In this document: piece after piece, positions 1 to 64,000 of the stretch
How the letters are laid out: each line of letters begins with the position of its first letter
How positions within the stretch are numbered: position 1 is the first letter of the stretch
Assembly: GCA_965197925.1 (NCBI GenBank)
Contig: CBDAOC010000018.1
Location: 160,001-224,000, forward strand
Direction: 5' to 3'
DNA from: Nitrososphaerales archaeon
GTDB taxonomy: Archaea; Thermoproteota; Nitrososphaeria; Nitrososphaerales; UBA213
Length of the DNA: 64,000 nt
Program-made: the position numbers and the translations under genes
Notes under the pieces: generated by a model
What the model was told of the DNA's origin: nothing
Seen by the model: only the letters and a program-made list of their open reading frames with translations
Database searches by the model: none

Positions 1-191
1 TATCTAGCTTGCTAAACGCCAATATACACATAAACTTCCTGGATCCAACCTTAGGAGTAATCTCTACTAGATGTCATGCATGTGGTGGTAATGTTGCAAA
101 GGTTAATGGCCGTGTAAAATGTGTGGAATGCGATACATCTGATGAGAGAAAGCTTGCGGATGATTTTGGCAAGGCGAATCTGAAACTGTAA
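1..191 (+). CDS. csl4: Exosome complex RNA-binding protein Csl4, C-terminal part (5' end outside window)
   Basis: LGVISTRCHACGG...VKCVECDTSDERKLA zinc ribbon typical of the Csl4 C-terminus. Confidence 0.8.
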   Translation, partial: SSLLNANIHINFLDPTLGVISTRCHACGGNVAKVNGRVKCVECDTSDERKLADDFGKANLKL

Positions 192-201
192 GGTAATTAA
201 A

Positions 202-1017
202 TTGAAAGTTGCGTTCCAGGGGGAGCGTGGTGCATATAGTGAAATGGCGGCACGTCAGCACTTCGGACCCAATATAGAGGTATTACCAAGAAAGACCCTC
301 ACAGATGTCTTTCATACTATTGAAAGTAAGAAAGATTTCTATGCTGTCGTACCCATAGAAAATTCATTAGAAGGGAGTGTAAATGAAACTTATGATTTAT
401 TGGTTTATACAAGAAAGATGGTTTGTAACGAAATCTTTTTTCGTATAACCCATTGCTTAATTAGCTATAGTAATATTGGACTTGGTAAGATAAAAGGCGT
501 ATATTCGCATCCACAAGCACTTGCCCAATGCAGAAATTTCTTATCGAAATATGAAATGACGCCCATTCCTTTTTATGATACTGCTGGTAGTGTAAAAATG
601 CTTAAAGAATTTCCTGTCGACCACGCGGGTGCTATTGCCAGTCAAAGTGCTGCGGAAATATATGAAATGAAAGTAATTAAGAAAGGTATAGAAGACAACA
701 AGAAAAATTATACTCGCTTCTTAGTATTAGCATCCAGAGATTCAGAACCTACCGGCAATGACAAAACTCTGACAATTTTTACAACTAAACATGTCCCAGG
801 TGCTTTGCATAGAGTAATTGCAGAATTTGCTGCGAGAGACATAAATTTAACAATGATAGTTTCTAGACCCAAAAAGGAGAAACCGTGGGAGTATAATTTT
901 TATCTTGATTTTGAAGGTCATAGGAAGGATCCAAAAGTCAGGGAATGTTTGAGGTGTTTGAAATCTTATACTGTATTTTTGAAGGTATTGGGTTCTTACC
1001 CTAAATTTGGCCAGTAA
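202..1017 (+). CDS. pheA: Prephenate dehydratase
   Basis: VAFQGERGAYSE, PIENSLEGSV, SHPQALAQC, NYTRF motifs plus C-terminal ACT domain. Confidence 0.95.
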   Translation: MKVAFQGERGAYSEMAARQHFGPNIEVLPRKTLTDVFHTIESKKDFYAVVPIENSLEGSVNETYDLLVYTRKMVCNEIFFRITHCLISYSNIGLGKIKGVYSHPQALAQCRNFLSKYEMTPIPFYDTAGSVKMLKEFPVDHAGAIASQSAAEIYEMKVIKKGIEDNKKNYTRFLVLASRDSEPTGNDKTLTIFTTKHVPGALHRVIAEFAARDINLTMIVSRPKKEKPWEYNFYLDFEGHRKDPKVRECLRCLKSYTVFLKVLGSYPKFGQ

Positions 1018-2244
1018 ATGTATAACGTGAACAATAAAGAGCTATACTGTTCCAGGAATCCAGATATCCTTACCTGTAATATGCTATAAAGAAAAATCAT
1101 CGGAGTAACTATGTGAACCTTAGTTTGCTCAATTATTGTTAAAAGACTCAATATGCATACTTTAGAAAACAACGTCCTGGTAATTGAAATTGGCATGTTC
1201 TCTACATTTTCCCTTTTCAAAAATACTCCACTAATCCAAATATTTCTATTATTCATTGAGTCAAAAAAACTTTGATAATTTGTACGATTTTTTAGTTTCT
1301 ATGCAAAAGAGTTTCAAATAGCAAGGCTTTATACTCAAAACCAAACTCCATTCTTTCATACTATATAACCATCTTTCTGGTTCAACATGCTTCCTTGAAG
1401 ACATTATTCGCTGGAACTTTCATAAAATTACTCCTTAACTTCTTCAGCTGCTCATATGATAGAAAGCATTTTACTCAAAGCTTCATCTTTTCATACAACA
1501 TTCCCAGATCATTCCTATGAATCCTATTCAACTAGTCTATTGGCTGATTGTGAGAATTATTTATGCCAAGTATGTACGTATCTTCTCCTCTAGAAAATCC
1601 ACATTTGACCGAAAGCGAAATTTTATTTATTTTTTTCTATTAGATTGTTATTTTCTATTAGATTGTTACGTTTTTTTCTTACTATCTCCCTCCATTAGTA
1701 TATAGTATATGGCAAATATAGGAGAAATTGTCTGTGAATAAATAATTATAACATGGTTTTTTTTGGAAAGCCAGCTTTGGACAAAACTAGCTTCTTTGAT
1801 TGCCTTTTAGAACCTCTCCGATCTACTTCCAGATATCTCTCGCGTCTGAACCTTCTCCTTGTATCTCGTGAAAATCAACAATTATGGTAGTTATTCTTTA
1901 GGATCCCTTACTCCTAGCTCAATAATTTGGCCATGAGTTAGGTGTGTTTATCTGAAGAAACCAACTAGTTAATATTGGCATGCTGTTGTAGTTTCTTTGG
2001 ACTTTATAGCACAATCAAACAATTGCTGAACCTGTTAGTTTTTGCAAGCTAACAAAGGCTTGACATTATAAGTCATATGGCGTTTTACGTCACATAACAT
2101 CAACGTTATGATGTATTAATGCAACACAACTAGAGATATTTAGCTGGTGAATTAGACAAAATCCCTTAACAATATGAAGAAAATAAGTATCAGTAATAGA
2201 ACAGAAAGAGGATCTTCATACATGGAAGGAAAATCATGAATGTG

Positions 2245-2410
2245 GACTTACGGTAGAATCTGTGTTTATATTCTCTGTATTCAAGCGTAACTTTGGTTTT
2301 GGTGAACATGTGAAGCCAGTAAGATGGAAGAATATGGTGAAGGAACTAATGCTAAAAGCTCTATATGTAACATGTTCATTGCGATGAATCCAAAAGGGTT
2401 TGTATACCGC
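2245..2410 (+). pseudogene. IS5-family transposase C-terminal remnant with probable right end
   Basis: Translates as TVESVFIFSVFKRNFGFGEHVKPVRWKNMVKELMLKALY, like archaeal IS5-type C-termini; followed by GGGTTTGTATACCGC. Confidence 0.55.
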
Positions 2411-2589
2411 TATAATATGGTAATTATTCGGCATATGAAATAAATTTACTTCTTTTCTGAAAGAAAAAGGAAATTTTTGTTTTTGATTGGTTCCTAATCC
2501 CATCCACATTCCGAGAGCATATGTTATAACCTCTCAAAAGGGTTCGCTCTCCTACTCTTGGGACTTGTCTAACTTCTAAAGCGACAGCT

Positions 2590-2687
2590 TTGAAAAGCGG
2601 GAAGCCATAACAATATAAACTAAAATCCATTCTTACCTTGAAAAGCGGGAAGCCATAACAATATAAACTAAAATCCATTCTTACCTT
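2590..2687. repeat. 48-bp perfect tandem duplication
   Basis: TTGAAAAGCGGGAAGCCATAACAATATAAACTAAAATCCATTCTTACC at 2590 and 2638. Confidence 0.9.
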
Positions 2688-2892
2688 CTTTTTTTGGGGG
2701 TTTAATTCGTATTGATCCATTGACTTATTTAATACCTTGAATATGTATTCATGCATTCCAACTAAAGAATAATTTCAATTACCTAATGCAGAAGCTACAA
2801 ATGGGAATTTAGATTGATTCTATCTGAAACAGTAAGGCTTAGTAACTGCTAATACATACCTTATTAACATAGTAAACGCTACTATATGTGAG

Positions 2893-3117
2893 ATGAAAAC
2901 AAGAACCAATGAAGATCCTGGAATAAATCGCATGTATAAAACTATTCAGTCTTATCTAGATGGTAAGAACGACTGCGCTGAGGTGGTTAGTTATATGAGG
3001 GAGTCTGGTCTCAAATCAGAAATACTTGCTGGAATTATGAGGCAACTCTCCGATTTTGGTGATATTGATAGATATTCATTGTTGCGTCAAGAATGTAAGT
3101 TATTTGGTTTGTACTGA
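2893..3117 (+). CDS. Hypothetical protein
   Basis: ATG start, protein-like composition, 74 aa. Confidence 0.5.
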   Translation: MKTRTNEDPGINRMYKTIQSYLDGKNDCAEVVSYMRESGLKSEILAGIMRQLSDFGDIDRYSLLRQECKLFGLY

Positions 3118-3177
3118 TGTCTGCAAATATGAATTGGGTGATATGTGACGAGTAATATCAGGGAAAATATAGAATAA

Positions 3178-3441
3178 ATGAATTCTAAAAGTATGAAAAT
3201 AATAGAGATATCTAATCAGGCTACGCACTCCCCAACTGAGGATCTCAAACATCGCGTTTCCTTCCAGAAGCAGCAAAAGCAAGCCAAAAATGATCTGGTC
3301 AGTGAATTGATGACACTACTGAGCGAAAGTAGAAAAATGAAACTCAATGAGTCAGATAGCGCCTTGTTAGATGCATCTCTAACTAAATTAAATAAAAAAC
3401 TTTACGACGCTACTAGTCTAACTATACTAACTATACTTTGA
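3178..3441 (+). CDS. Hypothetical protein
   Basis: 87 aa helical-looking ORF following the previous one. Confidence 0.4.
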   Translation: MNSKSMKIIEISNQATHSPTEDLKHRVSFQKQQKQAKNDLVSELMTLLSESRKMKLNESDSALLDASLTKLNKKLYDATSLTILTIL

Positions 3442-3500
3442 TTATTATTCATATATTGTCAGGAAAACCAAATTATAGTCATCGAATCTCCTATATGTAA

Positions 3501-4596
3501 TTGAGGCTTGGGCGTAATTTAGTTCGAAACGATAAGATTAGATTTCTAGTTCATATTGGTAATGTGTTTAGCTCAGACTCCATACTCCTTCGCATATTAT
3601 TTTTGATTGACGTGATTCCTCGGCCAAAACCTAATAGGAAAAGGGTAGACCATTCTACTATTCTCCTACAGTAATGATGAGATGCTTCATCGTTAGAGTA
3701 TGGGTAAGAATACCAAGCAACAATGCTTTGTATGAATACTATTCGTTAGACATGCCATACAACAGGAGAGTTATGGAATCATGTGGTCTTGATAGGTTGC
3801 CAGACAGAAGAACATTCGACAGAAGGTCAAGGCCATATCAATTGACATAAGATCAAGGATAGATGTTATGGGTATGCTCTTCATAAAAGATGGGTTGGTA
3901 GACTCATCCATAGTATCCGTTGACAGTTCATTGTTGAAAGCAAAGGGACATGTATGGCATAGATCAAACATGAAGAAGAATGAAGTGCCACGCTCCGGTA
4001 TAGATACAGATGCTCGATGGGGCTACAGCAGAACCAAGGGATGGGTATTCGGATACAAGATGCATCTAGCATGTAGTACTGGTTCGTTGATAGTTCCATT
4101 ATCAGCTGATTTCACAACAGCTAACATTACTGATAACAAGATGTATGAAAGCATAACATCTTCATTGCCTACAGGAATGGTAAGGTATGTTGTAGGAGAT
4201 GAAGGATATGATGATCACAAGTTATGTGATTTCAGCAGGTATAGAGGGTATCCAGTATTCCCATTGGAAAGGTACAAGCATACTACAGATAATAATAGAC
4301 TGGCATTGCTGCAGTTCTATCAATCGGAATTTGAGCATGTATATTCTCGGAGGAGCATAAGCGTTGAGCCATTGACAGAGCAGATAAAGGATGTATTTGA
4401 TATAGACCCACTACCTGTTAGAGGATTTGATAAAGCTAGGAGCATCGTTCTGATTTCTATATTGCTATACCAGCTGATGGTATACTATAACTACTTGACA
4501 GGAAGACCATTAAGGGCATTGAAGCATATGTTGGGAAGTTAATCAATCAGAGGCATCAAGTTATTTTTGTTATATGGAATAATGCCAATGCCTCAA
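3501..4596 (+). mobile_element. IS element with DDE transposase (DDE_Tnp_1-type, IS4/IS5/IS982-like), frameshifted; copy 1
   Basis: Imperfect TIRs TTGAGGCTTGGGCGTAATT ... AATAATGCCAATGCCTCAA; ORF 3868-4542 has VDSS, DARWG-GWVFGYKMH, GDEGYD and RRSISVE motifs; 5' part in other frames. Confidence 0.85.
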
Positions 4597-4619
4597 ATAT
4601 TTAATTAATTGACAATCTA

Positions 4620-4801
4620 GTTTCAATCCTTGTTATTATGGATTCATCATTATGATTATGATCATTCGTTCATAACGATCCCAGAGTGTCGGTTTCAATC
4701 CTTGTTATTATGGATTCATCATTATGATTCAAGTGTATGCTCATCGACCTCAATCCGTATATTAGTTTCAATCCTTGTTATTATGGATTCATCATTATGA
4801 T
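4620..4801 (-). CRISPR. CRISPR mini-array A: 3 identical 37-bp repeats, 2 spacers (35 and 36 bp)
   Basis: GTTTCAATCCTTGTTATTATGGATTCATCATTATGAT at 4620, 4692, 4765; reverse complement ends ACAAGGATTGAAAC, the usual 3' handle. Confidence 0.92.
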
Positions 4802-4851
4802 CTTTATCGTCGTAATATGCTGTTAATTTCTCTCCAGATGCGTTTGTCAAT

Positions 4852-5900
4852 CTATCTTTTGGGCATAACCTTGATGGAATCTCCATCATTGATGATGGTT
4901 ATTCTTTTGATTCGTTTTCCAGGATTATTTACAAAGTTTGGTTTTGTACCGGCTTGTTTGATTAAATCCATGCACTTGTCCCGTCCAAGAGCAAGATCAA
5001 CGTTGGTTGCTTTGGCAGGTGTCTTGCCATTCAGACCCCTTATGTGGCTTTACAAAGTTATGGTTTATCTTCAACAGTTCTGAGAATGTCTGGACTGATT
5101 CATCATTGCCCAGTCCACTCCTTGCCTTGAGTCTCTCCCTGATTTTGTTGTGGTATATTTCCATTGGCCTGTTACAAATCCGTCTTTTAGTGATTTTGTC
5201 TTAATGTGCACTGTCCTGTTTTCAAATTCTTTTCTGATTGCCTCTTGGTAGGAGTTTAGGGGATCGGTTAGAATATGGTTCGGGTTTTTTTGATACCGTC
5301 CTCTTACCGCTTGGAATAATCTTCCTTGCATTTGCAACTTCACGTCTTTTGGAGACTTTTGTAGATATGGGAAATCGGGTTTTAGGATTTATAATACTCC
5401 ATAACCAATCATAAAATCCCTTTCCGGCCTTCTTTATGTTCTTGACGTTTAGAACCATTTCATCAAGTGACCAGGCATCACCTAAATCAGGATAAAATGA
5501 TTCTACATATTCTTTGATCAAGTATATGTGATTTTTTTATCCAGTTGATGACAGACACATGGGTTATTGAAATTCTATGTGTTGATTCTATATGTCTTGC
5601 AGTATTTCTGTATGAAACACCAGATATTACTAGGTTGATTGATTCGTAGATTATCTTGGGATCCGATGATACCTTTGAAAAACCATTCTCACCCAGAACG
5701 AATTTTCTATTGCATTGCTTGCAAGAATATTTCTGTCGTTTTGTTCCGTTTTTAAGCTTTCTGAATCCATGTTTGACTATAATGATAGAGTTGCATCTTG
5801 GACATATCTGTAGTCTTTCAGTCTTTTCGATTCTGTTTTGAATGGGAGATATTTTCTTTTAGGATAACGCAGCTCTGAATATACCCGCAATGCTTGTCAT
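4852..5900 (-). pseudogene. IS6/IS1-like zinc-ribbon DDE transposase, frameshifted
   Basis: Minus frames give CPRCNS...YSCKQCNRKF zinc ribbon, WSLDEMVLNV...WLWSIINPKTRF, ILTDPLNSY, and KTPAK..VDLALG near the end. Confidence 0.8.
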
Positions 5901-5974
5901 CCTGCGTTCTTAACCTGTAATGAAAGTCATGGCATTCACAAGTCCAAATATCAACATCCGGGAATCTCTGAATG

Positions 5975-6214
5975 TTATACTGTTTTTTTGAGTTTTGGGA
6001 ATCTACAACATGTGGTTGTTTGTAATTTTAGTATACTTAAAAGTAATCCCTTACCAATTGGATCACGCCCGGGAATAGAAACAAATCTACCACCGGCTTT
6101 CTGCAGGATATGATGACTTCTCTTGTGACTATAGATCCATTCTTTATCTCTAAGAAATTTTATTATATCCCTACTGGATACCTGAGGAAGCCTAGTCACT
6201 CGTGTTTTCAACAA
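5975..6214 (-). CDS. HicA-family toxin (type II TA), possibly degraded
   Basis: RLPQVSSRDIIKFL...SHHIL...VSIP...IGKGLLLSILK HicA pattern. Confidence 0.75.
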   Translation of the reverse strand: MLKTRVTRLPQVSSRDIIKFLRDKEWIYSHKRSHHILQKAGGRFVSIPGRDPIGKGLLLSILKLQTTTCCRFPKLKKTV

Positions 6215-6219
6215 TAATC

Positions 6220-6390
6220 AAGTTAAATTCTTTTTCTACCCCACGAGCTAAGTATTCCTTCTGCGGCTTTATGCATTTCTTATAGCCTCATCCTCCGTAG
6301 CCCCATCTGTAACTAAACCTTGTAAATCTAAGGATCTAGCTACGATTCTACCATCTTTATCTTGTTCTAATACTATTATACGATTGTTTC
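6220..6390 (-). pseudogene. HicB-family antitoxin remnant
   Basis: Minus frame IVLEQDKDGRIVARSLDLQGLVTDGATEDEAIRNA then stop; directly upstream of hicA. Confidence 0.7.
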
Positions 6391-6626
6391 GTTATTAATG
6401 ATTCCGCAATGAATTGAAACTAGAAAAGTCAAAAGCAAAACTTGATTTTGGGAAAATAATTCAAGTTGAATCCGTCCATTCTCTTCAAGTTAAGAAGGTT
6501 GATGGTGAAAAATATGCAGAAAAATGTGAAGGTCGTCTTTTAGTTGAAGGAACCGATATTGATTTTGCGAGTGTGCGGAACGATGACAACCAACGATATC
6601 GCCCCATTTTTAGAGATGAATTATCT

Positions 6627-7513
6627 CAACTCATCTCAAAACTAACCATTTAGACAATTTTTAGCGACCATTTAGATCTATGAATAGCATCTATGAATAG
6701 CGACATCTAAAATTATTTTATGAAATTCCAAGAATTATCAGACAAACAGTGGAGTATGATGGAATCACACATACCACCACATGCAAAAACTGGCAGGCCT
6801 AGAGATGATGATAGAAAAATCATTAACGGAATAATCCATGTTCTAACTACTGGATGCCGATGGGACGATATGCCAAAAAGATATGGTGATGATTCTACTG
6901 CAAACAGAAGGTTAAACAAATGGCAACAAAAAGGAATCTGGAAAAATATTCTATCACGTACTATTCACTCAGCACATAAATCTGGCAAAATTAATCTACA
7001 AAAAATATCAGTTGACTCTTCATCCATTCCTGATAAAAAAGGGGCAATGTAACTGGATATAATGGATTCAAGAGAATAACAGGTACAAAAATACATGCCG
7101 CAGTAGAGGGTAACGGATTTCCAATATCCATACTGCTGAGTCCGGCAAATGAACATGACAGTACAAAATGCATGGATGTTACAGGATCAATTTCAGACTA
7201 TCTTGATGATGATTCAATACAACAGATAGAACCAGTTTATGCAGACAAAATGATGCAAAATACATCAGAATGTATTTGTGGGATAGAAATATTGCATGTT
7301 GCATCCCATACAAAATAAATTCCAAGTTCATCTTGCAAAATAATGATTGCAAACATTACAACAAGACAAGATTTGTAGTTGAGAGATTCTTTGCATGGCT
7401 CAAGAATGGATTTCACAGAACAAGAATCAGGTATGAAAGAACGGCAGAAAACTATCTGGCATTTGTTAATCTTGCATCATTTTTGATGTATTGTAGGGTT
7501 TTGAGATGAGTTG
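6627..7513 (+). mobile_element. IS5-family element type A, copy 1 (two-ORF transposase; ORF B frameshifted)
   Basis: TIRs CAACTCATCTCAAAAC / GTTTTGAGATGAGTTG; ORF A KTGRPRDDDRKIINGI..TGCRW; AAAAAAGGGG slippery site; RFVVERFFAWLK C-terminus. Confidence 0.92.
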
Positions 7514-7822
7514 ATGTTCAAATTCAGAAAACAACAAATTCTAATAAAAAAGGCTAAATCCTAGATTATGAAAGAACTTAATGGATTTAAAGCCGACTCG
7601 CATCTTATGCACTACGTCATAAGCCATGGATCTATGAAATTAAAATAGATAATGAAGGCATCACATCTGACTACTGGACAGGGAGAAGCAGAATTAAGGT
7701 AAACATCATGCCAAAGTCGCATTTGTTCATAAATTCAAGCCGTCCTAGTATGGGGGTTACCACTATGTAAACCAAAAATTAAAGTCCGAATAGGGCAGCA
7801 GGAAAGCCATAGTAAAACTTAC

Positions 7823-8068
7823 CTACGAAGTTCTCCGGTTACCCTTTTCGAAGAGAGAATCTACTATGATAGGCGCAAATAGCATAAGTATTACCAAACC
7901 CAAACCCAAACCAAACTTGTAACTCTCCGTAGAGTTTGGAAACGTCCAACTGAAGCTGTCCTCAATAAAAAGTATGTAAGCTATAACACAGGTGAACGTA
8001 AAAAGTAATATGTTCTTCAAATTCAACATCGGTTTCAAGTTTAGCTTGAGCCGATCGATGTTGTTCAT
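7823..8068 (-). CDS. Small two-TM hypothetical protein
   Basis: 81 aa with two hydrophobic stretches, ATG start. Confidence 0.5.
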   Translation of the reverse strand: MNNIDRLKLNLKPMLNLKNILLFTFTCVIAYILFIEDSFSWTFPNSTESYKFGLGLGLVILMLFAPIIVDSLFEKGNRRTS

Positions 8069-8287
8069 TACTTATACTTTGAGTGTTTTGATATTAAATT
8101 TATTTTGAATATGGAATAAAATACTGGGCTATTTTAGAGAAGTATAACGGGTAAATAATAACAAAAGAAATTCAGACATGGAATGCAAAATAAGAGAAAA
8201 TGAGAACATAGGGCTTGCTCGGCTAATTTGACATTTCCTTAATAGTGGTTTACATTAAGTTATACCCTTATTCTTTGAAGGTATAGA

Positions 8288-8803
8288 TCACTGACTTGAA
8301 AGGGTATCACTATGATAATTTACTTCATGACCATTATCTCTACAATATTCCTCATATGCCTGTCTTGACAGTTGGTCTGCTTCTGCATTATTTTCTCTAT
8401 TGACCCATATGAAACGCAGGCTCGCATTCACCTTGAACATCAGTCTTTTTGCTTCCTTAAATTTCGCAACATAAAGACCATTTTTGACTTTCCACTTACC
8501 CGTCATCTGCTCCACGACAAGTTTCGAGTCCAATTTTACTGAGATATTGCCTTGAATACCCTTTTGTATCAGATACTCGAGAAGTGCTACTAGACCAGAA
8601 TATTCTGCAACGTTGTTACTCATTCCATCGCCCTTACCGACGAATTTGGCCTCTTGATGAATTTTCACCATATTCCTATCATATACGACAAAACCATATG
8701 TTGCAACTCCACCTGGATTGACAGGTTCACATAGACCATCTATGAATGAAGTAAAGTCCTTTTCAGGTGCTAAATAGTCATCAAAAGACATCTGTTTAGT
8801 CAT
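8288..8803 (-). CDS. Ribonuclease HI family protein
   Basis: FIDG...NPG, SNNVAEYSG, DSKLVVEQMTGKW, WVNRENNAEADQL; all four acidic residues present. Confidence 0.9.
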   Translation of the reverse strand: MTKQMSFDDYLAPEKDFTSFIDGLCEPVNPGGVATYGFVVYDRNMVKIHQEAKFVGKGDGMSNNVAEYSGLVALLEYLIQKGIQGNISVKLDSKLVVEQMTGKWKVKNGLYVAKFKEAKRLMFKVNASLRFIWVNRENNAEADQLSRQAYEEYCRDNGHEVNYHSDTLSSQ

Positions 8804-9852
8804 TGGAAAAACCTATGGTAGAGCTGTTAACTGTTTAGCATGGTATATCCCTTTTGGTGAAGTTTCTTTACTTACCTTTCTCTACCTCTGTTCTTATTAT
8901 CTTAATAATAGATCACTGTTTATTGAATTATCAGTAGAATACAGAGTTGTTCTTAGTTACAGTTTTGATATTAGGATAATTCTTACTTTACTTACCTCTT
9001 ACTTTACCATAAGGTTTAGTGGTTAGATTGAAAAGGGGATATAGATAGAAAAAAGATTTTGAACGGTACTACCATATATACTACTGTTAATACGAATGTA
9101 TTCACCAAACATGCTAAACAATGCAAAGAACAATCCTACTGGTAATACCTCAATTATAGTCTAGCAATTGGACTTTGCATTTGCCCATGGTGTGACACCA
9201 TCACCAGTTGTGTGACAGTCAATTACTGTGTCAATAAAGAAGGTGATAGGGTTATTATATTAATTCAATCAAAATTGCTTACCTCCAACATCATATCTTA
9301 ATATGTATCAGAATATTGTCTATTGGAGTATTGGAGGAAATACCTAACCTAACTTCGGTATCTTGGTTCACTTGTAGTGACATGGTAGTCCTTTTGTATT
9401 AAATTCTAACAGCACTCAAGTACTTTTCTAAATTAAGAATTTTCTAAATTAAGAATATTACAATAATCCATGTGTGAACTTCAGCATTATGGGAATTATT
9501 ATTTTAATATATTCATATGTAATTGAATCCTTTTTTATTTCCCTTACACTTCATCATATGGGAGGAATAATCAATTCAATTTTTGAGACTCATTATCATA
9601 CCTCTTGTTTATTGAGGGTACACACCAAACTGTGTAGTTATTGAAGTGGGGCTTCAATTAATCTCACTAAATCCTGTAACTTGGACAATAATCGAATGGG
9701 TATATCAGGGATAACTTTCTACTGTGTTTGGAATTGGTATCAAGCTTCTAAAAAGAATCTTCCTCACCCTTAATAATTCATATACAAATATCTGATGGGA
9801 TAGTTATCGATTCAGCTTTTTGGCAACCATCTGGAAATTATTATATATTTAG

Positions 9853-10884
9853 TTGAGGAATTATGCAATAATGAGCATAACTTGGGTGAGGTTGTTCCAG
9901 TTTAATCTTGATAGAATATCATCCATTATAGAGTATTCATTGTCGAAACAAAGAAGACACTTTCTGTTGCTAACAGGGATATTCTTCATCAGTATTTTTC
10001 TTCTTTTCATGGCGGCTGCTTGGCTTTCAATATCATCAACGAGGGGAGAATTTGGTCACCCACCTGTAGGTGTTTACCCAAATTATTTCGACTTTACACC
10101 GGAGAATATCGCTAATACAATATCCTACTGGCGATCTCCAACATACGGACTTATTGAGAAGATAGAATTTTTGCTCAACACCTCCATATTGATATATGGT
10201 TCATATAATCCCGAAACTAATGTTGTTTCGGGAGCGTTTCAGGTCGGTTTAGGCCAATTACTAGGTATAGTTTCAATGGCTTTTCTAATGAGTATGTACA
10301 CGAACCTTTGGTTACTCTCTAGGAGAAATGGTTATAGAATTAGTGCAGTTGCTAAAGGAACAGGCTTTCTAGCTGCAAGTGGAGCAGGAGCGAGTGGTAT
10401 TTTCTCGATGTTATTGCTTGCAGGTAGCGATGGAGGGACAGGTGCAAGTGCTCTATTCTTTTCCTTGCCGATTATAGGTCAGTTCTTCAGTGGATTATAT
10501 GCTAAATTTGACACTATGTCAGTTTTACTGATCGTAATCCCTGCAAATTTGTTATTGACCGGTCTGATTGTTTTTTTGGCTAGCAAGTTCCGGGAAATTC
10601 CCACTGCGGAATCCAAAACAACAAAAGAATTTAACGGCTGGTTAAATATTGTTGCTTATCTAATTGTAGCAGTCATCTTTCTATTCACTTTTGCGATTGC
10701 AGTCTACTGGTGGTATTTTCAATCCATAGTAGTGATAAACTCGGGGTTAACGGGCGGAGTTCAGAATGCAACTGTGGCCATTTACACCACGTTACCTTTA
10801 TCCGCATCTCTATTCTTGATGTCAGCCTATACACATCTTCGTTGGACGTTCCGTCAACGGAAGCTCTTGAAAATATCTGGATAA
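9853..10884 (+). CDS. Multi-pass membrane protein of unknown function
   Basis: 343 aa with about six hydrophobic segments; start uncertain. Confidence 0.7.
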   Translation: MRNYAIMSITWVRLFQFNLDRISSIIEYSLSKQRRHFLLLTGIFFISIFLLFMAAAWLSISSTRGEFGHPPVGVYPNYFDFTPENIANTISYWRSPTYGLIEKIEFLLNTSILIYGSYNPETNVVSGAFQVGLGQLLGIVSMAFLMSMYTNLWLLSRRNGYRISAVAKGTGFLAASGAGASGIFSMLLLAGSDGGTGASALFFSLPIIGQFFSGLYAKFDTMSVLLIVIPANLLLTGLIVFLASKFREIPTAESKTTKEFNGWLNIVAYLIVAVIFLFTFAIAVYWWYFQSIVVINSGLTGGVQNATVAIYTTLPLSASLFLMSAYTHLRWTFRQRKLLKISG

Positions 10885-11421
10885 AGACTTAAAGTCCAGG
10901 CTAAGACTGCATAACAAGATATCTCTAGCTTTTCACTACTCAATTAATAAATATGTAGAAAAAATTGTCCAATTACTCGATTGCTACAAGTCATATTTTT
11001 GGAATGATAATTGATATCTATCAATAGGGAATCCAGTAGAATAGATCAATTATCACTATGTTATACTTCAAACAGTTGTATAACCATGGAGTTGCTCAAG
11101 CTAATTTGAAAGGATAATTTAGGTCCAAATTGTTGATTTGGTAAAAATAACCTAGATGTGAAATACCGTTACTGGTTTCTAATTGTGATATTGATAAGAA
11201 TCTCATAAACCAATTTGGAAAATTGTTAACGAGGTTGTTTTCTCTGGGAAATGTGCCATACAAGTTAAAAATCACATCGAATTGAACTAGTAAACAAAGA
11301 TTTGATGATGTCTGAAATGACTTCATAGGCACACTACGGAAGTTAAGAACCTATAATGCTCTCAATACACATACTAGTATTTAGTTGACTAAATAACATT
11401 TTATACAAACGACACATGTAG

Positions 11422-11703
11422 TTGTATATGACTGAAGAGAAACCACAAGAAAGAGTCGAGGAAAATGAACTAGACCAGAAAGTACAGGAACCTATAAAGA
11501 AGTTCGAGGAACTTGTTGCAAAATATGGAAGGATGCAGAATCTTCATATGTTCGAATCTTTCCATAGTCCTGGGTTTAACAGAAAGCATCCAAGTAAGGT
11601 TAATACTATCAGGTATGTATTAGATGGAAATCAAGTTAAGGTAAGTTGCATATGTGGTGCATCGCTGAATTTGACTGATTACACTAAACTAGGCTTGGCG
11701 TAA
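11422..11703 (+). CDS. Hypothetical protein with His/Cys (CxCG) motif
   Basis: 93 aa, TATA-like TTTTATA upstream, SCICG motif. Confidence 0.6.
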   Translation: MYMTEEKPQERVEENELDQKVQEPIKKFEELVAKYGRMQNLHMFESFHSPGFNRKHPSKVNTIRYVLDGNQVKVSCICGASLNLTDYTKLGLA

Positions 11704-11756
11704 CAAGTTTACTTTTATTGAGGCCTAATATTGAGTTGAACGCCCTGACGGAGTAT

Positions 11757-12863
11757 TTATTTTGCCATCTTGGTAAGCAGATCTTTAAATTCACTTTCGC
11801 TGAGAGGTGAGGTTTCTGCTATCTTGATATTTTCCTGCACATGTTCTACCCGCTTATGTCCAACGAGTGGTATAGCACCAGTTGATCTTACAAACTGCAA
11901 ACATCTGAGAGCGGTCGATTCTAAGTTTGCAAATTTCGGTATTGTATTGTCATTCAATAACTGTCCTTGCATGAAGGGTACGCTAGTAAACACACTTACA
12001 CCTAGTTTTTTTGCAACCTCTAGGAATGAAACAGTACTACCATCAACTTCTTGGTTATTCTCAGTCAGTGCTTCACTCATTGCCATATTAAATGGTAGTT
12101 GCACAAATGCAAATCCATTATCCTCCCCACCAACTTCTTTGGCTATATTTGCAACATTTTTTAGGTTAAGATATTCCAGATTGTTCTTAGCAACTCTGAA
12201 ACAGTTCCATGTGGCCAATCCATAATACTTTATCTTTCCTTCCTTCCGCTTCTCCTCATAAAACTGGAACACTTCCTTTAGCATTTGGATGAACTTGAGT
12301 ATCCCAACATCCTGAACCTGACCCTCTACAGAGTTATGCAAATACATCAGGTCTAGGCATTCAAGATCAAGATTTTTCCTGCTCCTCTCGAGCTGTTCCT
12401 CAAGGTAAGGTATAGTCATACAGTGATACCCGGATGAAATATCATCAGCTTTAATTACACCAGTTTTGATGAGCGTGTTTTGGATATAAGTCCAGAACTC
12501 CATTGGCATATCTGCATCGTTTGTTATGTAACCATTCTTTGTACTGATAAAAATTTCATCACGTTTAATCTCTTCTGATCCAATAAGTTCATTCAACGCC
12601 TTTCCGATGGCCCGTTCTGACTTTTGCGCCCGATAATTAACAGCGGTGTCAACCACATTGATTGCCCCAGATTGTATGGACAACTTTACTGCATCCTTCA
12701 CCATCCGATCTGTTGTAGCATCAGATTCACCAAGATATGTACCCATACCAACACTCGTTAGGTAAAGATTTTTTATGGAACGGAAATGCCCTTCTGCACC
12801 AGATTTTACATTTTTCTCCTTGAATCTTGCTGTACCTTCTTCTGTGGCAAATCCTGGGATCAT
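11757..12863 (-). CDS. Aldo/keto reductase
   Basis: GMGTY, VDTAVNY..SERAIG, ISTKNG, LDLMYLHN, VQLPFN. Confidence 0.93.
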   Translation of the reverse strand: MIPGFATEEGTARFKEKNVKSGAEGHFRSIKNLYLTSVGMGTYLGESDATTDRMVKDAVKLSIQSGAINVVDTAVNYRAQKSERAIGKALNELIGSEEIKRDEIFISTKNGYITNDADMPMEFWTYIQNTLIKTGVIKADDISSGYHCMTIPYLEEQLERSRKNLDLECLDLMYLHNSVEGQVQDVGILKFIQMLKEVFQFYEEKRKEGKIKYYGLATWNCFRVAKNNLEYLNLKNVANIAKEVGGEDNGFAFVQLPFNMAMSEALTENNQEVDGSTVSFLEVAKKLGVSVFTSVPFMQGQLLNDNTIPKFANLESTALRCLQFVRSTGAIPLVGHKRVEHVQENIKIAETSPLSESEFKDLLTKMAK

Positions 12864-12952
12864 ATACTGTTTCTACTAATTACCCCTTAAATACTTGAGC
12901 ATAGGCAAAATTCTCCAATTAGATAATGGGATCAAGATAGTTCATTATATTA

Positions 12953-13834
12953 TCAAATCAAAAAACTCAAAACAAGCAATACTCCCACCAGCCTTGAAAA
13001 TGTTACAGTGGAACCCATGACTGGGATCAGCGTTTTGACTTCATCATGACCTTTCCTCAAAAGTCTTCCCACCCTATATGCGTGGGGTGCGGCTGCGAAA
13101 CAGATCATGGAATAAATAGGTAACATATTCAATATTATGCCAGCTAGGATCAACCCATAGATCATGACAGGGAAGAAAATAAAGAAATCTGGTGCCCTCT
13201 TCCTTCCAAGTAAAATGACAAGCGTTTTTCTTCCCCTGCTTCTGTCCGCATCATAATCAGGGAATGAATTCACAAACAATACTGAAGCTGAAAGCAGGCC
13301 AATCAAGGTGCCAACATAGAGCGGTTCAGGAAATATCACCCCCGCTTGAACAAAAAATGTGCCTAACACTATCATGGCACCCTTAACGGCTACGAACAGT
13401 TCACCCAACCCTATGTTTACTATACTCGTTGAGTAAAAGTAAATGGAAATCACTGCAAATCCTAGTATAACAGCTATCGTGATCCCTCTGACGAAGACGA
13501 AATATATTCCGATCATTGTTCCTATGGCAAGAAACATTAAACCTGCAGTGTAAATACTTGAAGGTTTCAATAAATTTTCTGGCAAAACTCCGGTACCCCC
13601 ACTGAATGGGGTTCTCTTCGTTAGCCTGTCTATTCCACGTTTGTAATCCCAATAATCATTGAGAAGATCCACACTTACGTGCAGAGATACCACACCAACA
13701 TAGGTCAGAAGAGCATAAAATGGATCTATATGCTGAAACTCCCACCATGTTACTCCCAAGCCCCCGCTAACTGCAATTATGGAAGCAAGTAGAAACCTTA
13801 TCCTTATTGCCCTGAACCAGCTCGAAAGAATCAA
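12953..13834 (-). CDS. menA: UbiA-family prenyltransferase (MenA-like)
   Basis: NDYWDYKRGID and NSFPDYDADR..GRKTL aspartate-rich motifs, multi-TM. Confidence 0.85.
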   Translation of the reverse strand: MILSSWFRAIRIRFLLASIIAVSGGLGVTWWEFQHIDPFYALLTYVGVVSLHVSVDLLNDYWDYKRGIDRLTKRTPFSGGTGVLPENLLKPSSIYTAGLMFLAIGTMIGIYFVFVRGITIAVILGFAVISIYFYSTSIVNIGLGELFVAVKGAMIVLGTFFVQAGVIFPEPLYVGTLIGLLSASVLFVNSFPDYDADRSRGRKTLVILLGRKRAPDFFIFFPVMIYGLILAGIILNMLPIYSMICFAAAPHAYRVGRLLRKGHDEVKTLIPVMGSTVTFSRLVGVLLVLSFLI

Positions 13835-14385
13835 ACTAAATATTCATCACATATTGTTCGTGATAAATCTTCATTCCATATTCTCCAATGTTTATTTAAA
13901 ATACCTCTTCGCGAAACTGGGAGATATTTTATCATCAATATCTATTGGGCAATCCTGACTGGTCCACGATTGAGGATTTCATGACGTAATAATTTATTAG
14001 GATCCTGTAAAATATACTGTATTTCAAGCCAGTAGAGTTTGATAGGTTGCCATTGAAGTTGATCAATATTTCCCTTTAGGATAGATTCCAAAATTTGTGC
14101 CTAACTCAAACGAAATACTGCTTATATTCAATCTTGGCCTCTTGTATCATCGCATCATGGTTTGTATCTACAAAATAATAATGAAGTTCATAACAATCGG
14201 AATGCCCCAATCATCGAAACCCAAAGTCCTCGGCCGGAATTTTCCCCCAAAAATCCTCCTTCATAACTCGTAAGGAAATCTCTACGATTTTCCTTATTAT
14301 GTGAGGAAATGCACGTTTCTTGAAACAAGTACATTATAAATATCAGTAAATTTAATTACTTATTATCCATAAAACAAAGGAAGAA

Positions 14386-14832
14386 ATGAGTTCTATTAGT
14401 GAGACACTCTTTGTTGCCACAGCCGAATCTGAGCATATTGAAATGTATCTTAAGGCTATATGGTGGATCAAGGAGCAGACCCAAAAGGTAAAAGTGAGTT
14501 CGATTGCAAAGATCTTGAGCATTAGCCAGCCTAGTGTTGTTCAAATGTTGAGGAAACTTGATGATTTGAAACTAGTCACCTACAACAAGCGTGGAGTGTA
14601 CTTTACAAAGAAAGGCGAAGTAATAGGTAAACAGATGATAAGAAATAGCAGATTATTAGAAGTTATGATGAATAATGCATTAAAGATCAATGTTGATGAA
14701 GAAATGGTCTGTGGTATTGAGCACCATATGAAAAAGAAGTTCTCAGATGCATTATGTACGTTACTAGAACATCCCGAAACATGTCCACATGGAAAAAATA
14801 TACCCCATGGTGATTGCTGCCCGATTGAATGA
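14386..14832 (+). CDS. DtxR/MntR-family metal-dependent repressor
   Basis: EMYLKAI, IAKILSISQPSVVQML HTH, RNSRLLE, IEHH, CPHG. Confidence 0.92.
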   Translation: MSSISETLFVATAESEHIEMYLKAIWWIKEQTQKVKVSSIAKILSISQPSVVQMLRKLDDLKLVTYNKRGVYFTKKGEVIGKQMIRNSRLLEVMMNNALKINVDEEMVCGIEHHMKKKFSDALCTLLEHPETCPHGKNIPHGDCCPIE

Positions 14833-15273
14833 TCATCAGTATAGGCTCAGACTAATCATGTAACCTAGTTGACGCTGGTATTTTGTCTAGGAGAGACGGA
14901 CTATGGGATGACCCACAACGATGCTCTCCCAGCTTAGGCAAGAGGGGATATTAGTCAATAACCAAGTGCGGACTTGTTTGGACATATTGGTTATCCCCAC
15001 TTTATGATGTTACTATTCTGAATGTTTTATACCCTGGGATTGGTAGCAGCAAAACCATTGCAACATTGATATGTTTGGAATGATTGTATCGATAGATGCC
15101 GATCGATAAACAATAGGATTAGCATACTATTCTCTGAATTTCAGAGTGATGTTACCAACCGATTATTTGCATCATATTCAATTGGATAAAAAATAATGGA
15201 GGAAATTGATATCATAATAGTTGATATCATAATAGTTTAGAGCTCAATTGGAGAGCCTGCCTAAGTTTAACTA

Positions 15274-16056
15274 TTAAGCTTGAATTTTTACTCCCCTTTG
15301 AGCCTTTATTATAAATCTATCACGGATCCGCACACTTATCCAGTCTATTATCAGCACTGTAGCAAGCACTACTAACATGAACACAGCTGCTTTGCCATAT
15401 TCGAAGAACTTTATGTAATTTATTATGTAAAAACCTATACCACCTGCCCCAACGAGTCCAAGGATACTCGTCTGTCTTACATTGTAATCGAACATGTACA
15501 ACAACTGGCTGAGAAGATGTGGTGCAGATTCAGGTACTACCACATATTGCAGTAATTGCAACTTAGAAACTCCTATGGCGCCTACCGCTTCCATCGGATC
15601 TGAATCTATAGCTTCTATGGATTCATATTGCAATTTAGAGATGAAACCTATTGTATACATTGTGATAGCAAGTATCCCAGCAAATGGTCCTAGTCCGACC
15701 ATGATCACGAAAAGTATTGCCCAAAGTATGGACGGGAATGTTCTTATCGCTGCCAGCAGCGCTCTTATCGGTGCATAAACGAATTTGCTGTTAAGGTTTC
15801 TTGCGGCCAACATACTTAATGGTAGCGAAATCGCTACACCAACTATAGTTCCTATGAAAGCCATTTGTATAGTTTCTATCATAGACCAGAATGCGGTTCC
15901 GAACAATGTGGGTTCAACATGTACCATCTCTTCCACAACTATCATCACGTTCGGAATTCCTTTCACAAACTGGGCAGGATCTACACCAACGTTAAAAGAA
16001 GCAAAAACAAGTGCTGCTATTACTAATCCTATAACAATATTGTCCTTAGGATTCAT
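15274..16056 (-). CDS. phnE: Phosphate/phosphonate ABC transporter permease (PhnE/PtxC family)
   Basis: ETIQMA, RTFPSILWA, GLGPFAG, FDYNVR..ILGLVGAGGIG; ATG at 16056 taken as start. Confidence 0.9.
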   Translation of the reverse strand: MNPKDNIVIGLVIAALVFASFNVGVDPAQFVKGIPNVMIVVEEMVHVEPTLFGTAFWSMIETIQMAFIGTIVGVAISLPLSMLAARNLNSKFVYAPIRALLAAIRTFPSILWAILFVIMVGLGPFAGILAITMYTIGFISKLQYESIEAIDSDPMEAVGAIGVSKLQLLQYVVVPESAPHLLSQLLYMFDYNVRQTSILGLVGAGGIGFYIINYIKFFEYGKAAVFMLVVLATVLIIDWISVRIRDRFIIKAQRGVKIQA

Positions 16057-16840
16057 GCGTGTTGAATAACCCCACCACTTCTTCTCTCTCAGTTTCGTTA
16101 GGTTTGAATTCAGCAATCTTGTCTCCTTGCTTGATCACTGCAACTATATCCGCATAATCAAATGCGAGAGATACATCATGATGCACCATAATAGCTGTTA
16201 GATTTAATCTTCGCCTGGAATCCATAAGTAAATCCATAATTTCCCTGGCTGTAACATAATCTAACTCTGATACAATCTCGTCCGCAAGCAAAAGTTCAGG
16301 CTTCTGCACCAATGCTCTAGCAATTGCAACTCTTTTCTTCTCTCCACCACTTAGCATGTAGATCTTCCTTTCGGCTTTACCTTCAAGACCCACAAGTTTC
16401 AGTGACATTTCTGCATCACCTACTTCCTTATCTGGAAATATCTTGAAGAATGATTTGATCTTGCTTACTCTGGGTAGAGCACCAATAAGCAGATTTTCCA
16501 TTACTGTCAAGTTCTTTACCAGTCCTAAATTTTGGGGTATATATCCGATTTTAGGCAAGATTACCTTAAACTTATTATCACGCATATTCGGGCTTCTGCC
16601 AAAAACCTCGATTTGACCCTTGTTGGGCATCACCATACCGTTTACAAGTTTAAGCAAAGTAGTTTTTCCAGAACCTGATGGGCCTATAACAGTATAATTT
16701 TTGCCAATTTCAACAGATAAGTTGATTCCCCGTAAAGCATAACTCCTTCCGTCGTAAGATGCCCAAACATCATGCATTTGCAATATTGAACCGGTAGATA
16801 GATAATTTGCTGAGGTTTCGATTTCCATCAATCTGATCAC
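16046..16840 (-). CDS. phnC: Phosphate/phosphonate ABC transporter ATPase
   Basis: GPSGSGKTT Walker A, LSGGEKKR signature, LLADE Walker B. Confidence 0.9.
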   Translation of the reverse strand: MIRLMEIETSANYLSTGSILQMHDVWASYDGRSYALRGINLSVEIGKNYTVIGPSGSGKTTLLKLVNGMVMPNKGQIEVFGRSPNMRDNKFKVILPKIGYIPQNLGLVKNLTVMENLLIGALPRVSKIKSFFKIFPDKEVGDAEMSLKLVGLEGKAERKIYMLSGGEKKRVAIARALVQKPELLLADEIVSELDYVTAREIMDLLMDSRRRLNLTAIMVHHDVSLAFDYADIVAVIKQGDKIAEFKPNETEREEVVGLFNTHES

Positions 16841-17796
16841 TTTATTTTGTCCAATATTTTTTCCTCTAAGCCAACAAGCGCATTTATTTTGTCTCCAAAG
16901 TCTCCAACGTGCATTGTAGTAGTTGTTGGAAGCAGAGCTTCAGCACCATATATTTCGCGTAGTATTTGATTATGCTCGTCGTAGTTCAACTCAGTCATAG
17001 CCCTGACCAACAAGTTCTTTATTATCCTAGGCATATTCTTGTCAACAACGAAGACGTGAGATGGTACAGGTCCTATCTTCTCAACTATCCTTATCTTACC
17101 CTGATCCTCTGGGGTAAGAAATCTTTGTGGTGCATCTTCGGCACCAAATGCAACATCAACATTACCATTTACTAAAAGCTTAAGCGCTGACTTGTATCCT
17201 CCAGCAAAAGTGTAGCTCCTGAATTCTTTGACCAATGCCGATTCAAGCGCTACCAAGTCATTACCATCTACCTTGATTAACCCCTTTTCAATCAGCGTTC
17301 CTATTGGCCTTACAAATCCAGAAGAACCCGTCATGCTGGTGAATGCAACCCTTTTGCCTATAACATCATCCAATGTTTTGATAGAATCATCACCTGCCCT
17401 GGCGAATACTGTAGCCTGATAGTAAATCTTTCCATCAACTACTTCTGCAAGTACAATTTCTGCACCAGTTTTCTTATGAGTTATCCAACCAGGCCCAGCG
17501 TCCATAAATGCAGCATGTACATGCCCAAATCGCAGTCCTTCAATCAATGCCTCGTATGAGGTAGGTACCAACACTTCCACATCAAGTCTATACCTAAACT
17601 TTTCTTCAAGATACTCTTCTAGATCTTTTGCCTTTGGTGTTAATTCTTCCGCCTTTTCTGTAGGTATAAACCCGATGACCAACTTCTTAAAGTTCCTATG
17701 CTCCGCATCTGCTGTCTGTGACATTACAAACATTCCTACAAGTGTACCAATTAGCACAACAGCCAACGAGATTACTGCGACATTTTTTGTTTTCAT
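16837..17796 (-). CDS. phnD: PhnD/PtxB-family substrate-binding protein
   Basis: N-terminal TM anchor, GFIP, SYEALIEGL, TGSSGFVRP, VDVAF, VPSH; ATG at 17796. Confidence 0.88.
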   Translation of the reverse strand: MKTKNVAVISLAVVLIGTLVGMFVMSQTADAEHRNFKKLVIGFIPTEKAEELTPKAKDLEEYLEEKFRYRLDVEVLVPTSYEALIEGLRFGHVHAAFMDAGPGWITHKKTGAEIVLAEVVDGKIYYQATVFARAGDDSIKTLDDVIGKRVAFTSMTGSSGFVRPIGTLIEKGLIKVDGNDLVALESALVKEFRSYTFAGGYKSALKLLVNGNVDVAFGAEDAPQRFLTPEDQGKIRIVEKIGPVPSHVFVVDKNMPRIIKNLLVRAMTELNYDEHNQILREIYGAEALLPTTTTMHVGDFGDKINALVGLEEKILDKIK

Positions 17797-17808
17797 TAGC
17801 CCACCCAA

Positions 17809-17847
17809 TTAGGATTGCCTAATTAGGCAGGCCTAATCTTATTTAAA
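17809..17847 (-). promoter_or_regulatory. TATA box plus two abutting 14-bp TTAGG-N4-CCTAA palindromes (candidate DtxR-family operators)
   Basis: TTAGGATTGCCTAA (17809-17822) and TTAGGCAGGCCTAA (17823-17836); TTTAAATAA on minus strand at 17839-17847. Confidence 0.7.
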
Positions 17848-18615
17848 CATTCTTGAACGGGATTCTGTCAATTCTTGTATTGTCAAAATCGTATTGGTAA
17901 AAGGTGTATTGGATACAGGTATCCTATCTATTGTTGAGCTGGGTAACATTTTTCAATAATATGCCGACCTACTCAGTCGTTTAAAATCAACCCTAATATT
18001 TTATCTTGATCTTTCTGCAAATCCAATGGTAAGAACTAAGTACTTTTGTAGTAAACACGATTATAGAAAATACTCCAAGTCTTGCCCTGAACAATTCCAA
18101 AGCTCCAAGAATATCATTTCTCTGCGATAATACACTGGCAGGCATGTACCTCGTGTCCGGATCAATAGCTATGGAAGATTTAGAGGCATACCTAGAAGTG
18201 AAGATCTTGAACTAGGAATAGCAACATTCCTGATGTATCCTAACGGAGTATCGCTAGTGCCTGGTATTACCGTGGAAGTCTCTGGCAGAAGGATAAAGGA
18301 CCAATACGATGCTGACTATAACCATGCATACCGCCACGACAAGATAACAAACGTCTAATTCAGGCATTTGGTGTTTGACCCCCGTTTGTAGGGCGTTTGT
18401 TGATTTTGTTAACATTGTTAACAGAAAACTTATGAACGGATCAAACGGGCTTAAAACGTTATATATACACCAAACAGGAGACCGAACAATAGAAGAACCC
18501 GTTCGGTCATAGATCAACAAAAAAGGATAGACCGTCGTCATCGCATCAAGGAATCTTAAATCTGAACTAGAATTTAGATATAATATCCCAATCTTGGCCT
18601 TTACCGTGACGTGGA

Positions 18616-18690
18616 GGCACCAAACGCCTAAAACCAAACGCAAAACCTACTGTATATAGTATACGTGAGTAGGCGTTTGGCGTTTGGTCT
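18616..18690. repeat. Direct plus inverted CCAAACGC repeats around an AT-rich core (iteron-like)
   Basis: CCAAACGC x2, CCTACTGTATATAGTATA core, then GGCGTTTGG x2. Confidence 0.6.
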
Positions 18691-19305
18691 GATTGACAGT
18701 ATTACCACGTTCTATATCATAAAATGAAAAAGTCGAAAAGTGTACTAAGAAGCCTGAAACGGCACAATGACCATTGGGCCTTTCCCAACATAGACCAAGA
18801 TATAATCAACTAACGTAATCTTATCCAATTAATACATAATTAAGAAGGATTAGGAATCTATCGCATTGAGTAAAAGTCAATTTCTTTAGGCATTCTTCTG
18901 TTTTAAGAAAATGAAATATAACTTCACCCTTCTTTCCATTCCTACCCTGGATACCAAGTCAAGTTGGAAGTCGCGGATGTTCAGTATGTTAATGGTAGGA
19001 TATCCTTAGATTTCTGAAGTATCTCAAGCATAAACCGAAAAACCATTTCGTCTGGGTTTAGAAGTTCCTTAGCAAGTCGCATAGATCGCGTAGGATTGTG
19101 CAGGACTTTTACTCTATTGTGCCGCCGGTGGGAAATTAAGTATGAGTTAAAGTCCTACACATTTTGTGCAGACATTATTCTTTTTTGAGGTTTTTTGTGA
19201 TAGAATTGCTATAAACACATTCAACATCGCTTTGTTAAGCGTAGTTCGCCTTGCACGATAGAAATTCAGTAAACTGCACTTCAATTGGGTTTGCAAGAAA
19301 TGTAG

Positions 19306-19330
19306 CGGGCCTGGTGGGATTTGGACCCAC
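19306..19330 (-). other. tRNA 3'-end remnant (T-arm plus acceptor strand), att-like
   Basis: Reverse complement GTGGG TCCAAAT CCCAC CAGGCCC G; no 5' half adjacent. Confidence 0.6.
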
Positions 19331-19655
19331 AGTGCGTCCAAATCAATTGAACTAATCAGGTGACATAACGGCAGAAGCTATTGGGGTGGCTACATAATCC
19401 CTACCCAATTTTTTTTAGAATTTTGTTGATTGGGATTATTCATAAGGTAAAGCTCTTTTTAGTTTGTCTAATTCGTAATCTAATTTTCTGTACAATTCTG
19501 ATTGCCCACCTATGAGAGAACTTATCGGTCGCCTAGCGGGGAGAACTTAACCAAGTAAGACATCATCTCCTATTATTTCATCCAATCTTTTTGGTTCTTT
19601 TAACGGGTTCTATTAACTTTCAAGTCTCGACTGCAAATAAAGGAAATTATAGATT

Positions 19656-20321
19656 TTAAGCTGGTGTCTTTTCTTTCCTGTGCCACTCATAAGTGTCACA
19701 AAATACTCCGTCATCTACGACACATATCTGAGAAGTGGTTTCCGTCCCACATGTGCAATCGGACTTCCAGAGCCCGCCTGTAGACAGACCAGCACTAACC
19801 CACCTACCTAAAAAGGTAGATGCTGCCCCCCAGAAACCACCTACGTCTGGGAGTCTCCGCTCAAGAGTTTGTATATCTGGTGTATTGACCGTATCACGCA
19901 AAGGTGGCACTGAGGCAATAAGATTATCTAACCCTTCTTCAATTCCAAATCGTCTCACCAAGTCAGGTTCTTTCAGCCGTGCCTTCAAAATCTCATCGCT
20001 AAGTTTTCTTACAAACAGAGAAAGGGCTACCAGTAAGCTCCTCCGGCTCCTAATCACGTCCTCTACCGGCGTGTTATTGTCTTGTCTTGAACATTCTTGG
20101 AAGTGTGTGCTAAGATCAGCCGCTGTACTGTGTAAAATACGGTCTGTATAGCCAAGCTCAACTACACGATTCTCAAGCCTTTCAAATGACTGAGAGGCTT
20201 CTTCGAGTTTCCTTTGAACATTCATATTTTGATCAGTAAATGCCTTCCCTACAGATTCTAGTGTTGCCGCAAATGCTTGTACCGCAGGCAGATCTCTCTC
20301 AAGCACGTCATTTTCTGACAT
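19656..20321 (-). CDS. Hypothetical protein with Cys-rich C-terminus
   Basis: 221 aa ATG ORF, helical N-terminus, CTC..C..C tail. Confidence 0.65.
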   Translation of the reverse strand: MSENDVLERDLPAVQAFAATLESVGKAFTDQNMNVQRKLEEASQSFERLENRVVELGYTDRILHSTAADLSTHFQECSRQDNNTPVEDVIRSRRSLLVALSLFVRKLSDEILKARLKEPDLVRRFGIEEGLDNLIASVPPLRDTVNTPDIQTLERRLPDVGGFWGAASTFLGRWVSAGLSTGGLWKSDCTCGTETTSQICVVDDGVFCDTYEWHRKEKTPA

Positions 20322-20586
20322 ATGTTCTATAATATCTAGATGGTTATCAAGTTCATCGTGATGTTTTTAGCCTGTTAACACTTTATCGAATAATTACCCA
20401 GTTATAGCAGTTGTCCACGCCATTTTGGATTCATTGCAATGAACATTTTGTATATTAATGCTTTTAGCATTAGTTCCTTTACCATATTCTTCCACTAAGA
20501 AAGAACTAGGTCACCCCTTCTTCTCAATTTATGAAGCAAAGATCCAACTAGACAAATTCATCTATTGAATAATGACTTTTAAAAAT

Positions 20587-21006
20587 CTACAACCAAATGG
20601 TTTTTGCTTCGCTACTATCCGTAGTTACTTTCCTAATAGCTATATGATCGAAATCTTTTCCTTCTCGAGCACCATGCCAGTGTAATTTGCCCGCTGGTAC
20701 GCAAAATGTATCGTATTTTTCTCCATCAAGATCAAATTTGCATACTTCAGATTTTTCAAGTTCATTATCCCGACTGGACGAAATTTTTTCAAAAATTACA
20801 ACAACGCCTTTCCCCTTAGTAGCAATCAGTATCTGCTCAGATAGGTGATAATGCAGTCTGGTTCTAGCACCTTTTTTGAAGCTAACATAATACATTTCTT
20901 GTTCCTTAGATTCATGTTCATCTAGGATTGTTTTTAAATCAACTTTACCTATAAAATTTTTACCGCCATCTTTCCCTTTAATAGAATTAATGTGCTTTAT
21001 CTCCAA
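20587..21006 (-). CDS. Cupin domain protein
   Basis: GARTRLHYH..EQIL..GKG and VPAGKLHWHGA cupin motifs. Confidence 0.88.
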   Translation of the reverse strand: MEIKHINSIKGKDGGKNFIGKVDLKTILDEHESKEQEMYYVSFKKGARTRLHYHLSEQILIATKGKGVVVIFEKISSSRDNELEKSEVCKFDLDGEKYDTFCVPAGKLHWHGAREGKDFDHIAIRKVTTDSSEAKTIWL

Positions 21007-21173
21007 TAATTATCTGCCATGTTCATGATCAATATATTTGTTGAATTATACAAAAAATCAAGGGAACATGAGGAAAAATATATCAAGCTAATGAACTGTC
21101 TCTATACATGTTAAAGTAATTAATGCGTATGACAACCATTTTAATATTTTCAAAATCAGGTTAAACAGATGCA

Positions 21174-22628
21174 ATGTTTAAGGAATATAGATCTTGGATC
21201 ATAAGTGTAATATTCGGTCTTCTCATATCGGTTCCTGCATACCAAGTATCAGCTCAAAGTAATATATTGATAAACGAAGTTGAAATTAATCCTAGCCATG
21301 ATAACCCATACGGTCCTTCCGTTCAATGGGTTGAACTTTACAATCCTTCAGCCAGTCCAGTAAATTTAGGTGGGTGGGTTATAACTTCCAATTCCACAAA
21401 TTTTACAATCACAATTGAGAAAGATATAATCCTAATTCCCAAAACCTACCTTATAATAGGTGCCGGCTCTAGGGCGTTTGATTCACAATGGTTTAGTAAC
21501 TCTAATGAGACTATAGTTTTAGTTGATTCTCGTGGAACTATTATTGATAGTATAGGTCCCTTCACTGATGATGTGAATGTTAGCTACACATGGCAACGGT
21601 TAGCAGTCGACAATGATAATTGGGTATTTGATACACCGAATCCAACAGGCAAACGCTTAGTATATTATGGTAAATCCAGCAAATTGTTACCTGATCACTC
21701 CCCGGTGGAGATTCATGCCGAGCTATCTAACAACGACACATTATTAATTTCAATAAATAATACGAAACAAATTTTCGGCCTACATCATTTCTTCATCGGT
21801 ACCAATGATGCAATTATTGAAGAGGCTACTCTTCCAGAGGGATGGAAAGAAATTACAACATATGATTATCCTTATGATGATGACAATATTTTTACTACCA
21901 AAAGTTCCTTTGTGACAGATATTAATCCCATAATTCCAAACGAATCAAAGGAATTTCAGTTTAAGATTAGTTTACTTTCTCCCAGAATAATGTTTGAATA
22001 TGCGGCGTTCAATGAAGCTGGAGATTATAACTACGGAATTTACCACGTTAAGACCGCATTTATCAAGGATTCAAATCCACAACGTCCTTCAGATCTCAAC
22101 AATGTGACTATTGGGATGAGAAGATCATCATGTTTGTTCGGCTGTTTTTCTTATACCTTAAATATTGAGGGGGATGGTACTGTTCTTTTTGAAGGGAAAA
22201 CATTTGTAACAACTAAAGAAATCCAAGTCTACCAAATACCCCAAGATAAAGTGGAAGAACTTGTAAATGAGTTCTTTAGAATTGATTACTTCTCCTTGAA
22301 AAATGAACATAGATCTTATCGAGTCATGGATTTACCTTCTGAAATAACTTGGATTACAATAAATAGTGTATCAAAGTATGTTAATAATAATGGCTGGAAT
22401 GCACCAGAGGAATTATATGAATTGCAAAGGAAGATAGATGAGGTAGCTAATTCCAAACAATGGATGGAACAATCAGCTACAAAAGCAACCTTAGCAGGAC
22501 AAAATGATGTGAACAATCTTGGAATGCCGGCGTTTCTTATCATTGGAATGATTATTGTTGCGATCGTAATATCAATTATAATTGCAACGAAAACAAAATT
22601 GTTAAAATTGCCGAAGAAAAATATCTAA
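21174..22628 (+). CDS. Secreted membrane-anchored protein: lamin-tail domain plus DUF6438-like domain
   Basis: Signal peptide, INEVEINP..QWVELYNP..VNLGGW; RSSCLFGC.SYTLNI.GDG; C-terminal TM and basic tail. Confidence 0.8.
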   Translation: MFKEYRSWIISVIFGLLISVPAYQVSAQSNILINEVEINPSHDNPYGPSVQWVELYNPSASPVNLGGWVITSNSTNFTITIEKDIILIPKTYLIIGAGSRAFDSQWFSNSNETIVLVDSRGTIIDSIGPFTDDVNVSYTWQRLAVDNDNWVFDTPNPTGKRLVYYGKSSKLLPDHSPVEIHAELSNNDTLLISINNTKQIFGLHHFFIGTNDAIIEEATLPEGWKEITTYDYPYDDDNIFTTKSSFVTDINPIIPNESKEFQFKISLLSPRIMFEYAAFNEAGDYNYGIYHVKTAFIKDSNPQRPSDLNNVTIGMRRSSCLFGCFSYTLNIEGDGTVLFEGKTFVTTKEIQVYQIPQDKVEELVNEFFRIDYFSLKNEHRSYRVMDLPSEITWITINSVSKYVNNNGWNAPEELYELQRKIDEVANSKQWMEQSATKATLAGQNDVNNLGMPAFLIIGMIIVAIVISIIIATKTKLLKLPKKNI

Positions 22629-22808
22629 TATTCTTTCTTTGGAAAATAACAAAAGTAAATCAATATTATTTTTGTAAAAATATCTTGACCTCATCAGGCA
22701 CTAAATTTCACATTAGAAGTTGAATTATATCTGTCTTAGAATTTCTCCACTAGGATTTCCTACAGTGTGAATGTTAACATACGTATTGCCTAACATCATC
22801 CCAGTAAT

Positions 22809-22831
22809 GAGTACAAATCTCTCCCGGCCCA
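22809..22831 (+). other. Degenerate tRNA 3'-end remnant
   Basis: GAGTACAAATCTCTC CCGGCCC A resembles T-loop, T-stem and acceptor strand. Confidence 0.4.
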
Positions 22832-23038
22832 TTGTAGTTTGGAGTATAAACAAAGTACAGACGTTTTGCCAGTAAGCCAGGGGGTGGCTACATAACCCCT
22901 TTCTCTTTTTTTCAGTGAATGAGACTTTTATCTTGTTCTAACTTTTCTTCCTGTTAATCAATCTGATATTGGCGATTCAGAATTATCATTATTATTCTTG
23001 AACCGAAAAGTGATTTTAAATCTAGAAACGATTCATCT

Positions 23039-26000
23039 TCATATGTGGCCAGTAGTTACTAAACGAAGAATAGAAAAAATTGGTTTTATATCTCCCTTAA
23101 TTATGAGCTTCACAGCGGAATAATGCCTCACCGTTCTGACAAGTCCCCCCCCAACATCATTCTCACCGCCATCTAACCTATCTATACCTATACCACCAAA
23201 CAAGTTATCATCTCCATCTTGTCCAAATAAACTGTCATCCTCTGTTCCACCAGACAAACCATCATTACCATCCCCACCAAATATACGGTCATTTCCAGAA
23301 CCACCAAATGCTCTGTCATTACCTTGACCAAGACTTATGAAGTCGTGTCCCATTCCACCACCTGCTGTATCATTACCATTTCCTCCAAATATCTTATCAT
23401 CTCCATCTCCACTACAGATTATGTCATTGCCGCCTAATCCAACTATGGTATCATTTCCTCCCAATCCATGGATTACATCAACTTCGCCTGTTCCCACAAG
23501 GATATCATTACCTGCAGTGCCTATTAGAGTAGGCATCACATTAAAGCAGTTTAGCCCAATTCCTTCAATATTTATGATACCATTAAACTCCTGGTTCATA
23601 GATGAACCATCTCTGATATCCATGTAATTTGCTTCAAGGTCCATCATCTCTGTTATCACAGATACGGGAGGAGTTTCAGGAGTGCCAGGCGTTGCATCAA
23701 CCAGTATCGCCATTGGTATGGTTATCTGTGCTACAAATGTTCCAGTATTGGTACCTGTCTCCAATAGTGTAGTATTTACTGCATTGAAGAAAGAGTCTAT
23801 TTCTCCTGGTGCACAGCTATTGGCATCACCACCTAGTATACCAGATACCGCTGGATCTACCTCTGAGCATACTCTTTCTTCACTTAACTCGAAGAAGACA
23901 AAACTATCAATGGGTAGGTGGTACCTCTCTTGGGAATCTGCTCTTCTGTTAAGGTCCTCATCCTTTATGGTCAGGAAGGCATCCTGTCCAAATGAGAATA
24001 AACTCCTATCCCATTCTATCATACCATCTCTAGTTTCGTAGTCGAATGTTACATTTACTTCCCTGAAGAAATCTACGCTGTCAGTATCGAAGTATGTGAA
24101 CGCTAATCTGTTGGGTGTAACTAATCTATTCGGTACCCACATCTTCACTGGATCACCAGTCAAGGTAATGTCAGCCAATATATCCGACACGGTGTCGAAT
24201 TGGTTGAACGTGAAAAAATCAGCCCTCCCGCTGAATACACTGGAGTTAGAACCATCTTCACCAAGGTCCATCCTGTAGGCAACGTTTGAGAATGCAGTAC
24301 CTATAGGTGAGGCGATATTGTCAGGCTCCTGATCGGTTGGTGCAGGAGAGAATACTACGCCGAGTCCAACTATGTCTACTAGTATGGTGTGGGCAACTAG
24401 ACTTATGATATCAGCCGTATCGATTATTCCTGAATCATCATCTAGTAAGAGTGTAGTTACTCTAATCTGGTCCTCTGGTTCAACCATTGGATAGTCTACC
24501 AAGTCAAGAACTCTGAATGCACCCACAGAGATCCTACTTGTTGTTAGGTCTCTGTCGAAACCAACAGCATCGCTACCTGTTAGTGTGTCCCAAGGATCAC
24601 CTGGTCCAATTACACCAGGAGACAAATCAGGTAAGCTATCATAAACTTCTCCAGTCAATGGATTTCCGTCTATGTCTCTATTGTCCGTCTCTTTTATCTG
24701 AAAGTCAACTATCTGTGATGCATGTACACATGTCTCGTCGAATGCGATCTCTGAATCTGTTTCTCCATCAGCCATACATGCTGGATCTACAGCGTCTATC
24801 TTTGCAACTAGTTGTTCGATTCCTGTTGTGGTATGAAGTTGTTGTACATTCATGTGCAGAAGGTTATACCTTGGCATGTCAACGGTAAGCAATTCATCAT
24901 CAGGTATAGGACCTGCGCCCAATAGGCCGAGAACTACATCCCTTCCTATTACCTCACCTGTAGATCTGGTGATTCTTGCTACTTGTGTGACAAAGTTCTC
25001 TTGCTGTTCATCCAGCAATGAACCGCCAAATTCCTGTAAGTTATTTACCCTTATCTGTCCCAGAATCTGGGCTTTAGTGGCCGTTGTACTGAATTGGACA
25101 TCATTGATATCGTCAATGGTTACACTGGTATCAATCATGATGGCATTGGGATTGTCAAAGCCGATCCGATCTGTGGTAAATACTAGGGAGAACTTGTCAT
25201 TTTCTGTTGGTAAATCAAATTCACTATCCCTGCTGACTGCTATAATATCAAAAAAATGAGCTTGGAACGCCTCTGGACCGAACGTGCCTCCTGTAGCGTC
25301 AACTACATCATCATCGTTGAAATCTGCAAGAACGTTAGCTCCTGTGTCATTTAGACCGAACAATGCAGTATCCCCTTGCGCTGACAAGAATATAGCTTCC
25401 CATATCTGAAGGACGTTGTTCAATGTTGGGTCAAATATTCCACCGGCATCAAGAGCAGTCCTCGTGTTAATTAGAGGGATTGGTTCTCCAACTTCTAATA
25501 TGTTGTTTGCATTCCTTCCATCACGTGGTTCACTTGCTGCGCTACTCAAGTTCTGGTCAGGATCTGTGACAATAAATACCGCTCTATCAGCAGAATCAAA
25601 AACCTCTCCATCAACACTTGTAATGCCATCATGTAAAGCAAATGGAACACTGCTGACTAAATCGAAGTACTTGAAATTAGCAATTCTGTCTCTAACACCT
25701 GCGAATATTGTAGACCTGTCACCTTTTCTTGCTTGACCCGTGTTGAAGCTGCCAGAGTTTGGTTTGGCTGATGCTTCATTGATCCTAACTACAGATGAAA
25801 GGTCTCCTGGTTGTGCAGCACTGATATCTATTGGTATAGCGGTACCTGGTAAGAATACAGTATCGATATCGTCAAATTCTGTAGTTAATCTGGCATTCTC
25901 TCTTACTAGAATGAATGAGGAGAGTCTGGTACAAAGTTCACTTCCCTATCCAGAGATTCTGAAAAGGCGAAGATCCATGCTACAGATTCAACTCCATCGT

Positions 26001-26268
26001 CAAGCTCGAGTATCTGTCTGTGGTCAAAGTCAATGTCGGGGAATATTGGAAGTACATCCTGTTTTTTAATTGATCCTTTTGGCGAGCTTAGAATCTTCTC
26101 TATGAATCCAGTGTCTTTGTTCAAGACCATAAAAAGTTGGTCAACTTCTCGTGGATTAATATTCCACTGAAAGTCGTTGATTTCGTAGAATATCTCTGCA
26201 CCCAGTAGATAAGAATTTCTATCTAGGGATGATGTAATAGATTCCGGCAAGTCATCAAATGTAAGTAT
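23039..26268 (-). pseudogene. Large acidic surface (S-layer-like) protein with C-terminal RTX Ca-binding repeats; frameshifted and 5'-truncated by IS5
   Basis: The 23039-25549 frame stays open to about 25915, then shifts to ORF 25906-26250; D.DLN and ETG.NTGTF motifs; GGxGxD nonapeptides; probable shift at a G run near 23146. Confidence 0.8.
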
Positions 26269-27148
26269 GAAGTCATCCCAATACTCTCCAATACATCATA
26301 ATCGACGAAATGATAACAAATGCCAGATAGTTTTGTGCATTCTTCTCATATCTGATCCTGGTTCTGTGGAACCCATTCTTCAACCAGGCAAAGAATCTCT
26401 CCACAACATAGCGCGTCTTGCCGTATAGGTATTGTTCTGTATTATCATTTTGTTGTTGTGTCTTACTGTTTTTTCTGTAAGGTATGCAGTCAGAGATTTT
26501 TCTTTTGGTGAGGTATTTCCTGATGAATTCTGCATCATAGCCCTTGTCTGCTTGGCACCGCGCAATTTTTCTGATAGATCTCTCATCCAGATATTGTGAG
26601 ATGCCATCCATCACGTCTACAAATCTTGCAGAGTCATGCTGATTTGCAGGACCCATCACTACTGAGACTGGCAGTCCGTTTTGTTCCACCGCAACGTGTA
26701 TTTTTGTGCCTGAAATCCTGTTGAATCCGTTGTATCCTATGACGCTTCCCCTTTTTTGGCCGGAACTGATGACGAATCGACCGTTTTTTGCAGCTGCATC
26801 TTGCCTGATCTGTGGGCTGATTTGACTGCAGCGGAGAGGATATTCTTCCATATTCCACGTCGCTGCCAGTTCTGCAGTCTGCGGTGCGCAGTTGATTTGG
26901 AGCCGTACCTTTGTGACATCCCAGTCCACCTGCATCCTGTTATCCCGACAAACAGGATTCCGTTGACTGTCTTTCTGTCGTCTGCCCTTGGCCTTCCGGT
27001 TCTGGCTGGCTTGGGGAGATGCGGTGATATCATCTTCCATTGTTCACCTGTTATCTCCTGAAATTTCATGATCTGCTACGGGCAGCATTGCAAATAGATC
27101 CAAATGATCGTCAATTATTCACTAAATGATCAGTTTTGGGATCAGTTG
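26269..27148 (-). mobile_element. IS5-family element type B, copy 1 (apparently intact, -1 frameshift type)
   Basis: ORFs 26737-27069 and 26273-27040 overlap at GCC AAA AAA GGG G; imperfect TIRs; DKGYD and RYVVERFFAW motifs. Confidence 0.93.
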
Positions 27149-28757
27149 GATAAAGGTAAACGTTGACTTCGTAGAACTTTCAGCTTGATGTATAACTTCC
27201 CATCCTTTTCGAATGTTTCAATGTGCTCAATATCCCGTTTTCCTAAATTACCAAACCCTCGTTGCTTCCATTTACCATTGAACCTATAAAATCCATTTTG
27301 AAGGTAGAACACGTCATCAGCATGATCCTTGGAAGAAAACTCACCTAACTCCGAGGAGTCTAGGCCAAGTTCTTTGGTGGTGCAGATTGAATCGGTTGCA
27401 AAACTAACAACACCCCTTCCCAAGGCATTATCAACCACAAATTTGTAAAGCTAAGCTCTAGTACTCCCTGTTATGGTTGCAAAAATAACAGGGCAGAATA
27501 AGTTTCCTATTACGTGTTTAACTTTCTGGCCTGTCTTTCCGTATATAGAATTTAGAATTAACTTTATGACTGATTGACGTGGATCGTTAGCAGTCTTTAG
27601 TTCCATCCTTTTCTGGTAAAGGTCTTCAATAAAGTTCTTGTATGGACGATAATCAGAGTTTGGGATAAACTGCCGAGATTGCAATATTTTATAATATGTA
27701 TTTGGACATGCTCTCAGCTCATCTATCGTTGCATATGTTATGAAACGGCCAGAAGGAAAGCTCAAGTCGCCATTAACTCTAAAAGGAAATGGTGCGATGT
27801 AATTCCCGTCTGGAATGTCTGCCAGAATTTTGAAAAAGCCTAGCTTTGCGTCATAATGAATATTGTTTCCATTTATCCACCTTCCGTCAGTCAGATCTGG
27901 AAGTTTAGCATTTTATCTGGATATGCCGAGTTTATATCATATAGGAATGCCTTGCCAATGAACCCACGTTTCAGCATCTCAAATCTTCCCCCAAAATATG
28001 ATCGAAAAGCCAAGTCCTGTACGTCATAGGGAATGGAATCAAACAGTGGAAAGTTTAACCCACTGTTTATCACCACCTTTTCTGCTAGATATGCAGGTGA
28101 GAGCCATTTTTGTGGAAAAAATCCAAAGATATCATAAAACAGATGTATCCAATGTTGTGATAACTCTTCCGTATACTTACAGTCCTGAATACAATAATTT
28201 CTTACCTCATTAGTATTACGGCGATAAAACCTTGGAGAAAATTGACTTCTATCCCCCTTGAAACCTAGATACGACTCATCTACGGGGCCTATATTATCTT
28301 GGTAATCCTTTGCAAGACCCTTACCGTAGAATTGCGCTATATCATAAAACTTTACGGAATGATGACCTTTATTGATAGTGAGACATTTTTTCGGATAGTA
28401 AGTATAGCGGTAATCTCCATACTTGAACGATAATTTTCCAGTAGTCTTATACGTGCTTAACGCATTCCCAAACACTGCTTTTAAAATAACTTCAGCATCA
28501 TATTCCAATCGATAGAAGAAATTCCATGCACCTTGGTACTTCTTACAATAAAGAAATCTTGTCAAAGACATAGGCGTTATTTTATCGAGATACCTTTTAT
28601 CAGAATCTGCTATTAGAAATACATCGCCCTGATAGGTTTCTACATCTACAGCATAGACTTTTCGTGGTTCTGATTTTGCTGGATCTCTGTACTGGATTTT
28701 ATTAGTCCATAACTTTCGTAGATCCTTGTAGTCTGTTATGGAGATGGATTCTGCCAT
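27149..28757 (-). pseudogene. Protein-primed family B DNA polymerase (casposon-type); one frameshift, one in-frame stop, 3'-truncated by IS5
   Basis: ExoI VDVET, ExoIII YCIQD, SYFGGRFE, motif A YDINSAYP, motif B KLILNSIYGKTGQ, motif C ATDS across ORFs 27891-28757, 27451-27765, 27142-27438. Confidence 0.9.
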
Positions 28758-29081
28758 ACGACATCAGGAATTGACCCTTCTTTGCCTTCTTTTCTTGCCT
28801 TGAATTCCTTTCGTATCTCCTGATATGGTACTTCCGGAAAGTTATCATGAATCAATCTTATGTAGCGATGATAATTTTTTAGTTTGCTTGACCGTGATAT
28901 TTTTCCTTCAGATTTCCTTTCTTCCTCCTCCACTTCTCTTTCAGCCCTTCTTCGCTTTTGTCTTGATTTTTTCCAGCTTTGATGTAAGCTCCTTTCTTAG
29001 TTGCCTCACCGTTCTTGTGTTTGGAAAATTCTTTAGGGTCCTTATGAGTTCAATTAATTTACTATCATCAAGTTGGGACAT
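28736..29081 (-). pseudogene. Small basic protein overlapping the pPolB start, frameshifted
   Basis: MSQLDDSKLIELIRTL... from 29081 shifts into ORF 28736-28933 (RSSKLKNYHRYIRLIHDNFP...WQNPSP). Confidence 0.6.
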
Positions 29082-29109
29082 TCATTATCACTTCCGAAAT
29101 AAAAAATCC

Positions 29110-29469
29110 TTAGGGCGATCTGCTTTCGAATTCAAAAACAAATCGCCTGATAGTTCTCCCTGTTGTCAGTGACTTCCCTAACCATGTTTTTAGTTTGAAT
29201 TTTATACCTGGTTTGATGAGTCCCTCCTCATATGTGCTCCATTGGTTCTGTAGACTGACATTGTTGGACGTGTTTGATTTCAGTAGAATTACAACGTCGT
29301 GGAATTTGTCGTCTTGTTTTAGCTGTGCTTTGACATTCGTAGAATACATGGTCTCGAATGTCTCGATATCTGTTATCTTCATCTCTAGGATGTCTGGATT
29401 GTTTGCGTCACTGGATTTGTAGGGCCCCCAATTGACGAATGGAGCCCAGTTAGTTCGGTCCTGTGTCAT
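29110..29469 (-). CDS. Hypothetical beta-rich protein in the pPolB operon (possible OB-fold SSB)
   Basis: 119 aa, overlaps the upstream gene; aromatic and beta-strand pattern; fold is inference. Confidence 0.6.
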   Translation of the reverse strand: MTQDRTNWAPFVNWGPYKSSDANNPDILEMKITDIETFETMYSTNVKAQLKQDDKFHDVVILLKSNTSNNVSLQNQWSTYEEGLIKPGIKFKLKTWLGKSLTTGRTIRRFVFEFESRSP

Positions 29470-29653
29470 TGCTCTTTATCCCCTTAATGGGCGTCAGAGT
29501 GAGCTTTCCATCTGTACCCATGGTCATATATACTCTCATTCCTTTATCCAGGAAATTGTCGGTGAATGTCTTAGGCAAAGTAACCACTTTTGAAAAATTC
29601 ATGGTGCTCACCTTCCTTATGCCTAGATTCAGATTCTTCTTCATATTTTTCAT
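29450..29653 (-). CDS. AbrB/SpoVT-like DNA-binding protein
   Basis: RKV...SKVVTLPK....G..V.M...DGKLTLTP swapped-hairpin pattern. Confidence 0.7.
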   Translation of the reverse strand: MKNMKKNLNLGIRKVSTMNFSKVVTLPKTFTDNFLDKGMRVYMTMGTDGKLTLTPIKGIKSNDTGPN

Positions 29654-29720
29654 TTCAATCGTTATGCTTTACGTTATCTTATTATATATGACCTATGTTA
29701 AGTAGGTTGACCTATAAATA

Positions 29721-30359
29721 ATGATTAGCAGTGAACCACGCAGAACAGACAAGAGTGTCCCTAGGAGGACGGAGTTTGGAGAAGTAAAGCAAAGAGAGAT
29801 ATCGATTCTTAAAACCATCAAGGAACATCCAAACATACATCACAACGCATTGAAGAAAATTATTGTTGAGGAGCTGGATCTTGTAGCAATTAAAACATTT
29901 GACCGATTAATAAAAGAATTGATAAAAACTTACAAGATTTCTTTTACTTATGAGAATAATAAAAAGCTCTATTCGATTCCAAATATTTCAATTCTACAAG
30001 ATTCTCAGGATTTAATAATACCGTATCTAAACTCTATGAACGAGCATCTTAAAATATTTGAAAAAGTGTATCCAAGGCTGTCTTATTATGAGAAGGTTGT
30101 AATTTCAGAGCATTTTGTTAAACAATTGCTGAGTAACTTATACGGGATAGATTTGTACCGTCAAATTAATTCTGATAAAAAAATAGAAGATTATCTTCAA
30201 ATCAAAGATGATTTTATGAAAAAGATAAGGAAGATTTTAGAAATATTCTCCCACGATTCTGCCGGTGGTGCTTTAACTTCCAACCTTCTATTTAGCATAA
30301 TAAATCTGAATCCAGATCAGAATGCCGAAGTAGCCTCCCTAATGAATTCTAAGAAATAA
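29721..30359 (+). CDS. Winged-HTH-like regulator, divergent from the pPolB operon
   Basis: ILKTIKEHPNIHHNALKK...KTFDRLIKEL...KLY N-terminal wHTH pattern. Confidence 0.65.
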   Translation: MISSEPRRTDKSVPRRTEFGEVKQREISILKTIKEHPNIHHNALKKIIVEELDLVAIKTFDRLIKELIKTYKISFTYENNKKLYSIPNISILQDSQDLIIPYLNSMNEHLKIFEKVYPRLSYYEKVVISEHFVKQLLSNLYGIDLYRQINSDKKIEDYLQIKDDFMKKIRKILEIFSHDSAGGALTSNLLFSIINLNPDQNAEVASLMNSKK

Positions 30360-30374
30360 TAAAATTCCTCTATT

Positions 30375-30605
30375 CTAATCAGATCCACTTCCAGAGTCCA
30401 CCTTGAGGACCTCACAAAATTCTTCTACAATAGTTATTTCGGAGAGGCTCTTTACCTTTGGTTCTCTGCTTGATTGCGTTTCTATTTTTTCTTTGATTAC
30501 TTTCCGTATAGGAGCTGAAGGAGTGCATCCCTCTTTGTTGCATATATCCACTAATCTATTATGTTCATCCTCTGTAAGTTTGTTAGATACCATTCGTTGA
30601 CCCAC
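30375..30605 (-). CDS. Small RHH/CopG-like protein (left IR copy)
   Basis: RMVSNKLTEDEHNRLVDICNKEGCTPS strand-helix-helix pattern. Confidence 0.6.
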   Translation of the reverse strand: MGQRMVSNKLTEDEHNRLVDICNKEGCTPSAPIRKVIKEKIETQSSREPKVKSLSEITIVEEFCEVLKVDSGSGSD

Positions 30606-30670
30606 GGTAGACCTAGGTAGACAATAGATAGACCTGAGCTAAAAAACTTTCGATTATAATAAATTCAACG

Positions 30671-30777
30671 CTTACGACAAGCGTCAGTTTTCTAGGCGTA
30701 AAAGGGGGGGATACCATTTTTATTCAGTAGCTATAAAAAGTGATTCCCCCCTCCTAGGCACGGATTTGTGTCGCTTA
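30671..30777. mobile_element. Head-to-head pair of putative casposon termini
   Basis: ...AAAAGGGGGGGATACCATT, about 19 bp, then AAGTGATTCCCCCCTCCTAGG...; each side has a further copy at 31723 or 34277. Confidence 0.6.
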
Positions 30778-30861
30778 CTAGATTATAATACACGTTATGG
30801 TCTACCTCTATAATCGAAAGTTTTTTAGCTCAGGTCTATCTATTGTCTACCTAGGTCTACC

Positions 30862-31092
30862 GTGGGTCAACGAATGGTATCTAACAAACTTACAGAGGAT
30901 GAACATAATAGATTAGTGGATATATGCAACAAAGAGGGATGCACTCCTTCAGCTCCTATACGGAAAGTAATCAAAGAAAAAATAGAAACGCAATCAAGCA
31001 GAGAACCAAAGGTAAAGAGCCTCTCCGAAATAACTATTGTAGAAGAATTTTGTGAGGTCCTCAAGGTGGACTCTGGAAGTGGATCTGATTAG
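30862..31092 (+). CDS. Small RHH/CopG-like protein (right IR copy)
   Basis: Identical to 30375-30605. Confidence 0.6.
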   Translation: MGQRMVSNKLTEDEHNRLVDICNKEGCTPSAPIRKVIKEKIETQSSREPKVKSLSEITIVEEFCEVLKVDSGSGSD

Positions 31093-31247
31093 AATAGAGG
31101 AATTTTATTATTTCTAATTAAGCAATGCAGCTAAGGTAATCAATATCCTTCTTTTGGGCGATATTTTTTACCATATATAAAAACAAAGGTGTAGATCCCC
31201 AACTATAATTAACCCTATATGATCCTTATAGAATAAATGATTGAGAA

Positions 31248-31722
31248 ATGAAAGTGTGGAGATCCTTCGGGGAAGCCAGAAAGTTTGTACATTCATTAAA
31301 ACTAAAAAATAAGAACGAGTGGCAACAATATTGCAAGTCTGACGAAAAACCTGGTGATATTCCGTCTTCACCGGATAAGATCTATCGAAATAAGAGTTGG
31401 TATGGTTATCTTGACTGGTTAGGGAACGAGGCGAAAAGGGGTAGAAAACTTTGGCTAGGAAAGCATTTTGCAGAAGAACGTCAGAGAAAGCTGAACAAGG
31501 CGGGAAGGGGTAGAAAGAAATCGGAAGAACATAAAAGAAAGAAGAGCAGGTAAAAACGGTAAAAAAAGAACAGAAGAATCAAAGAGAAAGATGAGTGAGG
31601 CGGCAAAGGGCAAAACAAATTCTGGTCACTTCAAAAAAGAGGTAATACCTTAAAATAGAGGAAAAAGAGGAGTATATTCAGAAGAAACTAAGAGAAAGAA
31701 GAGCGAGGCGATGAATGGTAAA
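31248..31722 (+). pseudogene. Integrase-repeat-unit protein with NUMOD3-like repeats, broken
   Basis: SFGEARKFVHSLKLK...EW..YCK....DIPSSPDKIY....WYGYLDWLG, then SEEHKRKKS, TEESKRKMSEA and SEETKRKKSEA across stops and shifts. Confidence 0.7.
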
Positions 31723-31761
31723 AAGAGTATCCCCCTCCTAGGCACGGATTTGTGTCGCTTA
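31723..31761 (+). repeat. Third terminus-like motif
   Basis: AAGAGTATCCCCCTCCTAGGCACGGATTTGTGTCGCTTA; last 31 nt identical to 30747-30777. Confidence 0.85.
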
Positions 31762-32142
31762 TCTAAATTAATACGCAGGTTATGATTAGTTGGATAATGG
31801 TTAAGATCTTAATAAGTCAATACATTGTGAAAAGTTTATTCTTGCACAGTTATGGACTTTTAATAAAAGTCAAGAATATCAGATTAGTATTCTCTTAAGG
31901 AATAGATCCCTTCAATGACAATAGGGAAATCTTAGAGCTGCCTGCAAGAGCTTGTCCATTTTAAAGTGATCATACAGGGGAATGGTTATGTTTCTATTGA
32001 AGCATTGTAGTACTTGTCAGAATCAAATATCAATGTAGTATTGTTGGATAAGCATGGTAAGTTATACACCTTGATTAAACTGTAGATAGACCTTGGTATA
32101 TGTTAATTAACTTTAAAATCGAGATTATACATATGATATATT

Positions 32143-32349
32143 TTGAAAGTTGCAAGTACGAATTTGGACAACATATCAAATGATAAGATTATAAAAAAAT
32201 GCAAATCATGCAGAGAGAGTATTGCCGAACACATAAAGAACCTTATTTTACAAAATCTAAATGAAGATAACCAGGTTCCTAAACTTAGGATTACTGGTAT
32301 TGATGATATTCCTTACCAGAATGGAGAGCTAAATTTCGAAGATGAGTAG
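32143..32349 (+). CDS. Hypothetical protein (CxxC), possibly remnant
   Basis: 68 aa TTG ORF with KKCKSC. Confidence 0.35.
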   Translation: MKVASTNLDNISNDKIIKKCKSCRESIAEHIKNLILQNLNEDNQVPKLRITGIDDIPYQNGELNFEDE

Positions 32350-32614
32350 ATAGAGATTGAAGATTGAAGTGTCCGTCTGATTATGAGGGAAGTAGCTAAG
32401 GAAGAATTTGATAATCAGACTTTGTGCAAGAAGTGTAGAAGAAGAACCAGGTAATCAGCAGGGCCTGACTGCGAGAGTCTACATACCTAACCTTAAGTAT
32501 TAATTATTCGTAACATATGCAAACACATGATTAGTGATGAACGGATATTATTCGGCCCTGACAGCAGCTTCTACATAGCCATATATACCCCTTATTGAAA
32601 ATTAGAAACAATAT

Positions 32615-33178
32615 ATGCCACAAACAAAGGCGGTTGTTAGCGTAGAAAATGTCGTTGCGTCTGCAAGCGTAAATCAAAGGATAAATCTTAACGATATAAC
32701 ACAAAAATTTCCTGACGTCGAATACCATCCCGATCAGTTCCCGGGCTTGGTCTTTAGGATAAAATCACCCAAAACCGCTACCTTAATCTTCAGTACTGGC
32801 AAGATGGTTTGTACAGGTGGCAAATCAGAAGATCAATCTATCAAGGCTGTAAATAGTGTAGTTCAGAAACTGAAGAAGGGTGGGATTCCCATAGAAAACG
32901 AACCTTCCATAGAGATACAGAACATAGTTGCATCTGTCAATCTAGGGGGCAAGATAAACATAGAACTTGCTGCTAGAGTGTTACCTAGGAGCATGTATGA
33001 GCCAGAGCAGTTCCCTGGCTTGATACACAGAATACTGGATCCTAAAAGTGTAATACTTCTATTTGCTAGCGGTAAGCTCGTATGTACTGGTACCAAGAAG
33101 GAGAACGAGGTTTATAGAGTAATAAACGCGTTGCATATACTGCTGGAAGAGAAGGAGTTAATGATATACGAGAGTTAA
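32615..33178 (+). CDS. tbp: TATA-box-binding protein
   Basis: Two repeats: ENVVAS..YHPDQFPGLVFR..LIFSTGKMVCTG and QNIVAS..YEPEQFPGL..LLFASGKLVCTG. Confidence 0.97.
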   Translation: MPQTKAVVSVENVVASASVNQRINLNDITQKFPDVEYHPDQFPGLVFRIKSPKTATLIFSTGKMVCTGGKSEDQSIKAVNSVVQKLKKGGIPIENEPSIEIQNIVASVNLGGKINIELAARVLPRSMYEPEQFPGLIHRILDPKSVILLFASGKLVCTGTKKENEVYRVINALHILLEEKELMIYES

Positions 33179-33214
33179 ATCTTCTGTTTGATCTGTTTTC
33201 TCGAACGATAACCA

Positions 33215-33244
33215 GTTTGAATCGAACTATTATAGAATTGAAAG
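33215..33244 (+). CRISPR. Solitary 30-bp CRISPR-type repeat
   Basis: GTTTGAATCGAACTATTATAGAATTGAAAG, same family as the repeats at 33585 and 33651. Confidence 0.75.
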
Positions 33245-33584
33245 TCTTAAGAATATCTTAAGACCATGTGGTATAATCTGGATGCTGATGATGAAAGGAA
33301 AAGCCGTCTGAAGTTTGATGAATAATATAGGCGAGTTGAAGCATCCTCTAAAGCCCACATTGATGGAATCTTGACAATCTTATCAGTCTTGGGAGTAGTT
33401 GGAGAGTATTTGAAGAGTGTTTTAATGTAATCTTAAGAAATGTTAAGAGTGGTTTGAGAGTATTTGAAGACCATCATAAGAGTATTTTAATACTCAATCA
33501 TAATTATAATTACGTACAGGGTCTTCTCGATTCTATTCGTGGAAAACTACTTGTAGAAAATTCTACGAATAGAATCTATATCAT

Positions 33585-33680
33585 GTTTGAATCGAACTCT
33601 TATAGGATTGAAATGATGTTAGCGTTATGGTCGTGGTAACTGATTGTGCGGTTTGAATCGAACTAATTGGAAATTGAAAC
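33585..33680 (+). CRISPR. CRISPR mini-array B: 2 divergent 30-bp repeats, one 36-bp spacer
   Basis: GTTTGAATCGAACTCTTATAGGATTGAAAT, spacer 33615-33650, GTTTGAATCGAACTAATTGGAAATTGAAAC. Confidence 0.8.
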
Positions 33681-34017
33681 TTGAATTCGATCTAATTCCG
33701 TTCTACAGAGACAACAAAACTAACTTTTTTGATATGATCTTTTAGATGGATACTAACACCGTAACCTTTCAGTAATTTGATATTGTAATGGTTCTTCTTT
33801 CCTTTGAGTAACATGATCTATCAGATTTCACTGATCAAAATCTTTACGGCAGAGTGTCATATTTTTAAGCGGAAAGTGGGACATACAATTTTTTTGATTG
33901 GTGTTGTAGTAAGGAATATGTTAGAGGGTTGTTCATTCCAACTTTTCATAACCTATCTATAACTTTGGAGTATTTGCATCTTATGATAGAACTCTAGAAC
34001 ATCGTAAAAAGAAACAT

Positions 34018-34124
34018 AGAACAGATAGAACACCTCAGAACAGAGAACAGGCCCTATACAGTATCTATACAGTATCTATACAGTATCTATACAGTAGGAT
34101 TATCTGTTCTGCGTTCTGTGTTCT
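34018..34124. repeat. Iteron-like structure: AGAACA x4, 11-bp tandem core x4, inverted (T/C)GTTCT x3
   Basis: CTATACAGTA(T) at 34054, 34065, 34076, 34087, flanked by opposed hexamer runs. Confidence 0.75.
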
Positions 34125-34257
34125 TTTCCTACTTGAGGATAAGGTGAAGGATTAGACGACTTGGATATTTGGCAATCTACAACTGCAGAGGATATCAGTG
34201 GGCAAAAATGACCTATTCGAATGTGTTGCATGTTGCGTGTTGCAGATTTTTTGCTTA

Positions 34258-34323
34258 GAATTTATTGATGAAGAATAAGAGTATCCCTCCACCTTACGCA
34301 TGGAAATCTGACGCTTGTCGTAA
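34258..34323 (+). mobile_element. Fourth terminus-like motif preceded by an aEF-2 3'-end-like sequence
   Basis: GAA TTT ATT GAT GAA GAA TAA runs into GAGTATCCCTCCACCTTACGC...CTGACGCTTGTCGTAA; last 16 nt match the reverse complement of 30672-30687. Confidence 0.6.
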
Positions 34324-34438
34324 AGCTTGTATGTATCATATTCGAAAAGTTTAGATCTATTCTACCTGTAGTCTAAGATCATGGACTCTACAAGATTCGA
34401 GTTACAAAACAGATAGTATATAGCAGCGTTATCCAATT

Positions 34439-34747
34439 TTGATGGGATTGGGCTCGATAAAGATACTCATAGATGCAATGCGTGACGGGATTGACCTAGA
34501 ATTAAATAAACTGGGTTATGAGGCTTATAGCGTCAGGAAGCTTGTTGAGAAGGGAGAGAAATTAAAGAGTGATTATTCTATTATAAAATATGCTGAACAA
34601 AATAAAATGATTTTGGTTACAGAAGATATTGATAACATAGAGGGTTGTATGGAGAACAACATAGAATGTGTACACTTTGAACAGATTCATTCTCTCAACT
34701 ATCTTCTGGAAGCGTTAGAAAAGATAACACAGATTGAATTAGCATAG
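34439..34747 (+). CDS. DUF5615 / PIN-like domain protein
   Basis: KILIDAM..., LGYEAYSV, SDYSIIKYA, ILVTED. Confidence 0.8.
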   Translation: MMGLGSIKILIDAMRDGIDLELNKLGYEAYSVRKLVEKGEKLKSDYSIIKYAEQNKMILVTEDIDNIEGCMENNIECVHFEQIHSLNYLLEALEKITQIELA

Positions 34748-34790
34748 AACCATCTAGATCATGGTTTAGCTTTAGTCTATCAGGTCTACA

Positions 34791-35015
34791 ATGACTCTAC
34801 GAGTTGTGTATAAATTAACAGAAGAAGAGCATGCAAGGTTGCTTGAATTTTGCAGTAGGGGAGGATGTACTCCATCTGCAATGGTAAAAGAAACTATTAT
34901 CATAAGGATTATACCCGAATCTCCGACGAGAGAGAGAAACCTTATGGACATGTTAAGAGAACTTTCGAACAAACACCAACTAGTGAAGAGCTGTAAGAGT
35001 AGTTTTCACTATTGA
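34791..35015 (+). CDS. RHH/CopG-like protein, paralog of the IR-encoded gene
   Basis: RVVYKLTEEEHARLLEFCSRGGCTPSA versus RMVSNKLTEDEHNRLVDICNKEGCTPSA. Confidence 0.6.
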   Translation: MTLRVVYKLTEEEHARLLEFCSRGGCTPSAMVKETIIIRIIPESPTRERNLMDMLRELSNKHQLVKSCKSSFHY

Positions 35016-35258
35016 ACTTAATAAGAGAAAAAGGATTCTAGGTCAAAATATAATTTTTTGTTGGAAGTGGTAAATCTTGAAGTGGTATTATTTGAACTGT
35101 CACCGCATCTATAGAGATAATATTCAGCTTTACTTAATATGTTGTATCTATAGATATATCTATAGATATAGGATAAGTTTAAACAAATCAAAGGATTTGA
35201 TTCCTAAGACATTATAGCAGTTTCATAAATTAATCTTACTAAACCATTTTTATATAAT

Positions 35259-36136
35259 GAAGTCATCCCAATACTCTCCAATACATCATAATCGACGAAA
35301 TGATAACAAATGCCAGATAGTTTTGTGCATTCTTCTCATATCTGATCCTGGTTCTGTGGAACCCATTCTTCAACCAGGCAAAGAATCTCTCCACAACATA
35401 GCGCGTCTTGCCGTATAGGTATTGTTCTGTATTATCATTTTGTTGTTGTGTCTTACTGTTTTTTCTGTAAGGTATGCAGTCAGAGATTTTTCTTTTGGTG
35501 AGGTATTTCCTGATGAATTCTGCATCATAGCCCTTGTCTGCTTGGCACCGCGCAATTTTTCTGATAGATCTCTCATCCAGATATTGTGAGATGCCATCCA
35601 TCACGTCTACAAATCTTGCAGAGTCATGCTGATTTGCAGGACATTACTACTGAGACTGGCAGTCCGTTTTGTTCCACCGCAACGTGTATTTTTGTGCCTG
35701 AAATCCTGTTGAATCCGTTGTATCCTATGACGCTTCCCCTTTTTTGGCCGGAACTGATGACGAATCGACCGTTTTTTGCAGCTGCATCTTGCCTGATCTG
35801 TGGGCTGATTTGACTGCAGCGGAGAGGATATTCTTCCATATTCCACGTCGCTGCCAGTTCTGCAGTCTGCGGTGCGCAGTTGATTTGGAGCCGTACCTTT
35901 GTGACATCCCAGTCCACCTGCATCCTGTTATCCCGACAAACAGGATTCCGTTGACTGTCTTTCTGTCGTCTGCCCTTGGCCTTCCGGTTCTGGCTGGCTT
36001 GGGGAGATGCGGTGATATCATCTTCCATTGTTCACCTGTTATCTCCTGAAATTTCATGATCTGCTACGGGCAGCATTGCAAATAGATCCAAATGATCGTC
36101 AATTATTCACTAAATGATCAGTTTTGGGATCAGCTG
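35259..36136 (-). mobile_element. IS5-family element type B, copy 2 (2-bp deletion breaks ORF B)
   Basis: Near-identical to 26269-27148; GGACATTAC versus GGACCCATCAC near 35640. Confidence 0.93.
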
Positions 36137-36580
36137 TACATCTTCATTGCCTACAGGAATGGTAAGGTATGTTGTAGGAGATGAAGGATATGATGATCAC
36201 AAGTTATGTGATTTCAGCAGGTATAGAGGGCATCCAGTATTCCCATTGGAAAGGTACAAGCATACTACAGATAATAATAGACTGGCATTGCTGCAGTTCT
36301 ATCAATCTGAATTTAGACAGCATGTATATTCTCGGAGGAGCATAAGTGTTGAGCCATTGATAGAGCATATGAAGGATGTATTTACCATAGATCCATTGCC
36401 AGTTAGAGGGTTCGATAAGGTAAGGAACATCGTTCTGATTTCTATATTGCTATACCAGCTGATGGTATACTACAACTACTTGACGGAAGACCATTAAGGG
36501 CATTGAAGCACATGTTGGGAAGTTAATCAATCAGAGGCATCAAGTTATTTTTGTTATATGGAATAATGCCCATGCCTCAA
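36137..36580 (+). mobile_element. 5'-truncated copy 2 of the 3501-4596 IS
   Basis: TSSLPTGMVRYVVGDEGYD onward matches copy 1; same right end ATGCCTCAA. Confidence 0.9.
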
Positions 36581-36803
36581 CTAATTCATCGTTCGTTGGA
36601 GACTTGATTATTATATCTAGAAGAACGTTTGAGGTAGGGCTTTCATTATATTCTACCCAACCCATTATGGTTACTGTTTCACCTTTTTCATAATCTACCT
36701 TTTTCATCTCTATGATTGGCTTCGATACGTGTGTAGCAAAAGCATCGGATGTAAAAACTGAGAATATTAAAAGAAGAATCAAGGTAGATATCACTTTCAT
36801 CAA
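36581..36803 (-). pseudogene. Secreted protein N-terminus, truncated by IS end
   Basis: Signal peptide then YEKGETVTIMG Ig-like start; frame runs into the IS terminus. Confidence 0.6.
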
Positions 36804-36950
36804 TGTCTAGTCACAATTATCCAATTTGAATTTTTATAATTTGAAACGTCAATCTAGAAAACAATTATTCTCTGCATTCCTAAAGCTAACATACCAATCA
36901 GTTATTAATAGTCATACACAATTGAAATACAAGTGTGGGGTATCTGATGT

Positions 36951-37142
36951 ATGCGCTTTAGTCTCTTTAGTAAGAAACAAAGGTGTAAGCTTTGTGGCAA
37001 TAGCTTTGGTACATTGGAAGAATTGATAGAACATTTAAGAAAGGAGCACAAGCGTAAAATGATAAAATGTAGCAAATGCAAGAGGGAGTTTCTTTACGAA
37101 TCAGAACGTTTTAAGCACATGAAAGAATTCCACAGGAAATGA
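36951..37142 (+). CDS. C2H2 zinc-finger protein
   Basis: CKLCGNSF.....L.EHL..EH and CSKC..EF......KHM..FH. Confidence 0.85.
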   Translation: MRFSLFSKKQRCKLCGNSFGTLEELIEHLRKEHKRKMIKCSKCKREFLYESERFKHMKEFHRK

Positions 37143-37187
37143 AGTGTTTGAGATAATTAATAATGGACAATAATTTAGTGATTCACT

Positions 37188-38411
37188 ATGACTTTATTGA
37201 TATGGTTAAACAAAGATGGAAAGCTCCTTCTTTTAGCCAATATAACGAGGATGTTAGCCTTCGGTTTCCTCAGCATAATACTTGCAATTTACCTTACAAG
37301 CGTAGGCTATGATGAGCTATATACGGGCATAATAATCACTGCAACGCTAGTAAGCGGTACTTTTTTTACACTCTTTGCAAGCTTATTCGCAGATAGGATA
37401 GGTCGCAAGAAGACATTAGTTCTTTTTTCTGGTTTGATGTCCATATCTGGAACAATCTTTGCTTTTACAACTGACTTTTACCTTCTAATGCTTGCAGCTC
37501 TAATAGGCTTCATCAATCCGACTGGTATTAATTTTGGTGCATTCATCTCCGTCGAACAAGCAATAATTCCACAAACAAGTTCAGATAGAAAAAGGAATTA
37601 TGCTTTTGCGTTGTTTAGCACAGTAGGAACGATTGCTGTGGCATCTGGGACATTGATAGCAAAGGTTCCCGAATTTTTGCGTGTGACATATGGTCTTGAT
37701 CTTGTGAATTCTTACCAACCCTTGTTTGTGTTTTACGCTTTGATTGGGTTAGTCACTATGGGCATCTATGCTGCTTTGTCAAAAAATGCTGAAGTCAGTA
37801 CCATAAAACCTGTCAAGAAAGTAATTCTTAGCGCTCAGTCAAAATCGGTAGTTAAGAAATTGTCGTTTTTATTCGGCATTGACTCCTTTGCTGGGGGATT
37901 CGTAATACAGAGTTGGGTGGCATACTGGTTCTTCATAAAATTCGCTGTTCCGGAGAATGAGATTGCCGACATATTCTTCATTACAGGTATCCTTACTGCT
38001 TTATCTTACATATTAGCCGTAAAAATGGCTAGCAAGATTGGCCTGGTAAAAACTATGGTATGTACACATATACCAGCAAACCTGCTCCTTATACCGCTTG
38101 CACTGGCACCATCATTACAAATAGCAATAGTGTTCTACATGGTTAGAATGTTCCTAGCAATGATGGACGTACCAACAAGACAATCATACGTTATTGCAAT
38201 AGTGAAACCTGAAGAAAGAATTAAGGTCGCTGGTCTGACTAACCTTTCACGCAACATTCCATTTTCTACAGGCCCTATACTAGTGGGTTATATGTTTCAG
38301 TTCGTATCATTAGCATTTCCTTTCATTCTTAGTGGTGCATTGAAAACAGTATACGACCTTTTACTCTATAGAAGTTTTAAAAAAATCAAACCGCCTGAAG
38401 AACAGGAGTGA
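37188..38411 (+). CDS. MFS transporter
   Basis: ADRIGRKK motif A, about 12 TM, MDVPTRQSY. Confidence 0.93.
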   Translation: MTLLIWLNKDGKLLLLANITRMLAFGFLSIILAIYLTSVGYDELYTGIIITATLVSGTFFTLFASLFADRIGRKKTLVLFSGLMSISGTIFAFTTDFYLLMLAALIGFINPTGINFGAFISVEQAIIPQTSSDRKRNYAFALFSTVGTIAVASGTLIAKVPEFLRVTYGLDLVNSYQPLFVFYALIGLVTMGIYAALSKNAEVSTIKPVKKVILSAQSKSVVKKLSFLFGIDSFAGGFVIQSWVAYWFFIKFAVPENEIADIFFITGILTALSYILAVKMASKIGLVKTMVCTHIPANLLLIPLALAPSLQIAIVFYMVRMFLAMMDVPTRQSYVIAIVKPEERIKVAGLTNLSRNIPFSTGPILVGYMFQFVSLAFPFILSGALKTVYDLLLYRSFKKIKPPEEQE

Positions 38412-38488
38412 TCTTATGTACAACATGAATTATCCATACTCAAAATGTATACTAATATTATATATTGTAATCTACAGTGTTCATCTTT

Positions 38489-39658
38489 ATGAAGAGAGTG
38501 TATGTTGCAATGTATGGAGTAGGTTTAGGCCATGCCAGCAGGATGTTATTGATTGCAAACAATTTGCAATCTGATGCAACTCTCAGGTTTTCATCATTTG
38601 GAGATGCTGTAAATTATACTAAGATGCAGGGATTTGAATGTTTTTCTATTCCAAGTGTTGATTTTGCCTGGGGTACAGATAGAGGTTTCTCCGTGAAAGA
38701 AAGTATAATTAAGCTACCTCAAAATCTTCTGCGCTTTACTGCACAATTAGGAATGGAGGGAAAATACATGGGAAGTTTCAAACCAGATGTGGTCGTTTCA
38801 GACACAAGGTTATCATCGTTGTTTATGGCAAAGGTGTTAGATCTTCCTTGCATTACAATCTTGAATCAGATCAAACTACTCTTATCTCCAAGATTGCGAG
38901 AGTTTAGGGTTGCCCGCCTGTTTGAAACTATGCTAGCGGAGTTGCTCGGTTCATTTTGGTCCAAGAGCGATTCCATATTGATACCCGATCTTCCCCCTCC
39001 CTACACTTTGTCTGAACAGAATCTATGGACCGTAGGAAGCACTACAAACAAACTGAAATACGTTGGTTTCCTGGCACCCAAACCTAAAATCAACGGAGAT
39101 TACGCTGATAAGGTAGCGAGGCTACTCCAACTAGATCGTAAGAAGAAAATTGTATTTGCACATATAAGTGGACCTTATGAAACTAAAGTGATGATACTGG
39201 AAAAAATTAAGGAAGCATTTCAAGAGATTAAAAACAATGAAATTGAATTTGTGGTATCTGAAGGAGAGCCAAATGGAGACACTACGCCAAGAAAGATCAA
39301 GAATGGGTGGTACTTCCAGTGGTGCCCTTTTAGAGACGAAATATTTGCAATGAGTAACCTGATAATTATGAGGGGAGGTCATTCCACGCTTGCACAGGCA
39401 ATTCAATATGGAAAACCCGTAATTACTATACCGATACACAAACATGGTGAACAATTAGGTAATGCCAAAAAGGTGCAGAAGATCGGCTTCGGCCTGATGT
39501 TGAACCAGAGGGGGTTGAAATCAGATGATATTTGTAGTGCAGTGGAACAAGTTTTAAATGATTCTCGTTTTGCTAATAATGCTGAGATGCTGATGGATGT
39601 TGCAAATAAATTAAATGGTATTGAAGAAATAGCGAATGTAGTGAGATCTTATTTTTAG
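38489..39658 (+). CDS. GT-B glycosyltransferase (GT28/MurG-like)
   Basis: GVGLGHASR, PDVVVSD, RGGHST, EQLGNA. Confidence 0.88.
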   Translation: MKRVYVAMYGVGLGHASRMLLIANNLQSDATLRFSSFGDAVNYTKMQGFECFSIPSVDFAWGTDRGFSVKESIIKLPQNLLRFTAQLGMEGKYMGSFKPDVVVSDTRLSSLFMAKVLDLPCITILNQIKLLLSPRLREFRVARLFETMLAELLGSFWSKSDSILIPDLPPPYTLSEQNLWTVGSTTNKLKYVGFLAPKPKINGDYADKVARLLQLDRKKKIVFAHISGPYETKVMILEKIKEAFQEIKNNEIEFVVSEGEPNGDTTPRKIKNGWYFQWCPFRDEIFAMSNLIIMRGGHSTLAQAIQYGKPVITIPIHKHGEQLGNAKKVQKIGFGLMLNQRGLKSDDICSAVEQVLNDSRFANNAEMLMDVANKLNGIEEIANVVRSYF

Positions 39659-39930
39659 ATAACAAATTGTATGATTTTATTGTGTCTAGGAATGTAGGGT
39701 AGATATTCTTTGCTTGCCCATAATGATTGATTCCACTTTATTCCAACAAAATAGCTAATGATGGAATAATATGGATAAATTGTAGAAAAACCCCCATTTG
39801 CCCAAATGTCCTTTTGGGCTGAGAAAGGAATTAGTAAAAAAACGATATACACCTGATAGATTTCTATCCATCTAGTTGTCCATATTTGAGAAGTATGAAT
39901 AATGTAAAAATAGAAGAACAATCGTATCAA
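39655..39930 (-). CDS. Small membrane protein (start uncertain)
   Basis: Hydrophobic, aromatic ORF convergent with the glycosyltransferase. Confidence 0.35.
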   Translation of the reverse strand: MIRLFFYFYIIHTSQIWTTRWIEIYQVYIVFLLIPFSAQKDIWANGGFSTIYPYYSIISYFVGIKWNQSLWASKEYLPYIPRHNKIIQFVI

Positions 39931-40021
39931 AAAGTTAGAAGATGTGTTGATCTGAATTAACCTTCCTTGTTCGTAGATTCAATGGTAACCTTATAACAGG
40001 ATACCCTAGAATGAAGCTTTA

Positions 40022-41308
40022 TTGACTAAGAATATCAACGAAGCACTTGCAATGCAGCATGGCATTTATATAGAATTGCGCGGGTGGGTAGTTACCAAGA
40101 ATATTGTTGGTGGCTTATTATTCTTCACTTTACGTGATGGTTCGGGGTATATTCAGGTGGTTGGTAAGAAGGGGGTTACTGATGAAAATTCTCTCACTAA
40201 GATGAAAGACGTGACTATTGAATCAGCAGTTAGATTGAAAGGACAATTGAGAGACGATAGAAGAGCTCCAGGAGGGAAGGAACTCACAATGCAAGAAATG
40301 GAAATAATTGCAAAGGCAGACAAGTGGCCGATAACCAAAAGTGCAGTGAAATCCTCTTCCTTCTTGTATGATAACAGACACCTATCCATACGAGGTAGGA
40401 AAAGTAGTTCAATAATGAAAATAAGGTCGGAATTTATTAGAGCTGTATTCAATTTTTTCGTTGAACATGATTTTGTCTATATAAATGCACCATCAATAGT
40501 ACAATCTGCTGTGGAAGGCGGATCAACGCTATTTGATATTAATTATTTCGGCAAGAAGGCGGCGTTGACGCAAAGTGGACAACTGTATGAAGAGGCAGCC
40601 ATCTGCGCCTTTGGCAAGGTTTTCATCATGCAGCCGGCATTTAGAGCTGAGAAATCTAGGACAACCAAACATCTTACAGAATTTGTAATGATAGAAGCAG
40701 AAGTAGCTTTTAATGAACAACTTGATAATATGAAGCTGCAGGAGGATCTTGTGAATTATGCTTGCACAAGGATAGTAGAAAAGAGAAATAAGGAATTGGA
40801 AATTTTGGGAAGAAAATTTAAAATTCCTGAAAAACCTTTTCCTCATATAACGTATGACGAAGTTAGAGAAATGGTACTAAAAAATGGTATTAACTTTCAA
40901 TACGGTGAAGATATACCAACAGAGGCTGAACGGTTTGTTTCTAAAACATTTGACAGCCCATTCTTCATAACCGATTATCCATTGAGTGCAAGGAGTTTTT
41001 ATCATATGACAAAACCTGACAATGATGCCATAACATTATCGGCTGATCTTATTGCACCAGAAGGATTTGGGGAGATAGCTACCGGGGGCCAAAGAATACA
41101 TGTTTACGATCTCTTGGTTGAGAGGTTAAGGCAGCATGAATTACCGACAGAATCATTCCAATGGTATGTTGATCTACGGAAGTATGGAATGCCTCCACAT
41201 GCTGGTTTTGGCATTGGTGTAGAAAGAGTGGTAAGATGGATATGTAATCTTAAACATGTTAGATCTACTTCTCTATTTCCAAGAACTATAACAAGATTCT
41301 ATCCCTGA
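40022..41308 (+). CDS. asnS: Asparagine--tRNA ligase
   Basis: OB-fold RGWV..LRDGSG; LTQSGQLYEE and FRAEKSRT.KHLTEF (AsnRS-type, not AspRS QSPQLYKQ); PPHAGFGIGVER. Confidence 0.85.
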   Translation: MTKNINEALAMQHGIYIELRGWVVTKNIVGGLLFFTLRDGSGYIQVVGKKGVTDENSLTKMKDVTIESAVRLKGQLRDDRRAPGGKELTMQEMEIIAKADKWPITKSAVKSSSFLYDNRHLSIRGRKSSSIMKIRSEFIRAVFNFFVEHDFVYINAPSIVQSAVEGGSTLFDINYFGKKAALTQSGQLYEEAAICAFGKVFIMQPAFRAEKSRTTKHLTEFVMIEAEVAFNEQLDNMKLQEDLVNYACTRIVEKRNKELEILGRKFKIPEKPFPHITYDEVREMVLKNGINFQYGEDIPTEAERFVSKTFDSPFFITDYPLSARSFYHMTKPDNDAITLSADLIAPEGFGEIATGGQRIHVYDLLVERLRQHELPTESFQWYVDLRKYGMPPHAGFGIGVERVVRWICNLKHVRSTSLFPRTITRFYP

Positions 41309-41768
41309 CCTTTTTTTATTCTATGACCGCACTTACTCAAGTGTCGATACTGCTTTTACATATTTCGATTAATAATTTTTCATCGACATCCAGTACCCTC
41401 CTCAGTGTCTTAATTTATCAAATATGTTAGTTCTAAAATAATTGTAATGTATGGAATTTTAGATCTTTCTATCTTTCTGATCCTTATTGATCATGAGGCA
41501 CTTTATAGATTGTAAATACTGAAATATCAAATAAAAAGTGACCAATTTCATGGAGTTTTATATGATGATAATAAAAATTGTGAGGCATAAATTCATTTAT
41601 CCAGCTATCCAGGTGTTCTTTAACCCTTCTATTTTAGATAGCTGCCGCGAATGGATCGGCGCTCCATATCATCATCTTTCTAGCTTTGTTCTAATACATA
41701 CTAAGCTCGCTGTTATAGTCATCTCATTTGCTGAGGGAAAACTACATGCAATTTGAAACACATGTCTA

Positions 41769-41912
41769 CTACCCTTGGGTTAAGCGTAGTTCTTTCCTCA
41801 GAGCTTCATTAATAATTTCTGCCATAGTTACCCCTCTGACAACAGCCTCTACTTTCGCTCTATCTAATAATTCTTCATCAATTCTAATCGATACTGCAAC
41901 GATTTTGCCCAT
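41769..41912 (-). CDS. CopG/RHH DNA-binding protein, 47 aa (below ORF-track cutoff)
   Basis: MGKIVAVSIRIDEELLDRAKVEAVVRGVTMAEIINEALRKELRLTQG. Confidence 0.75.
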   Translation of the reverse strand: MGKIVAVSIRIDEELLDRAKVEAVVRGVTMAEIINEALRKELRLTQG

Positions 41913-42488
41913 ATCTATATTTATGCAGCATCACTCATATGTTTTTCGCCTGCGCAATTGAGAACGAAAATAAAGTGAAAATCATATTAGAATTGCACAG
42001 TATAATGATTTCATGAACGGTTACCATCTAATCAGACCTTTGCTCTTTTTCTTACCTAAACTTACAAAAACATTTTCTTATTTCAGACATTATCTTTCAT
42101 TTTTGTTCCTCCTTGTACTTGAAGAAACACTTTTCATATTCACTATTTCTTTGATAAATTCTACTTATCTCAGCATGCTCATATTCTAGCAAGTGTTATG
42201 AGCAAATATGCAGAGTGTCCATGGAATAATAAAGGTACCATTACAAAACAAAAAACAGATGAGCTTGATCTCAATCTTAACTAAATAATAAAATTATTAA
42301 GAGATCTATTTGAGGAGAATGCGGAAATTATCGAGTGAAATCCACCTCGATCTTGATTGTGAATGTTATCTAAAGTTCTTCAATGCATATTCTGATTATG
42401 GACTACAAATAGAACCGTTTTATAGATACCATGAATCGAAGTACGATGAAGCAAACGATTTTATTCTATTTTCATAAGAAAATGGGAA

Positions 42489-43175
42489 GTGAGGCTCTTT
42501 TATTATGTTCTCCTAATTCTTTTAATATCTTCGGTATTTCCTGAAGCTTTAGGAACAGTTGAGAGAATTGAAGAGGGATTAGTAATACCCTATAATGCCT
42601 TTAACTCTCAGGGAACTGGTGTTGAATACTTTGAATCTGAGCATAAAAGGGATTGGCTCTTAACTATAAAGAACAATTTGATTTACAATTCTGATAATCC
42701 AGAGTCAACAATCGTATTGCGCTTAAAAGAAAATGAAAGAAGTGATGAACATATAGAACTTACAATGGATGGTAAGAATAAAATCACTATCGCTGTGAGC
42801 ATTAAAGAAACTAGTGATCTTCGGTTAAACAATGCTGAGAATTCTTGGTTTTCAGACAAGCCCTTGATATTATTTTATTCAAAGGCTCAGGATGGAAAAA
42901 TCAGCATTAGCAATGGTGAAAGTACTATAGTTGACGGGCTTAAAGTTGGAGAATTTGTACCTCGAGTCATTGAATTTTACGGATTGGGTCATTCTCAGGA
43001 TTTGCCCGTGGTATTAGAAGGGAAAATCAGATTGGAGATTATATCTGGCGATCCTGTGGCCAATTTTCCATTCATGTTGATATTGATCATCGTTGGGTTT
43101 GCTGCTGCACTTGGATTAAGCCTACGTAAGCTCAAAAGTAATAAAGAATGGTATTCAAAAACTAGTGATCAATAA
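42489..43175 (+). CDS. Secreted, C-terminally anchored hypothetical protein
   Basis: Signal peptide, beta-rich body, C-terminal TM and basic tail. Confidence 0.7.
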   Translation: MRLFYYVLLILLISSVFPEALGTVERIEEGLVIPYNAFNSQGTGVEYFESEHKRDWLLTIKNNLIYNSDNPESTIVLRLKENERSDEHIELTMDGKNKITIAVSIKETSDLRLNNAENSWFSDKPLILFYSKAQDGKISISNGESTIVDGLKVGEFVPRVIEFYGLGHSQDLPVVLEGKIRLEIISGDPVANFPFMLILIIVGFAAALGLSLRKLKSNKEWYSKTSDQ

Positions 43176-43238
43176 TTCAACAATAAATTTATTTACCAAT
43201 CGGGAAACCTATTTGAATAAAAAAGATTGAGTTGTTGT

Positions 43239-43406
43239 TCAGCTTAGCACGTAATTAGCATGGGGTTTCGCGAGATAATGTGATGGATTCGTCTCAAAGC
43301 TGACCTGACATCCAGCCACATCAAAGTAATACTTTTTACCTTGGTGTTCAGTTACCCACTCAGAATTCTCATCTACTTCCCCTCCACATACTATATCTCT
43401 TGCCAT
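43239..43406 (-). CDS. YHS-domain protein, 55 aa (below ORF-track cutoff)
   Basis: MARDIVCGGEVDENSEWVTEHQGKKYYFDVAGCQVSFETNPSHYL... Confidence 0.8.
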   Translation of the reverse strand: MARDIVCGGEVDENSEWVTEHQGKKYYFDVAGCQVSFETNPSHYLAKPHANYVLS

Positions 43407-43696
43407 TATCGTTCGGTTTTATGTCCAATCGCTTGCTTATAAGATTTTCCAACTTGCCTATATCCATAGTAGAATTCTTTAGATCTTCCTCTATGATCTA
43501 ATAATTTCATTCATTATTTTAGCTATGAAATAAAGTGTTGTTAATATTATGAGTACGAATTAATCAAGTGGATCAAAATGATGGCAATTTGATCACCGGT
43601 TGATCATCTCTAATTGTATGGTTGCTCGTTAGACTAAATATTCGAGGAAAATTTTATAAGATAGTGGAAGAGATAAAGGGAAAAGAGGAGCAGAAA

Positions 43697-45109
43697 TTGG
43701 TAAAATTCATTATGCTAGGATTCGACGGATGTTCACCGGAACAGGTTTACAGACACACTGATGAGTTGCCGAATATCAAGAGAATAATGGATGCTGGCGG
43801 ATATGGGGTAAATAAAAGTGTTATACCTCCTATAACGCCACATGCATGGACAACCATCTTTTCAGGAAAGAATCCAGGCGCGTTCGGATACTGGGACTTT
43901 CAGTATAGATCGAGCTACTCCTACGTGGAAGATCAAAGAGCGACATCGATGACATGTAAAGAGCCTAGACTTCACAATATTCTTCCCAAGAAAGGTTTTA
44001 AGATGGGAATGGCAGGAGTACCACTCTCATCGCCACCTTTGGATATAATGAACGGGTTCTGTATATCTGACTTTATGACAGGAACAACCAAGGGAAATTG
44101 GATACATCCTCCTACGATGGCCCCGGAAGTACACAGTTGTTGCGGAGATTGGATCTTTGACGCATCTACGGTAGATGAAAATTTCAGAAAGATGGAGAAA
44201 GGAAAGCTGAAACAGAGAATAGCAGATATGGATGTACAGAGGTTCAAGCTTTTCAAAGCAGTTCATGAGAAATACGACTTCTTGGCAGCGGACTGTATGG
44301 GTACAGACAGAATGGGACATTTATTCTGGAGTGACTTTGATCCTAAACATGTAAGGTTTGTAGAGAACTCTCCACACCAGGATGCCTATGTTGAGCACTT
44401 GAAGTTCTTGGATAAGAACGTCGGGGAGCTAGTAGACAAAGTGGGAGGCTTGGAGAAGACAAACTTTATGATATTGAGCGATCACAATGTGCAGAGACTA
44501 GATGGAAGATGTAACATCAACATGTGGTTGATCGAGAATGGATATATGAAATTGAAGGAAGGCGCAAAACCAGAAATAAAAACAAACCTAACAGAATTAC
44601 TGACAAATATGGTCGATTGGTCACAGACTAAAGCATGGGGAAGTGGCTATCAAGGACAGATCTTCTTGAACATGAAGGGCAGAGAGAGATTTGGTATAGT
44701 CGATGAAAAAGATTATGACACCGTCCTTGACGGAATACTCAAAGAACTAAGTGATTTCCCAGACGAAAAAGGAAACAAGATAGAGGGTACCAGAGTAACG
44801 AAGAGAAAGGACGTATACAGTGGGAAATATTCTCATTTGGCACCTGACCTGTTCTTATGGATCGGAAATGGAAATTGGGCTGTAAACGAGAGACTTGGAT
44901 ATGATTCATTGTACTCATATGACACATTGTTAGGCCAAGACGATGGAATACATGGCGATGACTGCACATTCATGATGGGTGGACCTGATGTTCCCCGCTT
45001 GGGCGAAATAAAGGGAGGTAGCCTGCTTGATATTGCACCTACAATGCTTGACATAATGGGCGTAGAAAAACCATCAGACTTCGAAGGAAAATCTTTCATA
45101 AAGAAATAA
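43697..45109 (+). CDS. Alkaline phosphatase superfamily (nucleotide pyrophosphatase/phosphodiesterase-type)
   Basis: GFDG, PPITPHAWTT..SGKNPG, DRMGH, LSDH, DIAPT; TTG start with GAGGAG upstream. Confidence 0.9.
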   Translation: MVKFIMLGFDGCSPEQVYRHTDELPNIKRIMDAGGYGVNKSVIPPITPHAWTTIFSGKNPGAFGYWDFQYRSSYSYVEDQRATSMTCKEPRLHNILPKKGFKMGMAGVPLSSPPLDIMNGFCISDFMTGTTKGNWIHPPTMAPEVHSCCGDWIFDASTVDENFRKMEKGKLKQRIADMDVQRFKLFKAVHEKYDFLAADCMGTDRMGHLFWSDFDPKHVRFVENSPHQDAYVEHLKFLDKNVGELVDKVGGLEKTNFMILSDHNVQRLDGRCNINMWLIENGYMKLKEGAKPEIKTNLTELLTNMVDWSQTKAWGSGYQGQIFLNMKGRERFGIVDEKDYDTVLDGILKELSDFPDEKGNKIEGTRVTKRKDVYSGKYSHLAPDLFLWIGNGNWAVNERLGYDSLYSYDTLLGQDDGIHGDDCTFMMGGPDVPRLGEIKGGSLLDIAPTMLDIMGVEKPSDFEGKSFIKK

Positions 45110-45298
45110 GACAACTTACAACCGGTGAAATAAAAAACACAAACCCCCTTTTTTATATTTAGATAGAATTAACAATGTTTGTATTCATCAATTTTAATTA
45201 TATTTAATATATAGAAAAGTGCTCAATCGTGAACAGAAACTATTTCTAAATATGAATTGAAAAATACTTCATTGGTTCCTCTTACCCGAACAAACAAA

Positions 45299-45976
45299 TC
45301 ATTCTTCTCCAAAAACTATCTTTTCAAATATTGTTCTTCCTAGGAATTTAGCTTGTGAAAAGTCATGCTCTCCAAATACAGTCCGCTGGAAGTTAGCCTC
45401 ATCGTTAAATGTAGTGTTCTTAAAGTCAGCCTTCCTAAATGAGGCATCCTGGAAGACAGCTGTTCCATCAAACTGAGCTCCCTCAAAGCTTACCAGATCA
45501 AAGGTCGTACTTTTGAAGTAGGCAAGCTTTTTGAATACAGTCCGCTGGAAGTTAGCCTCATCGTTAAATGTAGTGTTCTTAAAGTCAGCCTTCCTAAATG
45601 AGGCATCCTGGAAGACAGCTGTTCCATCAAACTGAGCTCCCTCAAAGCTTACCAGATCAAAGGTCGTACTTTTGAAGTCTGTCAGATCGTGGAATCTAGT
45701 AAAGTCAAAATAAGTCGCCTTTTCAAAAACCTGGGTGACCCTCAGCTCAGGTAAGTTATATCCTATACATAACAAATCCTCTTTTTCTGAAATTGCAATT
45801 TCAATCTTTTTGATCAACATTTCATTTACTTCGCTTGGATTTTCTTGCCAGTAACCTAGATCATGAAATATGCAATGAATTCCTGTGGAAAGCGCTTCTT
45901 CATCACAACGATAAGGTATCTCCAACCAAGTATTATAGTTATAATACCAAGTTTGGAAGTCACACCGATTTGGCAA
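45299..45976 (-). CDS. Pentapeptide-repeat protein with N-terminal C..CIFH motif
   Basis: Repeating xxF pentapeptides; internal 145-bp duplication. Confidence 0.85.
   Translation of the reverse strand: MPNRCDFQTWYYNYNTWLEIPYRCDEEALSTGIHCIFHDLGYWQENPSEVNEMLIKKIEIAISEKEDLLCIGYNLPELRVTQVFEKATYFDFTRFHDLTDFKSTTFDLVSFEGAQFDGTAVFQDASFRKADFKNTTFNDEANFQRTVFKKLAYFKSTTFDLVSFEGAQFDGTAVFQDASFRKADFKNTTFNDEANFQRTVFGEHDFSQAKFLGRTIFEKIVFGEE
45375..45678. repeat. 145-bp direct repeat, period 159 bp (in frame)
   Basis: 45375-45519 matches 45534-45678. Confidence 0.9.
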
Positions 45977-46263
45977 ATCATGTTCACGCTCCTATGAACT
46001 CTCTAATAGGTCAAACAACGTATTTAACCCCTCAATAGATACTCATTAAATCTACTATGCATTTAAAGGCTCAAAGAATTCTTCTAATTCTTGAATTTTG
46101 CCGCATTCGACATAATTCTCCATTAGATGATTTCCCTTAACAGCAAATCCAAGTATTAAGGTATGTTCTCTGTGCTTCTTACCCGAAGGAAAGGTATACT
46201 TCCCATGTAAAAAGTGTATTTACTCGGGCAAATGTTATATCTTACAATTTTCAAGTATTGTAA

Positions 46264-46692
46264 GTGAAATGGGTTACCCGTGAGAAGGCAAAAGTTGACA
46301 GGATTGCGTGTCCATGGCTCATAAAGAAATTCGTCGATCCAGAAGCCGAATTTCTCTTTGTTTCTGCGGATAATGTTATGAAAGCTGCAAATGAACAAAA
46401 TGCCATTCCCTTTGATATTCCAGATGTGGAACTCGGCCATCATGGTGAAAAATGTAGTTTTGATGCCATTATAGAGAAATACAACATCCAAGATAGGGCC
46501 CTCTTCCAGCTTGCAATGATAGTCCGGGGTGCAGATACTCCTAACAGAACATTAACTCAGGAATCCCTTGGACTTGTAGCTGTTGCAGAGGGATTCAGAG
46601 CAATAACGAAGAATGACTTTGATAACATGCACAAGCAGTTTTTTGTGTATGATGCTCTTTATGAATTCTGTAGGATTAAGATGTTAGAATAA
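46264..46692 (+). CDS. chrB: Chromate resistance protein ChrB domain
   Basis: MKWVTRE..KVDRIACPWLI..FVDPEAEF, HHGEKCSFD, IVRGAD. Confidence 0.9.
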   Translation: MKWVTREKAKVDRIACPWLIKKFVDPEAEFLFVSADNVMKAANEQNAIPFDIPDVELGHHGEKCSFDAIIEKYNIQDRALFQLAMIVRGADTPNRTLTQESLGLVAVAEGFRAITKNDFDNMHKQFFVYDALYEFCRIKMLE

Positions 46693-47319
46693 CAAGATAA
46701 GAAAATGTTTCATATGGTGTTCTGATGAAACTGCTGTGTTGAATAATCAACTTAGAGAAAATAGAATCTTCTTACCATGAGACTTCAACATACTCGCCGA
46801 GAAACAAGTATCACGTAGAAACCAGGATTATTCATCTTTGGCTTAAGTTGAATAAAAAATCTTCTACCCATTAGAAATGAAACTGGTTCTAAAAGTTGGT
46901 AACTACAAAAGTATAGAGGTTGGTTTCAAATGACCCAATTCCATTATGAACAAATGACGTGAAAGATCTGTCGTTCCTTTTCTCCGATCTACAATTCACA
47001 ATTGACAAAACGAATTTCATTATATGAACGACTATTCTTTACGGCATTGATATTTTGTTGTATACTTTTCTAACAAATAGGAGAACAATGATACCGTGTA
47101 TAATAGTTTATTCTTATTGCTCCGATATTACTTAATGGACTAACTATGTATATGTACTAAAGTTGGTTTGTGCCGTATGAAATCATTATCATCCATCATC
47201 ATGCTGCCTACACGGTTTGCTCCGTAATCAATCGTCTTCCTTTGTAAATATATGTCAAGCGTTAATTCAAACCACAGGATGGACCATTTATTCATCAACC
47301 TAATATATTACCTATTATA

Positions 47320-48190
47320 CAACTCATCTCAAAACTAACCATTTAGACAATTTTTAGCAACCATTTAGATCCATGAATAGCGACATCTAAAATTATTTTA
47401 TGAAATTCCAAGAATTATCAGACAAACAGTGGAGTATGATGGAATCACACATACCACCACATGCAAAAACTGGCAGGCCTAGGGATGATGATAGAAAAAT
47501 CATTAACGGAATAATCCATGTTCTAACTACTGGATGCCGATGGGACGATATGCCAAAAAGATATGGTGATGATTCTACTGCAAACAGAAGGTTAAACAAA
47601 TGGCAACAAAAAGGAATCTGGAAAAAGATTCTATCGCGTACTATTCACTCAGCACATAAATCTGGCAAAATTAATCTACAAATATCAGTTGACTCTTCAT
47701 CCATTCCTGATAAAAAAGGGGCAATGTAACTGGATATAATGGATTCAAGAGAATAACAGGTACAAAAATACATGCCGCAGTAGAGAGTAACGGATTTCCA
47801 ATATCCATACTGTTGAGTCCAGCAAATGAACATGACAGTACAAAATGCATGGATGTTACAGGATCAATTTCAGACTATCTTGATGATGATTCAATACAAC
47901 AGATAGAACCAGTTTATGCAGACAAAATGATGCAAAATACATCAGAATGTATTTGTGGGATAGAAATATTGCATGTTGCATCCCATACAAAATAAATTCC
48001 AAGTTCATCTTGCAAAATAATGATTGCAAACATTGCAACAAGACAAGATTTGTAGTTGAGAGATTCCTTGCATGGCTCAAGAATGGATTTCACAGAACAA
48101 GAATCAGGTATGAAAGAACGGCAGAAAACTACCTGGCATTTGTTAATCTTGCATCATTTTTGATGTATTGTAGGGTTTTGAGATGAGTTG
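47320..48190 (+). mobile_element. IS5-family element type A, copy 2
   Basis: Near-identical to 6627-7513 with the same TIRs and the same ORF B frameshift. Confidence 0.92.
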
Positions 48191-49116
48191 ATGGTGAGAT
48201 GCTTCATCGTTAGAGTATGGATAAGAATACCAAGCAACAATGCTTTGCATGAATACTATTCGATAGACATGCCATACAACAGGAAGGTAATGAAGGCATG
48301 TGGTCTTAATAGGTTGCCAGACAGAAGAACATTCGACAGAAGGTCAAGGCCGTATCAATTGACATAAGATCAAGGATAGATGTTATGGGTATGCTCTTCA
48401 TAAAAGATGGGTTGGTAGACCCATCCATAGTATCCGTTGACAGTTCCTTGTTGAAAGCAAAGGGACATGTATGGCATAGATCAAACATGAAGAAGAATGA
48501 AGTGCCACGCTCCGGTATAGATACAGATGCTCGATGGGGCTACAGCAGAACCAAGGGATGGGTATTCGGATACAAGATGCATCTAGCATGTAGCACAGGT
48601 TCATTGATAGTTCCATTATCAGCTGATTTCACAACAGCTAACATTACTGATAACAAGATGTATGAAAGCATAACATCTTCATTGCCTACAGGAATGGTAA
48701 GGTATGTTGTAAGAGATGAAGGATATGATGATCACAAGTTATGTGATTTCAGCAGGTATAGAGGGCATCCAGTATTCCCATTGGAAAGGTACAAGCATAC
48801 TACAGATAATAATAGACTGGCATTGCTGCAGTTCTATCAATCTGAATTTGGGCAGCATGTATATTCTCGGAGGAGCATAAGCGTTGAACCATTGATAGAG
48901 CATATGAAAGATGTATTTACCATAGACCCATTACCAGTTAGAGGATTTGATAAGGTAAGGAGTATAGTGTTGTTATCAGTATTGTTGTATCAGGTAATGG
49001 TGTACTACAATCATCTAGCAGGAAGACCATTAAGGGCATTGAAGCACATGCTCGGAAGTTAATCAATCAGAGGCATCAAGTTATTTTTGTTATATGTAAT
49101 AATGCCCATGCCTCAA
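48191..49116 (+). mobile_element. 5'-truncated copy 3 of the 3501-4596 IS
   Basis: ORF 48385-49062 near-identical to 3868-4542; right end ATGCCCATGCCTCAA; left end replaced by IS5. Confidence 0.9.
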
Positions 49117-49169
49117 TTATATGTGAAACATACATTTTGCATATTCATAAATCAGTTAACTAAATCCTA

Positions 49170-49705
49170 AGGAATCATTTTTCTACAGGTATATTGGGTT
49201 TAAGCTCACTGAAATCCAAGTGATTTATTCTTCCCTCAATATACATCATCAATTCTCTAGTCTTTATCTCGATAATACTAGATCACTGATGCTTTCTGTT
49301 CTTATAGATAACACTCATTCCAAAAAGTTTTCCAAGTTTGGTTAACAAAAGTTTTACAGCATTTGGTCTTAATCTAATGTTCCCTTTTAGTTTCTAGGAA
49401 ATCCTTCTTCTTTATCCACTTCCTAAATGCAATTTTAACAACAGTGATATCTAGCCATCTAAAAGGTTCCATCAAATCATATACCAATGATGCCTTATTG
49501 TTGTAGTTTTCATGCAAAAATCCTACATAAGCATCCAAACCAACTTTGTTGACAGCCTTCCAACATTCACTTTCTAAAACAGAATATCCATAATTCAGCA
49601 AAGCGTTAACAGGATCAATGACATTCCTGGGTTTTCTTTGACCACTCCTGGCTTCAAACTCAAACTTATCATCAATTACGTTAGTTATAGCATCCCAGTA
49701 TCATT
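49170..49705 (-). pseudogene. cas1: Cas1 C-terminal half, casposase-like, frameshifted
   Basis: DPVNALLNYGYSVLESEC..VGLDAYVGFLH...SLVYDLMEPFRWL, then in shifted frames LRPNAVKLL and IKTRELMMYIEG....LDFS; no cas2 or array beside it. Confidence 0.85.
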
Positions 49706-50115
49706 GTATACCACAAAACACTTGTCCCCTGCCATTAGAATCATGTTATCTCACCTCACCCAACAATATCTTATCTTGAGGCGTAGAGAAGGCTAACAAA
49801 ACGATTATTCATAATATAGATTTGAGCCACTAGTTTTATACACCATCTGTCCTCGCTTCAAGACTAGAATCTGATAAGACCATCAATCAGATACATGAGT
49901 TCTAGTAAATTTACATTGAGCTAGAACATTTACACAGACAACATAAAGCTTAAGAGTATTTACGAACTAATTTACTGTTATGAACTGTCTTATACCGCCG
50001 GGAATATTCCTCGGTCTGATTCCAGTATTGTCATCTCTGGATATCTCTTCTTATTGAAATGGCCGTTCCGAAGGAATTCTTAACTTCACATATGGAAATA
50101 GTGTTAGGGTGTAGT

Positions 50116-52032
50116 ATGAGAATGAGAACAATATTATCATTTGCCGTGATTGCAATACTAACAATAAGCTTGGTAAGCGTGCCCTCGGTGTACGCTCCTT
50201 CCGCTATTCCAAAGGAGATCCAAAGGGTCCAAACGACCTTCCAGAAGTTAGTGTAGCACCATCTAAGATACGGGTTATTGATGGTGAGAATATTATAGCA
50301 TATACAAGACCTCTTTACACCGCCTTTGATGATCCTTCTAATCACGAAGTATCTACCGATTTACATGATGGAGTGGCAAAACTAAGCCTAACTAGAAGCG
50401 ACGGTACCTTTGGTTGTAGTGGAGCCTTAGCAAGTGATAAACTACATATTATTACAGCAGTACATTGTGTGGCCGACGATTTTGGAAATTACATTTTATT
50501 ATCTGGAACAGCTACATTTGAAGGCGATTCTAAATCTATAACCATACCAATAGATCCACTAAACTCTTTATCTCATCCTAATTATGATGGCGATTTCATT
50601 AGAGGAAATGATATAGCCGTTTTAAAACTTGTATCAACTGCTCCTCCCCCAAGTTCCAGGAATCCCCCATGCTACTTCTGATAATTCAGTTGGTCAAGTA
50701 GGAGATAAAATTGGATTTGGTTGGTCTGGGTTCTTGAGCTCCGGAGCTGACAGGCCCACTTATCCATTTGGCACCAAAAGGGATGGCCAAAACCAGTATG
50801 ACTCTTTTGCTGATACAATGTACTTAGCATTAGGATTGGTTCCAAATACGGACTTTGTACCCCAAACAGTATATCAATATGATTCTGATGATGGAGATTC
50901 ACAACATGATGCATTTGACTTTTTCTTTGGAAACTCTGACCTTGGTTTAGGTAATGCTGAAGTTATTTCCGCGCCAGGAGATTCTGGAGGACCGACGATT
51001 CTAAACGGAGAACTCGTAGGTATTACATCTTATGGAATAACCCTAGAATTCTCTCGAGGACCGCCTCCAAGAACTTCGGATTGTACCACAGAAGGTAAAA
51101 GCCCAATATTAGATAGCAGTTGTGGAGAGTTTGTAGGAGATACACGCGTCTCTTCTTATACTAATTTTATTGGTAGTGTCTTAAATTCTGGACCTAATAA
51201 TCCGCCCACTGCATTTGCTAATGGTCCTTACAGCGGAACGGAAGATTCAGCCATTTTATTTGATGGTATAGGTTCTTCAGACCCTGATGGTGATCAATTA
51301 ACATATTCGTGGGACTTTGGTGATGGTTCAGCTGGTTCAGGAGCAGCCCCCACTCACACTTATAGCTGGGGTGAAACATTCACTATTACATTAACGGTAA
51401 ATGATGGAAAAGGAGGTAGTGACACGGCCACTACTTCTGCTACAGTTACAGAGGTGAATGACCCGCCAACAGCTGATCCCAATGGTTCACACAGCGGAAC
51501 TGTAAACGAAGCAATAACATTTGATGGTTCCGGTTCATTTGATCCGGATAATCAAGATGGAACTACCCTCAATGATCAAACATTAACTTATTCATGGGAC
51601 TTTGGGGACACCGGAACAGGAATAGGTGTTAACCCACCTCACACATATACTTCAACAGGATCATTTACAGTTTCACTAACTGTGAGTGATGGAACAGCAT
51701 CTGATACCTCAACAACTACCGTTACAGTTAACGAGGTCTCGCTAGGGGTAACTGTTACATCAATTACTCCTAATTCTGTAGTTGAGGGTCAGTCAGTGGG
51801 TGTAACAATTGGTGGAAGTGGGTTCGTGTCAGGAGCGTCGGTTACATTATCAAGTGGTAGTGGTCTAACACCAAATGTTTCTAATGTTGTAGTTGATGAC
51901 ATTACCATTACAGCTACCATTACAACCCAAAATGGTGGCCCACCCCGTGAGCGTGTCTGGGACGTTACTGTAACAAATACAGATGCATCCAGTGATACTC
52001 TAGTTGACGGTTTCACAGTAATACCTAACTAA
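50116..52032 (+). pseudogene. Secreted trypsin-like serine protease with two PKD domains and an IPT-like domain; two frameshifts
   Basis: Signal peptide, CSGAL, TAVHC, NDIAVL, GDSGGP, YSWDFGD x2; split over ORFs 50059-50256, 50373-50681, 50629-52032. Confidence 0.85.
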
Positions 52033-52424
52033 ACAAGAATTCCTACTAGAGCTGAATATTTAGAAGGTAAATCTCAAAGTATTTTTCAGGATTAGAACTA
52101 TTTTAGGGTAGGTTCATTTGCTGGTTAGAAGTTAATGACATGATAATGTTAGCTCTGGACCTATTACAACATCTGGGTGTGAAAAGATATAGAACAAAGG
52201 ATGGAAAAGGGGCCCATAAAAATAATTTGAAGGAAATAAATATACCAAATATCTCCATATATCTTCAATAAGTTCAAGCTTCTTCGATGCTTCGAGTCTC
52301 GCTTAGTTTCCGAGTTTGTCTAGCTGTATCTCATGTATATTTGAACAGAGAAGAAAAAGTAACCAACAGGTCAGTTGTCAATCACGAATTATGATTTATA
52401 CCTGAATCTAGGTGGATATTCGTC

Positions 52425-52967
52425 ATGGAAGGGGATAACGGAGAAAATGAACAATTTTGGCGCAACCAGTACGGATTTGTGCTTAATGCTTTGCAACAAG
52501 AAGGCATTAAGTTTTGGACAAGATTTCAATCATCCCTTATAGTGAATGGAGGTTTGTTATCGATCTTTGTTGCTATTTTGTTGTTTTTTCAAAATTCAGA
52601 TTTACAATTGACGTTTCCTCTAAATACTCCGATATGGATATTTACTGCATTTAATTGGGTTCTTATAATAATTATGGGATTGGGTATATTGATATCTTCA
52701 ATTTGGCTAGAACTTACAAAAAATGGAGCGAAGTGGCAGGGTTATTGGGTTAATTTAGGTAGAGATTTAGAGAACACCAATCAAGAAAATTGCGAAGTAT
52801 TTATTTTCAGGAACTTAAGGAGAACCGAAGATGCTTATCCAACAATCAAATGGTCACTAGTAATTCCTATTTTGTTCGTAATTAGCTGGGCATTAATTCT
52901 ATCCCTATTTCTGTATTCATTGTTGCAAAAAACTTTGCTTGAATATTCTTCAATATTCATGTCTTAA
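52425..52967 (+). CDS. Three-TM membrane protein of unknown function
   Basis: 180 aa; FWTR...NG.L and W.......WQ.YW patterns with three hydrophobic segments. Confidence 0.65.
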   Translation: MEGDNGENEQFWRNQYGFVLNALQQEGIKFWTRFQSSLIVNGGLLSIFVAILLFFQNSDLQLTFPLNTPIWIFTAFNWVLIIIMGLGILISSIWLELTKNGAKWQGYWVNLGRDLENTNQENCEVFIFRNLRRTEDAYPTIKWSLVIPILFVISWALILSLFLYSLLQKTLLEYSSIFMS

Positions 52968-53049
52968 AAGTTTATTTTATATTCAAGATGCTAGAGGATT
53001 CCATATGAATTAGAGAAGGGATTCTGTGAGACAATTGTTTTTGAGATAG

Positions 53050-53140
53050 TGGGCCCGGAGGGATTCGAACCCTCGGCCTGAAGCTCCGCAAGCTCCCGCC
53101 ATATCCTCTCTATTCTATACGATGACTAGGCCACGGGCCC
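53050..53140 (-). tRNA. tRNA-Arg(GCG) with about 16-nt insertion in the D-loop
   Basis: GGGCCCG acceptor, anticodon arm GGAGC TTGCGGA GCTTC, T-arm GAGGG TTCGAAT CCCTC; 91 nt total. Confidence 0.88.
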
Positions 53141-53181
53141 GTATTAACAATAATAATAATTGAGCATTTTAACTTTGCAAA

Positions 53182-53505
53182 CTAAGATTGTAAGGCGCTT
53201 CCACAATTGGGACAATTGGTTGAACCTCCAATGTAAAAGATAAAGGAACAGTTAGCGCATTTATTATTAGTCAACTTCTGGATTAGATGGAATCCATTAT
53301 TACTATTCTTGCTTATTACATTGTTGGTTTCTAAAATTTTCAATAAATTAACAACTTCCTCTTCAGTAGTATACCTGTTAAGGCTCATCTTTGCCTTCCT
53401 AATAATATCTTCTACGGCGAACTCTCCTAGATCATTGTAATGGTAATATAGTAACTGTCTTAATACATACTCAGTCATTATCATAAATTTAACACCTATC
53501 CACAT
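53182..53505 (-). CDS. Hypothetical protein with C-terminal zinc ribbon
   Basis: CANC...CPNCGS; directly downstream of lysS. Confidence 0.7.
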   Translation of the reverse strand: MWIGVKFMIMTEYVLRQLLYYHYNDLGEFAVEDIIRKAKMSLNRYTTEEEVVNLLKILETNNVISKNSNNGFHLIQKLTNNKCANCSFIFYIGGSTNCPNCGSALQS

Positions 53506-53521
53506 CGTAATAAGTACTAAT

Positions 53522-55102
53522 CTAGATATACCGTTCCAGCGCTTCTACAACCTTGTCTGAACCAATGTCAACAATATATGGCCCCAGTCGTGGACCCCTT
53601 TCTGCACTTAGAAGTATATTATAGAGTAGTTTAAAAAAATCTCTTGGTTCTACTTTATTACTTCTTGCTATCTCGAATATTTTCGTCTGCAGATTCTTGG
53701 CATCATTCTCACTCTTTACAACCTCAATTAAATCAGTTAAGGCATGCTTCTGGTTCTGATTAATGATAATTTCTCTTTTCTCATAATGTTCAAAATCATC
53801 GGCCCAGTTGGAAGCAAGAATCACTTTCTCAACCAGATCGTCTGAACTCTCCTTTATAGTTCCGTAGCTCTTTAGTTTATTTGTTACATAATCCATTCTG
53901 TTGTCTCCGCTGGAGACGGATGCCAGCTGAACGAGCAGCAAATATGGAACATGTTGCGATGGCTTGGAAGCTGGATTCTGATGATTTATGTATTCGTAAA
54001 CCCCCCTAAGCTTTGTTTTCTTCAATTCATTATCAACTTTGATTTTCTCAAAGTAAATATCTTCAAGGTAATCATATTCTGTCATCAATTTTGGCACGTC
54101 GTTCAAATCAAGATTTCTGGTTCCCTTGATCCGTTTATAAAGTAGGAGCAATAATGATTGAGGGCTTCCATATTTTAACCAAATCTGTGGGGTAAACACA
54201 TTTCCAAGAGATTTCGATATCTTCTTTCCAGATTTATCCAAAAACATTTCATACTTCACGTGTATTGGATGAGGATACTTTAGAACTTCATCAGCAATCC
54301 AGTCATTTACCTTGACAGAGTCCATGATGTCCTTTCCATAAGCCTCGAATCTTATGTCCAATGCCTGCCATCTGGCAGCAAATTCTACTTTCCATCCCAG
54401 CTTACCTTCATTGGTTCTAATATCAGCAGAGCCTTCATGGGCACAACCGTCAATGAAATTGTTCCCCATTCTTGAGCCTTTACATCTGTACAGTACTTTC
54501 TTTTCTTCCTTCACATACTCATACGCTTCTGCAACGTAGATCCTTTTACAGCCATCGCAAATAGGGAAATAAGGTAATGAAGTTTTGAACTTCTCCTGTC
54601 CAACCAGTTCCTTGATCTTCTCACCAATGTATTTGGTATTGCTTAAAATAACATCAATCTGCTTTTCCATCAACCCTTGCTTGTAAGCATCTGTTCCACT
54701 TTGAAACCTGTATTCAACTTTCAATTTATCCAGGGCATCGACCAACAGGCTGCTCATGTGTTCTCCGTAAGAATTATGGCAGTCAAAAGGATCAGGTATT
54801 GTTGAAACAGGTTTGGCTAGATAATCCTTGAGCCAATCTGGAAGACCTTCAGGAACTTTCCTTAATCCATCCATGTCATCCGAATAGGCAATCAGTTCAG
54901 ATTTGTAGCCCATATTCTCAAGCGCCATCTTTATTCCGTAAGCTCTCACAGCATCACCCAAACTTCCAATATGTGGTATCCCTGATGCACCCAAACCACT
55001 CTCTACCCTGATTAGGCTAGTGTTTCTTCCTATCTTCTTCTCCCTCTCAATCAGTTTAACCGCTACCTTGTCTAACCAGGTGCCTCTGCCTATAGCCCGC
55101 AT
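53522..55102 (-). CDS. lysS: Class I lysine--tRNA ligase
   Basis: SGIPHIG, DDMDGLRKVP, KLGWKVEFAARW, FEAYGKD, KISKS, GPRLG. Confidence 0.96.
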   Translation of the reverse strand: MRAIGRGTWLDKVAVKLIEREKKIGRNTSLIRVESGLGASGIPHIGSLGDAVRAYGIKMALENMGYKSELIAYSDDMDGLRKVPEGLPDWLKDYLAKPVSTIPDPFDCHNSYGEHMSSLLVDALDKLKVEYRFQSGTDAYKQGLMEKQIDVILSNTKYIGEKIKELVGQEKFKTSLPYFPICDGCKRIYVAEAYEYVKEEKKVLYRCKGSRMGNNFIDGCAHEGSADIRTNEGKLGWKVEFAARWQALDIRFEAYGKDIMDSVKVNDWIADEVLKYPHPIHVKYEMFLDKSGKKISKSLGNVFTPQIWLKYGSPQSLLLLLYKRIKGTRNLDLNDVPKLMTEYDYLEDIYFEKIKVDNELKKTKLRGVYEYINHQNPASKPSQHVPYLLLVQLASVSSGDNRMDYVTNKLKSYGTIKESSDDLVEKVILASNWADDFEHYEKREIIINQNQKHALTDLIEVVKSENDAKNLQTKIFEIARSNKVEPRDFFKLLYNILLSAERGPRLGPYIVDIGSDKVVEALERYI

Positions 55103-55514
55103 TTTGGAAATTTAATATTTCTAGTAATTTAAGTCATTTTAAAGTAGTTTAAACTTGCATATTGTGCAAAGCATATGTAAATTCATGATAACCAAGTTGA
55201 ATGGGCCGTTAGAGAATTGATCTATAATATTGGGAGAGGAATCACACAATAGGGCACAGACTTTCAATATTGCTTCAGTTTAGATATTGTGAATAGAAGA
55301 GCTAGATTGATAACCTTAACATTGATAGATAAAGTTTTGAACAACTTGAGCAAGAATGAAATATTACATCGATAGATTAAGATGAAACTAATTCAGAATT
55401 ATTCTGGTATCTACACAATCAGTGAAGGATACAATTACATCTTATACATCCGGAAGAAAGAAGATAAAAAAACAGAATATACATTGGTTATGAATCTGCA
55501 ACCTAAAATACCTA

Positions 55515-57104
55515 TCAAGATTGTAACTGTTTAGACATGTATGGACCTTCACTTGTGTAACCTAACTTCCTGTAATACTCTCTGGTTCCAACAGCGCTGA
55601 TCACAAGCATCTTCTTTACGTTGAATCTTTTCAAAGCAATGCGTTCCGCCTCATGCATAAGCATTGTGCCATAGCCTCTATGCTGCCAACTATTGTTGTC
55701 TCTCTTACCAAGACTCAATGCTTGGCCATAAACATGCAATTCTCTTACTATACAACAATTATTGATTTCCGGGCGAGATGCCTTGCTGCTTGGAAAGCGC
55801 ATACGAAGAAATCCAAACAACACATTCCTCTCATGATCCTCGTATGATAAGAATAGTTCATTACCATCAGATGCAATATATTCTTCCTTCAATAGTTTCA
55901 CATTGTAAGAATCATTATTCTCTCTTTTCAGCCCCACCTCCCTGCACCTAATGCAGTTGCACTTTAGACCTTGTGATTTCAACCTTTCGAGTACCATCTG
56001 TCTAAGATTGCCCTTCTTTGGACCAGCAATAATATCTCCCGAATTTATTTCTCTTTGGATACGCATTATCCTAACCCAACGTGGAATGTTTTTCTTCAGT
56101 TCAGCAATGATGTTGACAAGTTCTGAATCCGTATATGAGTTATATTTACCCTGCTTGTACAAAGTAAACAATCCAGTGTTTTTCAACACCAAGGCGGGGT
56201 AGATCTTAAGCATATCGGGCTTGAATCTGGAATCAGAAAATAACTTTTCAAAATCATCAATATCCTTTTCTACACTAGAACTAGGAAGCCCCGGCATCAT
56301 ATGCGCAACTATCTTGTAACCAGCATCCCTTGCGGTTTGAAATGATTCAATCACATCGTCAAGTGTATGACCCCTATTGGTTATTTGATAGACTTCATTC
56401 CGCAGTGCCTGCACACCTATTTCCACCCTTGTTGCTCCAAAGTCAAGCATAGAATCAATATGTTTCTGCTTGCAAAAATCTGGTTTGGTTTCAATAGTAA
56501 GACCCACGTTTCTTACTGCAGCCGTTTCATTGTATCTTTTTGCTTCTTCTAGGCTAACTGACTTGAAGCCATTCAATGCATCATAGCATGATCTTATAAA
56601 ATCAAACTGATAGTCAAGCGGCATGAACAAAAAGGTACCTCCAACAATAACAATCTCGACCTTAGATATTTCATGACCTTTGTACTGTAAATGTTGCATC
56701 TTTGAGCATATTTGTCTAAACGGATCATATTCATACATGATAGCATTCTGAGTTGAAGGTTCAGTGCCAGTATAGCTGTTGGGGGTATTAACCTCTACAC
56801 CCCCTGGACAGAAAGTACACCTCCCGTGTGGACATGGGTAGGGTTTGGGCATCACTGCTACTACCGCAACACCCGATGCCGTTTTAGTGGGTTTTACCAT
56901 TAGTAACTTCCTTACATTTTCGTATGAAGATCTCTTGGCATAATTCAGAATGTCGGAATTCCTTGGGAGTGTGGATAATGCATACTTTGCTGATATCTGC
57001 TTAACAACACGGTTCACTAATTTAATATCCGGATCATCGGTCCTGCTAATTGCTGCAGCAATTTCACTACAAGCAATAGAATAGGTATCCTTTTGGCTCT
57101 GCAT
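55515..57104 (-). CDS. elp3: Elp3 tRNA uridine(34) modification enzyme (radical SAM plus GNAT)
   Basis: CPHGRCTFCPGG, GGTF, ETKPD, VRELHVYG, QHRGYG, ISAVGTREYY. Confidence 0.96.
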   Translation of the reverse strand: MQSQKDTYSIACSEIAAAISRTDDPDIKLVNRVVKQISAKYALSTLPRNSDILNYAKRSSYENVRKLLMVKPTKTASGVAVVAVMPKPYPCPHGRCTFCPGGVEVNTPNSYTGTEPSTQNAIMYEYDPFRQICSKMQHLQYKGHEISKVEIVIVGGTFLFMPLDYQFDFIRSCYDALNGFKSVSLEEAKRYNETAAVRNVGLTIETKPDFCKQKHIDSMLDFGATRVEIGVQALRNEVYQITNRGHTLDDVIESFQTARDAGYKIVAHMMPGLPSSSVEKDIDDFEKLFSDSRFKPDMLKIYPALVLKNTGLFTLYKQGKYNSYTDSELVNIIAELKKNIPRWVRIMRIQREINSGDIIAGPKKGNLRQMVLERLKSQGLKCNCIRCREVGLKRENNDSYNVKLLKEEYIASDGNELFLSYEDHERNVLFGFLRMRFPSSKASRPEINNCCIVRELHVYGQALSLGKRDNNSWQHRGYGTMLMHEAERIALKRFNVKKMLVISAVGTREYYRKLGYTSEGPYMSKQLQS

Positions 57105-57219
57105 TCTGCTAGTTTGATAATCTACGTATTAAATCTTATAGTTATTATTTCTACTAAAATATTATCAGTAAATAGACAATACGCCGGTATCAAAAAGATG
57201 AAAAATAAAGGAGAAGAGC

Positions 57220-57438
57220 TTAGTTCAGTGACAGGTCAGGAAATGATGCTTGCTGAACGCCTAGTTCATCTTGAAGTTTGCGGATCTTTGTCGCGTACTC
57301 TGTCATTTTAGAGCGATCCCCTTGAACTTTGGCTATCTTGTATCCTTTCCAAGATTTTCTCAACGCTCCCCATGTCTGACCTATTGTGAAGCTCTTCGAT
57401 GCTTGTTGTTCGGTTTGTTCTCCTACTGGGAAAGTCAT
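57220..57438 (-). CDS. Small hypothetical protein (start uncertain)
   Basis: FTIGQTWGALRKSWKGYKIAK...YATKIRKLQDELG; resembles short thaumarchaeal conserved proteins (from memory). Confidence 0.65.
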   Translation of the reverse strand: MTFPVGEQTEQQASKSFTIGQTWGALRKSWKGYKIAKVQGDRSKMTEYATKIRKLQDELGVQQASFPDLSLN

Positions 57439-57581
57439 TCTAAGGATTGCTAACGAGTTGTACATATCATTACGAAAGCGCACATGAGTTTATCTTCGTG
57501 TCAATTTTTGTCTCACAGTCTCATTGTACCATGAGAATCAATCTCAATAAACCATTTGATTGATCAGGAAACCTACGAGGT

Positions 57582-58607
57582 CTATACAATCCTTACTTTA
57601 CCTATATAAACTCCCTTCCCATGTGCAACCTTTCCTATAATTGAGCTCTTCAGGCCATACTTTTTGAATATTTTGATTACTATATCAGCCACATTGTCTG
57701 GAATAATCAGATTGAATCCTACACTCATGTTGAAGGTACTATACATTTCTTTATCATCGATCTTCGAAAGTGTCTGTATCAATTTGAAAATCGGCTGGGG
57801 TCTTGGCATATCTTCAAGTTTAAAACAAATATCGTTGCGTAAGCGCGTAAGCTTTGTAAACGCACCACCCGTTATGTGTGCCAAACCATGTATTTCTGCG
57901 TTGTCGATGACCTCCATAACTGGTCTTACATAGATATGTGTGGGCTTTAGCAGTTCATCTGCAATTGTGTTACTAAGTTCCTTGATCTTTTTCCCCAACT
58001 TGTATTTTCTTAGCAAGACCTTTCTGGCAAGACTGAATCCATTGGAATGTAAACCGTTGCTTTCTACTCCCACTATTACGTCACCTATCTTGATCTTGTC
58101 ACCCAGAACAAGTTTATCCTTGTCAACTATCCCCATTACTGCGCCAGCAAGGTCAAAGGCCTGCTTATGCCCAGTAATTATTTCGGGCATCACAGCGGTT
58201 TCTCCACCGATTATTGCAACCCTAGCCTCCCTCGCACCTCTCACCAACCCCTTCACTATTTCTTTCATGAGGTTTTCATCAGGCTTACTAACCGCAGTAT
58301 AGTCAACGAATGCTAAAGGTTCAGCACCGACACAAATTACGTCATTTACATTCATAGCTACACAATCAATTCCAACTGTATCAAGGCGGTTTGCCATTTG
58401 TGCGATTAGTACTTTTGTACCAACGCCATCAGTATGCAATGCAAGAACCTTGTTATCACCAATTTCAACTAGACCAGCATAATGACCATAACCAGATATT
58501 ATTCCATCTTTGAATCTGTGTGTAGAAGAAATAAGATCCATAATGGTTTTATGGGCAGTCTTAATCTTCTTAAGGTCAACACCTGAATCCCTATAGGTTA
58601 TTTTCAT
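57582..58607 (-). CDS. purM: Phosphoribosylformylglycinamidine cyclo-ligase (AIR synthetase)
   Basis: TDGVGTK, DCVAMNVND, GGETA, GLHSNG, HITGG, TFNM. Confidence 0.96.
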   Translation of the reverse strand: MKITYRDSGVDLKKIKTAHKTIMDLISSTHRFKDGIISGYGHYAGLVEIGDNKVLALHTDGVGTKVLIAQMANRLDTVGIDCVAMNVNDVICVGAEPLAFVDYTAVSKPDENLMKEIVKGLVRGAREARVAIIGGETAVMPEIITGHKQAFDLAGAVMGIVDKDKLVLGDKIKIGDVIVGVESNGLHSNGFSLARKVLLRKYKLGKKIKELSNTIADELLKPTHIYVRPVMEVIDNAEIHGLAHITGGAFTKLTRLRNDICFKLEDMPRPQPIFKLIQTLSKIDDKEMYSTFNMSVGFNLIIPDNVADIVIKIFKKYGLKSSIIGKVAHGKGVYIGKVRIV

Positions 58608-58693
58608 AATTGCAACAGATCACGGCAAGCGTATAAACGATTGCAACCATCTGAGCCAAACTATTTTTATGCAACGTCTTGCATCCATTATCT

Positions 58694-58921
58694 ATGCCAA
58701 AGGCCCTTGTTCTAATGAATGCCGAGTCGGGTCATGAAAAAGACCTTATGAATGAACTAAAGGGAACATCCTATGTAACTGAGGTTTATGCGGTTTATGG
58801 TGTTTATGATATTATTGTAAAGATAGAGGCAGATTCCATGGAAAAATTAAAGGAGACTGTCGCTACACAATTAAGAAGAATAAAAGGTGTTAAATCCACA
58901 CTCACCATGATCATGGCTTAG
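58694..58921 (+). CDS. Lrp/AsnC ligand-binding-domain protein
   Basis: EVYAVYGVYDIIVKI...GVKSTLTMI. Confidence 0.88.
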   Translation: MPKALVLMNAESGHEKDLMNELKGTSYVTEVYAVYGVYDIIVKIEADSMEKLKETVATQLRRIKGVKSTLTMIMA

Positions 58922-58925
58922 ATAA

Positions 58926-59585
58926 TCATTTTGTTAAAGACACAACTTGAGACCCAAGGATTTTACTGAGCTCATCTGTAGTTTTGGTGAGTCCGTACCA
59001 TTCCCTTATTGTTTCCAAAGTCGCGGAGTGAAAACTTGGATGACTTGACGCCACTGCGTCTGAAATGACCACTATATCATATCCCCTATTGAATCCATCT
59101 CTAACTGAGCTGTCTACGCATACAGATGTATCTGCACCGCAGAAAATTATGGTGTCAATATGAGAACTGCTTAGCCAGAGATCAAGTTCAGTATCCTGAA
59201 ATGCGGAATCCCTCCTTTTTGTTACAATATGATCAGTCTTGTCCGGGCTTAACTCCGGAATTATTTCGGCATCCCATGTTCCCCTAATGCATATTGGAAT
59301 CTTCTTGATTCTTTCACCACGTTTTTTCGGCAGTATCTTATGATTATTGGTAAATAGATCTATGCCAGAAGCTTCACGAACTGCCTGTGTATAAAATATA
59401 GGGATACCTGCCTTTCTACAATCACGTATTGTATTTTTAATATTGGGTACTATATTTCGATAATGTGAAATGTTAACACCTAACCTGGAATAAGACCCAC
59501 CTGCACTGCAAAAACCATTTTGCATATCTACCACCAGCAAAATGGGATTTATCCTGTAACTGCCAAGGTCTATCATGTATTTCAT
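58926..59585 (-). CDS. Isochorismatase-family cysteine hydrolase
   Basis: LLVVDMQNGF, K.RDSAF..T, TSVCVDSS.RD. Confidence 0.9.
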   Translation of the reverse strand: MKYMIDLGSYRINPILLVVDMQNGFCSAGGSYSRLGVNISHYRNIVPNIKNTIRDCRKAGIPIFYTQAVREASGIDLFTNNHKILPKKRGERIKKIPICIRGTWDAEIIPELSPDKTDHIVTKRRDSAFQDTELDLWLSSSHIDTIIFCGADTSVCVDSSVRDGFNRGYDIVVISDAVASSHPSFHSATLETIREWYGLTKTTDELSKILGSQVVSLTK

Positions 59586-59687
59586 TGATTCACAATATCA
59601 ATATTAAGTTTAGTACTAATTTGATCCTGACAGAAATGATATTATCAAATAAACTCAAGCTGGGAAAAAGGTTCATAACAGAGATGT

Positions 59688-60887
59688 ATGGATTTTGTAA
59701 TAATGATGGAGCGGCAGTTACCTAATAAGAAAAGGGCTAAGAAACTGAACATTGCTATTGTATCCACTTATTTACCAACACAATGTGGCATAGCAAAGTT
59801 CACACACAGTTTGCAGAACTCATTGTTAGGTTCAAAAGAATCTGTCAATATCAAAATAATGCGAATGGTTATTCCCGGAGACAAGCAATTAAAAGCTAAC
59901 AACATACATCCAATCACTAAATATAAAAGAGAATCTTATCTTGAAGCATCTGATTTCATAAACAACTCCAATATAGACTTGGTAAACTTACAACATGAAT
60001 ACGGTATATTTGGCGGGAGTTGGGGGAGGTATATTCTAGATTTCATGGTTAATGTGAAAAAACCCATAGTGACGGTGTTGCATACGCTAGAACCAAATCA
60101 GAGCGGTGAGAAGGCTGAAGTTTTTAAAAAGGTATGTAATCTCAGCGAGAAAGTGATAGTGATGGTTCCTTTATCAATCAAAGTTATGGAGCAGAGGTAC
60201 GACCTGGACTACAAAGATAAGGTGATCTACATTCCCCATGGGGTACCATCAATTGAAGGCATATCCAAGGATGATGCCAAGGGAAGATTGGGAATGCAAG
60301 GAAAGTATATCATGATTTCATTTGGTTTGATCAATCCTGGTAAGGGATTCGAATATGCAATAGATGCAATCCCAGATATTGCAAAAGTACAAAAGGATTT
60401 TGCTTACCTCATAATAGGTACTACACATCCAAAAGTAAAGAAGACCCAAGGAGATAAGTATCTGAACATGTTGAAACAGAAGGTAGATGATTTAGGTATT
60501 AAGAATCATGTAAGGTTCATAGAAAAATTCTTTTTATCTGAAGAGGAGTTTAGCAGATACTTGTTTGCTGGAGACATCTTCATAGCACCTTACTTGGCCA
60601 AAAACCAGATCTCTAGCGGTGCTTTGGTGTACGCAATGTCGCACAAAATGTGTGTGATAACAACCCCATTCACACATGCCAAACATGAAATAACCAAAAA
60701 TATTGGTTATATTGTAAAGCACGAGAATTCTGGGATGATCGCGAAGGCGGCAAGGGAATTGTTGGAAAATCCAACAAAGATGAAAAAGATGCAAGGATAT
60801 GCTTACAGACAAGTAAAGGGGCGACAATGGCCCAGAATAGGTCAAAGATACTTGCAGGTTTTTCGGAAGGTAGTAGACAATAACTAA
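59688..60887 (+). CDS. GT4 glycosyltransferase
   Basis: P..CGIA.FT, QHEYGIFGG, IPHG, FGLINPGKG, SSGAL. Confidence 0.9.
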   Translation: MDFVIMMERQLPNKKRAKKLNIAIVSTYLPTQCGIAKFTHSLQNSLLGSKESVNIKIMRMVIPGDKQLKANNIHPITKYKRESYLEASDFINNSNIDLVNLQHEYGIFGGSWGRYILDFMVNVKKPIVTVLHTLEPNQSGEKAEVFKKVCNLSEKVIVMVPLSIKVMEQRYDLDYKDKVIYIPHGVPSIEGISKDDAKGRLGMQGKYIMISFGLINPGKGFEYAIDAIPDIAKVQKDFAYLIIGTTHPKVKKTQGDKYLNMLKQKVDDLGIKNHVRFIEKFFLSEEEFSRYLFAGDIFIAPYLAKNQISSGALVYAMSHKMCVITTPFTHAKHEITKNIGYIVKHENSGMIAKAARELLENPTKMKKMQGYAYRQVKGRQWPRIGQRYLQVFRKVVDNN

Positions 60888-62302
60888 AGTGGAACGGCCT
60901 TTATCCCCTCCACTCTTACGGATGGAGTAACTGAAGGTGATGAGTGCCATTGCATTATATGCTTGGAATCTTTTCCTATCGCGGATATATTCATGAGAAT
61001 CCTCTGCAAGTTATCAATTATTCTGACCATCTTGGACGGTCCTACAATCTCCCCATCCTTGATAACGAAAATACCGCTCCTCGCGGTACATGAGAAATCA
61101 CCTTTTTCAGGATTAACCGGATAGGTATACCATAAACGTCCTACCAACAAACCATTTTTCGTTTCCTTGATCATTTCATCCATGCCATAGTCCCCACTTT
61201 TTATTACTATGTTGTGGAAGGAGGGAAATGGGATTGGATCTGCTGACCTACCAACCGGGTATCCAGATCTACTTGCATTACCCGTAGATTCAACTTCATC
61301 TTTGGCGGCATAAAATGTGTCATATATTAAGCTCTGAAAGATCCCATTTTCAATTAGGTTTCTTGTCTGTGTGGGTACCCCCTCATCATCGAAGGGTTTG
61401 CTTCCCATGCAGTCGACGGCCCTTGGGTTGTCCTGCAATGTAAGGGATTCCATAGCAACTTGTTTACCAAGCTTCCCATAGAGGCAACTCCTCTTATCTT
61501 GGTAAGCCTTCCCATTGAAATTGTAAGAAAATACAAATGACAAAAGTTCTCCAATGGCATATGGTGTAAAAATAATGCTAAAGTTTCCCTCCTCATACTT
61601 TCTTGCCCCAGCACATCTGGACGCCATGTCACCTGCTTCCCTACCAATAGATTCTGCGTTAAATGTAGCCATTGTTCTCGCTGCGTTGAAGCCGATGCCA
61701 CTTACCGTTTCACCATTATTTCTTACATCGGCATTTATATTTCCAATTATGTACGTACCTTTATCATGTTGATTTAGATCAATGCTATTCGAAATATAAA
61801 CACGTTCCTTTACAAGATGTAGACTGCCGGATACACTGCTGATCTTGCTAAACTGCAAAGATGAATTTAACATTGAAATTGCTATATCAACAGCTTCATC
61901 AATACTTAATTTGTCAAGCCGTTCGTCGTAACATCTATCTATAGGCGTGATCTTTGTAGGTTCCGGTAACGACTTCCATTCAGACTTTGATTCTATCTTG
62001 GTCGCAGCTGAGATTGCATCTTCTATCGCCTTCCCTAAAGATTTCTCATCCAGAAGTGATGTTGAGGATGCACCTATGTTTTTGTTCCTTACAATGCGTA
62101 ACGCTAAAGCTCTTTCCCTCATACCTTTGGCTTCAACAATCTGCGTATTCGCAATCCTAATTGTTAATATCTCCTTATCTACAAGAAACGATTCGGCTTC
62201 ATCGGCGCCACATTTCAAGGCAGTATTTACTGTCTTATTGCAGATATCCAACATAATGATTTTTGTCCGCTTCGATGATTTTATACTTTTTGAGTATTTC
62301 AT
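60884..62302 (-). CDS. TldD/PmbA family protein (PmbA/TldE-type)
   Basis: GADEAE, PFDDEGVP, STGNA, GDFS; no HExxxH seen. Confidence 0.9.
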   Translation of the reverse strand: MKYSKSIKSSKRTKIIMLDICNKTVNTALKCGADEAESFLVDKEILTIRIANTQIVEAKGMRERALALRIVRNKNIGASSTSLLDEKSLGKAIEDAISAATKIESKSEWKSLPEPTKITPIDRCYDERLDKLSIDEAVDIAISMLNSSLQFSKISSVSGSLHLVKERVYISNSIDLNQHDKGTYIIGNINADVRNNGETVSGIGFNAARTMATFNAESIGREAGDMASRCAGARKYEEGNFSIIFTPYAIGELLSFVFSYNFNGKAYQDKRSCLYGKLGKQVAMESLTLQDNPRAVDCMGSKPFDDEGVPTQTRNLIENGIFQSLIYDTFYAAKDEVESTGNASRSGYPVGRSADPIPFPSFHNIVIKSGDYGMDEMIKETKNGLLVGRLWYTYPVNPEKGDFSCTARSGIFVIKDGEIVGPSKMVRIIDNLQRILMNISAIGKDSKHIMQWHSSPSVTPSVRVEGIKAVPL

Positions 62303-62370
62303 CCTTTATTATACAAAGTCAACACCCATGAATTTGGGAATAGGGACGGTTCAGAATTAAGGTGAACTCG

Positions 62371-64000
62371 TTATTGAATACCGCATCTTATTTCTTCTAC
62401 ATATGAAGTATAGTTAAGTGTGACTTCTGCACTACCTGGACCTTTGTTATAGAACCACACCTTGTAATTACCAATTTCAAGATTAACTGTCTTGAATGAA
62501 TCGATCGATAGGTTCAAGCTGGTTTGAGAGTCACCATTGGGAGTAAGGGTTACCATATCACCATTCTCAGCCAGTTGTCTTAGTAATAATCCATCTTCCC
62601 GGGTAACAGAAACTACAGGTATTTTTGGTTCATTGACAGATTCATCTTCCAGCTTACCAAAGAACATACCTGGTTGGTCTTTGTACAGAATAAGTGCCCC
62701 ATCTCCTTTCGTAGCTAAATTATTCTCTCTTTCGATAATGCTTTCATCTTCATTCACCTCTTCTACCTCAGATATAATAACAGAATTTTTTAGCTCCAGT
62801 TGTTCTGTATCAAGCGTCCTTGAATAATCTACATAGACCAGTTTACCACTTGTCTCATGTGAAATTGGAGGTGAGTTTTCAGTCAGAATTGCCAAAAAGT
62901 CACTATCATAATTATCCACCATAACAAGTATTGAAGATATTGAAGAGGTAGATGGCGGTTCATAGGTCTTATGACCGCTAGGGGCTTCAATCCAGTATTT
63001 GACTTTTGAAGGATCTTGTAGTTGGATCGCAAATTGTCCTTCCATGACAAACATGCCGGCGTGATCCATAGTTATGTTCTTGTGAATTTTCTGATTAGGA
63101 TCAATAACACCTGATAAGACGGTTTTATCATATGAATCGGGAGTCTCAATAAGTTGTAGCTTGCCAACGGTTCCAGTATCTCGCAACTGCATATATTCCG
63201 AGTCCGACAACTGTAATTGTTCTGACTCAACTTGTGTGATGCCTATGGGCCCCTCCCCTACCTTTAATGTTTTAATTACCTCGTTAGTTGCTACCTCAAT
63301 TATAGACAACGTATCTTCCTTGCTATTGGGTACATACACATGCTTCCCATCTGCCCCCACTAACAATCCTTTTGGCCCTTTCCCAACTGGTATATGCTTC
63401 ACAATTTCAAGTTTGGTTATATCCAACACGGCAACAGAACCTTGATCCTGTACGCCAATGTACGCAAACTTTCCGTCGGGGGTAGGCTCAGAAACACTAG
63501 GACGTCCTCCAAGATCGACAGTCTTGATAATTTTGTTGGTAGAAACGTCGATGATTGACTCACTTTTACCACCTCCCAAGTCTGTGCCATACGAACGCTC
63601 TCCATGATTCTCAACAAATACATACTTCCCATCAGGAGAAACGGTTAACATGAATGGAGCATCTCCTTCAGGAAACTTTATCGTTTCAATAACTTTAAGT
63701 TGTGATACGTTTATGACGGAAACAGAATCTGAATCTCTATTTGGTACATATAGGAGTTCTCTATCGGGTGTAAAATCAACATCACAGGGAAATTTTCCAA
63801 CAGGTATCTTCTTTACCACCTCAAAGCTACCTGTATCTACAACCCACATCTCATTGTGTGAAGAAGCAGGAATGAATGCCAACTTCCCATCAGGAGTAGC
63901 CTCCACAGGATTTATTACACCCCCAACGTGAATGTTTTCAATTAATTTCAACGTTCTTGGATCTATCACCTTCATGTTAGATTTATCAGCCATGTCTCGT
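62371..64000 (-). CDS. YVTN/YncE beta-propeller protein with PA-like domain (5' end probably outside window)
   Basis: Repeated TPDG...YV.N, IPVG..P; IPVVSVTREDG..L PA-like segment. Confidence 0.85.
   Translation of the reverse strand, partial: RDMADKSNMKVIDPRTLKLIENIHVGGVINPVEATPDGKLAFIPASSHNEMWVVDTGSFEVVKKIPVGKFPCDVDFTPDRELLYVPNRDSDSVSVINVSQLKVIETIKFPEGDAPFMLTVSPDGKYVFVENHGERSYGTDLGGGKSESIIDVSTNKIIKTVDLGGRPSVSEPTPDGKFAYIGVQDQGSVAVLDITKLEIVKHIPVGKGPKGLLVGADGKHVYVPNSKEDTLSIIEVATNEVIKTLKVGEGPIGITQVESEQLQLSDSEYMQLRDTGTVGKLQLIETPDSYDKTVLSGVIDPNQKIHKNITMDHAGMFVMEGQFAIQLQDPSKVKYWIEAPSGHKTYEPPSTSSISSILVMVDNYDSDFLAILTENSPPISHETSGKLVYVDYSRTLDTEQLELKNSVIISEVEEVNEDESIIERENNLATKGDGALILYKDQPGMFFGKLEDESVNEPKIPVVSVTREDGLLLRQLAENGDMVTLTPNGDSQTSLNLSIDSFKTVNLEIGNYKVWFYNKGPGSAEVTLNYTSYVEEIRCGIQ

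Follow-up and report, generated by a model that had tools for sequence, protein, structure and literature searches.

Casposons are transposons that insert themselves by means of a Cas1-type integrase, the casposase, and are copied by a protein-primed DNA polymerase of their own (pPolB). Family 1 of these elements, of which NitAR1-C1, NitSJ-C1, NitAR2-C1, NitNF5-C1/C2, NitDev-C1/C2 and NitEve-C1 are named in the published accounts (Krupovic et al. 2014, PMC4046053; Krupovic et al. 2019, PMC6563490), has pPolB immediately preceded by three to four small, conserved genes (PMC4046053, PMC6563490) and has the 3' end of ef-2 as its target (PMC6563490), while a target-site duplication (TSD) of 13 bp has been measured for the casposase of N. 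koreensis (PMC8464041). The small gene directly upstream of pPolB has been proposed in the literature as a terminal-protein candidate. Such elements have already been described in the ammonia oxidisers Nitrosopumilus, Nitrosotalea and Nitrososphaera (PMC6563490). The genome studied here contains amoA, hence its owner is an ammonia oxidiser, and the kind of casposon found in it is one already known from ammonia-oxidising archaea; the novelty of lineage that an earlier note on this DNA had surmised finds no support.

The window is a stretch of 64,000 nucleotides from a Nitrososphaerales archaeon. We give a probability of about nine in ten to the view that positions 27149-35256 are a graveyard of decayed family 1 (thaumarchaeal-type) casposons. 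On either side of this region stands an IS5-like element of 882 bp that is abundant in the genome; the region itself holds a pPolB pseudogene and its small upstream genes, four clear terminal inverted repeats (TIRs) and a fifth, degenerate one, and two Cas1 N-terminal fragments. The TIRs were looked for in the whole 2.9-Mb genome with a profile for which 20 casposon TIRs, all taken from other genomes, were the sole input (the reference-only profile). This is not an assembly artefact, as 27124-30381 recurs without a single difference in contigs from three DNA runs (three studies), down to the stop, the frameshift and the IS junction. The features are as follows.

26267-27148, minus strand: IS5-like copy 1, which truncates pPolB (Pfam DDE_Tnp_1 1.4e-22, DUF4096 1e-23)
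27149-28757, minus strand: pPolB pseudogene in three pieces (Pfam, relatives, tree)
28736-29081, minus strand: small conserved gene directly upstream of pPolB, frameshifted (homologues in thaumarchaeal loci)
29110-29469, minus strand: conserved casposon protein of 119 aa (homologues in 10 of 20 thaumarchaeal loci)
29450-29653, minus strand: first gene of the operon, 67 aa, 'AbrB-like' (homologues in 6 of 20 thaumarchaeal loci)
29721-30359, plus strand: divergent ORF of 212 aa (sub-threshold Pfam matches, E 0.003-0.03)
30352-30658, unstranded: left arm of a perfect 307-nt inverted duplication, with RHH copy a (30375-30605, minus strand; arms 100% complementary)
30671-30721, minus strand: TIR T1, subtype ...CTGACGCTTGTCGTAA, interior toward lower coordinates (reference-only profile E 1.2e-10)
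30722-30734, unstranded: 13-nt spacer between the back-to-back T1 and T2, ATTCAGTAGCTAT (reference junctions)
30735-30783, plus strand: TIR T2, subtype ...CCTAGGCACGGATTTGTGTCGCT (reference-only profile E 1.9e-3)
30809-31115, unstranded: right arm of the same duplication (307 nt), with RHH copy b (30862-31092, plus strand; arm comparison)
31720-31771, plus strand: TIR T3, of T2's subtype (reference-only profile E 1.7e-4)
31815-32076, plus strand: Cas1 pseudogene fragment, residues ~11-95, with stops and a frameshift, of the L015/L019 type (tblastn E 1e-9 to 6e-8)
33734-33817, minus strand: Cas1 pseudogene fragment, residues 1-30, resembling contig C1's intact Cas1 in type (54-73% identity; tblastn E 3e-7 to 1e-5)
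33843-33893, minus strand: tentative TIR T5, degenerate (E 0.019 with a profile that includes the window's own TIRs)
34258-34276, plus strand: copy of the ef-2 3' end (leader and 13-nt target) directly before T4 (ef-2 comparison)
34277-34326, plus strand: TIR T4, of T1's subtype (reference-only profile E 9.2e-6)
34439-35015, plus strand: PIN-like (DUF5615) gene and third RHH-like gene (Pfam DUF5615 E 8.7e-6)
35257-36136, minus strand: IS5-like copy 2, its transposase ORF disrupted by the loss of 2 nt (comparison with copy 1)

The operon, the divergent ORF, the RHH-like paralogs and the four related motifs reported in the earlier note are thus all in place. T2 and T3 have an exact match of 31 nt (30747 against 31731), T1 and T4 are 76% identical over 84 nt (30643-30726 against 34269-34352), and the scores of the four with the reference-only profile, over the whole genome, place them far beyond chance. 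All of T1 to T4 align with the reference TIRs of intact Nitrosopumilaceae casposons of family 1, and T2 is almost identical (96% over 50 nt) to a TIR stub that sits elsewhere in the genome, directly 3' of the ef-2 stop codon (C1:77856-77905). T5, which lies within 30 nt of a Cas1 start, was not found by the reference-only TIR profile.

Back-to-back TIR junctions in the reference casposons are separated, in six cases of six, by 13 nt beginning with A and ending with T, and so are T1 and T2, with a spacer of the length of the TSD of the N. koreensis casposase that is identical at 9 of 13 positions (counted by hand) to the reverse complement of the genome's ef-2 TSD. We read it as what is probably the decayed target-site duplication of a tandem insertion. 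In front of T4 the flank GAATTTATTGATGAAGAAT matches ef-2 itself, GAATTTATTGATAAAGAAT (C1:77839-77857), at 18 of 19 positions. A target duplication matching on both sides was found for no element in the region, nor could a complete inward-facing TIR pair with matching flanks be defined around any one of them. With intact Cas1 likewise missing there, the number and the borders of the original copies have to be inferred; at least three copies, of two TIR subtypes, would once have been at the site. Five ends in two subtypes, two differing Cas1 N-terminal remnants and the 13-nt TIR-spacer-TIR junction agree with the proposal, made before this analysis, of two or more tandem or nested casposons.

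Of the casposase gene the region holds only fragments, no intact copy having been found there. One lies behind T3; the other, behind T5, has 85% nucleotide identity to the 5' end of the C1 cas1 gene. These two stubs face inward, and between them a TBP gene and a 68-aa ORF are seen, an arrangement that weighs somewhat against the casposon reading. The absence of an intact casposase is the reason why we file the region as casposon remains and not as a working member of the family, its autonomous elements being probably dead.

It could be argued that the TIR-bounded debris is still movable in trans, in the form of non-autonomous mini-casposons. The genome has kept a sole intact-looking Cas1 ORF (398 aa, C1:31612-32808; Pfam Cas_Cas1 E 8.8e-48), T2 and T5 face one another across a 3.2-kb segment that contains an RHH gene, a 101-aa ORF, the Cas1 stubs and TBP, and the family 1 casposase of N. 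koreensis is reported to integrate varied TIR-derived substrates of up to ~4 kb in vitro (PMC8464041). Yet T5 is degenerate, the flanks of T2 and T5 share no matching duplication (5 of 13 identical, counted by hand) and the segment is single-copy in the genome, while an IS has removed the outer TIR of the cas1 gene on C1 and the polymerase required for copying is gone from the genome. We consider such continued mobility highly improbable, and keep to the view that the region is made of remains.

The IS5-like element is present in 38 near-full copies in the genome. Copy 1, made of an N-terminal DUF4096 ORF followed by a DDE transposase ORF, truly ends at 27148, as can be told from the TTG end displayed by 36 of the 38. 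Copy 2, in direct orientation and 99.66% identical to it, is located inside another IS type. That two such copies border the region exactly might suggest that the 8.1-kb stretch was the passenger of a composite transposon and arrived as one block. This is to be weighed against the fact that, with 38 near-full copies, two that are 8 kb apart are unremarkable; moreover, no duplication is common to the outer flanks or to the inner flanks of the two copies, the first sits inside the pPolB reading frame and the second within an IS of another type, and the block is single-copy in the genome. Arrival as a single passenger is likewise highly improbable.

The identity of the pPolB gene, proposed in the earlier note, was borne out by Pfam DNA_pol_B_2, which matches two of its pieces (E 7e-9 and 8.4e-7), with the reservation that this is a pseudogene: it is disrupted by an in-frame TAG (27451-27453) and, near 27895-27900, by a frameshift, and the IS has removed its C-terminus (the last ~57 codons) at the junction 27148/27149. 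The missing part is at C20:1009847-1010017, where it resumes exactly at the point where the 27149 copy stops; no IS copy was found adjoining this break point. No further pPolB was found in the genome, and there is no intact PolB in it. These three lesions and the lack of a second copy are the grounds on which the sequence argues against self-synthesis and transposition of the elements of this region.

With 53-63% amino acid identity to the casposon pPolBs of loci L001-L004, the pseudogene is nested in a thaumarchaeal clade of 27 rows (SH-aLRT 100), for 15 of which the locus also contains Cas1, and all five viral rows (His1, His2, ABV, tectiviruses) fall outside this clade, in a tree that left out the Nitrosopumilus spindle-shaped viruses, absent among the 40 of 122 phage-collection records listed. 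A viral or linear-plasmid operon (His1/His2-like, or that of a thaumarchaeal spindle-shaped virus), with the motifs as its ends or att sites, is already largely refuted and retains a negligible probability: such elements also have pPolB and TIRs, and His1 and His2 are the best phage-collection matches among those 40 of 122 records, but their identity is 25-28% against 53-63% for the Cas1-linked loci, no viral row of the tree, restricted as it was, enters the clade, Cas1 remnants adjoin the motifs, and a Pfam scan of 17 ORFs (25906-36497) detects neither a tyrosine integrase nor any capsid or packaging domain. Thus pPolB groups with casposons and the motifs resemble casposon ends, and neither of the two outcomes that the earlier note had set against its own reading, a viral or plasmid affiliation of pPolB and motifs unlike casposon ends, was what we found.

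The minus-strand operon that ends in pPolB (29653 to 27149) begins with the 67-aa and 119-aa ORFs and goes on with small basic ORFs. What had been seen as a 'small basic protein' turns out to be the C-terminal portion of a longer gene (about 105 aa) that a frameshift has split into ORFs of 46 and 65 aa, whereas each of the six relatives translated has a single ORF (102-130 aa as called); of 20 thaumarchaeal loci, 19 have a homologue of the 65-aa piece upstream of their pPolB. The homologues of the upstream genes keep the same order in L001-L013, and the conserved genes present here, one of them frameshifted, fit the published description of family 1. The AlphaFold2 (AF2) model of the 119-aa protein (pLDDT 73.3, pTM 0.61) displays an OB-like b1-b2-b3-a-b4-b5 topology, which makes it a possible candidate ssDNA binder; the fold matches of the model are weak (best Z 6.4; SSB/OB chains Z 4-5.3). 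The labels AbrB-like, wHTH and RHH come from sub-threshold Pfam matches alone (E 0.059, 0.003 and 0.016), and a sequence search of solved structures gave no significant match for them. For the 67-aa protein the Pfam match is MazE_antitoxin, and its AF2 model is poor (pLDDT 66.8). The 212-aa ORF is a possible winged-helix regulator, and a divergent ORF, 185-228 aa long, occupies the same position in the reference casposons.

Of the three RHH-like paralogues, those at 30375-30605 (minus strand) and 30862-31092 (plus strand) are 100% identical, and the third (34791-35015, plus strand) is 47-50% identical to them over 36-40 aa (E 2e-7 to 5e-7). In the three DNA runs the 307-nt arm is assembled as one contig at about 1.5-1.8x the depth of the neighbouring contig. 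Since both orientations of the 150-nt centre between the arms give the same contig words, it is not certain which TIR belongs to the pPolB side. The PIN-RHH pair behind T4, which has a second copy at C18:282399-282689, may be toxin-antitoxin-like cargo.

We may now picture how this graveyard came about. To judge from the published biochemistry of the family, a casposase would have integrated elements at a 13-bp target modelled on the ef-2 3' end, at least once in tandem, so as to leave the succession TIR, 13 nt, TIR. One copy would have left the 67-aa and 119-aa genes, the putative terminal-protein gene, pPolB, the divergent regulator gene, an RHH gene and T1; the remaining copies would account for the ends T2-T5, for both N-terminal stubs of Cas1 and for the RHH and PIN-RHH genes as small cargo. 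Decay probably started with the point lesions that are seen today, the massively expanded IS5-like element being inserted later, along with rearrangements through which the final 57 codons of pPolB would have ended up on a different contig, together with McrBC-like cargo and a C-terminal stub of Cas1. At the end of this process there would be no independent transposition or replication left in the region.

Set beside the published family 1 casposons, the region is alike in its casposon-clade pPolB, its small upstream genes, its compact Cas1, here reduced to stubs, its TIR consensus, its probable ef-2 3'-end target and its probable tandem insertion, the latter being reported for NitNF5-C1/C2. 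It differs in that the core genes are all broken or missing, that IS copies have cut its elements, which are now spread over two contigs or more, and that its TIR-spacer-TIR junction lies between the arms of a perfect 307-nt inverted duplication. Furthermore, the operon-side TIR is followed by an RHH gene, not by Cas1; as the closest relatives carry Cas1 where the RHH gene follows T1, the pPolB element must have been rearranged or differently laid out. The earlier note had advised a search for intact copies in related genomes, and these exist: L001-L004, L007 and others possess Cas1, the same operon of small genes and pPolB (53-63% amino acid identity) and TIRs, some of them at the ef-2 3' end. 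Among them the intact L002, L003, L004 and L007 (Nitrosarchaeum/Nitrosopumilus) share the operon order of the region, with pPolB 60-63% identical in amino acids, TIRs that align with its motifs and 13-nt spacers at back-to-back junctions, and in L002 an RHH-like gene adjoins one TIR, as it does here; they differ in having intact pPolB and, directly behind the left TIR, intact Cas1, and L003 and L004 are inserted at ef-2 itself, a gene that in our genome is on contig C1, away from the region. A second clade of thaumarchaeal casposons, L014-L019, has pPolBs that are 45-51% identical and lacks the 119-aa and 67-aa genes, but its TIR subtype, ...TGACGCTTGTCGTAA, is that of T1 and T4, its Cas1 is of the same type as the stub behind T3, and its layout, in which large cargo genes and a Cas1 in convergent orientation come after pPolB, is the one seen on contig C20.

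The earlier note had read a minus-strand operon around a protein-primed DNA polymerase B (pPolB), with four related terminal motifs nearby, as the debris of casposons. The observation itself is confirmed, and the interpretation is supported by the place of the polymerase in a tree, inside a clade linked to Cas1, by matches to a profile of casposon terminal inverted repeats (TIRs) and by Cas1 stubs in the window. The remains are those of a known family, the family 1 casposons, in a known host group; their core genes are all broken, and the activity of insertion sequences (IS) has scattered them. The features on which the argument turns are the following.

Insertion sequences, inverted duplication and TIRs in the window (E values from a TIR profile made of reference sequences only, except for T5)
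26267-27148, IS5-like copy 1, in direct repeat with copy 2, with which it bounds 27149-35256
30352-30658 and 30809-31115, inverted arms of a duplication, 100% complementary, one RHH-like gene in each
30671-30726, minus strand, T1, E 1.2e-10
30733-30783, plus strand, T2, E 1.9e-3
31718-31771, plus strand, T3, E 1.7e-4
33843-33893, minus strand, T5 (tentative), E 0.019, only with a profile including the window copies
34277-34326, plus strand, T4, E 9.2e-6
35257-36136, IS5-like copy 2, in direct repeat with copy 1, to which it is 99.66% identical with a 2-nt gap

The operon begins with a 67-aa ORF, followed by a 119-aa ORF, by ORFs of 46 and 65 aa, and by three ORFs that jointly make up pPolB, two pieces of which match Pfam DNA_pol_B_2 (E 7e-9 and 8.4e-7). 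The polymerase is interrupted by a 1-nt frameshift at about 27895-27900, immediately past the DINSAYP motif, and by an in-frame TAG at 27451-27453; aligned with full-length relatives (597-636 aa), it ends some 57-65 residues early, at the IS. Because the right flank starts with TTG in 36 of the 38 near-full copies of this 882-bp IS5-like element (Pfam DDE_Tnp_1 1.4e-22, DUF4096 1e-23) found genome-wide, TTG is IS sequence and the polymerase begins at 27149, which bears out the coordinate first proposed. The missing C-terminus is coded on another contig of the host, C20, at 1009847-1010017, from the exact residue where the window copy ends (...RLPLS in the window, IIQNQISDIGK... on C20, to be compared with ...RLRSSILQDNISEIGK... 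in the reference locus L002). There (C20:1009847-1015030; 9848-15031 in locus L030) the last 57 pPolB codons precede genes for a 1011-aa EVE + AAA_5 (McrB-like) protein and its 475-aa partner, and then comes a C-terminal stub of Cas1 that runs convergently. This segment is probably the second half of the casposon whose first half lies in the window, with a McrBC-like defence cargo. A reconstruction in which an IS split the polymerase was tried and set aside, as no IS copy adjoins the break on C20. The 46-aa and 65-aa ORFs form a single gene in six translated relatives (102-130 aa as called), split in the window by a frameshift in an A/G-rich linker; a position directly upstream of pPolB is that proposed for the terminal-protein gene by Krupovic et al., 2014 (PMC4046053).

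The smaller genes are less easily named. The labels AbrB-like, wHTH and RHH find sub-threshold Pfam matches only (E 0.059, 0.003 and 0.016, respectively). Sequence-profile searches against solved structures gave one match for the 67-aa family (E 0.28, not significant) and 12 for the RHH-like family (best E 0.13), among which are several known RHH proteins, none significant. The AF2 model of the 67-aa protein (pLDDT 66.8) is too poor for testing the AbrB label. That of the 119-aa protein (pLDDT 73.3, pTM 0.61) is predicted as b1-b2-b3-a-b4-b5. Its fold matches are weak: Foldseek returned none at E <= 0.001, and VIA-align reached a best Z of 6.4, SSB and other OB chains scoring 4-5.3. The OB-like model is a lead only, albeit a testable one on replication: the protein may bind ssDNA as a partner of the protein-primed polymerase.

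When the N-terminal 288 aa of pPolB served as query in an exhaustive search, 1136 proteins came back at E <= 1e-3, 32 of them at E <= 1e-30, and a scan of one genome per species gave 24 loci, 20 of which (L001-L020) are of the thaumarchaeal type. Among these 20, 19 have a homologue of the 65-aa piece upstream of pPolB, 10 one of the 119-aa gene and six one of the 67-aa gene. Cas1 accompanies 16, and three of the four others (L009, L010, L012 and L020) are short or cut contigs. L001-L004 carry TIRs of 45-81 nt (82-100%), and L003 and L004 are positioned at the 3' end of ef-2, the published target of family 1 casposons (PMC6563490). On these grounds the loci are bona fide members of family 1, and their operons share 53-63% identity with that of the window. 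In a second clade, L014-L019, the upstream gene is fused, the 119-aa and 67-aa genes are missing, large cargo follows pPolB, and Cas1 is convergent. Two side observations belong here. L009 is a 6.6-kb contig (CAZJUY010000064.1) from an 'uncultured Chitinophaga sp.' bin; its casposon pPolB operon is thaumarchaeal, with 56-58% identity to that of the window, and the contig is probably mis-binned. Toll/interleukin-receptor domain proteins lie inside the intact casposons L001 (6917-7852, Pfam TIR_2 1.5e-17) and L003 (12561-13598, 1.4e-9), and look like defence-type cargo of family 1.

A viral or plasmid origin of the polymerase is the alternative that the tree addresses (57 rows, 620 columns, quick method, LG+C20+F+G4, SH-aLRT; window row joined by X at its two breaks). 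The window pPolB pairs, with support 98, with that of G005, another genome of the host's family and the source of the sole other pPolB found in that family (one of eight genomes, against none of 32 in other families of the order). Both fall in a nine-row clade (98) with six Cas1-linked Nitrosarchaeum/Nitrosopumilus rows, itself nested in a 27-row clade (100) that contains all 15 Cas1-linked rows. His1, His2, ABV and two tectiviruses lie outside the latter, in a tree built without the Nitrosopumilus spindle-shaped viruses and in which ABV and PR4 are long branches whose own placement is unreliable.

Each of the four motifs can be aligned with the reference TIRs for about 50 nt, the pattern in common being AAAAA, 5-6 nt, C-run, ..TA.GC... 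To avoid circularity, the profile was made solely from TIRs of other genomes, 20 in number, and searched over the whole genome: besides T1-T4 it matched C20:205513-205558, C1:77854-77904, C20:766310-766361 and C6:3800-3851. T5, which appears only when the window copies are included, is tentative for that reason. Two subtypes can be told apart, T2 and T3 resembling that of L003, and T1 and T4, with ...CTGACGCTTGTCGTAA, resembling L014-L019. That the motifs might be att sites derived from tRNA genes can be dismissed, since a tRNA scan found no tRNA nearby. Farther off (53049-53140, minus strand), ARAGORN calls a tRNA-like gene of 92 nt whose four-letter anticodon is undetermined; it may be a tRNA with an intron.

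T3 is followed by a Cas1 stub of the L015/L019 type, which covers residues ~11-95 and contains stops and a frameshift; the stub behind T5 covers residues 1-30 and is of the other type. These stubs face inward around a 68-aa ORF and a gene for a TATA-binding protein (TBP), intact at 32615-33178 on the plus strand (Pfam TBP 1.1e-56), which has a paralogue of 85% protein identity at C17:125117-125677. A 101-aa ORF at 31248-31724 (plus strand; weak Integrase-repeat match, E 0.039) continues in another frame with SEE.KRK.SEA..GK repeats, which we take to recall NUMOD3-type DNA-binding motifs; it looks like a frameshifted gene reaching T3. Outside the flagged region, a third Cas1 fragment (49386-49700, minus strand, residues ~158-295, 43-50% identity) adjoins a copy of a second IS type at 48186-49119. 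There are more fragments on C17 and C20, and the sole intact-looking Cas1 ORF of the genome is at C1:31612-32808 (Pfam 8.8e-48), its outer TIR replaced by the second IS type.

The host's own ef-2 ends at C1:77856, and directly after its stop codon comes a T2-like TIR stub, cut by the second IS type. In the window, GAATTTATTGATGAAGAAT precedes T4 and is identical to the ef-2 end at 18 of 19 positions, where homology stops; this flank is a secondary target, or else what remains of a rearranged array. The 13-nt spacer ATTCAGTAGCTAT separates T1 from T2, which are placed back to back. The spacer is likewise exactly 13 nt, with A...T ends, in all six reference loci with back-to-back TIRs (L002, L003, L004, L011, L014 and L017), the length of the duplication measured for the N. 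koreensis casposase (13 bp; PMC8464041). Tandem family 1 casposons had been reported on one earlier occasion, as NitNF5-C1/C2 (PMC6563490). The six reference pairs therefore suggest that tandem arrays may be commoner in the family than the single case reported in 2019. A genome-wide search for 13-mers matching the TIR flanks with up to two mismatches was swamped by chance matches, the only lead kept among those listed being C1:35814, a TIR-like end followed by ACTGATAAAGAAT, 3 kb past the cas1 ORF (C1:30568-35826, locus L029). On the same contig, ef-2 with its TIR stub (C1:75639-77905) lies 46 kb from cas1, which immediately follows a further copy of the second IS type. Stub (77.9 kb) and cas1 (31.7 kb) both abut this IS, and GTAATT is common to both breaks; an IS-mediated rearrangement was considered as what parted them, and set aside: the two IS copies are in direct orientation, and no simple inversion or deletion accounts for the present order.

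Between the 307-nt arms, the 150-nt centre consists of T1, spacer and T2, T1 differing from T2. Since a diverged form of the arm also comes after T4, the arm is naturally part of the T1/T4 type, and its copy next to T2 seems to have arisen by recent inverted duplication. Eighteen sequencing runs were listed, nine holding at least half of the sampled words. In three DNA runs from three studies (X1, X3 and X4) the arm assembles as a single contig of 307 nt, whose depth is about 1.5-1.8 times that of its neighbour, and the centre as a separate exact contig; either orientation of the centre would give the same contigs, so that the one in the assembly is provisional. Contigs of these runs, which may all be of the same organism, match without difference over 27124-30381, 31086-31760, 31732-34083 and 34701-35278, which excludes errors of this assembly as the source of the lesions and of both IS junctions. 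At 30745 about half the depth has an additional C, and 28 nt of the window (34171-34198) are absent from all three, an 11-nt tandem repeat lying just upstream (34047-34091). In all runs examined, depth rises three- to six-fold over a 34-nt segment, 33278-33311, with loose ends to either side; a short multi-copy element is the probable explanation. The segment falls within weak Rfam matches of C/D-box sRNA type (E 0.3-0.5). An Rfam scan of 26000-37000 gave two such rows (33281-33345), rejected as far below threshold, and, as its only strong row, MIR6224 (49.6 bits, where the gathering score is 171), also rejected, being in fact the 307-nt palindrome mimicking a hairpin. The RNA run X17 yields two small exact-match contigs (29221-29484 and 32852-33104), no evidence of expression, since DNA carry-over is possible and contigs cannot show transcripts.

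The host has a 2.9-Mb genome in 20 contigs (~38% G+C) and, possessing amoA (368.6 bits), is an ammonia-oxidising archaeon. Its IS load is very high, with many copies of at least one other type besides the 882-bp element, and C1 contains a 7-kb inverted duplication of 99.6% identity. On one reading, an IS burst in such a genome would have shattered the whole casposon population, leaving a single orphan casposase. The 307-nt duplication would then be the scar of fold-back template switching at a TIR-13 nt-TIR junction, tandem casposon ends making a natural palindrome. The pPolB-bearing copy itself might be an undescribed family 1 layout, a mosaic of the two thaumarchaeal clades, IS-shattered and with the 307-nt scar, a reading to which we give about one chance in four. 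Its order would run from a TIR through an RHH regulator, a divergent regulator, the operon (67-aa, 119-aa, terminal-protein and pPolB genes) and McrBC-like cargo (EVE-AAA_5 and partner) to a convergent Cas1 at the far end.

The CRISPR adaptation machinery probably descends from casposons, of which family 1 is, to our knowledge, the least sampled family. The locus documents the extinction of casposons within one genome, apparently via an insertion-sequence burst: all polymerase copies are lost, and an orphan casposase is left. It extends evidence for the ef-2-type 13-bp target and for tandem stacking beyond the named genera, and the analysis leaves some 20 thaumarchaeal loci for reference, the majority of which carry Cas1 and TIRs. 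The kinds of element already known are not increased by it; one peculiarity of the locus is that, on the operon side, an RHH gene stands in the place of Cas1.

Follow-up and report, generated by a model that had tools for sequence, protein, structure and literature searches.

What do a solitary CRISPR repeat and a single-spacer mini-array do among casposon debris? The question was raised by a 466-nt region in a 64,000-nt stretch of a Nitrososphaerales genome (the window), for which the original prediction had offered an element-borne crRNA regulator, an RNA decoy, or simply a decayed array. Three 30-nt repeats on the plus strand have their first 14 nt and the ATTGAAA handle in common, namely, the solitary R1 (33215-33244), R2 (33585-33614), which opens the mini-array, and R3 (33651-33680), which closes it behind a single plus-strand spacer (33615-33650). 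The gap of exactly 340 nt between R1 and R2 and the spacer length of 36 nt were as first reported. Within the gap lie a predicted box C/D sRNA (33280-33346, plus strand), a low-complexity GAGA/TTGAAGA tract (33380-33500, strand not given) whose length differs among relatives, and a conserved plus-strand segment 5' of R2 (33500-33584), a leader by position only, bearing a 16-bp hairpin (arms 33529-33544 and 33561-33576). The region folds better than shuffled sequences (z = -3.3), partly due to this hairpin and to palindromes. The likely working part of the locus, as judged from sequence, is the predicted sRNA, and we consider it moderately probable that an imported rRNA guide, which may have taken the place of the native gene, lies stranded here among casposon debris together with a dead mini-array.

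R1, R2, and R3 differ from the repeat of a long array in genome G186 at 2, 1, and 7 positions, respectively, so that of the three repeats described as divergent only R3, with 7 changes, is truly degenerate, and R1 and R2 (1 change) lie near the consensus of a Nitrososphaerales family. At up to 6 mismatches, R1 matched three sites in the window, whereas all 20 shuffled windows were free of matches. The family pattern was found in 48 of 301 genomes of Nitrososphaerales compared to 1 for the reversed control; the unpublished genomes G107 and G270 enter only such order-wide tallies, including this count and that of casposases. Among the loci listed, long arrays with this repeat adjoin complete cas operons, whose genes we presume from their order and motifs. 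The family also occurs as lone or paired repeats at ordinary intergenic sites of other genomes, with a casposon motif at 0 of 9 such loci. The repeat belongs to the I-B family, as the repeats of an active I-B array do, with the type label taken from PMC6563490.

Other short arrays were observed in the host genome (G000). One has the same 30-nt repeat, two spacers, and a partial repeat duplication (G000:C20:871625-873720, L001/L002), and two lone degenerate repeats 257 nt apart are separated from it by an IS. A second repeat family of 37 nt forms a 3-repeat array at window positions 4620-4801 and at G000:C19:7563-7744; the arrays on the two contigs have identical spacers and similar flanking genes, possibly through duplication or assembly redundancy, and a further short array of this family lies at a contig end (C1:1-305).

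A cas locus for the 30-nt repeat was sought elsewhere in the host assembly (2.9 Mb, 20 contigs, 98.7% complete), and no Cas6 or Cascade was found there. Family searches for DevR, Cas6, RAMP, Cas5, and Cas7 gave no match, and Cas6, Cas7, Cas5, and Cas8b were absent from the results of family searches and of tblastn with the Cas proteins of relatives. The latter matched only cas4, cas1, cas2, and a Cas3-like helicase, which is a type I-G cas3 beside cas8g1. Cas6 was present in 0 of 9 genomes of the family; a search for type I-G Cas7 was uninformative, with no match even in control genomes. The partial type I-G locus (G000:C19:173783-177951) contains cas3g and cas8g1 only, within the stretch viewed. 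At G000:C20:38914-40643, cas4 is accompanied by cas1 and cas2 in one 432-aa frame, which is ~76% identical to Cas1 of marine relatives and has no array alongside; a gene of this island is presumably integrase-like.

For the spacer, the suggested search for full or seed targets yielded none above chance. Its best matches in the host genome reached 23 to 24 of 36 nt, the same level as other spacers, and its seed matched 4 sites besides itself compared to a shuffled mean of 5.9, none of them near the locus. Among viral sequences one 17-nt match extended to 24 of 36 nt only, blastn against phages gave E values of at least 1, the second half of the spacer had 0 matches, and 150 other genomes had 0 matches.

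In relatives, the segment preceding R2 is conserved ahead of a repeat in G004:C218 and G005:C12 and lacks a repeat in G005:C27; it showed no blastn similarity to the leaders of long arrays, though in relatives it stands ahead of the first repeat. In G004 this hairpin segment leads into a repeat, a spacer unlike that of the window, and a degenerate repeat, an arrangement in keeping with a decayed array, as originally allowed, and a single R3-like repeat follows the end of the TATA-binding protein (TBP) gene in G005:C6. The comparison of metagenome and RNA runs covered 4 of 23 runs. Run X11 yielded a 1,150-nt contig from the TBP gene to beyond R3 with 48 differing letters, 12 gaps, and an identical spacer, the cassette being ~95% identical; the short form therefore appears to have been inherited as such, and a long ordinary array at this place was not seen in the relatives compared. 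The repeats fit a shrunken, frozen array rearranged by recombination rather than casposon cargo under CRISPR-like selection, and the orphan I-B repeats probably do nothing now, given that no Cas6 or Cascade was found.

If a I-B system were unassembled or located in co-occurring cells, R2-spacer-R3 could act as a CreA/CreR-like regulator, R1 as an RNA anti-CRISPR, or both. Other spacers between such repeats, at depths similar to this organism's, in runs X9 and X11 make an unassembled array or system possible, and the near-consensus R1 and R2, the two ends kept by all three repeats, the strong hairpin ahead of R2, the ~95% identity of cassette and spacer in X11, and the cas4-cas1-cas2 module at C20 agree with such a role. 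It is nevertheless very unlikely, as cas6/7/5/8b were not found in the genome nor Cas6 in any of the 9 family genomes, and in view of seed matches at chance level, of the different spacer in G004, and of the lone family repeats common at ordinary intergenic sites. The likeness to CreA/CreR and Racr, as presented in the accessible text of PMC9458426, PMC10651486, and PMC11656645, is one of outward form, i.e., a lone repeat, a single-spacer array, and a degenerate repeat, whereas here no cognate Cas6/Cascade and no seed-plus-PAM target were found and the locus lies outside a cas locus or virus. The spacer had no seed-plus-PAM match in the promoter of a neighboring toxin or cas gene, genome-wide seed matches were at chance level, and the mini-array is not placed in a cas effector locus. 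With respect to Racr units, the lone repeat lies amid casposon debris, and it was absent from the 20 intact casposase loci and from viral contigs; no target of the spacer in a related mobile element, as in virus-type mini-arrays, was found. A CreT-like toxin ahead of the hairpin was considered and rejected, as no matching mini-ORF was seen. Accordingly, the part of the original prediction that saw an element-borne regulator or decoy was not borne out: there is no I-B processing or effector gene in the searches made, no spacer target, and no array at the 20 intact casposase loci. A lone repeat with a mini-array on mobile DNA may be neither anti-CRISPR nor regulator.

The casposon setting itself was upheld. 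Casposon end motifs were located at ~31719 and ~34270, both on the plus strand; the first is followed by a frameshifted 5' remnant of the casposase cas1 gene (feature 31719-32080, remnant 31824-32080), and the second has EF-2-site-like sequence ahead (34270-34350). Overlooked earlier, a further end motif with a casposase cas1 5' remnant faces the array from the minus strand (33734-33897, remnant 33734-33817). A 307-bp perfect inverted duplication surrounds two back-to-back end motifs (30352-31115, strand not given); the wider block holds five end motifs, and a protein-primed-type PolB gene of a dead family 1 casposon lies in three pieces on the minus strand (27142-28757), two of them matching PF03175. 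A second, intact TBP gene (32615-33178, plus strand), which shares 85% identity with the main copy at C17, stops 36 nt ahead of R1; a TBP tree did not place it. The end motif is backed by a C1 copy that follows a 12/13 match to the EF-2 target duplication given in the available part of PMC8464041.

The family 1 casposon genes, pPolB and casposase, are present solely as broken pieces, and the block as a whole is a field of dead family 1 casposon sequence. By eye, no direct repeat was found in the flanks of the facing ends at 31719 (plus) and 33897 (minus), hence no target duplication enclosing the cassette. None of the 20 intact casposase loci fetched, out of 48 genomes with casposase matches, had an array or C/D RNA, and the sole repeat-like match there has 8 mismatches; the repeat and C/D patterns had 0 matches in viral contigs. 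Casposon remnants begin directly after the stop codon of a gene that we take to be guaA-like in G000:C20:205499, G004:C14 (L067), and G005:C24 (L106); the name guaA is absent from the main text of PMC6563490. Elsewhere, window positions 23039-25549 encode an 836-aa protein with RTX-type calcium-binding repeats, and 13 tRNA genes at G000:C16:24379-91424 have an encoded CCA and no introns, unlike most others, and probably come from a virus or other element. A sigma-70 promoter scan was discarded, the model being unsuited to an archaeon.

The predicted sRNA in the gap is the one place in the entire 2.9-Mb genome that matches a strict C/D motif. It has a 6-bp terminal stem (33280-85 and 33341-46), box C (33288-94), box D' (33308-11), box C' (33316-21), and box D (33336-39), with the D' guide at 33295-307 and the D guide at 33322-35. 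Box D is TTGA instead of the consensus CTGA, as in the marine native copies. Five Rfam C/D families match weakly, each below its gathering score. The core pattern occurred in 62 of 201 genomes compared to 4 for the reversed control; 27 of the 30 loci inspected are C/D RNAs, and 20 of these 27 adjoin eIF5A and/or dph6, genes that we presume from motifs. Metagenome matches were in the eIF5A/dph6 context in 35 of 36 cases, and the remaining one is the repeat-linked form seen in G005. An upstream 22-mer occurred at 2 loci in genome contigs, which were not counted as further relatives. Fibrillarin, Nop5, and L7Ae genes of the host are open frames with no stops. By orthologues, motif, and the guide-23S covariation described below, the gap RNA is a member of a conserved Nitrososphaerales C/D family, and it agrees with every C/D feature that sequence analysis could test: boxes, stem, rRNA guide, and host machinery.

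The D' guides of the family covary with 23S rRNA. Guides with AAGAG pair with UCUU in 23S (G015, G020, and G026) and those with AAAAG pair with UUUU (G019 and G033), whereas the window copy carries AAAAG and the host 23S, like that of G001 and G005, has UCUU, leaving one mismatch to the 23S of its own host at guide position 7. The D guide, which differs from that of the donor-type copies, forms 9 Watson-Crick pairs with 23S at 48 nt from the D' target (shuffle P = 0.00068 within 100 nt); this 9-bp match was noticed post hoc, and its chance anywhere in the rRNA operon is 0.023. Two guides to 23S sites 48 nt apart correspond to the double-guide pattern set out in the available text of PMC4644070. 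The sRNA would bind L7Ae, Nop5, and fibrillarin and would direct, according to the +5 rule, 2'-O-methylation of the two 23S cytidines, predicted at C20:679315 and C20:679363. These presumably correspond to about E. coli C2510 and C2558, close to the peptidyl-transferase center. As an alternative D' target, C32 of tRNA-Lys was dismissed: the only tRNA-like 9-nt match inspected is coding sequence, and 23S accounts for the covariation. In archaeal double-guide C/D sRNAs, two guides address sites within 100 nt and one mismatch away from +5 is tolerated (Dennis et al. 2015, PMC4644070; Breuer et al. 2021, PMC7994747, in their available parts). The window copy resembles them in its four boxes, terminal stem, and two 23S sites within 100 nt, and differs in falling below all Rfam gathering scores, in being apparently foreign to the host family, and in its position, with a CRISPR repeat on one side and a leader-like segment on the other.

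The origin of the copy was examined by alignment. Its first 42 nt match marine copies (L127, L151, and L153) at 40 of 42 positions and six native copies of the family at 27 to 32 of 42, which, together with the guide-23S mismatch, suggests import from a Nitrosopumilaceae-like donor, a family name that we infer. Marine-type organisms with an eIF5A-linked copy co-occur in the metagenome runs compared. At the eIF5A-dph6 site, 6 of 8 relatives have kept an intact native C/D copy; that of G005 has decayed with loss of box C, and in G000 none is recognizable (alignment score 33 compared to a shuffle mean of 32). Locus comparison across relatives places the loss in exactly the two genomes with the imported copy, G000 and G005, and since these are kin the displacement counts as about one event. 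The site is rearranged in G004, where a gene that we take to be amoC-like lies upstream of dph6 in place of eIF5A (L167, G004:C166). In this reading, mobile DNA would have brought in the copy, its D guide would have been altered, and the native copy at eIF5A-dph6, once displaced, would have decayed. No intact carrier element for the cassette occurred among the 20 casposase loci or the viral contigs, and the route of transfer is putative. A pattern search for the donor of the new D guide was noisy (matches in 64 of 301 genomes), and none of the 9 candidates retrieved from it was a C/D RNA.

The same observations could describe a block that is inert throughout, with the C/D RNA as further casposon-borne debris and the native guide decayed independently in an IS-rich genome. 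Between G000 and G005, the C/D RNA is conserved at 61 of 65 aligned columns and its flanks at 91 of 105, a difference that is not significant (Fisher P = 0.20) and agrees with inert debris, as do the D' guide mismatched to the host 23S, the broken genes and scattered ends all around, and the lack of coverage in RNA run X16. That run, which consists of contigs only and is unable to show small RNAs, gave a 253-nt exact TBP contig and nothing from this organism over the cassette. On the other hand, G000 and G005 have both kept the four boxes, the stem, and the two guide cores intact, the changes in run X11 fall outside the boxes and paired guide bases among the differences listed, and the D guide matches a site near the first target. 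On balance, inert debris is an unlikely account.

An imported guide stranded with array remnants remains the preferred reading: type I-B remnants (leader, repeat, one spacer, degenerate repeat, and stray repeat) would have come to lie among family 1 casposon ends. The arrangement could also be read as an evolved unit in which the C/D RNA was once freed or matured by Cas6 cutting at R1 (and R2), CRISPR processing serving a casposon-borne methylation guide. R1 lies directly 5' of the C/D RNA in G000, G005:C11, and L135, each time with casposon-end sequence alongside, and G005 has two more C/D RNAs of the same scaffold with other guides (C24:13409-13444, L106; C28:15135-15170, L107) near casposon or mobile debris, one of which has a 10-nt pairing with the 23S of G005 (probability by chance 0.008). 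These extra copies, however, have no repeat nearby, the distance from R1 to the C/D RNA varies (36 versus 47 nt), Cas6 was not found in the family, and none of the 20 intact casposase loci has the cassette; we give this proposal the least credence of all. Among 251 genomes, only G005 had these extra forms. A broader proposal, that casposon-linked DNA moves rRNA guides between archaeal families as a CRISPR-repeat-tied cassette whose scaffold retargets and displaces the native copy, with Cas6 maturation perhaps once involved, is doubtful.

Guides on the move have been described for Pyrobaculum calidifontis, where scaffolds of mobile, MITE-like C/D sRNAs moved to unstable regions and their guides were replaced (Lui et al. 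2018, PMC6009581, available text). The three G005 copies of one scaffold with different guides are similar; in P. calidifontis within-genome duplications are flanked by inverted repeats, whereas the present case combines casposon ends and CRISPR repeats with what appears to be a transfer from one family to another. Krupovic et al. (2019, PMC6563490) and Wang et al. (2021, PMC8464041) described integrated elements of thaumarchaea that bear stand-alone CRISPR arrays, as well as family 1 casposons, and I-B-linked repeats on mobile DNA, pPolB, and casposase are common to both settings. As far as the accessible text goes, the published arrays are long, located on ICE/CIE and not on casposons, and served by the I-B system of the host; here there is one spacer, and no system was found. 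In the open-access literature, no paper was found that joins C/D sRNAs with casposons, CRISPR repeats, Cas6, or horizontal transfer, and the supplements of PMC6563490 and PMC6009581 could list such cases. The locus yields a conserved Nitrososphaerales C/D sRNA family, below all Rfam gathering scores, with a covariation-supported predicted 23S target, and offers a case in which horizontal replacement of a guide for rRNA modification, of which no description was found in that literature, can be put to the test. If the guide is active, mobile DNA can alter methylation sites of the host ribosome.

At the neighboring gene of the native copies, eIF5A of the host (C18:~283560) has an insertion of 21 to 22 nt that interrupts the conserved KPGKHG site, presumably the site of the hypusine lysine. 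All 7 family relatives whose viewed sequence includes the motif have the insertion too (L162-L170 and L093); it measures 17 nt in G074, and is absent in G020, G043, and L151. No report of an eIF5A intron was found in the literature, where the related papers mainly concern cbf5 and tRNA introns. The insertion breaks the frame in most cases and folds like a bulge-helix-bulge in several, making it a candidate archaeal mRNA intron.

Follow-up and report, generated by a model that had tools for sequence, protein, structure and literature searches.

The described systems closest to the locus analysed here are the family-1 casposons, for which the available sections of the published accounts record aEF-2 targeting, tandem arrays and TIR/TSD overlap (PMC4046053, PMC6563490). 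Casposase enzyme data are given in the accessible text of PMC6614799 and PMC8464041; in the latter, the TSD of the family-1 enzyme from N. koreensis was measured as 13 bp and the minimal leader in vitro was TTT. Methanosarcina mazei casposons are described as leaving solo TIRs, occupying secondary sites and being ferried by other elements (PMC4779613, available sections). The route by which a casposon exits its donor site is called unknown in the accessible part of PMC6977970, and the accessible part of PMC12097351 adds nothing on casposon targets. In a search of the open-access literature, no description was found of pads that carry the aEF-2 tail without its gene, and the recurrent gene-less junction pattern considered below is apparently undescribed so far.

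The window, i.e. the whole 64,000-nucleotide stretch analysed, comes from a Nitrososphaerales genome (G000; C1, C6 and C17-C20 are contigs of this genome, and L-numbers are loci elsewhere). As the earlier note had observed, positions 34258-34278 encode EFIDEE and a stop codon with no EF-2 coding sequence upstream of 34258, and then run into GAGTATCCCTCC. The genome has a single aEF-2 gene (C1, about 75775-77859; TIGR00490 above cut-off), which ends EFIDKE-stop, in line with the FIDxE-like ending given in the earlier note, and which is followed immediately by a TIR. Comparison of the last codons of this gene with the 21-mer of the window gives 20/21 identical bases, with 0.0015 matches at one mismatch or fewer expected by chance in the 2.9-Mb genome; shuffled 21-mers (n = 60) gave 0.03 matches each at two mismatches. 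The window copy is nearer to the aEF-2 of its own host than to those of relatives, which match at 14-17 of 21 positions in the seven family relatives with a readable end. The features at and beside the copy are as follows.

34171-34198, plus strand: 28-nt scrap of an IS coding region, missing in three sequencing runs, a probable assembly error
34204-34257, plus strand: block X, with TGTTG repeats, not a TIR; a second copy precedes the EF-2-tail copy on C19 (sequence comparison)
34258-34263, plus strand: leader, the six aEF-2 bases immediately 5' of the casposase cut, copied (sequence; PMC8464041, available sections)
34264-34276, plus strand: 13-bp TSD-type sequence, 12/13 identical to the host aEF-2 target (sequence comparison)
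34277-34352, plus strand: family-1 casposon TIR, reading rightward, partner end not found (TIR profile; alignment to other genomes)
34439-34747, plus strand: DUF5615 gene behind the 34277 TIR (homologs in islands downstream of aEF-2)

Parsed by the 13-bp rule, the 21-mer consists of six leader bases, 13 TSD bases and two TIR bases, i.e. it is a left junction without its gene. The proposal of an aEF-2 target-site copy thus stands in so far as the 21 bases derive from the end of aEF-2, with a casposon end behind them, but it does not stand as a plain TSD; the TSD accounts for 13 bp and the six leader bases have also been copied, so that a plain TSD is insufficient. The 13-bp aEF-2 target is nevertheless present as a direct repeat, and TTT followed by the 13-mer (one mismatch or fewer) occurs at four places in the genome: aEF-2, C1:35814, the window and C19. 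The TTT leader is present in the window copy, the mismatch of which lies within the ATAA ruler motif described in the accessible text of PMC8464041, and the copy may, on sequence grounds, be impaired as a casposase target. The TIR at 34277 has a start shortened to AA, three A of the usual AAAAA being gone; its layout is that of the published TIRs of NitAR1-C1 and NitEve-C1, and it aligns with ends in other genomes. No partner end with a matching TSD was found among the 11 ends in the 20-contig assembly; the profile was seeded with these same ends, so that the 11 (five in the window) are a census and not a test.

The region from about 34070 to 34730 is bridged, without other letters, by contigs from three of four sequencing runs (three studies), one of which may be the source of the assembly; the fourth run (X1), which covered little of the stretch, was left out. 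The 28 bases of the IS scrap, about 60 upstream of the copy, are missing from the contigs of all three bridging runs, and the scrap is probably an assembly error. The 21-mer of the window is a genuine, misplaced copy of the end of the host aEF-2 gene, joined to a decayed casposon end.

It had further been proposed that the copy fixes the boundary of the casposon in the window. This is not the case, as the element concerned ends at 30721 with a different TSD, and the TIR at 34277 reads rightward, away from the pPolB element. The copy is instead the outer junction of another, decayed casposon end. Casposon activity in the window is itself supported, in that the motif at 34277 is a casposon end and the pPolB remnant is 52% identical to a complete family-1 pPolB. 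The remaining casposon debris comprises the following.

27142-28757, minus strand: broken protein-primed PolB, with a frameshift near 27890 and interrupted by an IS (ORFs, similarity)
30643-30721, minus strand: end of the pPolB-bearing casposon remnant (TIR profile)
30722-30734, plus strand: 13-bp TSD within a tandem junction (ordered right end, TSD, left end) and different from the aEF-2 one (sequence)
30735-30782, plus strand: left end of the element that follows, almost the same as the one behind aEF-2 (sequence, TIR profile)
31720-31772, plus strand: another casposon end, accompanied by a casposase stub (31948-32070; TIR profile)
33737-33814, minus strand: casposase 5' stub behind the 33895 end (similarity)
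33836-33895, minus strand: second TIR, arranged back to back with that at 34277, 380 nt away, its outer flank starting TTGAT (TIR profile)

Cas1 and pPolB are absent from the element starting at 34277, which contains only the DUF5615 gene and an IS; to the left of 34277 are the cas1 stubs and what remains of pPolB, and an uninterrupted casposase frame is present on C1. Four other genomes have DUF5615 homologs in islands downstream of aEF-2, which makes the DUF5615 gene likely cargo. A match of 34642-34922 to C18:282.4-282.7 kb was considered as the partner end and rejected, because it is the cargo tail once more, cut by an IS. All that is left of the element behind the window copy is a solo TIR with cargo, within an IS-scrambled cluster of casposon debris. 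G000 carries 38 near-complete copies of one IS, two identical ones of which flank 27.1-35.3 kb of the window.

Several other features of the window were recorded. Perfect 307-nt inverted arms (30352-30658 and 30809-31115) surround the tandem junction, although the two outermost TIRs differ in type; in three runs the depth over the arm is about doubled, so the arm is real. Between 31720 and 33895 two facing casposon ends, each with a casposase stub, enclose a TBP paralog at 32615-33178 (82% to one on C17) together with a set of three degenerate CRISPR repeats at 33208-33679, which match an array on C20. Four tandem 11-mers lie between inverted AGAACAG/CTGTTCT runs at 34030-34135, an origin-like or sub-terminal arrangement with a weak match at C19:28.6 kb. 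Elsewhere there are three CRISPR-like repeats spaced at 72-73 nt and adjoining an IS (4618-4808), a Cas1 fragment with stops (49428-49706) and an 836-aa ORF with RTX calcium-binding repeats (23039-25549). Rfam gave no meaningful match between 26 and 37 kb of the window. Further solo casposon ends stand at native sites in G000 (C20:205554, C20:213313, C20:766356 and C6:3798); one of these lies at the stop codon of guaA and its 13-bp flank is palindromic, and several flanks start ATTGA or TTGAT.

At the host aEF-2 locus, the left TIR behind the gene and a remnant at C1:35.8 kb have been split by an IS, with an 8-base duplication at both halves. The order at C1:35.8 kb is an uninterrupted casposase frame, right TIR, 13-bp repeat, TAG and MPG synthase; the partner TSD of the aEF-2 casposon is thus at C1:35814, before MPG synthase, with the native TAG stop at C1:35826. 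MPG synthase directly follows aEF-2 in three of eight family relatives, and in three more the next genes are from the same cluster. The DNA that natively follows aEF-2 is not found behind the window copy, MPG synthase instead following the copy at C1:35814.

Junctions of this type are not confined to G000. A GTDB scan for the tail joined to a TIR gave at least 119 junctions in 118 loci, at least 54 directly behind aEF-2 and at least 65 without the gene (orphans, in at least 31 genomes). Among the matches listed, nearly all titled contigs with the pattern are from Nitrososphaerota, which points to a thaumarchaeal host for the window, and 19 orphans are on short contigs (L064 and 17 other loci) of a single assembly with the title Flavobacteriaceae, the junctions of which are probably mis-binned archaeal DNA; also among the matches listed, a right-TIR-like pattern is upstream of one of 65 orphans. 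The tail pattern without a TIR is present in 216 of 401 genomes of the order, several with more than one copy (150 of 243 matches listed), and the tail plus TIR pattern gave no match in viral contigs. When extra copies in families f12 and f15 were tallied without requiring a TIR (n = 20; copies in f9 left out), 19 had AAA behind them and 17 the full TIR pattern; empty pads are thus rare in these two families.

Read upstream, orphans cease to resemble aEF-2 at 10 bases ahead of the Glu codon; this limit is seen in 62 non-redundant orphans and again when each genome contributes a single orphan. In the latter set (30 with enough flank), the invariant CC at -12/-11 is kept in only 3 and 5 of 30, and A(-10) in 20 of 30. 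Position -3 is A in 29 of 30 orphans, compared with 31% of aEF-2 genes; the leader zone is thus not simply a copy of the host gene. Orphans match their own aEF-2 at 25.8 of 31 positions as against 23.3 with permuted hosts (17 genomes; none of 20000 permutations as high, kinship being ignored). Where the flank was long enough, casposase remnants lie within 1.5 kb behind 6 of 31 orphans, as compared with 4 of 24 junctions at aEF-2, and a TIR-core motif is upstream of 6 of 56 orphans versus 4 to 9 of 56 in controls. Of 21 right junctions, 14 were flagged as being followed by another TIR, and those backed by native DNA are rare at every site; the one-endedness of the orphans may therefore reflect decay. 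Direct repeats at the leader boundary are suggestive only (13-mers with one mismatch, 8 of 35 versus 5 and 1; exact 11-mers, 4 versus 1 and 0), longest-word counts not confirming them. At L150, L102, L118 and L135, units of pad plus TIR stand head to tail with short cargo between them, like gene cassettes.

Orphan junctions recur across the order and are hit again by complete casposons. In two genomes, G163 and G334, an orphan site is occupied by an element that has Cas1, pPolB, a TSD and both TIRs, and an older solo TIR comes after it in each case. Behind cbiC, a pad is present in 8 of 30 loci, and the seven readable ones, from seven genomes, have seven different TIR starts; the pad is 86% identical, as compared with 76% for synonymous positions of cbiC and 43% for the TIR, and the leader zone there is native coding sequence down to the stop codon. 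At an ABC/RPA promoter, a pad common to five genomes is accompanied by different TIRs within an island of variable cargo. Orthologous sites lack the pad at leuS (29 of 30), at the ABC promoter (29 of 30) and at the G163 site (19 of the 20 listed, of 30). The divergent ABC/RPA promoter (L211, L212, L213, L215, L216) also has small variable insertions and is a hot spot apart from casposons. In G391 (L356, 663.5-669.1 kb) four more TIRs lie beyond a complete aEF-2 casposon, two of them in an inverted right end-TSD arrangement.

The explanation tentatively favoured, as the best of those considered, is that the window copy arose when a casposon end left aEF-2 with host flank attached and was joined elsewhere. 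The end would depart from the aEF-2 donor site carrying 19-29 bases of flanking host DNA, e.g. as an uncut 5' flank, which would then be ligated in or would overwrite a similar site. A protein may prefer A-N6-AAC just upstream of the site, and each new insertion may refresh the landing site. Carry-over would account for the host-specific letters of the copies, for the scarcity of empty pads and for the way in which non-coding pads stay conserved while the TIRs next to them change; a founding event was not caught, there being neither a close empty/filled pair nor a first right junction. A broader and more doubtful proposal is that family-1 casposons seed their own landing sites, some 20-30 bases of aEF-2 flank becoming a leader-plus-target unit that is later stacked into and refreshed. 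Taken by itself, the window copy is a decayed relic, and it is atypical of the orphans.

If donor flank does travel with the casposon end, orphan junctions would record how casposons leave the donor site, and the near-universal target would be aEF-2-like sequence rather than the aEF-2 locus, with at least one published 'intergenic' target being aEF-2-like. If self-seeding is correct, the unit would be a self-propagating leader-repeat, and as such a natural model for a CRISPR array starting off an essential gene; the fixed upstream limit would then mark where donor DNA is cut or protected during mobilisation.

On the upstream side of the window copy no right TIR directly adjoins it; block X occupies that position and the nearest left-facing TIR is 380 nt away. 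A third aEF-2-tail copy, at C19:284935-284915, differs from aEF-2 in the stop codon only, has no clear TIR (best 7-mer 4.7 bits) and shares with the window copy about 55 upstream bases, i.e. block X (80% over 75 nt); the score of this sharing exceeds those of all 2000 shuffles and 5000 random 60-mers. Block X plus tail gave no match in an exact scan of genome and metagenome contig collections, block X as DNA gave only short, chance-level matches in eight family genomes, and a block X profile run over G000 and the fetched loci found only the two G000 copies. Neither has an integrase gene beside it, and the longest direct words shared with the far end of the island are 8 and 9 nt, which is control-like in a scrambled genome. 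Both are without the A-N6-AAC leader of other orphans (-25 and -27 bits versus an orphan median of +10), and they share only GAA beyond what a right-end junction would show. The two G000 copies may therefore have an origin other than that of the other orphans.

A displaced tandem junction is a less likely source of the window copy, though not a negligible one. By this account the copy began as a normal array junction (right end, TSD, left end) at a target of aEF-2 type; about 380 bases, ending in block X, either separated the 33895 end from the TSD or replaced a right TIR, and IS activity carried the cluster off from aEF-2. The left-facing TIR 380 nt upstream has a flank that starts TTGAT like the target, and a cas1-side end is paired with a cargo-side end; family-1 arrays are published (PMC6563490, available sections), one such junction is present in the window (30722), and G000 is heavily scrambled by IS. 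The account leaves only GAA unexplained, and it accommodates the absence of the upstream A-N6-AAC signal from the G000 copies. However, the rebuilt locus reads aEF-2, TSD, one element, TSD, native stop and MPG synthase, with no room for more units. The C6 end is also flanked by TTGAT, so the flank at 33895 may reflect target preference, and neither X plus tail on C19 nor the 16-base leader of other orphans is explained.

It is unlikely that the pad was instead brought in by an integrative element with an attachment site in the aEF-2 tail, block X being an arm of that element and a casposon later entering one of two decayed copies. The occurrence of X plus tail twice, once without a clear TIR, fits such an origin, as does the native TAG on C19, which is as at C1:35826. 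Some orphans lie at the edges of small islands with direct repeats (19 nt at L077, 15 nt at L120 and 12 nt at L105), but boundary repeats of at least 12 nt occur in 3 of 38 versus 1, 3 and 2 in controls. The orphans at L078 and L273 immediately follow an integrase stop codon, and sharing of sites by casposons and tyrosine-integrase elements is published (PMC4779613, available sections); yet among 60 loci with homologs of these integrases only two have a pad, one of them being the query. No integrase is near either G000 copy; among the 29 orphans that have 2 kb of flank, three integrase queries placed one upstream of a single orphan; and integrases next to orphans were not found with PF00589 (none close, five genomes) or PF16795 (none, a partly different five). 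The rarity of empty pads in f12 and f15 also argues against this account. Family f9 has aEF-2 3' tails of up to 99 nt, 0.5-8 kb apart and without TIRs (L030, L031, L032, L033, L256, L257), in which three queries found no integrase. These arrays are in its favour, and such EF-2 tails without any TIR imply that other routes to such copies exist.

A spacer-like capture, in which casposase joined a non-TIR end (block X) to an aEF-2-type target before a resident TIR, with GAA arising by chance, is improbable. The family-1 casposase does integrate random, preferably AT-ended, DNA in vitro (PMC8464041, available sections), and block X ends in TTT like a TIR, without the usual orphan leader; against this, there is no 13-bp repeat on the other side of the inserted DNA, the 13-mer being found only four times, a coincidence estimated at about 1 in 40 is needed, and the other orphans are left unexplained. 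A native near-match chosen by casposase, for which other G000 ends at native sites sharing only ATTGA with the target (e.g. the guaA end) could be cited, is scarcely credible given the two extra copies and the host-specific letters kept, and a pure chance match of the 21-mer is refuted by the 0.0015 matches expected.

With respect to known systems, G000 shares with NitAR1-C1, NitAR2-C1 and NitNF5-C1/C2, as far as these are described in the available sections of PMC4046053 and PMC6563490, a common target, TIR layout, tandem junctions, a Cas1 casposase (65% to a complete family-1 Cas1) and pPolB (52%). The family-1 target copies published there lie at the aEF-2 locus, as TSDs that immediately adjoin a right TIR; by contrast, the window copy takes in leader bases, is not preceded by a right TIR and lies on a contig other than that of aEF-2. 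For NitEve-C1, the target of which is given as 'intergenic' (PMC6563490 and its supplement file 3, accessible parts), the G163 element has identical TSD and TIR letters. Relative to that published description, the G163 site reads as a leader and tail resembling those of aEF-2, and an older solo TIR follows the right end. Judged from its sequence, this NitEve-C1-type site looks like an orphan pad; it matches its host aEF-2 at 21 of 28 positions, a level at which a best native near-match is possible, with an estimated one such site per genome.

The 13-bp TSD and TTT leader of N. koreensis parse the window copy and the C1 pair exactly (PMC8464041, available sections). Three leader bases are sufficient in vitro in that system, whereas orphans elsewhere keep a signal that extends across 16 bases 5' of the cut. 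The M. mazei casposons, as described in the accessible text of PMC4779613, likewise show decay to solo TIRs, several sites per genome and co-habitation with other elements. Their secondary targets, however, share four bases only (CGCA), whereas in the junctions considered here 19-29 bases from the end of an essential gene are present at the new site.
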